Virus genome (UHGV): UHGV-0204589
DNA from: a virus
DNA: 44,194 nucleotides
Reading direction: 5' to 3' (one strand)
Shown: piece by piece, positions 1 to 44,194 of the stretch
Numbering within the stretch: the first letter of the stretch is position 1
Layout of the letters: each line of letters starts with the position of its first letter
Notes under the pieces: generated by a model
What the model saw: the letters and a program-made list of their open reading frames with translations, nothing else
Told to the model about the DNA's origin: nothing
Database searches by the model: none
Program-made: the position numbers and the translations under genes

Positions 1-9
1 CTGGTCAGA

Positions 10-426
10 ATGCTGATATGTCACGATATACTTTCTGACCCTGGGCCGGGACCTATCAGACCTCCTTTACCCGGCCCGAAAGGAGGGATTGAAGTGAGAA
101 AACGTACTAAGAATTTTACAATTATCCAGTGTGTTGTATATAACTCCTTGGGAGTAGGCAAAGAAAGCGCCAGGCGTATCCGGGAAGCAATTGAGGCTCT
201 GCGCCATATTAGGCCTATTTTGAACCTGGATGATGGTGACGGATATTATATACCAGATACAACCCCACAGGGTCGCCAGGAAGTAGCCTTATGGCTATCC
301 AGGCAGGATAGGAGGATACAGAGCATAAAGGCAGCAGAACGTGGAGCACAGCTATTTATAAGCCGGAATAAGAAAAAAGACAAAGATATTCCCGGTCAGA
401 TTAGTATGTTTGGAGCTGGGTTATGA
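10..426 (+). CDS. hypothetical protein (Pro/Gly-rich N-terminus); reading frame open to the window edge, so the 5' end may lie outside the window
   Basis: 138-aa ORF; no stop in-frame between nt 1 and the ATG at 10; 3' end overlaps next gene start (ATGA); no recognisable motif. Confidence 0.4.
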   Translation: MLICHDILSDPGPGPIRPPLPGPKGGIEVRKRTKNFTIIQCVVYNSLGVGKESARRIREAIEALRHIRPILNLDDGDGYYIPDTTPQGRQEVALWLSRQDRRIQSIKAAERGAQLFISRNKKKDKDIPGQISMFGAGL

Positions 427-1082
427 GAGATAGTGTTGTATTTTATCGCAGCTTCTGGGAAGCCATTAAGCAACTGCCGGAAAAAGAAAGATTGGAATCT
501 CTTACAGCAATCTTAGAATATGGACTTGATGAAATAGAACCTAAATCAGCAGGTGTTGCATCAGCAATGTTTTTAATGGCAAAACCACAAATTGATGCGA
601 ATAATCGTAGATACCAAAACGGAACCAAGGGTGGTAGGCCAGTAACCAAAACAGAACCAAACAATAACCTAGAATCCAATTATAATAAACCAAGCGATAA
701 CCAAACCATAACCAAAGCAAAACCTAAGGAAAAGGATAATGTAAAGGAAAAGGATAATGTAAATGATAATAATAAAAAAACATTTACTCCACCTTCGGTG
801 TCGGATGTGTCCGATTATTGCAATTTGAATGGATATGGCATTGACCCAGAGAGTTTTGTTGATTTTTATGCATCAAAGGGATGGATGGTTGGTAAAAACA
901 AAATGAAGGACTGGAAAGCCTCGGTGAGGACCTGGGTGAGAAGCCAGCGGCAGGAATTGACCGCCAAAGGCAGTAAAAACCAGTTTCACAATTTTGACCA
1001 ACGAGACACCGATTATGATGCATTGATGCTAAAACAGGTACAGGACTGGGTAGGAGAGAAACAGGATGAAGGAAATACATAA
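423..1082 (+). CDS. phage replisome organizer / DnaD-like replication protein with conserved phage C-terminal domain
   Basis: N-terminus FYRSFWEAIKQLP...RRYQNGTKGGRP typical of phage replisome-organizer N-domain; Asn/Lys-rich linker; C-terminal FVDFYASKGWMVGKNKMKDWKASVRTW matches conserved phage replication-protein C-terminus (family assignment from memory). Confidence 0.6.
   Translation: MRDSVVFYRSFWEAIKQLPEKERLESLTAILEYGLDEIEPKSAGVASAMFLMAKPQIDANNRRYQNGTKGGRPVTKTEPNNNLESNYNKPSDNQTITKAKPKEKDNVKEKDNVNDNNKKTFTPPSVSDVSDYCNLNGYGIDPESFVDFYASKGWMVGKNKMKDWKASVRTWVRSQRQELTAKGSKNQFHNFDQRDTDYDALMLKQVQDWVGEKQDEGNT
726..761. repeat. perfect 18-bp tandem duplication (AAGGAAAAGGATAATGTA x2) inside the linker of the replisome organizer (encodes KEKDNV x2)
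   Basis: seen directly in sequence. Confidence 0.9.
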
Positions 1083-1133
1083 AAAAATACTGATGTTTGC
1101 AAATCGGTATTTTACAGAGAAAGCAGGTGTAGC

Positions 1134-1409
1134 ATGGTAAACAGTGCAATTTATGAAAAAGTTACATATAAGCAAATTGATGATATGAAACACGCCCTAG
1201 GATTTGACAAAAGGAAGGTGCGCGGAACAAAGCATAGGCGATATGAGCCATACCGAAACTATTTCAATACAGGGGAGTGTGATGTTGAGGATTGGGAGCA
1301 GCTTGTCACTATCGGATTTGCCACAAAGAGCCGAGATAATTGGTACCATGTGTCTGATGATGGCCGGATATTTTTGGAGCGGGTAACGGGAGTCAAGTTT
1401 CTCCCATAG
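1134..1409 (+). CDS. hypothetical protein
   Basis: 91-aa ORF following replication gene, same strand. Confidence 0.45.
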   Translation: MVNSAIYEKVTYKQIDDMKHALGFDKRKVRGTKHRRYEPYRNYFNTGECDVEDWEQLVTIGFATKSRDNWYHVSDDGRIFLERVTGVKFLP

Positions 1410-1442
1410 AGTAACTAAATTAACATTTAAGGAGTAAGGGGC

Positions 1443-1616
1443 ATGATAAAAAACAAAGAAATATTAGCATTGATTGAACAGAAAAAGCGGGAAATATCCT
1501 GTGACAACTGTAAACATTGTGACCAGGGAGCCTATCATAGCGGCAAGTGGTACTGCAAAAAGAAAAGTGTTTTTGATTGCTCCATACAAATTCAGGGGTG
1601 CTTTGAAAGAAATTAG
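1443..1616 (+). CDS. small CxxC/CxxC zinc-ribbon protein (57 aa)
   Basis: RBS TAAGGAG 8 nt upstream of ATG; CDNCKHC...CKKKSVFDC motif; below 60-aa ORF-track cutoff. Confidence 0.4.
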   Translation: MIKNKEILALIEQKKREISCDNCKHCDQGAYHSGKWYCKKKSVFDCSIQIQGCFERN

Positions 1617-1691
1617 GATTAATAAAAAAAAGGAGGAATGAACATGAGAATGCCAAATTTAGGAGATACAACTTTTTAACAGTAAAACAAC

Positions 1692-1848
1692 TTAAAACTT
1701 TTGGGAATAAAAAAGAGCCTTGCGGCCCTGCCCGACGTTTTGCAAAAGTGAGGAATTACAACCTCACAAGGGTCTACTGGCGGCTTTGCGTTCCCTGTTA
1801 TTTAATTTGATTATAGCAATTTTTTGAGAATTATACAATAGCAATATT
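1692..1848. repeat. copy 1 of a dispersed ~100-bp intergenic element (promoter-like TTGATT-17-ATTATA) carrying a 58-bp insertion (1732-1789) with hairpin GTGAGG-8nt-CCTCAC
   Basis: 98/99 identity to 41232-41330 apart from the indel; both copies sit just upstream of + strand genes. Confidence 0.8.
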
Positions 1849-1881
1849 AACGTTTAGGCGAAAAGCCGGAAAGGGTAAAGA

Positions 1882-2178
1882 ATGAATACAGGGTTATTTG
1901 ATAAAAATGGAATGCCTATCTATGTTGGAGATAGAACCAGACTGGTGCTGGAAGATGGAGAGGTTCGGGAATTTGAAGTGTGTTTCAAAACGGTTCCGAG
2001 GACAACTATTAAAACTCTTCGTGGTTTTGAACCGGAGAGCGTAGACGTGTCTATCACAGGAATTTTCTTTTGCTGGGAAGGGAATGACTTACTCCCATGT
2101 GTGGATGAGAACGGAATTTCTGATGTAGAGAAAATGGAAGTGATTCAACCTCCGGTTTGGGGTGCAAATAGTTTGTAG
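1882..2178 (+). CDS. hypothetical protein
   Basis: 98-aa ORF downstream of repeated promoter-like element. Confidence 0.5.
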   Translation: MNTGLFDKNGMPIYVGDRTRLVLEDGEVREFEVCFKTVPRTTIKTLRGFEPESVDVSITGIFFCWEGNDLLPCVDENGISDVEKMEVIQPPVWGANSL

Positions 2179-2199
2179 AAATTGATATTTTAATAAAAC

Positions 2200-2421
2200 A
2201 TGGAAAGAGTGATAAAATTGCGGAAATTATTATTAAAAATTGCACATAAAATCCTAAAAAAATATGGGGTGATTCCTCTGTGTTTTCAAGACAAAGTACT
2301 TTTTATGGGAAAAATTTATGAAATTCAGAGTTGTGATATTTCAAAAGATTTTTATAAAACTAATGCAACTATAAAGATGAGTGATTGCTTTAAAGTATTT
2401 AATACGGAATACGACATTTAG
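2200..2421 (+). CDS. hypothetical protein (Lys-rich, very AT-rich)
   Basis: 73-aa ORF; strongly AT-skewed codon usage suggests foreign moron. Confidence 0.4.
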   Translation: MERVIKLRKLLLKIAHKILKKYGVIPLCFQDKVLFMGKIYEIQSCDISKDFYKTNATIKMSDCFKVFNTEYDI

Positions 2422-2422
2422 T

Positions 2423-2513
2423 GGCGGTGTGTGGTACACAGGGCGGGGTTCAACTCCCCGGACAGACCATGGTGGAAAGTAAGAGGGTGCCGGTTCGACT
2501 CCGGCCGCCGCCA
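2423..2513 (+). tRNA. tRNA-like element (~91 nt): 7-bp acceptor stem, canonical T-arm, long irregular middle containing a second T-arm-like hairpin; possibly type-II-like or pseudo tRNA
   Basis: GGCGGTG pairs with CGCCGCC (one G-U) 84 nt apart; GCCGG-TTCGACT-CCGGC T-arm; internal CGGGG-TTCAACT-CCCCG hairpin; no clean D-arm; minus-strand ORF here is the usual GVEP artefact. Confidence 0.5.
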
Positions 2514-2742
2514 ACTTAAAATTTTTATGAGGTATTACTATCAACACTTATTACTACGAATCTAAGTCAATAGAGTATATGCAAGGGAATTTTATTGATG
2601 CCGAAACAGCGAGTAAAGCAAAATATCTAATATGGCTAAAAGGTGCCTGTGAATACTTTGATTGTTTTGAAGACTTTATTCGGGACATAAAAATCAGGAA
2701 AATAAATTAACGTTTAGTCTGGCAAGCAAGAAAGGAAATAGT

Positions 2743-2958
2743 ATGGGAAAAAGAGATATTAAATGTTCTTCGTGTGAAAATAGTAAGTGGTCTGAATACT
2801 TTCAGGCATGGACATGTGAACACCCAGAATGTAAAGAAGTTCCAATATTCAAAGGCTCTACCCATCCGCATTGCTGTCCGCTGGTGGGAGGTAAGAAATA
2901 TATATGTCATAGAAACCATAAACCAACGATAGAAGTCAGATTGCCACTGCGTGGCTAA
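2743..2958 (+). CDS. Cys/His-rich putative zinc-binding protein
   Basis: RBS AAGAAAGGAAA; CSSCEN...CEHPEC...HPHCC motif. Confidence 0.5.
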   Translation: MGKRDIKCSSCENSKWSEYFQAWTCEHPECKEVPIFKGSTHPHCCPLVGGKKYICHRNHKPTIEVRLPLRG

Positions 2959-3008
2959 ACTGACATTGATGAAAAATTGTGTATACATACACAGAAAGGG
3001 GCAGAGGT

Positions 3009-3176
3009 ATGGCAAGACCAAAGAAAGAGACCGATAAGAAGTATATCCGGCAGAACATAAGCATGGACCCGGAACAACTAAAACGGGTAACCGCCTACTG
3101 CCAGAAAGAGGACAGGGCTATAAGCTGGGTAATCCGGCAGGCCCTGGACAGGTATCTTAATAATAACGTTGCGTAA
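3009..3176 (+). CDS. ribbon-helix-helix (CopG/Arc-like) DNA-binding protein
   Basis: RBS GAAAGGGG before ATG at 3009; DPEQLKRVTAYCQKEDRAISWVIRQALDRYL is a typical RHH pattern; upstream ATG at 2979 lacks RBS. Confidence 0.6.
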   Translation: MARPKKETDKKYIRQNISMDPEQLKRVTAYCQKEDRAISWVIRQALDRYLNNNVA

Positions 3177-3305
3177 CATTGCGTATCGTTACACAACAAA
3201 ACTGAGATTTTCCGACTAAAGAAAAATAAATAGAGGAACATATATGCACAGAATAAAAACTGAGCGATGGTCACCCGCCAAGATGAATCCACCGCTCCCG
3301 TAAAT

Positions 3306-3337
3306 ACGTCTGAGTATATTATATCTCACTCAGACGT
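3306..3337. promoter_or_regulatory. 10-bp perfect inverted repeat ACGTCTGAGT-12nt-ACTCAGACGT with AT-rich spacer, 30 nt upstream of the recombinase gene; candidate dif/lox-like core site or operator
   Basis: seen in sequence; arms extend imperfectly to ~12 bp. Confidence 0.5.
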
Positions 3338-3367
3338 GAAAATCAATACGAATGGGAGGATATAATT

Positions 3368-4414
3368 ATGAGTACACAGACAATTAAAGCTGAAATAATC
3401 AACAATGTACTGGTAGCAATGTCCTTATATATCATGGAGCAACAGACTCTTACCATTCTGCAAAATGTAATGCAGCAGGAATTGGTAAGGGTAAATATGG
3501 AGGAAATAACTACTCTTCCGGCAGAAAGAAAAGATGATATAAGCCAGCGGAATCAGTACATAATACAATTATTCCTGATTAAAAAACGCGATTTGGCAAA
3601 AGGAACTAAACAAAACTATCTTAATGCCATACGAAGATTGCTGACAGAGATAAGCACAAAATCACTGGACCAGATGGATACCACTGATATTGATTGGTAT
3701 TTATCGCGGTATGAAATTAGAAATGTATCTGCCGGGGGAAAGAAAAACCAGCCTAGTACCTATAATAACGAGCGCAGATTTCTGTCAGCATTCTTCGCAT
3801 GGATGCGCCTTGAAAAGCTTATTACAGATAATCCGGTAGAGTCTATACCAGCTAAAAAAGTACCCATTAAACCAATTGATTACTACAGCCCAGAAGAATC
3901 TGCAAGGTTAAGGGATGCGTGCAAAAATATCCGTGAGAGAGCCTTGCTGGAGGTACTTCGAAGTACTGGGGCAAGGATAGGGGAGATTGCAGAAATAACC
4001 CTGGACCAGATAGACATGAGAACAGGAGATGTATTAATTCAGGGGGAAAAAGGCGGTAGATACCGTACTATATATTTGGATGATGATGCAAGATATTATT
4101 ATGGCCTATACTTAGACAATCGGACAGATGATTGCCCATATATGTTTCCGCGTTCAAGGAAACCATATGGGAAAATGACTACTTGCGGTTTTCGAGCCAT
4201 AATAAAATCCATAGGAAAAAGGGCAGGACTTACATGCAGGGTTTATCCGCACAAATCCAGAAAAACATTAGGAATGAATCTTAGAAATCACGGTGTAGAG
4301 ATAGGAATTATACAGGAAATTTTTGGACATGCAAGTTCGGAAGTAACAATGAAATTTTATGCTCAGACTGATAATAGAAGACTGCGTAGCATTAGGGAAA
4401 GGGTGGCAGTATAG
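3368..4414 (+). CDS. tyrosine site-specific recombinase, XerC/D/XerS/Cre-like (second recombinase of the element)
   Basis: RBS GGGAGGA; catalytic signature LRSTGARIGE, HKSRKTLG, GHASSEVTMKFYA (R...H-x-x-R...H...Y). Confidence 0.85.
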   Translation: MSTQTIKAEIINNVLVAMSLYIMEQQTLTILQNVMQQELVRVNMEEITTLPAERKDDISQRNQYIIQLFLIKKRDLAKGTKQNYLNAIRRLLTEISTKSLDQMDTTDIDWYLSRYEIRNVSAGGKKNQPSTYNNERRFLSAFFAWMRLEKLITDNPVESIPAKKVPIKPIDYYSPEESARLRDACKNIRERALLEVLRSTGARIGEIAEITLDQIDMRTGDVLIQGEKGGRYRTIYLDDDARYYYGLYLDNRTDDCPYMFPRSRKPYGKMTTCGFRAIIKSIGKRAGLTCRVYPHKSRKTLGMNLRNHGVEIGIIQEIFGHASSEVTMKFYAQTDNRRLRSIRERVAV

Positions 4415-4419
4415 AAAGG

Positions 4420-4728
4420 ATGGACATGAGAACCAGATATAAAAACTACAGCGACTATGGTATTACTGATGATGAATCCAAGCGCATAAAAGAATACTGC
4501 CAGAACGCCAGCGTAGAAGATAAGCTTACATTGTTCCAGTGTGCCATATCCTCTGCTCCTGGCCTGGAAGTGGAAATATATGAGAGCCTTGTGGGTAACA
4601 TCGGATATGACAAGCTGAGTAAGAGGAAGAACATACCAATTAAACGGGATGATTTTTATGGGTACCAAAGAAAGACGCTGGATGAATATAGGAGATTAAT
4701 GACATTGTTTGGGAGGTGGAAAGGATGA
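4420..4728 (+). CDS. hypothetical protein, translationally coupled to recombinase
   Basis: RBS AAAGGA; starts 5 nt after recombinase stop. Confidence 0.5.
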   Translation: MDMRTRYKNYSDYGITDDESKRIKEYCQNASVEDKLTLFQCAISSAPGLEVEIYESLVGNIGYDKLSKRKNIPIKRDDFYGYQRKTLDEYRRLMTLFGRWKG

Positions 4729-4893
4729 AAAATGGTCATATAAAGGCAAGCGAATTATTGTGAATTGGTGACAGCTAGACTTTGGGTGCTAATATCATTA
4801 CCACACCCATGTGTAGAATAATGTGGGGACGATTTGCATTAACCACATATGATAAAATTAGTATAGGACTATTATACCACATGGGGTAAAAAC

Positions 4894-5085
4894 ATGATTA
4901 TTAATCTATTAAAGCGATGCTGTGAAAACTGTATTCATATTAATGCAAAAGCCGAAAATGAAACTGAATTATATAGAAACATGATGGATTCTAATATTAC
5001 GAGAAAAACAACAGCAACCATATGGTGTTCACATATGGAAGTATGTAAAGAATACCGTGAGGCAAAAAGAAAAGATGAATCTTAA
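4894..5085 (+). CDS. hypothetical Cys-containing small protein
   Basis: 63-aa ORF. Confidence 0.4.
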   Translation: MIINLLKRCCENCIHINAKAENETELYRNMMDSNITRKTTATIWCSHMEVCKEYREAKRKDES

Positions 5086-5338
5086 TTCGATTATGAAAAA
5101 GCTCCAGCGTGCCATATTGCAGACCAGACTTGTAATTAAGATATCCACCAATCAATTCTATAGCGAGGAACAGGGGCGCATGATAACCATATGGATATTA
5201 AGCACCCCTGTGCTACAGCAGGATAAGCATGGGGAGTGGAAAACAAGGGATTATGAAATACTGCGGAGTGCATCGGGGATTGAGATTGTGAAGTGCTTGC
5301 AGGAGATATGGGAGGCGGTGAAGGGATGGAAAAGATAA
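5075..5338 (+). CDS. hypothetical protein
   Basis: ORF 5057-5338, probable start at MNLNSIMKK. Confidence 0.4.
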   Translation: MNLNSIMKKLQRAILQTRLVIKISTNQFYSEEQGRMITIWILSTPVLQQDKHGEWKTRDYEILRSASGIEIVKCLQEIWEAVKGWKR

Positions 5339-5514
5339 AATTGTTACCTTGTCCGTTTTGTGGCGGGAGTCCAGAAAAAACAAGAAATGGCGGATTGAAA
5401 GGCATACACTGTAGCAATCCGGGATGTATAGCATTTAACATACAAGCGTTTTATTGCCGTTGGAAAAAGGCTATACATGCATGGAACAGAAGGTATGATA
5501 AGGATGGTGGTTAA
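5326..5514 (+). CDS. Lar-family restriction-alleviation-like zinc-ribbon protein
   Basis: RBS GGAGGCGG; MEKIKLLPCPFCGG...C.NPGC...AIHAWNRR matches the Lar small-protein pattern. Confidence 0.6.
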   Translation: MEKIKLLPCPFCGGSPEKTRNGGLKGIHCSNPGCIAFNIQAFYCRWKKAIHAWNRRYDKDGG

Positions 5515-5904
5515 GTGGAGCTTACACCAAAGCAGAAAGCGTTTGCTGATTATTATATAGAGTGCGGGAATGCAACGGAGGCGGCGAAGAAAGCTGGGTA
5601 CAAAGAAAAGGCTGCATACGCTACTGGCGCAGAGAACCTCAAAAAACCTCAGATAATCGCATACATCGAGGAACGGCAGAAACAGATAGAAGACAGCCGT
5701 ATTGCCTCTGCCGCGGAAATAATGCAATATTTCACATCTGTCATGCGCGGCGAGATGAAAGACCAATTTGGACTTGATGCTCCGCTGGCGGAAAGAACGA
5801 AAGCTGCTGTAGAACTAGCAAAGCGCAAGGTAGATGTAGCGCAGAATGCAGATACCGGCGGAATTGTTATAGTGAACAACATACCGAGGCCAGGGAAGGA
5901 GTAG
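5515..5904 (+). CDS. terS: terminase small subunit (P27/Terminase_2 family)
   Basis: GTG start; LTPKQKAFADYYIECGNATEAAKKAGYKEKAAYATGAENLKKPQIIAYI is the classic terS N-terminus. Confidence 0.85.
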   Translation: MELTPKQKAFADYYIECGNATEAAKKAGYKEKAAYATGAENLKKPQIIAYIEERQKQIEDSRIASAAEIMQYFTSVMRGEMKDQFGLDAPLAERTKAAVELAKRKVDVAQNADTGGIVIVNNIPRPGKE

Positions 5905-5908
5905 GGAA

Positions 5909-6106
5909 ATGAAAGAATTGAAGAAATGCCCGTTTTGTGGTGGAGAAATTAGCATAATAAAACAAAAGTGTTTAAACACAGGTTTTAAAAGCTATAAATT
6001 ATTTCATGGTTCTGATAGGTATTGTGTTTTGAATGACATAGTGTTCCCTCGGGTGTACGAGCAAAAGGAAACCGCAATAAAATCATGGAACAGACGAATG
6101 CTGTAA
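5909..6106 (+). CDS. Lar-family restriction-alleviation-like zinc-ribbon protein (second paralog)
   Basis: MKELKKCPFCGG...AIKSWNRR. Confidence 0.6.
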   Translation: MKELKKCPFCGGEISIIKQKCLNTGFKSYKLFHGSDRYCVLNDIVFPRVYEQKETAIKSWNRRML

Positions 6107-7344
6107 ATTTAACCGACATCGTAGCCCCTGCCTTTTACTCCGTCCATTGGGACATTCTGGATGGAAATCACACATACTATGACCTGTACGGAGGGCGCGG
6201 CTCTACGAAGTCCTCTTTCATATCAACGGAAATTGTCTTGGGTATGATGCAGGACGCAAAAGACGGAGTTTTCAGCAATGCGGTAGTGTTCCGTAAGGTC
6301 GGCAACACCCTACGGGAATCCGTCTTTGAGCAGATTGCATGGGCGATTGACGCGCTGGGGGCAAATGACCTGTGGGCGTCAAGCGTAAGTCCCATGCAGT
6401 ATGTATATAAGCCTACCGGACAGAAAATCATCTTCCGAGGGCTGGATAAGGCTAAGAAAACGAAGTCCATTAAGACGAGCCGGGGATATTTCAAATACCT
6501 CTGGCTTGAGGAACTTGATGAGTTCGCAGGAATTGAAGAAATCCGAACGGTGCAGCAGTCTGTTCTCCGTGGCGGCAGTAAGTTTGTGGTTTTTAAATCC
6601 TTCAACCCGCCAATCAGCCGGAGCAACTGGGCGAATGTGTACGTCAACGAGCCGAGAGAGAACAGCCTACGGCATAAGAGCACATACAAGGAGGTTGACC
6701 CGGAATGGTTAGGACAGCAGTTTATTGATGACGCTGAGCATCTAAAAGCGACCAATCCGAGAGCCTATGAGCATGAGTATCTCGGGGAGCCTGTCGGACT
6801 TGGAACAAATATCTTTGATATGCTGGAAGTGCGAGAGATTACGGACGAAGAAATAAGTCGAATGGAGCGTATCTATCAAGGCCAAGACTGGGGTTGGTAT
6901 CCCGACCCGAAAGCCTTTATTCGGGCGGCGTATATCCATAATACCGAAACAATCTATCTGCTGGACGAGCTGGGCGGCTGTAAAATCCGCAACAGCAAAA
7001 TGGCAGAGGATATAAAGGAAAAGGGCTATGATGATTATGAAATCCGCTGTGGCGCTGATGAACAGGAAAGCATTGTAGACTTCCGGGACGCTGGACTTCC
7101 GGCCAGACAAGCCAACGTAGGACCAGGAAGCGTCAAATATACCTTTGAATGGCTCCAGTGCCGGACGATTATTATAGACCCCGCCAGAACGCCGAGGGCA
7201 TATAAAGAAATTATAGAGTATGAACACGAAGTAGACAGTAACGGGGAAGTGATTGCGGATTATCCAGACCACAATAACCATTGGATAGATGCTTTGCGAT
7301 ATGCGACAAGCCCGCTGTCGATGAGAAGGGGAAACAGCGCATGA
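6085..7344 (+). CDS. terL: terminase large subunit (PBSX-type)
   Basis: Walker A YGGRGSTKS; C-terminal nuclease-domain acidic residues; 419 aa. Confidence 0.9.
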   Translation: MEQTNAVNLTDIVAPAFYSVHWDILDGNHTYYDLYGGRGSTKSSFISTEIVLGMMQDAKDGVFSNAVVFRKVGNTLRESVFEQIAWAIDALGANDLWASSVSPMQYVYKPTGQKIIFRGLDKAKKTKSIKTSRGYFKYLWLEELDEFAGIEEIRTVQQSVLRGGSKFVVFKSFNPPISRSNWANVYVNEPRENSLRHKSTYKEVDPEWLGQQFIDDAEHLKATNPRAYEHEYLGEPVGLGTNIFDMLEVREITDEEISRMERIYQGQDWGWYPDPKAFIRAAYIHNTETIYLLDELGGCKIRNSKMAEDIKEKGYDDYEIRCGADEQESIVDFRDAGLPARQANVGPGSVKYTFEWLQCRTIIIDPARTPRAYKEIIEYEHEVDSNGEVIADYPDHNNHWIDALRYATSPLSMRRGNSA

Positions 7345-7589
7345 CAGAATATAGCAAAAAGCGAGTAGGACAATTTTTAAAAAAGTATGTTGATATTTCC
7401 CCCGGTCATTCATACACAGAGGAATGCGTTATACGGCAAGGAATAAATGTATTGATATCAAACTGCATCTATACACCTAAATTATTGCAGAGACAGATAT
7501 TAAAGGAACAATCGGTATTGTTACCTTTGAGCTATATTGATAATTGCGCAAGATATGGGGGATTAAATGGGACTAATAACATGGGCTAA
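7341..7589 (+). CDS. hypothetical protein (start overlaps terL stop, ATGA)
   Basis: MTEYSKKRVGQFLKK...; likely start within ORF 7281-7589. Confidence 0.45.
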   Translation: MTEYSKKRVGQFLKKYVDISPGHSYTEECVIRQGINVLISNCIYTPKLLQRQILKEQSVLLPLSYIDNCARYGGLNGTNNMG

Positions 7590-8994
7590 AAAGGTGATAG
7601 GAATGATATTCAAACGACAGGCAGAAGAAGATTTTAATGTTGAGTCAGTGGTATCCCCGGAGATGGAAAGCAAGATTGAAGAGTGCGCCAATATCTACCG
7701 GGGTACGCCCTATTGGGTGAACGCTGACGATAACGTTAAGACAATCAATTTTGCAAAGGCTATTTGCTCCGAGACGGCCCGGCTTGCCACGTTGGCTATT
7801 GGGATACAGATTGACGGGAGCGCGCGGGCGGCGTGGCTCAAGGAGCAGATTGATAAGATATATTTCCAGATTAGGCACTGGGTAGAATATGGTATGGCCT
7901 ACGGCACAATCATCCTTAAGCCCAATGGAAAGGGACTGGACATATTCACACCTATGGATTTTATCATTACGGATTGCGACAATGAAGGTATATATGGAAT
8001 CGTGTTCAAGGATAGCTACAACGAAAATGATAAATACTATACCCGATTTGAGTATCATCGGTTTGTCGAAGTCAAAGATGGGGAGAACACCTATTACCCA
8101 TATTACATATCCAATAGAGCTTATGTGTCTCACTCTGCAAAAAGTGTGGGGGACCCGATAGCATTAAATAGGACTAAGTGGTCCGATTTACTTCCAGAGA
8201 CACCACCTATACTTAAAGCAAATAATGAGAAAATCGATGGTCCCATGTTTGGCATACTACGCACTCCACAGGCTAATAATTTGGATATTTCATCACCTTT
8301 AGGATTGCCAATATATGCCGAGGCCATAGAGGAATTAAATGACCTTGATGTGGCATATAGTCGGAATGTGGGTGAAATATTTGACAGTGAGAAAATTATA
8401 TTAATTGATGACCAATTAATGCTTGGTGATGGAAGAAATTTAAAACGCCCAGGAGTAAATAAAGTTAAATTACCCCATTATGTAAGAAATGTATTTGGAA
8501 ATAGTAATGGAGAATTTTACCATGAGATTAATCCATCGTTAAATACTGATATAAGACTTACTGGAATTAATAATCTTCTTTCATTTATTGGATTCAAGTG
8601 CGGATACTCCAACGGGTACTTTGTACTTGACGAAAAAACAGGTATGGTCACAGCCACACAGGTAGAAGCTGACGACCGCCGCACTATCCAGTTAATCAAG
8701 GATGTGCGCGACAAACTGGAAAGCTGTCTTGACGGGGCAATATATGCGCTTAATGTATATGCGGACCTGTACGGACTGGCACCAGCCGGAAACTACGAAA
8801 TCACATATGATTTTGGGGACATTACATACAACCGTGAGGAGGACCGGGCAAGATGGTGGCAATATGTTGTGCAGGGGAAGGTTCCGGCCTGGATGTATTT
8901 TCAGAAATTTGAAGGTTTATCCAAAGCAGATGCAAAGGCTATGGTGCAGGAAGCGCAACCTAAAGAACGTCCGGGATTTTTTGGGGAGGAATAG
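7567..8994 (+). CDS. portal protein
   Basis: 475 aa immediately after terL; size, position and acidic C-terminus typical of siphovirus portals. Confidence 0.7.
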   Translation: MGLITWAKKVIGMIFKRQAEEDFNVESVVSPEMESKIEECANIYRGTPYWVNADDNVKTINFAKAICSETARLATLAIGIQIDGSARAAWLKEQIDKIYFQIRHWVEYGMAYGTIILKPNGKGLDIFTPMDFIITDCDNEGIYGIVFKDSYNENDKYYTRFEYHRFVEVKDGENTYYPYYISNRAYVSHSAKSVGDPIALNRTKWSDLLPETPPILKANNEKIDGPMFGILRTPQANNLDISSPLGLPIYAEAIEELNDLDVAYSRNVGEIFDSEKIILIDDQLMLGDGRNLKRPGVNKVKLPHYVRNVFGNSNGEFYHEINPSLNTDIRLTGINNLLSFIGFKCGYSNGYFVLDEKTGMVTATQVEADDRRTIQLIKDVRDKLESCLDGAIYALNVYADLYGLAPAGNYEITYDFGDITYNREEDRARWWQYVVQGKVPAWMYFQKFEGLSKADAKAMVQEAQPKERPGFFGEE

Positions 8995-8996
8995 AT

Positions 8997-9290
8997 ATGG
9001 AAACATTAAGATTCAAAGTAGAGAAACAACATATTGAATATATTTATCCGCATCCATATCTTGTGGCAGGAACACAGAATTATCTTGAATGTGATTTCTT
9101 ATTTGATGCATCTTGGATTGGGTATAATAAGGTGGCTGTATATGAGCAGAAATACTATGTCCCGATATTTAACTGTAAATGTCGTGTTCCAGATGATGTG
9201 GCAAGGCTAAAAAGATTCTCTGTGAAAGTAGTTGGAGAAAAGAAAGACGTAAGGATTGTAACGGATTTCGCGGTGGTAGACCAGGGGTGA
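8997..9290 (+). CDS. hypothetical protein
   Basis: 97-aa ORF between portal and large repeat protein. Confidence 0.45.
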   Translation: METLRFKVEKQHIEYIYPHPYLVAGTQNYLECDFLFDASWIGYNKVAVYEQKYYVPIFNCKCRVPDDVARLKRFSVKVVGEKKDVRIVTDFAVVDQG

Positions 9291-9296
9291 TAATAT

Positions 9297-12116
9297 ATGT
9301 ATGCTAATAATTTGGATGATGCATTTTCGGCATTTACATTAGGGGAAACAGAAGAGTGGGTAAAAAGTGATAAATACATGGATTATCCAGAATATCAAGA
9401 TGAAGAGTATACCTATATCGAGGGGCGTACAATTGGAGATATTACTGCGCAGATATCAGTGCAGGGAGAATCATACAGCCAGTACATATCTTTTGTGATG
9501 GATAGATATTATGACGGCATTGATTTAACTGGAATGTCTATATGGATACACTATGAATTAAAAGATGGAAGCGGCAGCGAAGATAGCCCAGTGAATGTAG
9601 AGTATAACAATAATGCTATCAGATTTGGGTGGATTATACCGGAAAAGGCAACACAACAGTCAGGAGACATTAAGATTGGTGTATGGGTTAACGGTACAGC
9701 ACCGAATACCAAGCCATATATATTAAAGACAAAAGAAAAGATATATACAATACATCAGGGATTAATCCCAGGGTCTGGCATTACACAGCCAGACCAGAAT
9801 TGGTTTGAGAATTTTGTTGTCCAAATTGATAGTAAGGTATCCACTGCCCAGGGATACGCCAATGATGCCCAGGCCAGTAAGACAGCCGCCGCCGGTTCCG
9901 CCGCCGAATCGGCACAGTCCGCCGCCGAATCGGCACAGGCTCTGGAGGATAACAGGGCATACGTGGAGTCCCAGAAGGAGACCTTCGTGGGCTATAACAA
10001 GCGTGAGACCGACCTCAAGTATGCCAATGCCCTGATTGGCACCGCATCCGGTATGGGCCGGGTTACGGTGGGGGATGCGTGGGAAGCGCCGGTGACTGAC
10101 CTGGAGGTTTCGGGCAGGAGTGAGCAGATGGTGACGACCGGGGCACAGCTACTGGATTGTAGTAAACTAAATAAGAGCGCAGGCGGAGCCGTTGTCAATT
10201 ATGGTGATGGAGGTTACAGCATATCCGGTACAGGAGCATTGACTGCTTCTTTCACAGCATCCTACACCCTGGATATTAAAAATGTCCTTAAACCAGGGAA
10301 TCTCATATTAAAAAGCCAACCGACCATGCCTAAACTGTACATACGTATATGGGATGGCAGTAACGTGTTGGTAGAAATGCAGGGAAACAGCACAAAACAG
10401 ATAACCCAAGACATGATTGACAATGAAAATGTGCGCGTAGAATGCTTTTTTCACGGAAACGCTGGAAGCACCATCACGCCTGGAACATATCATCCCATGC
10501 TGTATCAGTCCGGTGATGGGACCTGGGAACCCTACACCGGAGGCAAGCCATCCCCCAGCCCGGAGTATCCGCAGCCTATCATCAGTACAGGGACGGTTAC
10601 AACGGGAGCGCAGTTGTTTGACGCAAGTAAGATACCCACTAAGTCAGCAGGTGGGGCAACCGTAACCAACAATGGTGATGGGAGCTTTATAGTCGATGGA
10701 AGCGGTAATTTGACTGGAGAGTATTTCTGCCAGTACAACTATTCCAGAGAAGAAACCCTAAAGCTTGTGAAACCGGGAAAATACAGCATGACGTTTTCTT
10801 CGGTATATCCACTAGTAAATTATATAGTACAGGGGACAGGCGTATCCAAAGCGATTAGAAATTCCACTGGTGCCGCAGTTGAAATAACGGAAGCCGATTT
10901 AGCCGTTGAAGATGTAACACTTTCGATTTCTATTTATGGAGGGGCTGGCAGGACAATCACGCCGGGAATTATAAAGCCTATGGTGTGGGCAAAAGAGACA
11001 CTTCCGAGAGATTCAGACTGGGAACCCTACACAGGCGGTAAGCCCAGCCCATCGCCGGATTATCCGCAGACGATGGATGTGACGGTGACGGGGGCGCAGT
11101 TGCTTGATGCCAGTAAAATACCAGATAGAAGCAGTGGGGGAATAACGGTCACTAATACAAGCGCAGGTAGTATTATTAGTGGTGACGGACCTATTACTAC
11201 CAAGTTTGATTTACGAACAATACTAACCCACGAAGAAACTATGGGATTACTCGGAAATGAAAGAACGTTTACGTTATCTTCCGATACAGTTGTCTATCCT
11301 TATTTCTTTTTCGGCTTTTATGATAAAAATGGCGGGGTAATGAATTTACAATTGTCAGGAATGACTCAAGTCACAAAGACACTACCTGATGTGGCAGATA
11401 TTGATACTTTATATGTCCAATATGGGTATTTCGGAGATAAGGATGTATCAATAGTTGCCGGTGAACAGAAAGTAATGTTAAATACCGGGACCACAGCCCT
11501 CCCCTGGCAGCCCTACCAGTCCAGTACCGCAGCCATCACCCTGACGGAGCCGTTACGCGGTATCGGGGATGTACGGGACAGGATAATGTGCAGGGACGGC
11601 GTGTGGGGGATTGAACGGAAGATAGTACCATTAATCCTCAATGGCAGTGAGGCTTGGCATCAGTTTAACACCAGTGGTTCTAAGTCATTTGGTGCAGCAG
11701 ACTTCGATAGTCGGATAAAAATTGATTCCGCTCTCTTATGTGATAGATTAAGCGAGGATGTAACTAATAATGTATGGATTGGGAAACGTGATAATACCAT
11801 TTCCACATCAGGAAGTAGTACAAGATATATAAGGATATTTCTGAATAGCACTGCCACGTTAGATACCCTTAAAGCCTTGTTGTCAGCAGAACCAATGCAT
11901 GTAATAGCAGAGCGAAAGTCACCCGCCTGGGAACCCCTCCCCGCCGACACCCAGTCCGCCCTGTCCGCCCTTACCACCTACACCGGCACCACGCATGTGA
12001 CCATCACGGCAGGAGGGCCGGAACCGGATGTGGGGCTGGGGTACGTGCAGGATACAAACGTTGTGATTGCTGAGTTAAAAAAACTGATAGAAGGAATGCA
12101 GAATGTTAAGTCCTAA
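9297..12116 (+). CDS. large (939 aa) repeat-containing fibre-like/decoration-like structural protein: N-terminal globular domain, Ala/Gln-rich linker, three ~160-aa internal repeats each starting WEPYTGGKPSPSP(E/D)YPQ
   Basis: internal repeats visible in translation and at nucleotide level (10520-10580 vs 11020-11080); located between portal and head-morphogenesis genes. Confidence 0.6.
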   Translation: MYANNLDDAFSAFTLGETEEWVKSDKYMDYPEYQDEEYTYIEGRTIGDITAQISVQGESYSQYISFVMDRYYDGIDLTGMSIWIHYELKDGSGSEDSPVNVEYNNNAIRFGWIIPEKATQQSGDIKIGVWVNGTAPNTKPYILKTKEKIYTIHQGLIPGSGITQPDQNWFENFVVQIDSKVSTAQGYANDAQASKTAAAGSAAESAQSAAESAQALEDNRAYVESQKETFVGYNKRETDLKYANALIGTASGMGRVTVGDAWEAPVTDLEVSGRSEQMVTTGAQLLDCSKLNKSAGGAVVNYGDGGYSISGTGALTASFTASYTLDIKNVLKPGNLILKSQPTMPKLYIRIWDGSNVLVEMQGNSTKQITQDMIDNENVRVECFFHGNAGSTITPGTYHPMLYQSGDGTWEPYTGGKPSPSPEYPQPIISTGTVTTGAQLFDASKIPTKSAGGATVTNNGDGSFIVDGSGNLTGEYFCQYNYSREETLKLVKPGKYSMTFSSVYPLVNYIVQGTGVSKAIRNSTGAAVEITEADLAVEDVTLSISIYGGAGRTITPGIIKPMVWAKETLPRDSDWEPYTGGKPSPSPDYPQTMDVTVTGAQLLDASKIPDRSSGGITVTNTSAGSIISGDGPITTKFDLRTILTHEETMGLLGNERTFTLSSDTVVYPYFFFGFYDKNGGVMNLQLSGMTQVTKTLPDVADIDTLYVQYGYFGDKDVSIVAGEQKVMLNTGTTALPWQPYQSSTAAITLTEPLRGIGDVRDRIMCRDGVWGIERKIVPLILNGSEAWHQFNTSGSKSFGAADFDSRIKIDSALLCDRLSEDVTNNVWIGKRDNTISTSGSSTRYIRIFLNSTATLDTLKALLSAEPMHVIAERKSPAWEPLPADTQSALSALTTYTGTTHVTITAGGPEPDVGLGYVQDTNVVIAELKKLIEGMQNVKS
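9897..9938. repeat. perfect 21-bp tandem repeat TCCGCCGCCGAATCGGCACAG x2 in a GC-rich patch of the 939-aa gene
   Basis: seen in sequence; encodes AESAQS repeat. Confidence 0.9.
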
Positions 12117-13335
12117 TTATCTACAGCATATAGCAGAGGGAAGTGAAGAAATAGCCTCCCAGCTCCATACATATATCATACGACAGATAATAGACCGCAT
12201 GATGATACGTATTGGGCGCGGAGATGATTATTTGCTTACATCCTCTGACAGATGGCGCATCCAGATATTACAGGACGCAGGGTATCTGCTGGAGGATATA
12301 ACAGCAGAGTTATCCAAGTATACCAAGCGGCAGGAAAAAGAGATTAAAGCGGCTATGGAGGATGCCGGGATAAAAGCACTGGAATATGACCATAAGATAT
12401 ACGAGGCCGCCGGCTTGTCCTCTATGCCGCTGACACAATCCCCGGCGCTTATCCGGCTGATGGAACGGAATTATCGGACAACGCTAGGGGAATGGAAAAA
12501 TTACACTAGGACAACGGCGCAATCTGCTCAAAGATTATTTATTAACGAGTGCGATATGGCCTATAACAAAGTTATGAGTGGAGCAACATCTTACACACAA
12601 GCAGTTAAAGAGGCTGTAGAAAATGTGGCCAGTGGGGGTATTACTCTTATTCAATATAGAAGTAAAAATACCGGAGACATAAGAAATGACACGATAGAAA
12701 CAGCTACGGCGCGGGCTGTGCGGACAGGTATATCACAGGCAACAGCACAGATAACATTGAAGCGCATGGAAGAGATGAAATGGGAAGTCGTGCTTGTGTC
12801 TGCACATGTAGGCGCAAGAAATATTGGAGGAATACCAGAGAATCATGAGCTTTGGCAAGGAAAATTTTACAGCCTTCCACAATACGGACATAGGTATCCT
12901 GATTTCTATTATTCTACGGGATATGGGGATATTACTGGATTATGTGGAGTAAATTGCAGGCATAGTTTTGGACCAGGGGATGGAGAGAATAATCCATATG
13001 ACACAATAGAAACAGAAGAAAACCGGAAAGTGTATGAAGCAGAGCAACGACAACGTGCCCTTGAACGCCGCGTCCGCAAGACCAAGCGCGAGGTTATGGG
13101 CATGCAGAAGGCCGTAGAGAAGTGCCAGGACGAGGCGGCAAAGTTTGAGCTACAGCAAGCACTTGACCGGAAGTCCTACCTGCTACAGAAGCAGAATAAG
13201 GCATATAACGATTACTGTAAGGCTAATGACCTGCGGACGCAGGCGGAGCGGCTTGCCGTGGCAAAATGGAGCCGTGAGCAGGCGGCAAAGGCCAGGGGAG
13301 CAGCGCGGCGGTATCAGAATGCGAAAGGGGAATGA
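12103..13335 (+). CDS. head morphogenesis / minor capsid protein, SPP1 gp7 / Mu F-like
   Basis: C-terminal conserved block VLVSAHVGARNIGG...GLCGVNCRHSFGPG; position after portal. Confidence 0.8.
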   Translation: MLSPNYLQHIAEGSEEIASQLHTYIIRQIIDRMMIRIGRGDDYLLTSSDRWRIQILQDAGYLLEDITAELSKYTKRQEKEIKAAMEDAGIKALEYDHKIYEAAGLSSMPLTQSPALIRLMERNYRTTLGEWKNYTRTTAQSAQRLFINECDMAYNKVMSGATSYTQAVKEAVENVASGGITLIQYRSKNTGDIRNDTIETATARAVRTGISQATAQITLKRMEEMKWEVVLVSAHVGARNIGGIPENHELWQGKFYSLPQYGHRYPDFYYSTGYGDITGLCGVNCRHSFGPGDGENNPYDTIETEENRKVYEAEQRQRALERRVRKTKREVMGMQKAVEKCQDEAAKFELQQALDRKSYLLQKQNKAYNDYCKANDLRTQAERLAVAKWSREQAAKARGAARRYQNAKGE

Positions 13336-13868
13336 TTATGGATGAGGTATGGAAAGATATACCCGGTTATGAGGGATTGTACCAGGTGAGTAATTTAGGG
13401 CGAGTTAAAAGCTTTCGAGGGAGTGCAAAATTTGGGAAGCCCGAAGAACTGATTTTAAAACCATCTTTAATTAATTCCGGGTATCATGTTGTAACGCTTT
13501 ATTCCAAGAACCGAGAAAAACATAAATTTCAAGTTCATAGGCTTGTGGCAGAAACTTTTATTGATAATCCCAATAGTTTTCCGTGCGTTAATCACAAGGA
13601 TGAGGATAAATTAAATAACTGTGTTTCAAACCTTGAATGGTGTACATATCAGTACAACAATAATTATGGAACCGCAAGAATACGAGCTGTTGAGAGTACA
13701 ATGAAAGCTATCATGCAAATGACATTAGATGGAATCCATATTGCTACATATCGCTCTGTCACAATAGCTTCTGAATTACTAAAGTATTCTCCGTCAAGTT
13801 TGCGGAAATGGTGTGATTCTGGCATTGGAGGAGGATATAAATGGAGGTACAGCAATGAACCGATTTAA
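13332..13868 (+). CDS. HNH homing endonuclease (NUMOD4 + HNH_3 + C-terminal HTH)
   Basis: IPGYEGLYQVSNLGRVKS (NUMOD4); HVVTLY...HRLVAETF...NHKDEDKLNNCVSNLEW (HNH). Confidence 0.85.
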   Translation: MIMDEVWKDIPGYEGLYQVSNLGRVKSFRGSAKFGKPEELILKPSLINSGYHVVTLYSKNREKHKFQVHRLVAETFIDNPNSFPCVNHKDEDKLNNCVSNLEWCTYQYNNNYGTARIRAVESTMKAIMQMTLDGIHIATYRSVTIASELLKYSPSSLRKWCDSGIGGGYKWRYSNEPI

Positions 13869-14238
13869 GTATTATAACCCAAATCCCTCTAAAGGAAAAA
13901 GAGTCGGTGATTGCCCAATCCGGGCTATAACCAAAGCCCTAGATAGCGACTGGGAAACGGTATTTGCAGGTGTAACCGTTTGCGCCTGTGCTTTATCTGA
14001 TATGCCGTCTGCAAACCATGTATGGGGGTCCTACTTGCGGCAGAATGGATTCAAACGGTACATAGTGGATGACCATGGACAGGATGTATACACGGTCGAG
14101 AATTTTTGTCAGGATAATCCTACGGGAACATACATATTAGCAATTACAGGGCATGTGGTGTGTGTGCAGGATGGTTATTACTGGGATACATGGGACAGCG
14201 GGCAGGAGATACCAATATACTACTGGGAAAGGCGATAA
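13855..14238 (+). CDS. hypothetical protein with Cys...His pattern (possible papain-like peptidase fold)
   Basis: RBS GGAGG before ATG 13855; GDCPIRAI ... GHVVCV. Confidence 0.45.
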   Translation: MNRFKYYNPNPSKGKRVGDCPIRAITKALDSDWETVFAGVTVCACALSDMPSANHVWGSYLRQNGFKRYIVDDHGQDVYTVENFCQDNPTGTYILAITGHVVCVQDGYYWDTWDSGQEIPIYYWERR

Positions 14239-14241
14239 CTT

Positions 14242-14535
14242 ATGGAAACATTAAACTCTATTATGGTTGTATGCGGTTGGCTTATTACTCTTGGAGGTGC
14301 AGGAGCCGTAATATACAAATTGTTGCATCCAGCATTTAAGCTAAAAAACCGAGTGGATAAATTAGAAATAAATGTGGAAAAGGATTATAAATCTATCCAA
14401 GAAATAAGAGATATGCAATCTCTTTTATGCCAAGGAATGATAGCATTAATTGATAATCGTATAACCGGTAACAACATAGAGGGTTTAAAAAAAACCAAAG
14501 AAGCTATGATAAAGCATTTGTCAGAAGGTATTTAA
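14242..14535 (+). CDS. small membrane protein (N-terminal TM helix plus coiled coil)
   Basis: VVCGWLITLGGAGAVIY hydrophobic segment. Confidence 0.5.
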   Translation: METLNSIMVVCGWLITLGGAGAVIYKLLHPAFKLKNRVDKLEINVEKDYKSIQEIRDMQSLLCQGMIALIDNRITGNNIEGLKKTKEAMIKHLSEGI

Positions 14536-14546
14536 GGAGCGTTACT

Positions 14547-14747
14547 TTGAAAGTATATGACTTTACAGTGCCAGAACTAAATTATTTTCGTACATATTGC
14601 AACTTTACAGATGAAGAGCGGGCGCTGTTTGAGTACCGGGCTAAAAATTATCCTTTAGAATATTGCGCTGAACTGATGAACGTAAGTGTATCCACAGTCA
14701 AGAGATTAAGCAGAAAAGTAAACAACAAAATCATAAGGGTGTGTTAA
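14547..14747 (+). CDS. small HTH regulator, sigma-70 region 4 / LuxR(GerE)-like
   Basis: TTG start with RBS AAGGAG; EERALFEYRAKNYPLEYCAELMNVSVSTVKRLSRKV resembles LuxR/GerE-type HTH. Confidence 0.5.
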   Translation: MKVYDFTVPELNYFRTYCNFTDEERALFEYRAKNYPLEYCAELMNVSVSTVKRLSRKVNNKIIRVC

Positions 14748-14763
14748 TAAGGGAGAAAACAAT

Positions 14764-14949
14764 TTGAAACAGTTTGCAGATAAAAGTGAGTTAATTATAA
14801 ATTGTGGAAGAACACCCACGCGGGGGAATTGGGTGTCTGTAAAATGGAATGGATTTGAAATAAAATTATCAGACAATGACCAAGTTGCTATTACACAGCA
14901 AGCATTAAAAGATATGTGTATAAAATGCTTAACCGAATTGTTTGGATGA
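14764..14949 (+). CDS. hypothetical protein
   Basis: TTG start, RBS GGGAGA. Confidence 0.4.
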   Translation: MKQFADKSELIINCGRTPTRGNWVSVKWNGFEIKLSDNDQVAITQQALKDMCIKCLTELFG

Positions 14950-14990
14950 TTTTGGATATTAGAATACTTTCGTGATACTTTTATAAGTCT

Positions 14991-15033
14991 TTGACGAACT
15001 GTCAGAGGCTTATTTTTTATGGGATAATTGGAT
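14991..15033 (+). promoter_or_regulatory. promoter-like sequence (TTGACG ... TGGGATAAT extended -10) upstream of cargo gene cluster
   Basis: seen in sequence; weak spacing fit. Confidence 0.3.
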
Positions 15034-15056
15034 TATAAAAGAACGGAGGGGATATA

Positions 15057-15527
15057 ATGCCGCAACCATTTATCAATCCAAACTATCTGAATACATATCC
15101 AAATGCATACCCATATCAGCCGCAGATGCAACCACCTATGGACCGATTGCAACAGCTACAGGCACCATATCAGATGCAACAGCAGACGCAAGTTCCGCAG
15201 GTTCCTCAGACGAATCAGGGTATCTTATGGGTACAGGGAGAGGCCGGGGCAAAGTCATATTTAGTAGCGCCCAGCACATCTATATTGCTGATGGACAGCG
15301 AAAATGAGTATTTTTACATTAAGACGACCGATGCGGCAGGAATGCCAACGCTTCGCACTTTTGAATATAAAGAGATTGTAAATGGTCAGAAAAAGGAATC
15401 TGCACCGGCTGAAAATCTGGATGAAAAATATGTTACAAGAAACGAGTATCAGGATTTAAAGGCAAAATATGATGAATTATATGGCCTTTTAGAATCCAGC
15501 ACAGCGCCAAGCGGAAAGGGGAAATAA
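15057..15527 (+). CDS. Gln/Pro-rich low-complexity N-terminus plus beta-rich C-terminal domain; GerQ-like spore-coat-protein-like architecture (tentative)
   Basis: RBS GGAGGGG; PYQPQMQPPMDRLQQLQAPYQMQQQTQVPQ; resemblance to coat proteins is by composition only. Confidence 0.5.
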   Translation: MPQPFINPNYLNTYPNAYPYQPQMQPPMDRLQQLQAPYQMQQQTQVPQVPQTNQGILWVQGEAGAKSYLVAPSTSILLMDSENEYFYIKTTDAAGMPTLRTFEYKEIVNGQKKESAPAENLDEKYVTRNEYQDLKAKYDELYGLLESSTAPSGKGK

Positions 15528-15530
15528 TAT

Positions 15531-15779
15531 ATGAATCCATTATTTAGCATGTTGGGCGGCGGTTCACCAATGGGCGGCATGATGCCTGGAATGGGCGGGG
15601 GAAACAACCCAATGCAGATGATTCAGAGGTTTATGGAATTTAAGAACAACTTCAAGGGGAATCCCCAGGAAGAAGTGCAGAAGATGCTCCAGTCTGGTCA
15701 GATTACCCAGCAACAGTTAGACCAAGCCCAGCAGATGGCCCAGCAGTTTCAGCAGATGCTTGGAGGCATGAAAAAATAG
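15531..15779 (+). CDS. Gly/Met/Gln-rich low-complexity small protein
   Basis: GGGSPMGGMMPGMGGGNNPMQM ... QQLDQAQQMAQQFQQM. Confidence 0.5.
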   Translation: MNPLFSMLGGGSPMGGMMPGMGGGNNPMQMIQRFMEFKNNFKGNPQEEVQKMLQSGQITQQQLDQAQQMAQQFQQMLGGMKK

Positions 15780-15832
15780 TACATAAATCAATGCGCATGA
15801 TTTTGTAAATAAATTTAAAGGAGTAAATATTT

Positions 15833-16543
15833 ATGGAAAGTGGTTACTCTTTAGCGGACATTGCAGCCGCTACAGGAAACGGAAATAACAGAAATGGTGA
15901 CGGTATGTGGGGCGATTGGATTTGGATTATCGTTCTCTTCCTGTTCGCCGGGGGAGGCTGGGGCAATGGCTTCGGCGGCAACGGTGCAAATGGAGCGGGA
16001 CTCCAGGGTCTTGCTACCAGAGCAGATATCAATGAGGGCTTTGCTTTGAACGGTATAGAAAACGGAATTAGGGGTATCCAGCAGGGTATCTGTGACAGCA
16101 CATACGCACTGAACAACACTATTACCAGCGGATTCAACGGTGTTGACCGCAGCTTATGCCAGATGGGCTATCAGCTCCAGGATTGCTGCTGCCAGACACA
16201 GCGCGCAATTGACGGCGTAAACTACAATCTGGCTACACAGTCATGTGATACCAGAAATACAATCCAGAACGCAACAAGGGATTTACTGGATAACAACAAC
16301 AGCAACACCAGGGCTATCCTTGACTTCTTGACCCAGGACAAAATTTCCAGCCTCCAAGCAGAAAATCAGACTCTTAGGTTCCAGGCAAGCCAGACTGCCC
16401 AGAACGGCTTTATTGATGCAGTTGGTAACACCATCGTTGCACAGCTTCGTCAGCCGCAGCCTGTACCGGCTTATACGGTTCCAGCGCCATATCCATATGC
16501 ATCTAACTGTGGTTGTGGATGCAATACTGGATGCGGGTGCTAA
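15833..16543 (+). CDS. membrane-anchored Gly/Asn-rich, Cys-rich protein ending NCGCGCNTGCGC
   Basis: TM segment WIWIIVLFLFAGGGW; DCCCQ cluster; terminal CGC repeats. Confidence 0.55.
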   Translation: MESGYSLADIAAATGNGNNRNGDGMWGDWIWIIVLFLFAGGGWGNGFGGNGANGAGLQGLATRADINEGFALNGIENGIRGIQQGICDSTYALNNTITSGFNGVDRSLCQMGYQLQDCCCQTQRAIDGVNYNLATQSCDTRNTIQNATRDLLDNNNSNTRAILDFLTQDKISSLQAENQTLRFQASQTAQNGFIDAVGNTIVAQLRQPQPVPAYTVPAPYPYASNCGCGCNTGCGC

Positions 16544-16749
16544 TGAGAAACGAACAGTTTTACGATAATCTTGCTCTATATGCAACTGCATTGCAAATGA
16601 TAGATTTGCTTTTACTCGTTGGTGACGTTTCTAATAGTGATATATTAGAAGCGTTGCGACAGCAAAATAAGGAATACATGGAGAAGATTATCAACCAAAA
16701 CAACCGTATATTGCGTATCTTGTCCGAAAAGGACATGTCTACTGAATAG
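16543..16749 (+). CDS. hypothetical protein (overlaps previous stop, TAATG)
   Basis: MRNEQFYDNLALYATALQMIDLLLLVGD. Confidence 0.45.
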   Translation: MRNEQFYDNLALYATALQMIDLLLLVGDVSNSDILEALRQQNKEYMEKIINQNNRILRILSEKDMSTE

Positions 16750-16815
16750 TAGTATTACACACATAGAGGGGTAGGCACAGGCTTGCCCTTCTGTGCATAT
16801 AAGGAGGATTTTATT

Positions 16816-17214
16816 ATGGCAGATTTTGTAACTGCTGGCACACAGACTGTTGAAGTCAATGGAAGTGTACTGTTTGCAGCAAACCGGGTATATTCCTGTA
16901 ATTGCCCAAATATAAGGCACGAGCCACTTTCTGGGAGAGTGGTTTTACTTCCTGGCCTGTACCGTGTAGGCTTTAACGGAAACTTTTCCGCAGCCGCAGC
17001 AGGTGACGTTATCTTTGAAGTGCAGCAGGACGGCGAAGGCATTCCCGGTGCAAGAATACAGAACACAGTTGCCACCGGCGCAACAATCAATGGAGCAGCA
17101 ACTGTAGAAGTAAGGGTGTGCAAACCATGTTGCGCTACCTTATCGGTAAAAAACGTTGGAGCCACAGCGGCGACAGTATCAGACGCTAACCTTGTTGTTA
17201 GCAGAATAGGTTAA
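16816..17214 (+). CDS. Ala/Gly/Val-rich beta protein, possible BclA-C-terminal-domain (C1q/TNF-like)-like
   Basis: RBS AAGGAGG; ...ATGATINGAATVEVRV...ATLSVKNVGATAATVSDANLVVSRIG; tentative fold guess. Confidence 0.45.
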   Translation: MADFVTAGTQTVEVNGSVLFAANRVYSCNCPNIRHEPLSGRVVLLPGLYRVGFNGNFSAAAAGDVIFEVQQDGEGIPGARIQNTVATGATINGAATVEVRVCKPCCATLSVKNVGATAATVSDANLVVSRIG

Positions 17215-17226
17215 GGGGGTAAGGCT

Positions 17227-17766
17227 ATGAGTTATAAGATGATGCAGAATATCCATGAAGAGCTGGATAAGATTGCGGAAAAGGGCCTGAACACTAGCAA
17301 CCTTGAAACCGCATACAAACTGATAGACATGTGGAAAGACATGGAGAATGTAGAGTACTGGAAGTGCAAAGAAGAGTACTACAATCAGGTAATGGACGAA
17401 ATGGACGGCGGAGAATACAGCGAAGCGCGTCGCAAGCGCGACAGCATGGGACGTTATAGCCGTGCTGATGGAATGTCGCAGGACTATGATAGTGACAGTT
17501 CTTATCGCGGCACACGCGGGAAACATTACGTCAGAGGACACTACAGCCGTGCGACCGGTCCGGCCTATGACGACTACATGAATCAGAAGCAGAGCTACAG
17601 AAGCGGCGGGAAAGATGAAGATTGCAAGCGGCGTATGCTTGCGGCACTTGAACATCACATGGATGAATTGACCGAGGAACTGGGCGAGATGAGCCGTGAC
17701 GCTGAGTGCAGAGAGGAAAGGGAGGTCATGAAACGCTATATAGAAAAACTGCGTAACATGATGTAA
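17227..17766 (+). CDS. charged Tyr/Arg/Ser-rich protein with YSRA repeats
   Basis: RBS AAGGGGG; GRYSRADG...HYVRGHYSRATGPAYDDY. Confidence 0.5.
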   Translation: MSYKMMQNIHEELDKIAEKGLNTSNLETAYKLIDMWKDMENVEYWKCKEEYYNQVMDEMDGGEYSEARRKRDSMGRYSRADGMSQDYDSDSSYRGTRGKHYVRGHYSRATGPAYDDYMNQKQSYRSGGKDEDCKRRMLAALEHHMDELTEELGEMSRDAECREEREVMKRYIEKLRNMM

Positions 17767-17773
17767 TCTAAAA

Positions 17774-17798
17774 GGCAGGATTAACTTCCTGCCTTTTT
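17774..17798. terminator. bidirectional rho-independent terminator GGCAGGA-TTAACT-TCCTGCC plus T-run, between convergent genes
   Basis: perfect 7-bp stem, T5 on + strand and A-run upstream. Confidence 0.8.
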
Positions 17799-25290: not shown

Positions 25291-28104
25291 ATGCAAGCTG
25301 ATGGCACAGTACTTATAGACACTACCATTAAAACTGATGGATTTGAAAGTGGTGCAAAAGATTTAGAGCTTGCTATTCGTAGAATGGCTAAATCAATAGA
25401 AGGGCTGGGGGATAAAGCTAAGATTTCATTGCAGAAACAGGTTGATTCTTTTGCTAAATTAAATAATCAATATTCACAGCAGGCCAAAAAAGTTAATGAT
25501 TTAGAAAATAAATTAGAAGAACTTAAGGGAAAGTCAATAGAGACTGACACTTTTAAATCACTTACAAAGGAAATTGATAGCGCTCAAAATAAACTTGATA
25601 CATTTTACGGTAACATTAGAAAGATGGAAAAATCAGGAGTTTCCCCCAGCTCTTCTGGCTACAAAAAAGCTATTGCGCAAATAGATATATATGAACAAAA
25701 GGTAAAATCTTTATATGCTGAGAGGAATGCTCTGGTTTCTTCTGGAAATGCATATACCCCTGTAGATACAACAGCACTGGAAGAAAAATTGATTTTAGAA
25801 AGAACTAAACTCGAAAACATTAACAATCGTTTAAATACATCTTATATGTCACTTAAACAAAAAATGTCAGAGTATGGAGGTAATTTAAGTCTATTATCAA
25901 ATAAAACTGTTAAATCTTCCGCTGAGATTGGAATGCTTCAAAGCTCTTTGAATGGATTGCAAGTTGTACTTAATGGCTTAAAAGCATTACCTTCAATTGT
26001 TGCAACTAATTTAAAAGCACTTCCGTCTAAAACGGTAATTGCTGGAATCAATGGACTAAAAAGCGGATTTTCAAAACTTATATCCGTTATAAAAAAAGTT
26101 GCAAAGGAAGCCCAGAAAGCGGCCTTATCATTTGCCCAGATGGTAGGAAAAGGTATAGTTGGTAAACTCAAAAAGATAAGTGCTGGTATCTTTGGATTAA
26201 ACAAAAATACAAATAGGGCCAGAGGTTCATTTGGGAAAATGCTTACTACATCACTCTTAATGGGAACTGCATTTATGGCATTAAGTTCCATATTGAGAGG
26301 TATGAAAGATGGAATAAATAATCTAGCAAAATATTCAGATGAAACCAATGCCACACTTTCAACATTGAAATCGTCCTTAACACAGTTGAAAAATGCACTG
26401 GCAACAGCGTTTGCCCCTATCTTTAGTGCTGTTGCTCCTGCATTAAATAGCCTTATTAAGCTATTAACATCTGCCGCAACTGCTGTGTCAAGGCTTATTG
26501 CTGCATTAACTGGTAAGAATACATTTGTAAAAGCAAAAGAAGTACAGCAAGACTATGCTGAGAGCTTAGAAGAAACAGGAAATGCGGCAGAAGAAGCAGA
26601 AGGAGCATTGGCATCATTTGATAAATTGAATGTTGCACAGGATAATTCAAACAAGGGTGGCGGCGGAGGTGGTGGAGACTTATCACCCAATGATATGTTT
26701 GAAACCGTAGAAGTCGAACCTTTGAACTTTGATTCCTGGGGTGAGGCTTTCAGTTCGTTTTTGGATTATTTACTTAATAATGGTATTCCTGCTTTAAGAA
26801 ACGCATTAACCGGGTTGGCAAACTGGATAAATACCTTTGCGGCAAATTTGTATGAGATGTTTACCTTCCCAGGAGTGCGTGAAAAAGTACAGTTATTAGG
26901 AACTGAACTTGCAAATGCTTTAAATGATTTCACAAATCAAATTGACTGGGCTATGATTGGAAAGGCTCTTGGTGCCGGCTTTGATTTAGCTGTTCAATTT
27001 TTGGTTAGTTTTATTTGGACATATGATTGGATGAATTTAGGCGCATCACTTGCCGAAATGGTGAATAATGCGCTTGAACAGGTGGACTGGTATTCGTTTG
27101 GAAAACTATTGTGTGCTAAATTCAAGATTATGATAGAAACAGCTGCCGGTTTTTTACTGAATCTTGATATGAAAGAACTTGCAAAGGCAGCGTCTAACAT
27201 TGCAATTGGTTTTTTTGATTCGATAACTGAAACAATTCAAAATATTAACTGGGCAGAATTGGGACAACAATTAATGCGATTTCTTTTAGGAATAGACTGG
27301 ATAGGCATTGCAGGTTCCGTATTTGATGCACTTATGTCAGCGTTTGGGGCAGTTTTCGCTTTTCTTGCAGGTGCTATATGGGAACTCATAAGTACCGCCT
27401 GGGATTCTGTTGTTGAATGGTGGCATGATGTCGCTTTTGAGGACGGAAAATTCACAATAACAGGGTTGCTTGATGGGATTCTTGATGTACTTAAAGGTAT
27501 TGGAAACTGGATAAAAGAACATATATTTCAGCCTTTCATTGATGGTTTCAAAAGTGTATTTGGGATTCATAGTCCATCTAAAGTTATGAGCGAAATGGGC
27601 GAATTTTTAATGGAAGGATTATTAGGTGGAATTACAAGCTTGATTCCGTCTATAGTCGATAAATTCGGTGACTTAAAAGATAAAGTTGTAGAAAAACTCC
27701 AAGGAATTGCAGATAAAATAAAGGAAGTATTGTTTGGATACGATGACCTGGAAAAAGCCGGAAAAACCAAAAGCATAAAAGGAAGTTTTACAAGTAATGT
27801 CCTTTCAGTTATTCCACGCTCAAGTGAAGTATACCTTCCTCGCTTAGCATCGGGAACTGTAGTTCCACCACGGGCTGGAGAGTTTGCTGCAATACTGGGA
27901 GATAACAAGAGAGAAACCGAAGTGGTTTCCCCAATATCAACCATGAAACAGGCATTAAAAGAAGCTCTGGGCGACTTCGGAGGAATAGGTGGCGGAGATA
28001 TCCATCTGACAGTAAACTTGGAAGGAAAGGCTATTTATGACACTGTAGTCAAGAGGAACCGAATGGAAAAGAACAGAACAGGGAGCAATCCACTATTAGC
28101 GTAA
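25291..28104 (+). CDS. tail tape measure protein
   Basis: 937 aa, coiled-coil N-half, TM segments, Gly run. Confidence 0.85.
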   Translation: MQADGTVLIDTTIKTDGFESGAKDLELAIRRMAKSIEGLGDKAKISLQKQVDSFAKLNNQYSQQAKKVNDLENKLEELKGKSIETDTFKSLTKEIDSAQNKLDTFYGNIRKMEKSGVSPSSSGYKKAIAQIDIYEQKVKSLYAERNALVSSGNAYTPVDTTALEEKLILERTKLENINNRLNTSYMSLKQKMSEYGGNLSLLSNKTVKSSAEIGMLQSSLNGLQVVLNGLKALPSIVATNLKALPSKTVIAGINGLKSGFSKLISVIKKVAKEAQKAALSFAQMVGKGIVGKLKKISAGIFGLNKNTNRARGSFGKMLTTSLLMGTAFMALSSILRGMKDGINNLAKYSDETNATLSTLKSSLTQLKNALATAFAPIFSAVAPALNSLIKLLTSAATAVSRLIAALTGKNTFVKAKEVQQDYAESLEETGNAAEEAEGALASFDKLNVAQDNSNKGGGGGGGDLSPNDMFETVEVEPLNFDSWGEAFSSFLDYLLNNGIPALRNALTGLANWINTFAANLYEMFTFPGVREKVQLLGTELANALNDFTNQIDWAMIGKALGAGFDLAVQFLVSFIWTYDWMNLGASLAEMVNNALEQVDWYSFGKLLCAKFKIMIETAAGFLLNLDMKELAKAASNIAIGFFDSITETIQNINWAELGQQLMRFLLGIDWIGIAGSVFDALMSAFGAVFAFLAGAIWELISTAWDSVVEWWHDVAFEDGKFTITGLLDGILDVLKGIGNWIKEHIFQPFIDGFKSVFGIHSPSKVMSEMGEFLMEGLLGGITSLIPSIVDKFGDLKDKVVEKLQGIADKIKEVLFGYDDLEKAGKTKSIKGSFTSNVLSVIPRSSEVYLPRLASGTVVPPRAGEFAAILGDNKRETEVVSPISTMKQALKEALGDFGGIGGGDIHLTVNLEGKAIYDTVVKRNRMEKNRTGSNPLLA

Positions 28105-28107
28105 GGA

Positions 28108-28530
28108 GTGAGCGGTATGCAGAAGGATTACAGGGGATATCTAGTTATGTTTGGAAGTCATCAGCTTCCCAATTCTTTTCTTACCCGTTATGCCTCAACT
28201 CCTGACCAGAGAATTGAAAAAAAAGCATGGAGGGATAACACGGAGGCTCTTCAGCGTGTTACCTCTCCCAATTATAAAACGACATTAAATCTAGAAATCC
28301 GACCGCTGACTCAGCGAGAAAAAGACCTTTGGAACAGCATAAAGGCGGCCGGGATTTTGGATGAAACGCAGCGTAAGTATTCAGTTACATATTGGAACTT
28401 GGATACATGTGTGTATGGAACGGGTGAATTTTATGTTCCTGACACGGAATATGCAGTTAGCCATATATATGACAATGAGACAGGTGACATGCAATATGAG
28501 GCATTTACCCTGGAAATGATTCAGTATTAA
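28108..28530 (+). CDS. small tail component (distal-tail-protein position)
   Basis: position after tape measure. Confidence 0.45.
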   Translation: MSGMQKDYRGYLVMFGSHQLPNSFLTRYASTPDQRIEKKAWRDNTEALQRVTSPNYKTTLNLEIRPLTQREKDLWNSIKAAGILDETQRKYSVTYWNLDTCVYGTGEFYVPDTEYAVSHIYDNETGDMQYEAFTLEMIQY

Positions 28531-28544
28531 GTGTAGGTGCTGAT

Positions 28545-30485
28545 ATGTTAGATGTAGAACAGAAATTCAAGGATTTATATAATTCATATGGTGGGAAAAA
28601 ACTTAAATTAACATTTTATAAAGACGATTACAGAGCATTGTACCCATCAGAGACATTATTCCCATCAGAACAGCTTTATCCGTTAGAAATGGATTCTGAT
28701 GCGATAGAGTTCGTCATTTCCGATGATATGATAAAGTCTGATAGTATGAAGATAACGGAAAGTCTGTGTTCGGATGAAGATTTAAACTTTGGTGCATGTG
28801 AGTGCTCGCAGTTTGAAATTGTGGTGTCCGGGTTATCACGGAATATTGCTGGAAAAGAATTCCTTGTATCTGAAAGTCTTGGGGAATATGAACTTACATT
28901 GGGGCTTTTTACGGTTGATTCCACACCCAAGCAGGAAGATAAGGACACCAGAAAAATCATTGCATATGACCGTATGAAACGCTTTGATGCGGATGTATCG
29001 GGGTGGTATAATCTTTTGTCCTTTCCGATGACATTAAAAGCATTTAGAAATTCTTTGTGTGAGTTTGTTGGAGTAAATGAAGTAGAAAACACGGAATTAA
29101 TAAATGATGATATGGAAGTGGAAAAGACACTTGAACCATCATCACTTAATGGGAGGGATGTATTAAAGTATATATGCCAAATCAACGGCACATTTGGAAA
29201 TATTACTAAAAATGGTGAACTACGATATGTTTCTGTACCAAAGACAGATGATATAAGTATAGAAATTATGGTATATAAGACCGTTGAGAGTGAAGAATAT
29301 AATGTGCCAGATATTGATACGGTAAAAATACAGCAAGAAGAGGGGGATATAGGTGGAACCAGTGAAGGTGATGGAAATAATATCTATATCATTGAAGGGA
29401 ATCCACTTGTATATGGGAAAAATACATCCCAAATGATTGCTATTGCCAATAACATAAAATCTGTGATAAGCGGCATATCTTATTGTCCGGCAGAAATATC
29501 AACAAATGGTTCACCATGGATTGAAGTAGGGGACAGAATTAAGATATTGACTTCGGATGGAACTGTAAATACCATTGTCATGAAGCGAGATTTGACAGGC
29601 ATACAGGGTTCAATGGATGATTTTTCTAGCACAGGAAGTCAAGAACTCGAAAGAAAGTTTAACATAGAAAGCGAAATCATTCAAGTGAAAGGGCTTTCCG
29701 CCATATTAAAGCGCACGGTTGAGGAAGTATCAAATGAATTGACCGATCTTGAACGGGAAACTACATCAAAATTCACACAAACAGCCCAGGAAATTTCGCT
29801 TATGGTGAAAAAGGGAGATGTTACATCACAAATAAACTCCGAATTAAAGGTGACAGGAAATGCCATCGAACTTACAACAGGACATTTTACAATCAATGCT
29901 AAAAATATGACTGTTGATAGTGGTGGAAATGCTACTTTTTCGGGTACTGTGTCCGGTGCGTCAATTGTTGGCGGGAGTATAAATATAGGAAATGGTAATT
30001 TCACTGTTTCTTCTAGCGGAATTGTAGAAGCTAAAAATGCAAAAATTACAGCAGCTACACTTAATTCCACTGGCATTATATATGCTGAAAGAGGAATGGT
30101 TTGTAATGGAGAAATAGAGGCAGACATAGGGTCGATTGAACAGATAAACACCAGGAGCATATATTGTACCGGCATGGTATATGGTGGTGGATGGACAGAA
30201 ATATCAGACAGGAGAGAAAAACGGGATATACAGGACATACCTCCAGATACATGCATTGATGTAATAAAAAGGTTAAAACCTGTCGCTTATACGCTGATTG
30301 ACAATGGAATTAGGGGAACAGGTTTCGTTGCCCAGGACGTCAAGGAAATATCAGATGAAATAAACCTTGATTATCAACTTGTAAGCTACATTTCGGAACG
30401 CAAAAGATATGGTATAGAATACAAAAATTATATTGCGTTTCTGACCGGAGCTGTTCAACACATATTGGAAAGGTTGGGAGAATGA
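28545..30485 (+). CDS. tail fibre / tail-associated protein with C-terminal intramolecular chaperone (peptidase S74) domain
   Basis: C-terminal ...SDRREKRDIQDIPPDTCIDVIKRLKPVAYTLIDNG...GFVAQDV...NYIAFLTGAVQHILERL pattern of auto-cleaving chaperone domain. Confidence 0.75.
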   Translation: MLDVEQKFKDLYNSYGGKKLKLTFYKDDYRALYPSETLFPSEQLYPLEMDSDAIEFVISDDMIKSDSMKITESLCSDEDLNFGACECSQFEIVVSGLSRNIAGKEFLVSESLGEYELTLGLFTVDSTPKQEDKDTRKIIAYDRMKRFDADVSGWYNLLSFPMTLKAFRNSLCEFVGVNEVENTELINDDMEVEKTLEPSSLNGRDVLKYICQINGTFGNITKNGELRYVSVPKTDDISIEIMVYKTVESEEYNVPDIDTVKIQQEEGDIGGTSEGDGNNIYIIEGNPLVYGKNTSQMIAIANNIKSVISGISYCPAEISTNGSPWIEVGDRIKILTSDGTVNTIVMKRDLTGIQGSMDDFSSTGSQELERKFNIESEIIQVKGLSAILKRTVEEVSNELTDLERETTSKFTQTAQEISLMVKKGDVTSQINSELKVTGNAIELTTGHFTINAKNMTVDSGGNATFSGTVSGASIVGGSINIGNGNFTVSSSGIVEAKNAKITAATLNSTGIIYAERGMVCNGEIEADIGSIEQINTRSIYCTGMVYGGGWTEISDRREKRDIQDIPPDTCIDVIKRLKPVAYTLIDNGIRGTGFVAQDVKEISDEINLDYQLVSYISERKRYGIEYKNYIAFLTGAVQHILERLGE

Positions 30486-30664
30486 TGGATAAGATAGTAG
30501 TGTTCAAATATGAGGATGTACGTAAGTTAGCAGACTGCATCAACTCCATACAAGTATCTGGATTTGAAAATGCAAAGCTTATCTCGATTGCGGCCAACAT
30601 CATTGACACTGGCAGAATAAAAAATAAAGATAGCATGGAAGGGGACGGCAATGAGACTGGATAA
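30482..30664 (+). CDS. hypothetical protein
   Basis: 60-aa ORF. Confidence 0.35.
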   Translation: MMDKIVVFKYEDVRKLADCINSIQVSGFENAKLISIAANIIDTGRIKNKDSMEGDGNETG

Positions 30665-31424
30665 CATATTCTATACGATTGTTGGGTGGCTGAACTTCCC
30701 AGACAAATCCACTCCATTAGGAAAGAAAAACCTTCGTCATATGGATAGCGGAATTCTACAATGCGCCCAGCATATTTTATCACTGTCGCAAGATAAGGCA
30801 GAGTTATCCGAAGTGAATACTATGGTGCAGGACGTTACGTTGGATGTAGATACTGGTATTCTTACGGTAAAGTTAAAAAATGGAACGACAAAAACATATG
30901 ATTTAGCCATTGAAAAGGTCGTTGTAAATTTTCATATCACAGATGATAATGAACTTGTACTTGAGCTTGCAGATGGAACAGAAAAGATTATTGACTTAAC
31001 CAGGTTTGCATATTCTGTTGACAGTACAGCAACAATATCCATGAAAATTAGTAACAGAACAATTACGGCGGAGATTGTGGACGGGTCAATTACGTTATCA
31101 AAGTTGGAACAGTCTGTTATGACCACTATCAGGCAGTATATGCTCGATGCGCAAACCGCGGCAACATCTTCGGAACAATATTATATCGCATCAAAAAGCT
31201 GGGCGGTGGGTGGAACATCAAGCCGTGATAACGAAGATAATGACAACAGTAAATGGTATAGCGAAAGGGCAAAAGCAGAAGCTGACCGGGCAGCATCATT
31301 TTCAGAGCTGACATTCCCGGAATTTTACCTTGATATTAGCAATTGGCATCTGATGTGTAAACAAGGTAAGAATGTGACATTTTCGATAAGCCAAAATAAT
31401 CATGTAATTGTAGAGGTGGCATAA
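30651..31424 (+). CDS. tail fibre-associated protein
   Basis: position in fibre gene block. Confidence 0.5.
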   Translation: MRLDNIFYTIVGWLNFPDKSTPLGKKNLRHMDSGILQCAQHILSLSQDKAELSEVNTMVQDVTLDVDTGILTVKLKNGTTKTYDLAIEKVVVNFHITDDNELVLELADGTEKIIDLTRFAYSVDSTATISMKISNRTITAEIVDGSITLSKLEQSVMTTIRQYMLDAQTAATSSEQYYIASKSWAVGGTSSRDNEDNDNSKWYSERAKAEADRAASFSELTFPEFYLDISNWHLMCKQGKNVTFSISQNNHVIVEVA

Positions 31425-32254
31425 TGGCAACAACAGATTTGGGTAAATGGATGATAACAAATGGTGGCGAATATAATCCAGACACCACTTACGAACAACT
31501 TACAATGGTTTTGTACGAAAATAGTACGTACATTACCCTTCGTACAGTTACTGGTATAACGCCAAATAATGATAAGATAAATTACATATTAATGGCACAG
31601 GGATTTAGTGCCAATGCATTAGCAGATGTTGTTGCAAAGGATACTTATGGAGCAATTGGAAATGTAGGTGAGTCTGTATCTGCGCAAAGCCTGATTGATT
31701 ATCTTACAAACGAAGTTGTTAATAATTTGATTAAAAAGACTTCTATTTCAACTGTTCAAGTGAATTCGAATGATATGGTTCCGTCATCCTCTCTGTCCTA
31801 TTCGATGCAGCGCGCGATTGATAACATAAATAGCAATTTCGCGGCCGAAAGATATACTGGAAATATAGATGGCTTGTTTAAAAATTGTGTGGTTCAGTTA
31901 TTCTCTTCCCTTGGCACTACTGGCACTTTCCCAGAATCAGACATTAATGGGTCATTTTTGCATGTTGTTAATAATGGAAGTGACTTCTGCTTTCAGCAAC
32001 TTAACATCATAACCAACAAAAACACAACCTCCTATAAACGTAGTTGGTATTACGGCAATGATACGGTATACCCTGGATGGTCTGATTGGCGAAAGGTTAT
32101 CACAAACTCGGATTTACCAATTCTCACCGTACGCACAGGTACGAGATACTGGACACAATACACCGAGGTTTCGGGGCAAAAGCGGATATATTTTTATAAT
32201 GCCGATTTCCCGTCAGGCAATAACCTGTTAGGGTATATAGCACTTACAAAGTAA
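31424..32254 (+). CDS. tail fibre / receptor-binding protein candidate
   Basis: position; C-terminus RIYFYNADFPSGNNLLGYIALTK abuts inverted fragment. Confidence 0.5.
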   Translation: MATTDLGKWMITNGGEYNPDTTYEQLTMVLYENSTYITLRTVTGITPNNDKINYILMAQGFSANALADVVAKDTYGAIGNVGESVSAQSLIDYLTNEVVNNLIKKTSISTVQVNSNDMVPSSSLSYSMQRAIDNINSNFAAERYTGNIDGLFKNCVVQLFSSLGTTGTFPESDINGSFLHVVNNGSDFCFQQLNIITNKNTTSYKRSWYYGNDTVYPGWSDWRKVITNSDLPILTVRTGTRYWTQYTEVSGQKRIYFYNADFPSGNNLLGYIALTK

Positions 32255-32566
32255 TCATTTAATGTTACGAGACACATCAAATGTAATATAGCCTTTATCA
32301 ACGCCATCTACAAAAAACTGTACATAGTTTTGGGTATCATTCAGTTTGTTGACGTACAAGGATACTGCTTTACCAGCAGATACTCCGGTTGTTTTAACAG
32401 CACTGGTAAAGTCCGCATTTGTAATAACCTTATTGTCATCTACATATGCTGTGCCGTTATCATGGATACCAAGGGTATGTGTCTTTGCCGGGGAGCGTAG
32501 GGATGTCTTATATGTTGATTGTACTATGACATCACCTAAATTGCTATTTACTATATAAAAAACATA
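32255..32566 (-). pseudogene. 103-codon reverse-oriented fibre C-terminal coding fragment with no start codon (YVFYIVNSNLGDV...GYITFDVSRNIK), tail-to-tail with fibre gene; candidate invertible alternative C-terminus
   Basis: long open frame on minus strand without ATG/GTG/TTG near its 5' end; bounded upstream by TAA; + strand ORF 32346-32558 lacks RBS. Confidence 0.5.
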
Positions 32567-32595
32567 TTAAAAAACATATCCATGAAAGGAGTAAG

Positions 32596-33009
32596 ATGAA
32601 TCAATTAAAACTATCAAACAACACAAAATACGACTTAATAACAAACGGGGTGGAAGAATCCGGCGATTACCTAACCCTGTCGTTTCTTCCCGGCCTGGAC
32701 AGCTTTGAGATGGTAGAATCTGAATTTAATCCGACAAATGCAGAGAAAATTTACATACTTGGTTTGGATGGTCAGCCGATTGAAGTAAAAACCGGATTTA
32801 CTCAGCTGGTGGAGATGCGCAAGAAAATGGATTATGTCATATCTTCTGAAACAGTAAATACCGGCACCGAGGAAGAACCGAATTATGAAACCAAGGAAGT
32901 GAAAGATACCGTTATGGTAGTTAAACTTCGTAGGCCAGATATCCGGGATACAGTACAGACATTGCAAGATACAGTGGATGCAATAATTTTAAGTCAGTTG
33001 GAGGTGTAA
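32596..33009 (+). CDS. hypothetical protein
   Basis: RBS AAAGGAG. Confidence 0.5.
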   Translation: MNQLKLSNNTKYDLITNGVEESGDYLTLSFLPGLDSFEMVESEFNPTNAEKIYILGLDGQPIEVKTGFTQLVEMRKKMDYVISSETVNTGTEEEPNYETKEVKDTVMVVKLRRPDIRDTVQTLQDTVDAIILSQLEV

Positions 33010-33010
33010 A

Positions 33011-33136
33011 ATGTATACAACATTAAAAAGGCTATATAACAATGGTAAAGGGCCATTAACGCTTTCCGAACTCAACCGGGCTGTGTCAATTGGATGGATT
33101 ACAGAGCAGCAGAAAAACAGCATAATTGGAGGATGA
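33011..33136 (+). CDS. XkdX-like small phage protein (41 aa)
   Basis: MYTTLKRLYNNGKGPLTLSELNRAVSIGWITEQQKNSIIGG resembles XkdX family. Confidence 0.5.
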   Translation: MYTTLKRLYNNGKGPLTLSELNRAVSIGWITEQQKNSIIGG

Positions 33137-33138
33137 TT

Positions 33139-33879
33139 ATGAGAGATATCACATTGTGCCATCCACGTTTACAGCTTTTAGCAGGTCAATTGGTGGACGA
33201 ATGCAATAAACAGGGATTAAAAATTAAAATAGGTGAGACACTGCGGACCGTGGCAGAACAGGATGCTTTATACGCTCAGGGTAGGACTAAACCGGGTAAC
33301 ATTGTAACTAATGCTCCTGGCAGCAGCTACAGCTCCTATCATCAGTGGGGAACGGCTTTTGATATATTCCGCAATGATGGCGCTGGAGCCTATAACGAAA
33401 TAGGCGGCTTCTTTAACCGTGTAGGTGCTATTGGCGTATCTATCGGCCTTGAATGGGGAGGAAACTGGAAGTCTCCTGTGGACAAGCCACATTTTCAACT
33501 TCCTGATTGGGGCAGCTCTACCAGCGGTATAAAAAAATTGTACCACAATCCAGAACAATTTATGAAAACCTGGACTGAGCAGGAGCGCACTGGTTGGATT
33601 AAAGATAACAATGGCTGGTGGTATCGTAGGACGGATGGAACATACCCGGCTAATAAGTGGTGTGTAATAAATCACCATTGGTATCTGTTTAATAAGGACG
33701 GATATGCTTGCACCAGCTGGCACCGGTGGAATGGAAGCGTATGTGACCCGGATGATGGTTCGGGAGATTGGTATTACTTTGACCCCACACCAAACGGTCC
33801 GTTGGAGGGTGCGTGCTGGCATAGTCAAGATAATGGGGCGCAGAATGTCTGGTATATTGAGGGTGCTAATTCAATATAA
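33139..33879 (+). CDS. endolysin: M15-family (VanY-like) peptidase domain plus C-terminal cell-wall-binding repeats
   Basis: RBS GGAGGA before ATG 33139; YHQWGTAFDI (H-x-x-G-x-A-x-D); GWWYRRTDGTY...WYLFNKDGY...WYYFD repeats. Confidence 0.85.
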   Translation: MRDITLCHPRLQLLAGQLVDECNKQGLKIKIGETLRTVAEQDALYAQGRTKPGNIVTNAPGSSYSSYHQWGTAFDIFRNDGAGAYNEIGGFFNRVGAIGVSIGLEWGGNWKSPVDKPHFQLPDWGSSTSGIKKLYHNPEQFMKTWTEQERTGWIKDNNGWWYRRTDGTYPANKWCVINHHWYLFNKDGYACTSWHRWNGSVCDPDDGSGDWYYFDPTPNGPLEGACWHSQDNGAQNVWYIEGANSI

Positions 33880-33931
33880 AAGCGCCAGAACTTGACTCTG
33901 ACGCTTCTATAAATAAAGTACCATCTTCGGA

Positions 33932-34153
33932 AATATGCAACACGAAATGCAACACGGAGCCTACAAACCGCATAAAACCGTTGTATTTTACGGGTCCGAT
34001 TCCCGTCAGCAGCTTTTTCTTAAAACCTTGTAGATACGTAGAAAACAACGTATTTGCAAGGTTTTTTCATGTTTTTGAATAGCACTTCCTCCGTCTGTCA
34101 CGTAGGAAGTTATTATAATATTTAGGATATATGCAACACGATGCAACACGGAA
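33932..34153. promoter_or_regulatory. putative attP region: paired direct repeats ATGCAACACG(A)AATGCAACACGGA at 33932-33960 and 34127-34153 flanking a tRNA 3'-end-like segment (ACGGG-TCCGATT-CCCGT + CAGCAGC, 33990-34013)
   Basis: seen in sequence; immediately adjacent to integrase 3' end. Confidence 0.35.
34022..34067. terminator. bidirectional terminator hairpin (AAAACCTTG...CAAGGTTTT plus T6) between endolysin and integrase
   Basis: seen in sequence. Confidence 0.6.
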
Positions 34154-34167
34154 AATATGCTATTCTA

Positions 34168-35256
34168 TCACATGATGAACTTTTCAAAGTGTTTATTGAT
34201 TTTTTTATTCTGCCGGACAGATTCCAGGTCAATTACATTTCTGTAGACAGCTTTCATAATATTGTCACTGGCCCATCCCCCACGCTGCAAAATATATTGG
34301 TCCGGTATGCCTATGGCGTGCATAATGGATGCAGCATAATGCCGTAGGTCGTGAAATCGAAAATGTGGCACATCAATCTTTTTAAGCACCCGTCCAAATC
34401 TATGTGTGATATAATCTGGATTCATGTCAACCAGTTTCCCCCTTTTGCTGGATATCCGTTCAATTACAAATGCCGGCATTTCTACATCCCGTGTGCTGTC
34501 ATCCGTCTTTGGCTGTTTGATATACCATTGATTGTCTGGTCCCTTGACCATATTGTCTCTTACATGGATAATATGACCATCTACGTTTTTATCAGTAAGG
34601 GCGCTTATCTCTCCTCGCCGGAGCGGGCCAAACGCAGCCAGTAAAACGGCTATCTCCAAATCTGTACCTTTGATAGCGTCTAACAGCTTTTTGATATCAT
34701 TGTCATTGGGGCAGTATAAATCTGGGCGTTTTTTCTGAGGAAGCTTTACTTTTAAGGTTAAATCCGGCGCAAACATTTCCAATGATGCGGATAACAGGCC
34801 ATAGGCATTTCTAACTGTCTTGGGAGACAGTTGTTTTGAAGCCAAATCACTTACCCATATCTGTACAGATGGATTAGTTAGCTCTGAAAGCCGTTTACGC
34901 CCAAATACGCCGTCAAAATACTGTCTTTGCATACCAACATACCCTCTAAGCGTAGAAGGGCTTAAAACGCCTTTTTTGACGTTTAAATAACGTTCGATAG
35001 CTTGACTCACTGTTATATCTTCGTCCTCTTCCTCTTCCGGTACGTTGTATTGCTCTATGGGCTTGCCCTTCATATCTAATTTCCATCTAGCAGCCATTTC
35101 TTGTGCGATTTTACGTGATGGAGCAACAAAACTTTTGTAATGCCGTTTACCTTTTTCATCCGTATATAAGTATAATTGTACACGGATATTTTTGGATGGC
35201 AGTTCTCCTTTTTTCTTTTTCGGGGCTTTCTTTGTCATTTCTCTTTCCTCCTTCAA
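34168..35256 (-). CDS. int: tyrosine integrase (phage integrase family)
   Basis: HDLRHYAASIMHAIGIPDQYILQRGGWASDNIMKAVYRNV; R...H-x-x-R...Y catalytic pattern; AP2-like N-terminal arm-binding domain. Confidence 0.9.
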   Translation of the reverse strand: MKEEREMTKKAPKKKKGELPSKNIRVQLYLYTDEKGKRHYKSFVAPSRKIAQEMAARWKLDMKGKPIEQYNVPEEEEDEDITVSQAIERYLNVKKGVLSPSTLRGYVGMQRQYFDGVFGRKRLSELTNPSVQIWVSDLASKQLSPKTVRNAYGLLSASLEMFAPDLTLKVKLPQKKRPDLYCPNDNDIKKLLDAIKGTDLEIAVLLAAFGPLRRGEISALTDKNVDGHIIHVRDNMVKGPDNQWYIKQPKTDDSTRDVEMPAFVIERISSKRGKLVDMNPDYITHRFGRVLKKIDVPHFRFHDLRHYAASIMHAIGIPDQYILQRGGWASDNIMKAVYRNVIDLESVRQNKKINKHFEKFIM

Positions 35257-35738
35257 TTGATTTTCCTAAAAATAGGTATAAAAAATACAGCTCCGCAAAT
35301 ATCTTGCAAAGCCGCCCCGAAGATGGTACAATATAGGTGCGAATTATAGTGCATATCTTCGGGTATGTAGGCCGGTTCCTGTTGGCGCAGGGGCCGGCTG
35401 ATTTTGTTGTTGAAAATTTTCTATGTTTGATATATAATATACTTAACAAGAGAACCGATGACTAGCTGAAACCTAGCCACCCCGGTATATGTAAAAAATA
35501 ACGCCTTACTTTACCAGAGCGAGGGCGTTATTTTTTATGCTTAACAAGAGTTATGACTGCTACGAGCATGATAACAAATGTAAATAAGTCATTAAAAGTA
35601 ACGTACATAAGCACCAGCCCCTTTCTCTTAAGAGTAGGTGGCTAGAATAGCGCCCCATCGGTTCCCAGGGTAAGTATATTATATTATCAAGGTGGTGTCC
35701 CTTCCCTATAAAAACACAAGGGAAAGGGAATAATCATA

Positions 35739-36107
35739 TTAAACAAAATAAGGATTGGGTTTGAGAATTATAAGGATTAAATCAATCAACCAGCCAACAC
35801 CCAAGAGCCCACAGGTACAGAGATAAACAATCCCAAATATTATTTTCCCCTCATAAAACTTATGCGCACCAAAAAAGCCTAAGAAAAAGCAAAGGAAAAA
35901 TGCTACCCACTTGTTTTTTGGTTTAAGCCCAATTCCCTGAACAACAGTAGTGGAAGCAGCCGAAGAAGCAGAGTTGTTATTATTGATAATAATATTCTTG
36001 TCATTGCTGGCTAATTCTTCCACTTGTTTTCCACACTTTGGACATATAACACATTCTTTGTCAATTTGCTCACCACAGTGCTTACAATATTTCTTGTCAT
36101 TTTCCAT
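35739..36107 (-). CDS. zinc-ribbon plus TM2-domain membrane protein
   Basis: CKHCGEQ...CPKCGKQ N-terminus; C-terminal GAHKFYEGKIIFGIVYL TM2-like. Confidence 0.55.
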   Translation of the reverse strand: MENDKKYCKHCGEQIDKECVICPKCGKQVEELASNDKNIIINNNNSASSAASTTVVQGIGLKPKNKWVAFFLCFFLGFFGAHKFYEGKIIFGIVYLCTCGLLGVGWLIDLILIILKPNPYFV

Positions 36108-36166
36108 ACTCCATTCCTCATTTCTTTTGTATTTTTATTAAAACGCCTGGGGCGAATTAATCATAT

Positions 36167-36706
36167 TTATATCCCAAAATTATAAAACTGATTGAAATAT
36201 TCATTTACAGAATCTACGGCATTATTTATCTGCATTTTTGTGTACCATACCCAAAATAAATATAGACTTACCTGTATCAATAATATCAAAACTGTAAACA
36301 TGATTCTTTCTTGTAGTGTACGTTTTCCGGTTGTCCAATTCAGTATTAATCCAATTGGCCAACAGCAAAATAAGGATAATACAGCAATAAAAACATTTTT
36401 AGAATAGATAGGGTCATCATCTGTATTATGTTTTTCAATTACTAAATCAGGGTACCGTTCTTCGATGTAATCTATTGCTCGTTGTATTGCTGCATTCGAT
36501 TTTCGCGGGAAGCAAAACCTTTCAAAATGTCCATATGTATCATGAAAATCCATATATCCACCTTCGGTCATGGTACGAAAACAATATTCAATTTTTGAAA
36601 TATCACGATAATGGATTTTTATTAATTTATATCCCCATTGATAATCTTTTATGTTAACCTCTGTTTTTCCTATGTACAACTCTTGAGATTTGCCTTTTAT
36701 ACTCAT
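36167..36706 (-). CDS. membrane protein of unknown function (candidate superinfection-exclusion/abortive-infection position)
   Basis: RBS AGGGGTGGGGG before MSIKGK; two C-terminal TM helices. Confidence 0.5.
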   Translation of the reverse strand: MSIKGKSQELYIGKTEVNIKDYQWGYKLIKIHYRDISKIEYCFRTMTEGGYMDFHDTYGHFERFCFPRKSNAAIQRAIDYIEERYPDLVIEKHNTDDDPIYSKNVFIAVLSLFCCWPIGLILNWTTGKRTLQERIMFTVLILLIQVSLYLFWVWYTKMQINNAVDSVNEYFNQFYNFGI

Positions 36707-36737
36707 ACCCCCACCCCCTAACTTAATGTTCCTTAAG

Positions 36738-37361
36738 CTACCGTATGTCGCTCTGAAACGCAACAGCTTTTCCCAAAATATGCACTTGGTTAAGTTCTTC
36801 CTTTTGAAAAATTAAATCCTCATATGCGGGATTTTCAGGTTTTAATATCAGCAATCCTTTTTCCTGGTAGTAAAACAATCTTTTCAGTGTAGCCTCGCTG
36901 TCGTTATTGACTACAACGGCGGCTATCTCGCCGTTATCTACCATATCCTGTTGTCTAATAAAAACAATATCGCCATCTAAAATTCTAGCCCCTATCATGC
37001 TGTCACCGCTGGCTTTCAAGCAAAAATCTGCCTTAACGTTTGTTCCTGCCATGACATAACTCTCCCTATCTTCGTTTGTATATTTCGGTTTGCCGCAAGC
37101 AATTTCTCCAAGCATAGGAAACCGTTTCAGCTCTATTGAAAAGATATTCGGGAATGTAGGCGGTTTTTGTTCTTGTCCGGTCATTATGTAATCTACAGAA
37201 ACATCAAAGTATTCAGCTATTGTAGTCGCTAACTTCAAATTACAAATAGTTCCCCTATTTTTCCATGTGCTGATTGTTGACGCATTTGTTCCAGTGTCTT
37301 TGCAGAATTTATAAGTTGTAATTCCGCGCTCATCACATAATCGTTTGAAAATCTCGTACAT
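36738..37361 (-). CDS. CI-like repressor: XRE HTH plus LexA/S24 peptidase domain
   Basis: RBS AAGGAG; HTH TTYKFCKDTGTNASTISTWKNRG; GDSMIGARILDGDIVFIRQQ S24 motif. Confidence 0.8.
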   Translation of the reverse strand: MYEIFKRLCDERGITTYKFCKDTGTNASTISTWKNRGTICNLKLATTIAEYFDVSVDYIMTGQEQKPPTFPNIFSIELKRFPMLGEIACGKPKYTNEDRESYVMAGTNVKADFCLKASGDSMIGARILDGDIVFIRQQDMVDNGEIAAVVVNNDSEATLKRLFYYQEKGLLILKPENPAYEDLIFQKEELNQVHILGKAVAFQSDIR

Positions 37362-37382
37362 ATGTTTACTCCTTAAAATAAT

Positions 37383-37456
37383 TTGCAAAACCGAAATAAA
37401 CATATTGACATAACCGAAATACAATGGTATAGTATATACATAGTTCGGTTTTGCAA
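37383..37456. promoter_or_regulatory. switch region: 13-bp inverted repeat TTGCAAAACCGAA (37383-37395) / TTCGGTTTTGCAA (37444-37456) plus extra half-sites, flanking consensus promoter TTGACA(37405-37410)-17-TATAGT(37428-37433) on + strand
   Basis: seen in sequence. Confidence 0.6.
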
Positions 37457-37568
37457 TATATAATGGGTTGCAAAAATAATGCATTGCTAAAGTGATATAG
37501 TTCGTCTGGTAAACTTAGTATATCACTAAACCGAAGCAAACGCAAGTATTATTTTGAGGAGGTGGCGA

Positions 37569-37670
37569 ATGAGCGATTTTGAGAAACGCTTATTGCGGAT
37601 TCAGATATTTCTTCTAACAATAGCGAGTATTTCTAATTCAGTTGCAATAATAATGAAATTATTCCACTAA
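37569..37670 (+). CDS. 33-aa hydrophobic peptide with strong RBS, antisense to 3' end of the minus-strand gene (type I toxin-like arrangement)
   Basis: GAGGAGGTGG 5 nt before ATG; MSDFEKRLLRIQIFLLTIASISNSVAIIMKLFH. Confidence 0.3.
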   Translation: MSDFEKRLLRIQIFLLTIASISNSVAIIMKLFH

Positions 37671-37920
37671 TGGCAGCAATTAAAGCAAGAAATGTGTTAA
37701 AAAGCAATAATCCTTTATCCCAAAAGAAAGCTGATAATTTTTTGAACTTTTCTTTTTTTCTTGCAACAACGTGTTTTTTTACATACTTGTTATAAGCATA
37801 GGATTTTTTGAATTGTTTTTCCTGTTGTTTGGTGAGCGGCTGGATATTGTCAAGGTCAATATAATCTTTGGCCTTTGGGACTATATCTAACGGATTGAGT
37901 TTTTCTTTCATAGTAAACAT
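37633..37920 (-). CDS. Lys-rich protein with C-terminal TM anchor
   Basis: RBS GAAGGGAGA before MFTMKEK. Confidence 0.5.
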   Translation of the reverse strand: MFTMKEKLNPLDIVPKAKDYIDLDNIQPLTKQQEKQFKKSYAYNKYVKKHVVARKKEKFKKLSAFFWDKGLLLFNTFLALIAAISGIISLLLQLN

Positions 37921-37928
37921 TCTCCCTT

Positions 37929-37945
37929 CTGGTACTTGGTACCAG
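37929..37945. promoter_or_regulatory. perfect palindrome CTGGTAC-TTG-GTACCAG in divergent intergenic region, overlapping RBS of minus-strand gene
   Basis: seen in sequence. Confidence 0.5.
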
Positions 37946-37998
37946 TATATAAGAGAACGTAACAAAACACAAGGAAAGGAAGTGATAATTTGTCTAAA

Positions 37999-38166
37999 AT
38001 GTACACATGTGAAGATATTGCTGAGAGATACGGTGTTCGACTTATCACAGTCTGGGACTGGATTCGCAAAAAGAAACTCCCGGCTATTAAGATAGGCCGT
38101 GGGTATCGGGTTGCGGAGGAAGATTTGAAGCAGTTCGAGGATTCCCGGCGGACAGTGGTTCGTTGA
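37999..38166 (+). CDS. MerR/excisionase-family HTH protein (Xis- or Cro-like)
   Basis: MYTCEDIAERYGVRLITVWDWIRKKKLPAIKIGRGYRVAEEDLKQF is a typical excisionase-type HTH. Confidence 0.6.
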   Translation: MYTCEDIAERYGVRLITVWDWIRKKKLPAIKIGRGYRVAEEDLKQFEDSRRTVVR

Positions 38167-38491
38167 GTATTTCTTATTTTCTAAATAAAGGAGGGAGGGA
38201 AAACAAAGAAACCGCCAGAAGGCTATTTCTGACGGTTCAATGCTAATCTAAATAAGGGAGGTGGAAAGAAATAGATAAGATATTTGTCTGGTGGGCACTT
38301 GCTGCTGTAGCCTTAACCTATTCTGGAATTATTATAGGTAGTTACAGCAACAAGAAGATATGGAAAAAGATTGCAAGAATAGGTCAGATAGTGGGAGCAG
38401 TAGGTTTATTCGCTATCCTCCTTTATCTCGCGGTTAAGTAGTTGCATGACCTCATATAACAGATTTTTAATTTCTTAGAGGAGGTGAAGCG

Positions 38492-38722
38492 GTGTTTATT
38501 AAAAATATCCCAGAAGATATTTCTGGGAATAACGCTAAGTATCTTGTGTCTACATCAATTGTTGGGGTAACTGACATTTCATTTCGATTGCCCACCCACG
38601 ATTGGGAACAATTTGAAAAGTCAGATATTTGGAATCAGGTATGTCAATTCCTTTCGGAAGTTCAAAAAGGATATAGCCCGATGTACCCGCAAGGCCACCA
38701 AGGTTTACTGGAATATTCATAG
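38492..38722 (+). CDS. hypothetical protein (GTG start)
   Basis: AGGAGGTGAAGCGGTG initiation region. Confidence 0.45.
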   Translation: MFIKNIPEDISGNNAKYLVSTSIVGVTDISFRLPTHDWEQFEKSDIWNQVCQFLSEVQKGYSPMYPQGHQGLLEYS

Positions 38723-38736
38723 TAGGAGGTGAAGCG

Positions 38737-38943
38737 GTGGAGAATTTAAAAAAGGTAGAATTTATTGCAATGCAAATCATTGCTGTTGCAGCCAAAAACG
38801 GAATAACGATAGCAGAACTTGAATTAGCAGCAGATATGGCGAAAGAAATTTCAAAAAAAACTGTAGTTGAAAAATCAAGTGTGGATAAATTTGATTTTCT
38901 TTCAAGCCATATCTGCACTGGTAATAATGAATTATTTTTCTAG
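38737..38943 (+). CDS. hypothetical protein (GTG start, identical initiation region to previous gene)
   Basis: AGGAGGTGAAGCGGTG. Confidence 0.45.
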   Translation: MENLKKVEFIAMQIIAVAAKNGITIAELELAADMAKEISKKTVVEKSSVDKFDFLSSHICTGNNELFF

Positions 38944-39112
38944 CTCTTTTTCTTTCTTTTTTTGCTCAAAATCATAGGTTGCTTTTTGGGCAAGAACATT
39001 TATGGAGCAACATCCCTTCCAGTATAAAGCACATGTATCCATACACGGAACTGTTTTGCTTTTCAAATCTGATGGGTCTGCATTCATAAACGGGCAAAAC
39101 TTTGTAACCATA
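38933..39112 (-). CDS. possible 59-aa Cys-rich small protein on minus strand
   Basis: CPFMNADPSDLKSKTVPCMDTCALYWKGCCS; no RBS; antisense to surrounding genes. Confidence 0.25.
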
Positions 39113-39209
39113 TGTTTTTAATTCCTTTCTTATATACTCGGCGCGGCAACGCCTGTATATACAGTATAGGACAGGGGGAGAAAAAAGACAATCAAGGAGG
39201 ACATATAAA

Positions 39210-39938
39210 ATGAACGATTTAAAAATTTTTAACAGCCCAGAGTTTGGGCAGATACGGACAGTTGAGATTGAAGGAAAGATTTGTTTTGTGGCAAGTGATG
39301 TGGCGAAGGCTTTAGGATATGTGAGACCGGCGGATGCAATTTCAAAGCATTGCAGGTATACGGTAAAACGCAGTATACCTCATCCGCAGAACCCGGAGAA
39401 GCAGATAGAAGTCAATGTCATCCCAGAGGGAGACCTGTACCGCCTAATCACCCATAGCAAACTGGAATCAGCGGAACGTTTTGAATCCTGGGTATTCGAT
39501 GAGGTGCTCCCATTCATCCGTCAGAATGGATATTATGAAAATCCGAACATGTCCACGGAAATGAAAGCAATCCTGATGATTGACGAGAAACAGGTTAAGA
39601 TGGAGCAGCGCATGGACAAACTGGAATTTGAAATCCCTCTTTATGGTTCAGAAGCAGATGAGCTTTCCAATCACGTAAAGAGAAAAGGCGTATCAATTCT
39701 GGGAGGGAAAAAATCAGAAGCTTATAAAGACAGCAAAATAAGGGATAAAGTCTACAGAGATATTTATGGATGCATTAAAAGAGAGTTTGGTATCTATGAC
39801 GATGAAGGACGTCCGGTGTCTTATAAAGCGTTAAAAAGAAAGTATCTTGCAGATGCACATGAACTTATTGATTGCTATGAAGCACCTTTTTATTTGTCGG
39901 AGATGATAGAAAATGCAAATTCTCAGATTAGCTTGTAA
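39210..39938 (+). CDS. antirepressor (Bro-N / KilA-C type)
   Basis: MNDLKIFNSPEFGQIRTVEIEGKICFVASDVAKALGY is the Bro-N signature. Confidence 0.8.
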   Translation: MNDLKIFNSPEFGQIRTVEIEGKICFVASDVAKALGYVRPADAISKHCRYTVKRSIPHPQNPEKQIEVNVIPEGDLYRLITHSKLESAERFESWVFDEVLPFIRQNGYYENPNMSTEMKAILMIDEKQVKMEQRMDKLEFEIPLYGSEADELSNHVKRKGVSILGGKKSEAYKDSKIRDKVYRDIYGCIKREFGIYDDEGRPVSYKALKRKYLADAHELIDCYEAPFYLSEMIENANSQISL

Positions 39939-40216
39939 GGAGGAATAGATTATTTTATCAGGAACTCAATTTTATGAAGATTGCTTATCACTTAGTGACA
40001 AATCATTTGATGAACTTGTACATATGCAAGCAGAAAAATACCCGTGGCTGGATTTCTTAATGAAGGAAGTCACAGAAGCAAGGAAACAAAAGAAAGGTGG
40101 GGCTACCTGTCTAGCACACAGATAACCCCGGTATCACACATTAATGAGACTAATGCGGATACAGGAATATTTTACCATTTTCTCCTGTATTACGCAAGCA
40201 CAGGAGGAAAATATTT

Positions 40217-40483
40217 ATGAACATTGAAAACCAAAAGGACAAGCCAACATGGGAAGGGCTGGAACAGTATTTTGCTGTAGAGGTAATAGAGCAAAGCAAG
40301 AGGAATGCAAAGCATTGGTTTATAGCATTCCTGGTAACGCTGGCAGCGCTGATAGGAACCAATGCCGCATGGCTTTATACAGCCGGAACATATGATTATG
40401 TTTCTCAGGATGGCACCGGACTGAACAACATCAACACAGGAACACAAGGAGATTTAGAGAATGGGACAGAAAGCCAGGATTAA
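40217..40483 (+). CDS. membrane protein
   Basis: TM segment WFIAFLVTLAALIGTNAAWLY. Confidence 0.4.
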   Translation: MNIENQKDKPTWEGLEQYFAVEVIEQSKRNAKHWFIAFLVTLAALIGTNAAWLYTAGTYDYVSQDGTGLNNINTGTQGDLENGTESQD

Positions 40484-40824
40484 GAAGAACGGCAAGAGCC
40501 GTGGGATTAAGAGAAAGAGAAGGAGATAAACAATGTACATTAATCCGTTTGTAGCAGGAGTCATTTGCACTATTTTAGGAGAGATGTTAGCTGTTATAGC
40601 AGTTGCGGTTTATCAATATTTAAAAAGGAGGAAGTAGGTAGTTATGATGCAATGCGAAAAATGCGAATATGTATGCGACACACCGTTAGGAAGCTATTGT
40701 ACATTAACAAATGAGCCGCTGGAAACAACATCTTGTCACTACAATGATTTACCTGAATATGATGCGGCTGAAGTGATTATGTTTAGCAGAGATTAGTACG
40801 CAAAATTAGGATTTTGAGGAGGAC

Positions 40825-41028
40825 ATGATGAAGAAGTATTTGCTTGGTGGAGCAAGCCAAAATGCAGCACAGTGGGACGGTTCGCGATATATTATTAACC
40901 ACGGAGAGCTTATTACGTTGGTTAAAAGAAGATGGTTACGAGACAGCTTGTTTCGAGTTGAGAGTGATGGGCGAATAGTACAGATTGGCTCAGATATTAT
41001 TGACCGTTATTTTACAATACTATTTTAA
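40825..41028 (+). CDS. hypothetical protein
   Basis: RBS GAGGAGG. Confidence 0.4.
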   Translation: MMKKYLLGGASQNAAQWDGSRYIINHGELITLVKRRWLRDSLFRVESDGRIVQIGSDIIDRYFTILF

Positions 41029-41048
41029 AATTTGGAGTAGGAACTTTT

Positions 41049-41231
41049 ATGAGAAACAGGGTATACGTGGAAAAATATAAGCAATATGGAGAATTTATTG
41101 GACTGGGAACGATGTATGAAGAATTGAGAGACGGTGTGGGTCAATATACTACACTTATTATAAAACTAGCTGATGGCACATTTGTGGATTTACTGCCTGA
41201 AGAAGTTAAAGCGGTAGCTGATTACACATAA
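41049..41231 (+). CDS. hypothetical protein
   Basis: 60-aa ORF. Confidence 0.4.
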   Translation: MRNRVYVEKYKQYGEFIGLGTMYEELRDGVGQYTTLIIKLADGTFVDLLPEEVKAVADYT

Positions 41232-41330
41232 TTAAAACTTTTGGGAATAAAAAAGAGCCTTGCGGCCCTGCGTTCCCTGTTATTTAATTTGATTATAGCA
41301 ATTTTTTGGGAATTATACAATAGCAATATT
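41232..41330. repeat. copy 2 of dispersed promoter-like intergenic element (no insertion)
   Basis: matches 1692-1731 + 1790-1848. Confidence 0.8.
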
Positions 41331-41354
41331 TAAGATTTTGAAAGGATAAAGCAC

Positions 41355-41480
41355 ATGGCGAAAATAAAAATCGATATGGAGCATGTAATCTATGAATGTC
41401 CTAAATGCGGTGGCGAGGTAGAGATGGAGCAGTGCTATTGTCAGGACTGTGGAGAAGCGTTGGAATGGGTGGAGGAGTAA
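41355..41480 (+). CDS. 41-aa zinc-ribbon protein
   Basis: RBS AAAGGA; CPKCGG...CQDCG. Confidence 0.4.
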   Translation: MAKIKIDMEHVIYECPKCGGEVEMEQCYCQDCGEALEWVEE

Positions 41481-41628
41481 AGTGAAACTGAGATTTCCGG
41501 GGAGGAGAATATGGAATTTTTAAGTGAACATTGGGTTCTTATTTATGGGATGTTTATGTATGGTATGGGACTGCTAACTGGCTCTATCAAAAAGAAACGT
41601 TAATTAAAAAGTTAAGGAGGAAGTAGGA

Positions 41629-41856
41629 GTGAAAGCTAAGAAGCCGTCAGAATGGCAGAAGGACAATATTCGTATACTGATAGAAGAAGCCAAGATAAGA
41701 AACAACTTTGATGATAATGAGCTGGCCTTATATTTGGGGTTTTGTACAAGCTCGTTTAGAGAGCGTAAAGCCAACCCTGAAAAACTGACAATAGAAAAAT
41801 TACAGATACTTCTGCAATTGACCGGGAAGGAGATGAAATTTGTTGAAACAGCTTGA
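41629..41856 (+). CDS. hypothetical protein (GTG start, RBS AAGGAGG)
   Basis: 75-aa ORF. Confidence 0.45.
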   Translation: MKAKKPSEWQKDNIRILIEEAKIRNNFDDNELALYLGFCTSSFRERKANPEKLTIEKLQILLQLTGKEMKFVETA

Positions 41857-42148
41857 ATACATACCTGTTGGCAAAACACACTTAAGCCCACGGCAGAAAG
41901 ACCGTATGATTATTCGTGGCTTAACCGCTGTGGTGATGGTCTTAAGCGGATTGTTGGTGATATGTCTGGCGGTGATGCTATGAGCCGCCGCCGGAATGGA
42001 ACCAACCGGGCCGGGGCAATGGTGAATGCCAGCCGGTACACCGGATATGGTAAGCCAATAAAAAAGGTCGTCAGCCTGGCAGGGCTAAACGACCGAATAC
42101 AAAAAATAACTCAATCTGATTATATCAGAGATTACGGAGGTTTTCAAG

Positions 42149-42322
42149 ATGGAAGATAAGTATAAGATACTATATCACTATCTTTGGACACGTTTTAGAA
42201 AAGAGACTGCACAAAAGGCCATCAATGCAGCTAGTACTGAGGTAAAAGAGCATTATGACCAAATATTAGAGGATATGGCTGTGATGGAGGCGGAATTTTT
42301 TTTTGATGAATATTGTGAATGA
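42149..42322 (+). CDS. hypothetical small protein
   Basis: RBS GGAGG. Confidence 0.35.
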   Translation: MEDKYKILYHYLWTRFRKETAQKAINAASTEVKEHYDQILEDMAVMEAEFFFDEYCE

Positions 42323-42439
42323 CTACCAATGCGATTCCTGTGGATGTTTCCTTGACCCGGAAAGATGGGAAGTATGCGATAAATGCAATAAGAAAGCCAC
42401 AAAGCGGAATAAAGAGCATTACAAGGAGGTTATAAAACA

Positions 42440-42604
42440 TGAATCTGGAACACAAGATGATTGATGGTACTGTAATGGTATCTTATCTCCGAGATAGACA
42501 AAGCCACTTAAGCATAGGGAGTGTTGCCAGAAATGAACTTGAAAAAGCTGTGATATATGTTGTAGGAACGCTGATGAAGGAGGATACGGATGAAAAATCT
42601 TGAA
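42440..42604 (+). CDS. hypothetical small protein
   Basis: RBS AAGGAGG. Confidence 0.35.
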
Positions 42605-43264
42605 CTATATGAGCAGGTCCGTTCCGTCCCGGATAGCGCCAAGAAAACCATTAAGGGAGGACGTACAAGTGGTATGACCGATATCAACCCCATGTGGCGC
42701 ATAAAAGTCCTTACTGAGCAGTTCGGTCCATGTGGTATAGGGTGGTACTACATACCTACACGAAAGTGGTTAGAAACATCAGGAAATGAGATAGCGGCTT
42801 TTGTGGATATCGAATTATACATAAAGGTTGACGGGGAATGGTCTAAACCAATTCCCGGAAACGGCGGCAGCATGTTTGCATCAAAAGAGAAATCCGGCAT
42901 ATATGTTTCGGACGAATGCTATAAAATGGCAACCACAGATGCTATATCGGTAGCGTGTAAGCAGCTTGGAATTGGTGCTGATGTTTATTGGGATTCAGAT
43001 AGAACTAAATATAACAAGCAGAATAGTCCAGATTTGATTACTGAATCTGATATCAATGAAATATTCCTGGAGCTGAAACGGACAGGAATAGGGATTAAGA
43101 ATGTGCTATCAAAGTATGGACTGACTGATATTCATGATATGACTAATTCCCAGGCAAATGAAACAATTAAAAAGCTGAAAGAACATCCAGATAAGGAGTT
43201 AGTAATGCAGCCACCGAATGATATGCAGGATAGTGAACTACCATGGAATGACCCAAAGAGGTGA
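42590..43264 (+). CDS. single-strand annealing protein, Sak/Rad52-like
   Basis: RBS AAGGAGG; INPMWRIKVLTEQFGPCGIGWYY core; family assignment from memory. Confidence 0.55.
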   Translation: MKNLELYEQVRSVPDSAKKTIKGGRTSGMTDINPMWRIKVLTEQFGPCGIGWYYIPTRKWLETSGNEIAAFVDIELYIKVDGEWSKPIPGNGGSMFASKEKSGIYVSDECYKMATTDAISVACKQLGIGADVYWDSDRTKYNKQNSPDLITESDINEIFLELKRTGIGIKNVLSKYGLTDIHDMTNSQANETIKKLKEHPDKELVMQPPNDMQDSELPWNDPKR

Positions 43265-43268
43265 TTAT

Positions 43269-43895
43269 ATGCATGAGGCAGCAGACATAATAGCATACAA
43301 GCTTGTTCCAGAGGGAACGTATCTAAAGATATTTATTCCTGGAAAAAATCTTATGGAACCAATCGTTGATAAGCACATGAATAGATGCAGTGTATGGCTT
43401 GACGATGGTAGACATATAAGTGCAGACCAGCGCAAAAAGATTTATGCCACAGTTAATGACATCTCCGCCTATTCCGGGAACGTGCCTGAGGTAGAGAAAG
43501 AATGGCTTAAGTATTTACATATCAACCGGACCGGATGCGGATATTTTTCACTGTCTGATTGCTCTATGGATACTGCCAGGGAATTTATCAATACTATGTT
43601 GGATTATGCGCTGGAGCAGGGAATACCGTTGTTGGATTTCGCCCTTAACCGTACCGATGATATAGGACATTACCTGTATGCGTGTTTAAAGCTTCGTAAG
43701 TGTGCTATATGCGGTCGAGATGGAGAGATACATCATGTAGATACTATCGGCATGGGTAATGACCGGAGGAAGGTTGATGATTCGGAGTACCGGAAAATAT
43801 GCTTATGCCGGCAGCACCATACAGAAGCGCATAGCATTGGTATGACAGCGTTTGAGGACAGATATAAGGTGTACGGAATCAAGTTTGATAATTAA
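43269..43895 (+). CDS. HNH-like Cys/His-box protein partnered with the annealase
   Basis: RBS AGAGGTG; CAICGRDGEIHHVDTIGMGNDRRKVDDSEYRKICLCRQHHTEAH. Confidence 0.5.
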   Translation: MHEAADIIAYKLVPEGTYLKIFIPGKNLMEPIVDKHMNRCSVWLDDGRHISADQRKKIYATVNDISAYSGNVPEVEKEWLKYLHINRTGCGYFSLSDCSMDTAREFINTMLDYALEQGIPLLDFALNRTDDIGHYLYACLKLRKCAICGRDGEIHHVDTIGMGNDRRKVDDSEYRKICLCRQHHTEAHSIGMTAFEDRYKVYGIKFDN

Positions 43896-43922
43896 AATTT
43901 CTGGGATAACCGGAGGAAAGTT

Positions 43923-44135
43923 ATGATTGATAGGAAACATCCTTTTATTTTTAAAGTAAAATGGAGAGATTTTTATATTTTGTGGGTTTGGAAGTTTGCT
44001 TTAATATGGATTACCAAAGCCGAACATACAAATCCAAAGAAATACATAGAAATATGGAATGCAGAATATGGAAAAGCATTGGTATTCGGAAGATATGGAA
44101 TCGGAATAGGTCATGCATTTAAGTTTAAGCCATAA
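43923..44135 (+). CDS. hypothetical protein
   Basis: 70-aa ORF, RBS GGAGGAAAG. Confidence 0.4.
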   Translation: MIDRKHPFIFKVKWRDFYILWVWKFALIWITKAEHTNPKKYIEIWNAEYGKALVFGRYGIGIGHAFKFKP

Positions 44136-44194
44136 AACTGACATTTTTGGTATCTATTCCCCTTGCGGGATGATACATACAACGGAAATGAGTA

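Follow-up and report, generated by a model that had tools for sequence, protein, structure and literature searches.

To our knowledge, all known phage invertases adjoin their targets. Gin, Cin, Min, and Pin are serine recombinases that sit beside their target and need an enhancer and Fis for inversion. Rci, whose gene adjoins its shufflon, acts on the plasmid pilus protein PilV. The serine invertases of Mu, P1, p15B, and e14 swap the C-terminus of a tail fibre at a low enzyme level (PMC6109161, PMC12529663), which is the outcome that we propose for the locus described here. Rci of the R64 plasmid shufflon is a tyrosine recombinase that likewise swaps adhesin-type C-termini by inversion (cited in PMC9881135); our locus would differ from it in having a phage fibre rather than a pilus protein as target, and a remote rather than an adjacent recombinase gene.

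The Rin shufflon of Bifidobacterium prophages is operated by an armless, XerD-like enzyme that is encoded by the phage and is separate from its Int (PMC6109161). Crossover takes place at short, 11-bp sites located where the constant N-terminal part of the receptor-binding protein meets its variable C-terminal part (PMC6109161). Rin and our locus are alike in their startless variable segments in opposite orientation and in the junction position of the crossover sites (PMC6109161). They differ in the site itself (TTCCCTAACCC in Rin, AAATAGCAATTTAG here) and in their hosts, which are Actinobacteria for Rin and Firmicutes here. The authors of the Rin study state explicitly that no phage invertase encoded at a distance from its target had been reported (PMC6109161).

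Two further groups of systems bear on the region upstream of the recombinase gene. Countertranscripts such as RNA-OUT are short stem-loop RNAs with a U-tail, produced from a constitutive promoter and fully complementary to the leader of their target. In IS10 RNA-OUT/RNA-IN, CopA, and pIP501 RNAIII, the promoter lies on the opposite strand within a recombinase or replication leader, as we predict for this locus. XerS/difSL, XerH/difH, and Cre/loxP, on the other hand, pair a single armless enzyme with a palindrome adjacent to its gene, an arrangement also seen here. In P1, loxP is close to pac.

Here we analyse a recombinase locus and a tail fibre cassette of the virus genome UHGV-0204589, the whole 44,194-nt stretch of which is referred to as the window (Table 1). 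The best explanation, to which we assign a probability of roughly 55%, is that the recombinase is a remotely encoded fibre invertase under the control of a cis-antisense small RNA (sRNA).

Table 1. Positions of the genes, sites, and predicted RNA elements discussed in the text (window coordinates).
Feature	Position	Strand	Basis
Conserved tRNA-like RNA, 91 nt, with acceptor stem, T-arm, and internal T-arm-like hairpin	2423..2513	+	
RHH (CopG-type) gene, early-region neighbour	3009..3176	+	Pfam RHH_1, E = 5.6e-6
Terminator-like hairpin containing both TTGCGTA copies	3167..3198	-	Terminator scan: 12 pairs, then TTATTATT
Predicted cis-antisense sRNA, ~60 nt, start near 3311, hairpin, U-tail AGUUUUUAUU	3252..3311	-	
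HP1, 9-bp stem plus inner helix, apical loop with UUGG	3262..3297	-	Covariation
HP2, sense-leader hairpin around the antisense -10 box	3306..3337	+	Hairpin in 40/40 homologous cassettes
-10 box TATAAT of predicted antisense promoter	3318..3323	-	Promoter scan
-35 box TTGATT of predicted antisense promoter, 17 nt from -10	3341..3346	-	Promoter scan
Shine-Dalgarno GGGAGGA of recombinase gene	3354..3360	+	Read from sequence
Armless Xer-like tyrosine recombinase, 348 aa	3368..4414	+	Pfam Phage_integrase and SAM_4 (SAM-like)
Conserved all-helical neighbour, 102 aa	4420..4728	+	No Pfam match
Tail fibre/receptor-binding gene, C-terminal head the proposed inversion target	31424..32254	+	
Left crossover site TAAATAGCAATTT, encodes NSN	31827..31839	+	
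Startless alternative fibre C-terminus, 94 aa	32255..32537	-	Open from right site inwards to stop
Right crossover site, inverted copy of TAAATAGCAATTT	32538..32550	-	

A second tyrosine recombinase at the early/late boundary

A preliminary description of the window, whose sequence features are all confirmed although most of its interpretation is not supported, had recognised a second tyrosine recombinase of 348 aa. Pfam indeed matches a Phage_integrase domain (PF00589, E = 7.8e-29) and a SAM-like domain in this protein. Residues R203, K228, H295, R298, H321, and Y331 are invariant among 16 homologues (52-100% identity), and the protein has the R-K-H-R-H/W-Y catalytic domain that defines the tyrosine recombinase superfamily. 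As judged from its sequence, the product is a catalytically intact, armless, Xer-like tyrosine recombinase. Its best matches among solved structures are XerC-like, XerA, and XerD proteins (E = 1e-28 to 1e-29), which align over the core-binding and catalytic domains. The top sequence matches, archaeal XerA and a Pyrococcus XerC-like protein (PDB 5hxy, 4a8e), have no counterpart of the first ~60 residues. This N-terminal helical extension (~55-65 aa) marks the phage family to which the recombinase belongs, and no arm-binding domain was matched by Pfam in the N-terminal 60 aa.

The label "XerS/Cre-like" applied earlier is not supported by comparison with curated models. NCBIfam scores fall far below the equivalog cut-offs (score/cut-off: XerD 102.6/329.6, XerC 92.9/335, XerS 46.3/267, XerA 150/220), and membership of an Xer equivalog family (XerC/D, XerS, or XerH) is not supported. 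The only invertase models matched in the same scan were of the FimB/E type, and weakly (E = 5e-9); none of the Rci type was matched.

We identified 488 homologues of the recombinase at E <= 1e-20. In relatives, the strand of the gene is constant and the locus always lies between early genes and terS/terL. The recombinase occupies this early/late junction in hundreds of Lachnospiraceae prophages that also have a normal integrase; the prophages with this family are chromosomal and encode a separate canonical Int. The same division is seen in the window, where Int (34168-35256) adjoins a CI-type repressor and the recombinase is encoded between replication and packaging genes. We reject a lambda-type integrase because the gene is away from the lysogeny module, no arm-binding domain is found, and the tRNA-like sequence upstream is unlinked to it.

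The upstream palindrome and a predicted antisense RNA

The palindrome reported upstream of the recombinase gene was confirmed: a perfect 10-bp inverted repeat (3306-3315 and 3328-3337), its arms separated by 12 nt, stops 30 nt short of the ATG. Perfect 10-bp hairpin repeats occur at 3 loci in the window against 0.8 expected, a modest excess over chance, and we take this hairpin (HP2) to be real because it is conserved rather than because of the repeat itself. Among 40 homologous cassettes, HP2 stems are 6-12 bp long, differ in sequence, and enclose loops of 10-21 nt, with stem sequences that covary freely.

The palindrome had been likened to lox and dif sites. If it were such a site, the recombinase would act on it as Cre acts on loxP or XerS on difSL, resolving dimers or cyclising the genome in the course of plasmid-like maintenance or pac-linked cyclisation. 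The armless Xer-like enzyme, with XerA and XerD as its nearest solved structures, fits this picture, as do the perfect inverted repeat 30 nt 5' of the gene and the gene's place just upstream of terS, reminiscent of loxP-pac in P1. However, a spacer of 10-21 nt is incompatible with a fixed crossover region of 6-8 bp (or 11 bp), and two different tandem hairpins are present. Unlike in XerS/difSL, XerH/difH, and Cre/loxP, the spacer is variable and the arms are not conserved. The invariant bases are instead those of a promoter on the minus strand, with a fixed 17-nt spacing that is independent of stem position. In loci L063 and L108 the cassette stands before other genes, and the Xer equivalog scores argue in the same direction. 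We therefore consider a lox- or dif-like function very improbable. The associated suggestion of dimer resolution and episomal maintenance is likewise improbable, given the variable palindrome spacer and the occurrence of the family in chromosomal prophages that carry an Int and a CI-type repressor of their own and in which no partition genes were seen. Measured against specific site types, a dif site (two ~11-bp arms around a fixed centre) is rejected because the spacer varies and the arms are unconserved across the 40 loci, and a Cre/loxP site (13-bp repeats with an 8-bp spacer, conserved with the enzyme) because the conserved bases are promoter hexamers. No other candidate dif-type site was found.

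The promoter pattern TTGnnn-17-TAnnnT is present on the minus strand in 38 of 40 loci and on the plus strand in none (0/40), compared with a mean of 0.47 in shuffled sequences. A -10 hexamer occurs in 39 of the 40 (TATAAT in 27, TATACT in 6, and TACAAT in 6). The 17-nt spacing is kept despite the changing length of the HP2 loop; because it is fixed while the hairpin geometry shifts, the TTG falls within the stem in one class of loci and 7 nt outside it in another. Instead of a lox-like site, the palindrome seems to represent the promoter and hairpins belonging to a small antisense RNA.

A second covarying hairpin, HP1 (3262-3297), was overlooked in the preliminary description. In HP1, 9/9 pairs have changed on both sides, 92% of cells are paired, and 0 of 500 shuffles match the covariation score. 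The minus-strand RNA of this region is stabler than the plus-strand RNA in 40/40 loci (-18.3 vs -13.1 kcal/mol), and a U-rich tail follows HP1 in nearly all of them. In the window, the predicted antisense RNA folds at -21.7 kcal/mol on the minus strand (z = -3.1) and is complementary over its full length to the leader of the recombinase mRNA; no Rfam family matches it. The cassette lies directly 5' of recombinases with identities as low as 26%.

The position of the promoter, the hairpin, and the U-tail predict a ~60-nt cis-antisense sRNA directed against the recombinase leader, in which HP1 would serve as both terminator and recognition stem-loop. An opposite-strand promoter consensus within the leader, followed on the antisense strand by a stem-loop and U-tract, is the sequence arrangement of countertranscripts, and the apical UUGG is YUNR-like, as in those RNAs. 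Compared with the RNA-OUT/CopA type, the predicted RNA overlaps neither the start codon nor the Shine-Dalgarno sequence, and its proposed target is the mRNA of an invertase. We know of no antisense RNA described for Rin.

We propose that the σ-70 promoter within HP2 would start a transcript near 3311 that passes HP1 and stops at the U-tract near 3252. Pairing with the leader would involve the HP1 loops, including the apical UUGG, and the 5' tail of the RNA, and would reduce the translation or stability of the recombinase mRNA so that the enzyme level is kept low. We infer both the synthesis of the sRNA and its repression of the recombinase from features of the nucleotide sequence.

It is also conceivable, although quite unlikely, that HP1 and HP2 form a sense-strand cis-regulatory leader (a protein- or ligand-binding RNA, or an attenuator) without any antisense RNA, the conservation of TATAAT and TTG then being due to RNA-level constraints. 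On the plus strand, the region 3256-3345 folds with z = -5.0, and HP2 contains 15 G.U pairs against 1 A.C in the 40 cassettes. In several clades, though not in the window, the Shine-Dalgarno sequence has its complement in the 3' arm of HP2. Such a leader does not account for TTG and TATAAT remaining 17 nt apart where the hairpin geometry differs, nor for the better pairing of HP1 as minus-strand RNA in 40/40 loci, with a U-tract following it on that strand. A sense leader would, moreover, be compatible with antisense control, as it would be the target of the antisense RNA.

Inverted putative crossover sites at the tail fibre gene

The tail fibre gene of the window has the hallmarks of the Rin and Rci systems, namely inverted sites at the junction of constant and variable parts and a startless C-terminus on the opposite strand. 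Only two perfect copies of TAAATAGCAATTT exist in the window, and they are in inverted orientation. Fibre homologues align only over residues 1 to ~140, up to the crossover site, and an inverted copy of the junction lies downstream in 9 of 13 homologous fibre loci. More broadly, the same site, in its 14-bp form (WAAATAGCAATTTAG, encoding NSNL), is conserved as DNA sequence and forms inverted pairs that bound fibre cassettes in >30 phage contigs with unrelated flanks. In fibre proteins of the collagen-like or coiled-coil type, this NSNL site marks the junction of shaft and head.

According to the proposed mechanism, the recombinase would flip the segment between the TAAATAGCAATTT sites at 31827 and 32538 and thereby replace the receptor-binding head by the startless head from the opposite strand. 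The outcome would be tail fibre phase variation of the Rin/Rci kind, with a change in host range. In L322, the segment of the alternative head (98.6% identity) is in the expressed orientation beside the constant part, and breaks in homology coincide exactly with the site, as in the metagenome contig L443, where homology stops at 31839; either observation could reflect module exchange instead of inversion. The metagenome collection yielded no flipped junction for this phage itself, but the phage is almost absent from it (one contig), so that the comparison has little power.

A probable remote fibre invertase

The preliminary description had offered three possible roles for the recombinase, and the one now favoured is that it drives fibre inversion. 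At 12 loci, recombinases that are 30-35% identical to it and share its N-terminal extension are encoded beside or between NSNL sites. The clades of these fibre-adjacent recombinases are just 33-35% identical to one another, yet the site is common to all. In one clade (L374 and L403), the fibre-adjacent invertases have the same antisense cassette. Every fibre-adjacent invertase matches only the 3368-4414 product in the window, never Int, and no Resolvase domain was detected in 20 other window ORFs that were scanned. As the window's only homologue of fibre-adjacent invertases, 3368-4414 probably encodes a remote fibre invertase. We infer, in addition, that it is this enzyme and not another that carries out the inversion. 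The distal recombinase (57-100% identity) and the fibre site pair occur together in at least 11 contigs.

The adjacency characteristic of Rin and Rci is absent from the window: Rin lies directly beside its cassettes, whereas the recombinase gene here is 16-28 kb from the fibre cassette, and the likeness to Rin is one of layout. In L310-L322, no recombinase was found within 3 kb of the fibre gene.

The position at the early/late boundary, kept strictly in every clade, could mean that the enzyme has a different, lytic-cycle role, for example in resolving replication or concatemer junctions at some other site, with the fibre inverted in trans by an invertase of the host or of a co-resident prophage. 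Same-site adjacent invertases of other phages could work in trans in this manner. The phage phiCs5676-1, whose recombinase is 52% identical, lacks a AAATAGCAATTT pair encoding NSNL; its tail genes contain only another inverted repeat, of 16 nt. Contig 010614 has the antisense cassette and the fibre inverted repeat, but no recombinase within 8 kb downstream. Against a lytic role, the surroundings of the gene yielded no candidate for an alternative site, and the 25-nt inverted repeat inside the gene decays with divergence. The enzyme also has the architecture of bona fide fibre-adjacent invertases and, in one clade, shares their regulatory cassette, and the co-occurrence of distal recombinase and fibre sites speaks for a fibre target. 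We regard a separate lytic role as rather unlikely, and favour the remote fibre invertase.

Neighbouring genes and a conserved tRNA-like RNA

The ribbon-helix-helix (RHH) gene, earlier regarded as a partner of the recombinase, does encode an RHH_1 protein but is not a fixed partner. Of 80 homologous loci, only ~13 have it in the 1.5 kb upstream, at distances that vary, and other ORFs take its place in L003-L007. Likewise, the TTGCGTA repeats that had been singled out are present in two copies (3168-3184), but simply as parts of a 12-pair hairpin; many relatives have a GC-rich hairpin at the equivalent position. The 102-aa neighbour is encoded 3' of the recombinase in the window and in L003; in the L093 group it precedes the cassette. 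Its AlphaFold model (pLDDT 90) has no significant PDB match.

Further upstream, the GC-rich tRNA-like element has the acceptor stem (7 bp) and T-arm originally described and is conserved, but neither ARAGORN nor an Rfam gathering search called it a tRNA or tmRNA. Matches to tmRNA are partial and sub-threshold only, and relaxed ARAGORN runs give a differing "anticodon" for each variant. Given these negative searches and inconsistent anticodons, we reject a canonical tRNA or tmRNA identity. The 3' half of the element is present in 43 viral contigs. Its internal hairpin shows a compensatory change (CGGGG/CCCCG to CCAGG/CCTGG), and the hairpin loop, TTCRAYT, is T-loop-like and variable where an anticodon would be fixed. 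Some variants have an optional inserted hairpin, and the folding energy is unremarkable (z = -0.5). The tRNA-like RNA is real and conserved, and is distributed independently of the recombinase.

This distribution bears on the suggestion that the recombinase belongs to a small integrative module nested in the phage, with the tRNA-like element as its attachment site. The 3' ends of tRNA genes are targets of many integrases, and the acceptor stem and T-arm are tRNA-like. However, the element lies anywhere between 0.45 and 11.8 kb from the recombinase, it occurs without a recombinase in at least 10 loci for which 6 kb or more of sequence downstream is available, and it is missing from loci whose recombinase is 100% identical. 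An intact acceptor stem together with the compensatory change fits an expressed RNA and not an att fragment, and no arm-binding domain was detected. A nested module is thus scarcely credible. The sequence that a host tRNA 3' end would match if the element were an attachment site is GTGCCGGTTCGACTCCGGCCGCCGCCA.

Implications for gut phages

A broader reading, which we offer as tentative, is that gut Firmicutes phages may share a "universal" exchange of fibre heads on the 14-bp site AAATAGCAATTTAG, carried out by N-terminally extended tyrosine invertases whose dose is set by antisense RNA. Where shaft meets head (NSNL), it is the DNA sequence of the site that would be conserved. The invertases, deeply diverged, would be encoded next to the cassettes in some phages and remotely, at the early/late boundary, in others, and could drive both intragenomic inversion and head swaps between co-resident phages or prophages. 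One set of enzymes could do both because the site is a common currency. A previously undescribed cis-antisense sRNA would set the enzyme dose, and in many relatives an SOS (LexA-box) promoter may add to this control, coupling host-range diversification to prophage induction.

The locus also corrects a tempting mis-annotation, in that a palindrome beside an Xer-like gene need not be its recombination site. With at least 40 instances, covariation, and no Rfam match, the antisense cassette is well supported as a candidate new RNA family, and it would exemplify the dosing of a site-specific recombinase at the RNA level in a setting other than a transposon.

Tail fibre switching determines which bacteria a phage can infect. 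A conserved site together with a recognisable invertase family would make host-range phase variation predictable from sequence, and this prediction would extend to many of the temperate phages that infect Lachnospiraceae, which are dominant among gut bacteria and poorly tractable. The pair of site and enzyme would also suit the engineering of receptor-binding heads.

Genome Organization and the Second Tyrosine Recombinase

UHGV-0204589 is the circularly permuted genome of a temperate siphophage, and the positions of its main features are collected in the table.

Main features of the UHGV-0204589 genome, in window coordinates
Feature	Position	Strand	Remark
Early and replication genes	from about 41 kb through 3.2 kb		
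tRNA-like element	2423-2513		
Ribbon-helix-helix ORF	3009-3176		RHH_1
Hairpin around the TTGCGTA copies	3167-3198		12 pairs
Hairpin HP1	3262-3297		
Hairpin HP2 (palindrome)	3306-3337		perfect 10-bp inverted repeat, 12-nt spacer
Predicted antisense promoter boxes	3346-3341 and 3323-3318	-	also among the two best-scoring sites of a generic promoter scan
Second tyrosine recombinase	3368-4414	+	348 aa
102-aa ORF	4420-4728		conserved neighbour: downstream of the recombinase here, upstream in another clade
terS	5515-5904		
terL	6085-7344		
Portal gene	7567-8994		
Tail and fibre genes	up to about 33 kb		
Fibre gene	31424-32254		
Crossover site, first copy	31827-31839	+	
Alternative fibre head	32255-32537	-	
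Crossover site, second copy	32538-32550	-	
Canonical integrase	34168-35256	-	adjoins CI/S24-type repressor
CI/S24-type repressor	36738-37484		

The preliminary description of this DNA reported a second tyrosine recombinase in addition to the canonical integrase, and the Phage_integrase and SAM-like domains that we find in it bear this out. The gene encodes an armless tyrosine recombinase of Xer-like type. Among solved structures, archaeal XerA, a XerC-like protein, and XerD come closest, and its scores lie far under all NCBIfam Xer equivalog cut-offs. Residues R203, K228, H295, R298, H321, and Y331 are invariant in homologues of 52-100% identity, and a conserved helical extension of ~60 residues lies N-terminal to the core-binding domain. 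The 488 homologues (E <= 1e-20) come mainly from Enterocloster, Lacrimispora, and other Lachnospiraceae, and 202 IMG/VR contigs or prophages hold a member of the family. In all contexts examined, the gene is co-oriented with its neighbours and lies between early genes (methylases, YopX, small zinc-ribbon ORFs) and terS/terL. The cultured relative phiCs5676-1, whose recombinase is 52% identical, also has a separate canonical integrase, beside repressors. Complete chromosomes contain several members of the family, and these lie in integrated prophages rather than plasmids.

Two features of the gene itself were set aside. An inverted repeat of 25 nt within it (3627-3651 / 3778-3802) was treated as chance, as its complementarity decays from 22/25 to 18/25 in ~90% identical homologues and to 7/25 in ~70% identical ones. 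Some database gene calls (P0001, P0003-P0005, and others) give a 382-aa recombinase, which needs read-through of in-frame TGA codons at 3284 and 3311; these calls probably reflect a wrong choice of genetic code by the gene caller rather than recoding.

Several other elements were recorded in the genome. A structured-RNA cluster (19213-19858) just upstream of the scaffold gene comprises RAGATH-21 (79.7 bits), tRNA-Ile(TAT), an 89-nt tRNA-Gln(TTG) with an 18-nt insert, and a GP20-b RNA. An intergenic element occurs twice, 39.5 kb apart (1692-1855 and 41232-41337): its copies share an exact stretch of 40 nt and another of 79 nt that is 91% identical, and it contains promoter-like TTGATT...TATACAAT. 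Upstream of the canonical integrase gene are a perfect 11-bp hairpin repeat (35495-35534) and a 29-nt inverted repeat with 86% complementarity (35432-35460 / 35656-35684), which may represent the attP region or terminators. Two Lar-like restriction-alleviation zinc-ribbon ORFs (5293-5514 and 5909-6106) flank terS. ORFs of the HNH/NUMOD4 homing-endonuclease type occur at 13332-13868 and, in the homologous locus L005, at 12780-13292; one such ORF splits the large terminase gene of L005.

Elements Neighbouring the Recombinase Gene

The ribbon-helix-helix gene described as a partner of the recombinase is present but is not a dedicated one: it occurs in the early region of some relatives (~13/80 loci) at variable distance, and close relatives have other ORFs in its place. 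Two TTGCGTA copies, described as tandem repeats, are likewise present, and they are located inside a hairpin.

The tRNA-like element is GC-rich and has the acceptor stem and T-arm ascribed to it, whereas a role as att site was rejected because it is distributed independently of the recombinase. No tool called it as a canonical tRNA or tmRNA. It is nonetheless a genuine conserved RNA candidate, with an invariant 3' half in 43 IMG/VR viral contigs (including L188-L228), compensatory change in an internal T-arm-like hairpin, and an optional extra hairpin inserted in some variants; the variants have no consistent anticodon.

The 102-aa ORF gave a confident all-helical model, which has no PDB match at E <= 0.001, and no relatives of known function were detectable. 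In the intergenic region that follows it (4730-4893), several CCACAT(G)/CATGTGG-type repeats recur in either orientation, shortly before the small late-proximal ORFs; the region may be a protein-binding array.

A Conserved Two-Hairpin Cassette Upstream of the Recombinase Gene

The palindrome upstream of the recombinase gene (HP2) is present as described. Perfect 10-bp hairpin repeats are not rare in this genome (three loci, 0.8 expected), so its significance must come from comparison with other genomes. Comparing the upstream regions of homologues revealed HP2 together with a second hairpin, HP1; the structure of both is kept while the stem sequences differ among clades. MAFFT/RNAalifold recovered only HP1 from the raw alignment because two loop-length classes of HP2 misalign; we therefore used a covariance model trained on 24 sequences together with hairpin calls on each sequence. 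The model placed the two-hairpin cassette in 40 distinct loci, including some with recombinases just 26-38% identical to that of the window. Weak matches at 1744-1852 and 41247-41334 are AT-rich repeated intergenic sequence, not cassettes.

Across the 40 loci, each of the nine HP1 pairs shows changes in both partners, pairing is kept in 92% of cells, and none of 500 shuffles reached the observed covariation. HP2 forms a hairpin of 6-12 bp in every locus (40/40), with a loop of 10-21 nt, and on the plus strand G.U pairs outnumber A.C (15 vs 1). The preliminary description read the palindrome as a lox/dif-like core. A variable spacer and freely changing, covarying arms are the opposite of what such a core requires, and the conserved bases are those of a promoter; we therefore reject the lox/dif reading. 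The cassette is also separable from the recombinase gene: small zinc-ribbon ORFs follow it in loci L063 and L108, and in L063 the recombinase is 3.5 kb downstream. Rfam returned no meaningful match to either strand. Overall, the comparative evidence for an RNA cassette is strong.

A Predicted Antisense RNA

Two blocks of alignment columns are invariant, ATTATA within the HP2 loop and CAA to its 3' side; on the minus strand they read TATAAT and TTG. TTGnnn with a -10 hexamer (TATAAT in 27, TATACT in 6, and TACAAT in 6) occurs in 39 of the 40 loci, at a spacing of 17 nt in 38 and 18 nt in one. The strict promoter pattern was found on the minus strand of 38/40 loci and on the plus strand of 0/40, with a mean of 0.47 after shuffling. 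The 17-nt spacing is kept across both HP2 geometries: TTG overlaps the 3' arm in the long-loop class and lies 7 nt beyond it in the short-loop class, to which the window belongs.

A transcript from this promoter would begin near 3311 and read across HP1 in antisense. Folded as minus-strand RNA, HP1 acquires an inner helix of G.U pairs and a UUGG-containing apical loop, and a U-rich tract follows it (AGUUUUUAUU in the window, ending near 3252). In 40/40 loci, the minus-strand RNA of the HP1 region folds more stably than its plus-strand counterpart (mean -18.3 vs -13.1 kcal/mol). HP2 energy has no strand preference, and a single HP2 arm would fall in the predicted transcript. The simplest reading of these patterns is a cis-antisense sRNA of ~60 nt, which would be fully complementary to the leader of the recombinase mRNA. 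IS10 RNA-OUT and plasmid countertranscripts exert control analogous to this predicted arrangement; our literature search found no antisense-controlled phage invertase.

A candidate repression mechanism, in which HP2 would release an anti-Shine-Dalgarno sequence, fits some clades, not the window. Pairing of the HP2 3' arm with the Shine-Dalgarno sequence is better than in shuffles in 13/40 loci (mean -5.3 vs -3.3 kcal/mol); for the window it is -3.4 kcal/mol, and 83 of 200 shuffles were equally good.

A Cheo/LexA-type box (GAAC-N4-GTTC, <=1 mismatch) lies 20-100 nt upstream of the antisense cassette in ~22/40 relatives (L106, L071, L374, L042, and about 20 others), pointing to regulation of the invertase by the SOS response in many of them. 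In L374 it is within the sense promoter TTGCAA-17-TATTAT, and in the window it is degenerate (GGAACATATATGCAC, 3237-3251).

A Putative Invertible Fibre Cassette With a Widespread Crossover Site

The fibre gene carries TAAATAGCAATTT, and a second perfect copy, the only other one in the window, lies inverted downstream. Reading inward from that copy, the minus strand holds an open, startless segment of 94 aa. A site pair combined with a startless segment is how invertible fibre C-termini are classically arranged. Inversion of 31840-32537 would create junctions joining ...ATAACATAAATAGCAATTT to AGGTGATGTCATAG....

Matches to fibre homologues in other phages end at the site. Among 13 homologous loci, nine carry the junction sequence a second time, inverted, 330-700 nt downstream. 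A site scan recovered inverted WAAATAGCAATTTAG pairs, 300-1200 nt apart, in >30 contigs with unrelated flanks. The site encodes NSNL at the junction of collagen-like or coiled-coil shafts with head domains; that genes so diverse keep identical nucleotides here argues for selection on the DNA. The comparative evidence for a universal site is strong, and the literature yielded no such crossover sequence.

Related loci show alternative fibre arrangements. The metagenomic locus L443 (Ga0192277_1302) is 94.8% identical to window positions 27826-31839 over 4 kb, and the homology runs to the final base of the crossover site and no further; a different head domain follows. Locus L322 has the window's alternative head in expressed orientation. 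An inner inverted repeat (32093-32115 / 32409-32431; 23 nt, 83% complementary) lies within the fibre cassette and encodes KVITN; the L322 layout is what nested inversions, or an exchange of modules, at the two repeats would give. A metagenome search for the flipped junction of the phage itself gave no match, which carries little weight given that only one contig of the phage is present there. Two further loci (L416, 3215-6020; L405, 4172-6820) have an adjacent invertase gene flanked by two NSNL-site cassettes, a multi-cassette, shufflon-like layout.

A Candidate Remotely Encoded Fibre Invertase

Twelve of the >30 site-pair loci have a tyrosine recombinase directly beside or between the sites. 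These enzymes are 30-35% identical to the window's second recombinase, share the same kind of N-terminal extension, and are unrelated to its canonical integrase. The site-adjacent clades are mutually just 33-35% identical though they flank the same site; thus, the divergence of the window's recombinase is no obstacle to site sharing. In one such clade (L374/L403) the gene is preceded by the same cassette, comprising HP1, HP2, and minus-strand TTGCGC-17-TATAAT. When the adjacent invertases were searched against the window, 3368-4414 was the sole match, and a scan of 20 other window ORFs revealed no Resolvase domain. The distal recombinase (57-100% identity) and the fibre site pair occur together in at least 11 contigs, in none of which does any recombinase lie within 3 kb of the fibre.

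This comparative evidence for the assignment of enzyme to target is suggestive, not decisive. The fixed early/late position of the recombinase is not accounted for by the invertase model, phiCs5676-1 is without the site pair, and contig 010614 has both cassettes and no nearby recombinase. An invertase from elsewhere could instead act in trans, with the gene at 3368-4414 doing something else. We regard this as a serious, if less probable, rival.

The proposed fibre invertase has functional analogues in Rci and in the serine invertases Gin, Cin, and Min. Among described systems, the Rin shufflon of Bifidobacterium prophages comes closest, with an armless tyrosine invertase beside variable receptor-binding cassettes that have 11-bp sites; its authors noted that no report existed of a phage invertase working at a distance (PMC6109161). 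Homology to the adjacent invertases, the sole window match, and the co-occurrence of distal recombinase and sites lead us to favour, with a probability of about 55%, one proposal of the preliminary description, namely that the second recombinase would drive the fibre inversion, as an invertase encoded remotely from its target.

Follow-up and report, generated by a model that had tools for sequence, protein, structure and literature searches.

Inversion of a DNA segment swaps the C-terminus of the tail fibre, and thereby switches host range, in the G segment of phage Mu (Gin), the C segment of P1 (Cin), e14 (Pin) and p15B (Min). These systems have an adjacent serine invertase, 26-bp sites lying in 34-bp repeats, a Fis-dependent enhancer and a U/U' gene within the segment, and Min has several crossover sites. 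The R64 (IncI) shufflon, a plasmid system that varies a pilus adhesin, relies on the tyrosine recombinase Rci and on short asymmetric sites in frame with the constant N-terminus of PilV; it has four segments and seven 19-bp sfx sites, with rci adjacent.

Among prophages of Bifidobacterium and Eggerthella, the Rin shufflon joins a constant receptor-binding-protein N-terminus to alternative C-terminal segments. Several Rv segments stand in tandem, each beginning with an asymmetric rix site of 11 bp; rin, the dedicated invertase gene, directly flanks them and is predicted to encode a tyrosine-family enzyme (PMC6109161, PMC8778435). At a second locus, in the tRNA-Met-integrated Bifidobacterium prophages 689b-1 and Bb423phi2, a segment of ~500 bp comprising the 3' end of a tail-region gene and a small convergent gene is inverted between these related prophages; the crossover is the 8-bp CAGGGTTA, no recombinase flanks it, and an invertase acting in trans has been proposed (Mavrich et al. 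2018, PMC6109161). Gene-altering programmed inversions have also been found genome-wide (Milman et al. 2023, PMC9881135); like the locus below, this general class is characterised by inverted repeats, a gene and a pseudogene of unequal size, and partial copies that converge. In the portion of that paper considered here, phage tail and tail-fibre proteins are enriched and the tail-fibre loci listed are of the Mu-like/COG5301 prophage type; we found in it no description of the Lachnospiraceae fibre family, of the core sequence or of the sharing of segments between backbones that we report below.

The locus that we describe appears, from comparison with related phages, to be a known kind of host-range switch (as in Mu G, Min and Rin), here with no adjacent invertase gene. 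It is located in a complete temperate siphovirus genome of gut Lachnospiraceae (44,194 nucleotides, the whole stretch of DNA that was analysed, hereafter "the window"), whose named homologues come from Enterocloster. With Mu G and P1 C it shares a constant fibre part outside the segment and convergent alternative ends inside it, but it differs from Gin, Cin, Pin and Min in its 12-bp core and in lacking both a serine recombinase and, inside the segment, a chaperone gene. Judged by the extent of the shared sequence, gix/hix-type sites (26 bp with a 2-bp crossover core, in ~34-bp repeats) are absent here, where the common sequence is just 10-12 bp and the flanks vary freely on both sides. In-frame short asymmetric sites and segments with two convergent C-termini are found in R64 as well, whereas here the product is a phage fibre, there is one segment, and sfx is unrelated in sequence to our core (J1). 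The Rin shufflon resembles it in the constant N-terminus, the short asymmetric site 5' of every variable segment and the Gram-positive gut hosts, and differs from it in that our locus has one segment with two convergent ends, no adjacent recombinase and an unrelated core sequence. The 689b-1/Bb423phi2 locus likewise has a short crossover, convergent ends and no linked recombinase, but its hosts belong to another phylum, its proteins are unrelated, and its crossover is 8 bp (CAGGGTTA) rather than the 12 bp AAATAGCAATTT. Moreover, that case is known from one genome pair, whereas the present family extends over dozens of loci and several fibre backbones and has a second module boundary as well. 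The features of the region, in window positions, are as follows.

3368-4414, plus strand: Xer-like tyrosine recombinase (348 aa; SAM-like core-binding and catalytic domains), candidate trans-acting invertase
31424-32254, plus strand: tail-fibre/receptor-binding gene (276 aa; from the ORF list), in its current "ON" configuration
31424-31827, plus strand: fibre residues 1-135, the constant N-terminal part, not included in the invertible segment
31828-32549, no strand: putative invertible segment of 722 bp with both cores counted, or 720 bp as measured between the 11-mers
31828-31839, plus strand: J1 core, expressed copy, AAATAGCAATTT = (A)AAT-AGC-AAT-TT = N-S-N-F; extended imperfect arm 31818-31839
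31840-32092, plus strand: module M1, knob-like domain, currently expressed
32093-32115, plus strand: J2, expressed copy, AAGGTTATCACAAACTCGGATTT = K-V-I-T-N-S-D-(L)
32116-32254, plus strand: module C1 (46 aa) with TAA stop
32255-32549, minus strand: silent ("OFF") cassette, N-S-N-L (32548-32537), M2, J2', C2 and TGA stop (32257-32255)
32409-32431, minus strand: J2', silent copy, AAGGTTATTACAAATGCGGACTT = K-V-I-T-N-A-D-(F)
32538-32549, minus strand: J1' core, silent copy, reverse complement of AAATAGCAATTT; extended arm 32538-32559
32550-32595, no strand: outer flank of the silent site, spacer and ribosome-binding site of the downstream gene
32596-33009, plus strand: conserved gene downstream of the segment (137 aa, phrog_12931), its fixed neighbour on the right
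34168-35256, minus strand: phage integrase (Pfam and PHROG), less likely invertase

We regard it as likely, judging from comparative sequence data, that 31828-32549 is an invertible fibre-tip segment in which recombination between the AAATAGCAATTT cores would swap M1-C1 and M2-C2. This reading rests on the anatomy of the locus, its exact cores, the occurrence of both orientations in relatives, the expression of the cassette elsewhere and selection on the cassette. The fibre, encoded by the last tail gene, consists of a constant 135-aa N-terminal anchor and exchangeable distal modules. Two coding ends converge within the segment, with their stop codons in contact: M1-C1 (141 aa), joined to the anchor now, and M2-C2 (97 aa), silent. 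Conservative site-specific recombination between the two cores would flip the segment and fuse the constant part in frame to M2-C2, giving a predicted 232-aa fibre with a different distal end and, presumably, a different receptor specificity, while M1-C1 would become the silent copy. In the inverted state the junctions would read ..GATAACATAAATAGCAATTTAGGTGATGTC.. and ..TATATAGTAAATAGCAATTTCGCGGCCGAA.. The reaction is presumably still running in this particular phage, and its inversion may be expected to change host range.

The fibre gene is ordered as constant part, J1, module M1, J2 and module C1, and tape measure, Dit-like and Peptidase_S74 tail genes lie upstream of it. Its first ~135 aa are 86-96% identical across 351 homologues, with complete divergence thereafter; the break point is always ..NSN(L/F), residues N136, S137 and N138 being invariant (alignment A2). 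The fibre N-terminus has weak matches to PHROG tail-fibre families, and searches of fibre and fragment against Pfam, PHROG and NCBIfam gave nothing informative beyond these. Some of the alternative heads in homologues carry H_lectin domains, which is consistent with receptor binding. An AlphaFold model of the fibre (29-sequence mosaic alignment) reached a pLDDT of 36.7 and was unusable. Annotated phage records contained no DNA or protein match to the fibre/cassette region, GTDB representative genomes contained neither a fibre relative nor a DNA copy of C2, and a JGI metagenome scan for C2 DNA yielded a single short contig only. With the downstream gene 32596-33009 as bait we obtained 34 IMG/VR loci, 28 of which have both J1 copies within 2.5 kb upstream of that gene, while four have one copy and two have none.

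The exact 12-mer AAATAGCAATTT occurs only twice in the 44-kb window, in inverted orientation, and both copies encode N-S-N-(F/L) (AAT-AGC-AAT-TTx) in the same codon phase. They form the exact 12-nt core of a 22-nt inverted repeat, I2 (31818-31839 / 32538-32559, 82%), and the segment that they bound takes in 426 nt at the 3' end of the fibre gene together with the entire silent cassette, placed tail to tail. Taken by itself, an exact inverted repeat of 12 bp shared by a gene of 831 nt and a fragment of 310 nt has, by our estimate from base composition, a probability of roughly 1-5% of arising by chance. Across 41 distinct sites compared among relatives, the neighbouring sequence always changes at ATAGCAATTT, and ATAGCAATTT(A) stands ahead of every ON and OFF module. 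The sequence common to the J1 sites is 10-12 bp long; its outer side has weak column conservation at most and its inner side is free. In distant phages variant cores co-vary between the two copies, with AATAGTGATTTA present twice in L020 and AATAGTAATTTA twice in L022; variant cores are also given as AATAGTRATTTA. One-mismatch J1-like matches at 2179 and 17941, as well as the J1 10-mer in a promoter-like repeat at 1813 and 41295, were judged coincidental. The outer flank of the silent site contains a 12-nt tandem duplication, TAAAAAACATAT x2 at 32556-32579, that is specific to the window, relatives having a single copy (...CATGGGTATGTTTTTATATAGC|AAATAGC...). It sits 6 nt from the silent core of the window and could impair the site.

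A preliminary description of this DNA had already proposed an invertible host-range cassette, and was right as to its kind (a silent reverse fibre C-terminus brought in by inversion), but neither its crossover sites nor its predicted product stood up. It had placed the crossovers in two AT-rich strings at 32186-32200 and 32551-32567, which are indeed present in the reading phases it gave (ATATATTTTTATAAT = I-Y-F-Y-N; the reverse complement of 32551-32567 = ..Y-V-F-Y-I), so that the last 18 residues of the fibre would give way to a 96-residue end with Y-V-F-Y-I-V-N-S-N-L. We consider an inversion between these strings highly improbable. The two agree over about 14 nt only if a mismatch and an indel are allowed. 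Within an edit distance of 2, the plus strand of the 44 kb holds two matches to the AT-rich 14-mer, and one is present in 3.8% of 831-nt stretches, thus making the pair a borderline chance occurrence; a match of such quality inside an 831-nt gene, which has about a 4% chance, does speak somewhat for these sites, as does the phase. Because an indel is needed, however, the pair offers no identical overlap, and none of the 41 junctions of relatives is found there, all being at ATAGCAATTT. The left string is ordinary C1 coding sequence, present only where module C1 is, and most relatives of the same architecture are without C1. The right string lies in the window-specific duplication and is absent from L005, which has the same cassette, and in the fibre P0181 the constant part is joined directly to NSNL. 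Compared with the strings proposed earlier, the true core is displaced by 358 nt towards the start of the fibre gene on the left, and on the right it lies 2 nt inside the proposed arm; the swap at N-S-N-(F/L) is of 141 aa for 97 aa. Two inverted repeats had been missed at the time, 31818-31839 / 32538-32559 and 32093-32115 / 32409-32431.

The likeness to Mu G and shufflon geometry, in contrast, is upheld, since J1-bounded segments occur in both orientations among relatives; this evidence comes from comparison between related phages, with one consensus orientation per assembly. L121 and L124 have 1000-nt flanks that are 99.9% and 99.8% identical, and their 484-bp segment is 95.9% identical in reverse complement as against 52.7% in direct alignment. 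Between L011 and L030-L034 a 486-bp segment is identical at 486/486 positions in reverse complement, with flanks that are 93-98% identical directly, and the segment of L111 is 99.6-99.8% identical in reverse complement to that of L103/L104, where the flank again aligns directly. L115/L116 are a further related pair with the segment in opposite orientations, and for several modules the state, ON or OFF, differs from one IMG/VR locus to another. No pair of isomers is perfectly isogenic, and the best one diverges by 4% inside the segment; some of these "inversions" could therefore reflect replacement by a cassette in the opposite orientation.

The same cores also serve as portable boundaries, identical segments sitting behind unrelated fibre genes. 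The segment of the window is identical to that of L010 at 719/720 positions and to that of L005 at 702/720, and in both cases homology starts and stops at the cores. Outside them L010 is unrelated on the fibre-gene side only (112/206) and keeps about 80% identity in its downstream flank, and in L005 neither side is related. The orientation is the same in all three DNA copies of the segment (window, L010 and L005).

The silent cassette begins at the J1' core and has neither a start codon nor a ribosome-binding site. As originally described, the minus strand carries a startless frame of 103 codons (32258-32566, ending ...DVSRNIK), in which no ATG, GTG or TTG start yields at least 40 aa, and its stop (TCA on the plus strand, 32255-32257) directly adjoins the fibre TAA (32252-32254). 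Since it has no start codon and runs antisense in the late operon, M2-C2 is considered silent. The cassette matches 97/97 aa of the C-terminus of the complete fibre P0181, in which an L010-type constant part is followed by 97 residues identical to the window cassette. A first word-index search had suggested that C2 is never expressed, which was overturned by L009, by L111 and by an exhaustive HMMER search that turned up P0143, P0144 and P0181. The ON state of M2-C2 is known as proteins only (P0181, P0143), and an IMG/VR search for its ON-state DNA found none. Module C2 of the window differs from that of L001 by 18 synonymous and three non-synonymous substitutions (pS 0.51, pN 0.025); by this measure the silent frame is under purifying selection, and given this the "fossil" alternative raised at the outset is unlikely. 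No terminator-like site was found inside the segment, which has 13 promoter-like matches, as against 7.8 +/- 2.6 in shuffles.

One may also consider that a small gene in its own right occupies this frame, or else a decayed one, translated from the minus strand from a non-canonical start. Gene callers did assign starts to the homologues P0001 to P0022, but these are spurious, with unrelated N-termini of 5-30 aa. A conserved start or ribosome-binding site is absent, the upstream sequence differs between backbones, an in-frame stop often lies 1-5 codons before NSNL, the frame runs antisense to the late operon, and its sequence equals the C-terminus of full-length fibres. The refuting condition named at the outset, that in relatives the fragment would belong to a longer gene, now decayed, that has a start of its own, came out negative: the silent copy starts at the core there. 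We thus give this explanation almost no credence.

Within the segment, the distal modules M1-C1 and M2-C2 are unrelated in sequence except at J2 (BLASTP). The inverted repeat formed by J2 and J2' (I1; 23 nt, 83%) is the only BLASTP similarity between fibre and fragment, and from the mosaic junctions found at J2 in many relatives, K-V-I-T-N-x-D is probably a further exchange point for modules. M1 is joined to C1 in the window, L010, L005 and L107, to C2 in P0007, and to an H-lectin-type head in the silent copy of L120, and C1 is also found after M2 (P0011, L006, L108). There is one segment per locus, and a nested boundary at J2 could give four alleles, with support at the protein level only. 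As an extension of the J1 inversion rather than a rival to it, J2 could itself be a crossover site, so that the locus would have four states (M1-C1, M1-C2, M2-C1 and M2-C2), like a small shufflon; the M1-C2 junction at such a nested site would read ..AAGGTTATCACAAA..GGACTTTACCAGTGC.. We hold this to be possible, though somewhat improbable. J2 is the best-scoring inverted repeat between gene and fragment, reached in 3/200 codon shuffles, and C1 as well as C2 is found joined to modules of the M1 type and to M2. P0143 (M2-C2) and P0147 (M2-C3) are identical for 135 residues, through KVITNAD, and wholly different afterwards, L103 has M2-C3 ON and M4-C2 OFF, and nine of the 18 differences between the segments of the window and L005 cluster at 32407-32443, that is at J2'. 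Nonetheless, J2 has no invariant DNA core and varies at synonymous positions, and its longest identical runs in the window are of 8 nt (AAGGTTAT), then 5 and 4 nt, so it lacks the long identical overlap that tyrosine recombinases need. No pair of isomers differing only between J2 sites was found at the DNA level, and infrequent exchange, homologous or illegitimate, in the conserved linker between domains could have produced the mosaicism.

Which enzyme would act on the cores? No invertase gene of serine or tyrosine type was found adjoining the segment, whose immediate neighbours are a tail gene and lysis genes. The absence of a nearby serine invertase, already remarked upon in the preliminary description, agrees with our finding no Resolvase domain in the 38 window ORFs scanned; a tblastn search with a Hin sequence reached no better than E = 0.035, over 37 aa of an ORF that has no Pfam match. 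Because no serine recombinase and two tyrosine recombinases are present, we infer catalysis by a tyrosine recombinase, most likely one that acts in trans. The best local candidate would be the Xer-like gene, 27 kb from the segment; it matches Pfam Phage_integrase (7.8e-29) and SAM_4, with no Pfam N-terminal domain besides the SAM-like one, while its NCBIfam matches are XerA/XerD/XerC-like below cut-off, with weak matches to tyrosine-type DNA invertase models. Copies that are 88-100% identical exist in many relatives, but the gene is absent at the syntenic place in at least five near-complete relatives that carry J1 pairs, and we rejected it as a universal invertase on account of this failure of co-occurrence. 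An invertase supplied by the host or by a co-resident prophage appears about equally likely. The integrase lies 1.6 kb from the segment; homology to integrated relatives ends at about window position 34015 (...GATTCCCGTCAGCAGCT), and as this att core is unlike the J1 core the integrase was set aside as a less likely invertase.

The lack of a linked invertase, together with the dispensability of the Xer-like gene in relatives, also fits an alternative in which the cassette is locked: its origin would be site-specific, but for want of a cognate recombinase or because of a damaged site the segment would no longer flip here, and diversity would come only from occasional exchange of whole segments between co-infecting phages. 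The shared orientation of the segments of the window, L010 and L005 is in line with this, as are the duplication adjoining the silent core of the window, the truncated silent cores TAT-ATAGCAATTT (reading "YSNL") in L012, L014 and L016, and the skewed state of the module AKTNAK.., which is ON in about 11 of about 13 loci. However, neither core of the window is damaged and the two are identical, purifying selection acts on a cassette frame that is unbroken, P0181 has the identical cassette in the ON state, and near-isogenic relatives differ by inversion. A locked cassette is thus unlikely, and a segment that can still invert at J1 remains the explanation that we prefer.

A broader view of the invertible segment may be put forward tentatively, with rather less than even confidence: the locus would be part of a trans-driven shufflon operating between genomes, in which an off-locus recombinase flips segments bounded by a portable 12-bp core and moves them between co-resident phages. 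The core would then be common to at least four unrelated fibre backbones of Lachnospiraceae phages (the 276-aa, 181-230-aa, 410-aa BppU_N-type and ~1024-aa fibres). The recombinase would be neither encoded at the locus nor present in every carrier, and a community-wide pool of receptor-binding tips would result, whose combinations the K-V-I-T-N-x-D boundary would multiply.

The human gut is rich in temperate phages of Enterocloster and other Lachnospiraceae, yet almost none of them has been cultured. The present locus provides a simple sequence rule, an inverted pair of AAATAGCAATTT with one copy in the fibre gene and the other about 45 nt upstream of the next gene, that predicts alternative receptor-binding tips in this phage group and accounts for many "hypothetical" metagenome ORFs of 80-180 aa as silent cassettes. 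It also calls for caution, in that one assembly shows just one of at least two fibre alleles, and the 12-bp core offers a defined substrate for finding the trans-acting invertase. If segments do move between unrelated fibre genes via the core, this would amount to rapid modular evolution of host range, and such movement would be useful for engineering phages against gut anaerobes.

In the interval from the fibre gene to its downstream neighbour, the minus strand carries a startless frame of 103 open codons (32258-32566; translation YVFYIVNSNLGDVIVQ...FDVSRNIK), in which no ATG, GTG or TTG start gives 40 aa, and whose stop codon (32255-32257) touches that of the fibre (32252-32254), tail to tail. 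The preliminary description, which had recorded this frame and its abutting end, took it for an invertible host-range cassette, a reading that is right in essence, although the crossover sites and the product that it predicted were both wrong. The two AT-rich strings proposed as sites (32186-32200 and 32551-32567) are present, in the codon phase described; as a crossover pair, they align only if one mismatch and one indel are allowed, a match as good is present in about 4% of 831-nt windows, and the right-hand string falls within a 12-nt tandem duplication specific to this phage. This perfect duplication (TAAAAAACATAT twice, 32556-32579), of which relatives have a single copy of the unit, lies in the spacer that separates the silent core from the downstream gene, and makes an in-frame TAA that closes the proposed frame as well as most of the right-hand "site". 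A repeat finder returned two better inverted repeats, previously missed, which we call J1 and J2:

31818-31839 / 32538-32559, J1, including the exact 12-mer AAATAGCAATTT
32093-32115 / 32409-32431, J2, coding in each frame for K-V-I-T-N-(S/A)-D

Within the 44 kb of the window the 12-mer has exactly two copies, inverted relative to each other. Both are read as AAT-AGC-AAT-TTx, which is N-S-N-F for the fibre copy and N-S-N-L for that of the fragment. The fibre is laid out as constant part, J1, module M1, J2, module C1, and the fragment as J1, M2, J2, C2; inversion at J1 is predicted to give a 232-aa fibre.

The window looks like the whole genome of a temperate siphovirus, with genes in the following order:

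Early genes
3368-4414, Xer-like tyrosine recombinase
5515-5904, small terminase; 6085-7344, large terminase
Head genes, then 25291-28104, tape measure
Distal tail genes, including 28545-30485, Peptidase_S74 protein
30651-31424, 257-aa protein directly before the fibre gene
31424-32254, plus strand, fibre gene (276 aa)
32596-33009, 137-aa gene downstream of the fibre gene
XkdX-like gene, then 33094-33879, VanY/M15 endolysin
34168-35256, opposite strand, integrase, with S24 repressor

Since the endolysin adjoins the integrase, the window represents a circular or excised form of the phage. Fibre homologues with a named source belong to Enterocloster citroniae and E. bolteae. The structural block also contains two HNH-type genes, likely homing endonucleases (13332-13868, plus strand, and 17781-18812, minus strand; one with NUMOD4 and HNH_3, the other, on the opposite strand, a PHROG 374 HNH), and genes for tRNA-Ile(TAT) and tRNA-Gln(TTG) (19478-19553 and 19701-19789) just 5' of the scaffold and capsid genes. 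A 939-aa ORF without Pfam match (9297-12116) has a 57-nt direct repeat (77%; 10523-10579 and 11018-11074) coding for a repeated P-rich motif. Direct repeats ahead of the early genes (1692-1855 and 41232-41337; 40 nt at 100%, 79 nt at 91%) resemble two copies of a terminator/promoter unit (TTGATT..TATACAAT); they contain the 10-mer of the J1 core, ATAGCAATTT, with ATAGCAATAT 26 nt further on, which is probably a coincidence.

The same architecture is found among relatives. Fibre homologues are 86-96% identical over their first ~135 residues and then diverge, always at NSNL, into dozens of unrelated C-termini. On at least four different fibre backbones, the fibre gene is followed by a tail-to-tail startless reverse cassette starting at the core, the stop codons being 0-10 nt apart in 23 of 24 segment types. 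Database relatives of the fragment itself are "proteins" of 77-181 aa with unrelated junk N-termini and homology from NSNL onward, mosaics whose joints stay at NSN(L/F) and ..ITNxD(F/L). The 24 distinct segments (loci L001-L145) share J1 alone, with stop codons abutting and many modules ending in ..K-stop, and the partner of a module varies from locus to locus (for module A it is B, VSKLGTG.., AKTNAK.. or VFANGVG..).

That the segment flips at J1 is indicated by relatives caught in opposite orientations, with homology bounded by the core. Locus L011 has module B joined to the fibre (ON) and A silent (OFF), while L030-L034 have A ON and B silent: the 486 bp between the cores match at 486/486 in reverse complement vs 294/528 directly, with flanks that align directly at 93-98%. 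Between L121 and L124, identity is 99.9% and 99.8% over the 1000-nt flanks, and the 484-bp segments match (95.9%) only in reverse complement; the L111 segment is that of L103/L104 inverted (99.6-99.8%), beside a directly aligning flank. Among 34 IMG/VR loci obtained via the conserved downstream gene, the state of several modules, ON or OFF, differs between phages (e.g. PYIDTSKK.., SNKNIIG.., and the A/B pair in L115/L116). Across 41 distinct J1 sites, a given inner module recurs beside differing constant parts and beside silent flanks, and the change of neighbour falls at ATAGCAATTT in every case. In distant phages, variant cores co-vary between both copies (AATAGTGATTTA twice in L020, AATAGTAATTTA twice in L022).

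Several loci depart from this layout. In six (L012, L014, L016, L125, L126, L146) the silent core, ~45 nt before the downstream gene, is shortened to TAT-ATAGCAATTT (Y-S-N-L, the leading AA missing); such sites could be weakened or locked. L100 (1-1130), L102 (1-1200) and L112 (1-945) have a convergent pair of cassettes, M-C2 and a ..NTDAQF module, whose two J1 cores lie directly against a tRNA-Met gene and, at the opposite border, the end of a RinA-like regulator gene. These short contigs show no fibre constant region; either their genomes are organised differently, or two silent cassettes share the locus. In L009 (1-1608), the reverse strand has a second fibre constant region, unlike the first, to which M3-C2 is joined through J1. 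This makes two convergent full fibre genes, either a real arrangement or an assembler join, via the shared segment, of the C2-ON state of a same-sample phage. Protein P0149 (216 aa) seems to record recombination at an intramodular pseudo-core (..GGAAATAGCA..): its silent module, VFANGVGT.., meets M2' and a head domain at an internal G-N-S/N-L. In one sub-lineage (L015 7071-7415, L143), an extra 115-aa gene separates the silent cassette from the conserved downstream gene.

The window's own 720 bp between cores are 719/720 identical in L010, whose fibre constant part is unrelated (112/206 over the 200 nt before the core) and whose downstream flank is ~80% identical, and 702/720 identical in L005, where both flanks are unrelated; segment homology starts and stops at the cores. 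M1-C1 is ON, in the same orientation, in all three DNA copies. An exhaustive HMMER search nevertheless found complete fibres ending in the window's cassette: the tail of P0181 is identical over 97 residues from NSNL to the end, behind an N-terminus of L010 type (88/89 identical to P0024). Because P0181 carries the cassette after a constant part, the cassette is expressed elsewhere, in the arrangement that J1 inversion predicts. A fossil, which the preliminary description had allowed for, is contradicted by C2, where the window and L001 differ at 18 synonymous and three non-synonymous positions (pS 0.51, pN 0.025). The silent cassette is a real object, functional in kind.

J2 is a probable second exchange point, graded so because module mosaicism has to be set against the lack of an invariant core and of a DNA-level pair. 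Modules either side of K-V-I-T-N-x-D are freely recombined among relatives: M2 is joined to C1, C2, C3, C4, C5 or H-lectin-type heads, C2 lies behind at least nine different knobs, and P0143 and P0147 share 135 identical residues before splitting at the motif into C2 and C3. L103 has M2-C3 ON and M4-C2 OFF, pairings interconvertible by inversion between J2 copies. That J2 is a true nested inversion site is, however, rather doubtful, as it has no invariant DNA core (the longest identical runs between the window's copies are 8 nt, AAGGTTAT, 5 nt and 4 nt) and no pair of relatives was found that differs at the DNA level only between J2 sites.

As for the enzyme, a serine invertase is indeed lacking: none of 38 ORFs scanned has a resolvase-type domain, and a Hin query (approximate sequence) returned nothing credible. 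The phage's own Xer-like recombinase is a tentative candidate, whether in cis or in trans. It has SAM-like core-binding and catalytic domains, with no other N-terminal Pfam domain, matches tyrosine-type invertase models weakly, and is kept at 88-100% in many relatives, including both L115 and L116; at the syntenic position upstream of terS it is missing in at least five relatives whose genomes are near-complete and whose J1 pairs are intact. Supply by the host or a co-resident prophage is possible to a like degree. The integrase is an improbable candidate: comparison with integrated relatives (L023, L031) places the end of homology at ~34015 (...GATTCCCGTCAGCAGCT), with no resemblance to J1. 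Within the attP region (33880-34170), this point lies between two copies of ATATGCAACACGA(A)ATGCAACACGGA (~33932-33958 and ~34128-34152), possibly arm-type integrase sites.

Among known systems, the serine-invertase family is defined by a serine recombinase and long sites, both absent here. Two of four features tested for tyrosine shufflons (Rci, Rin) are found, namely a constant N-terminus and, ahead of every variable end, a short asymmetric site that is in frame; unlike Rci and Rin, there is no flanking dedicated invertase. Each locus has one segment, in which J2, as a nested boundary, might raise the number of alleles to four. In the sources reached by our literature search, we found no account of this Lachnospiraceae system, its core, or identical segments across unrelated fibre genes. 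The nearest case on record comes from two bifidobacterial prophages, in which ~500 bp are inverted at an 8-bp sequence, also without a flanking recombinase (PMC6109161), and tail-fibre genes are known to be enriched among the targets of programmed inversions (PMC9881135). Functionally, the switch would be of the Mu G / P1 C / Min / Rin type.
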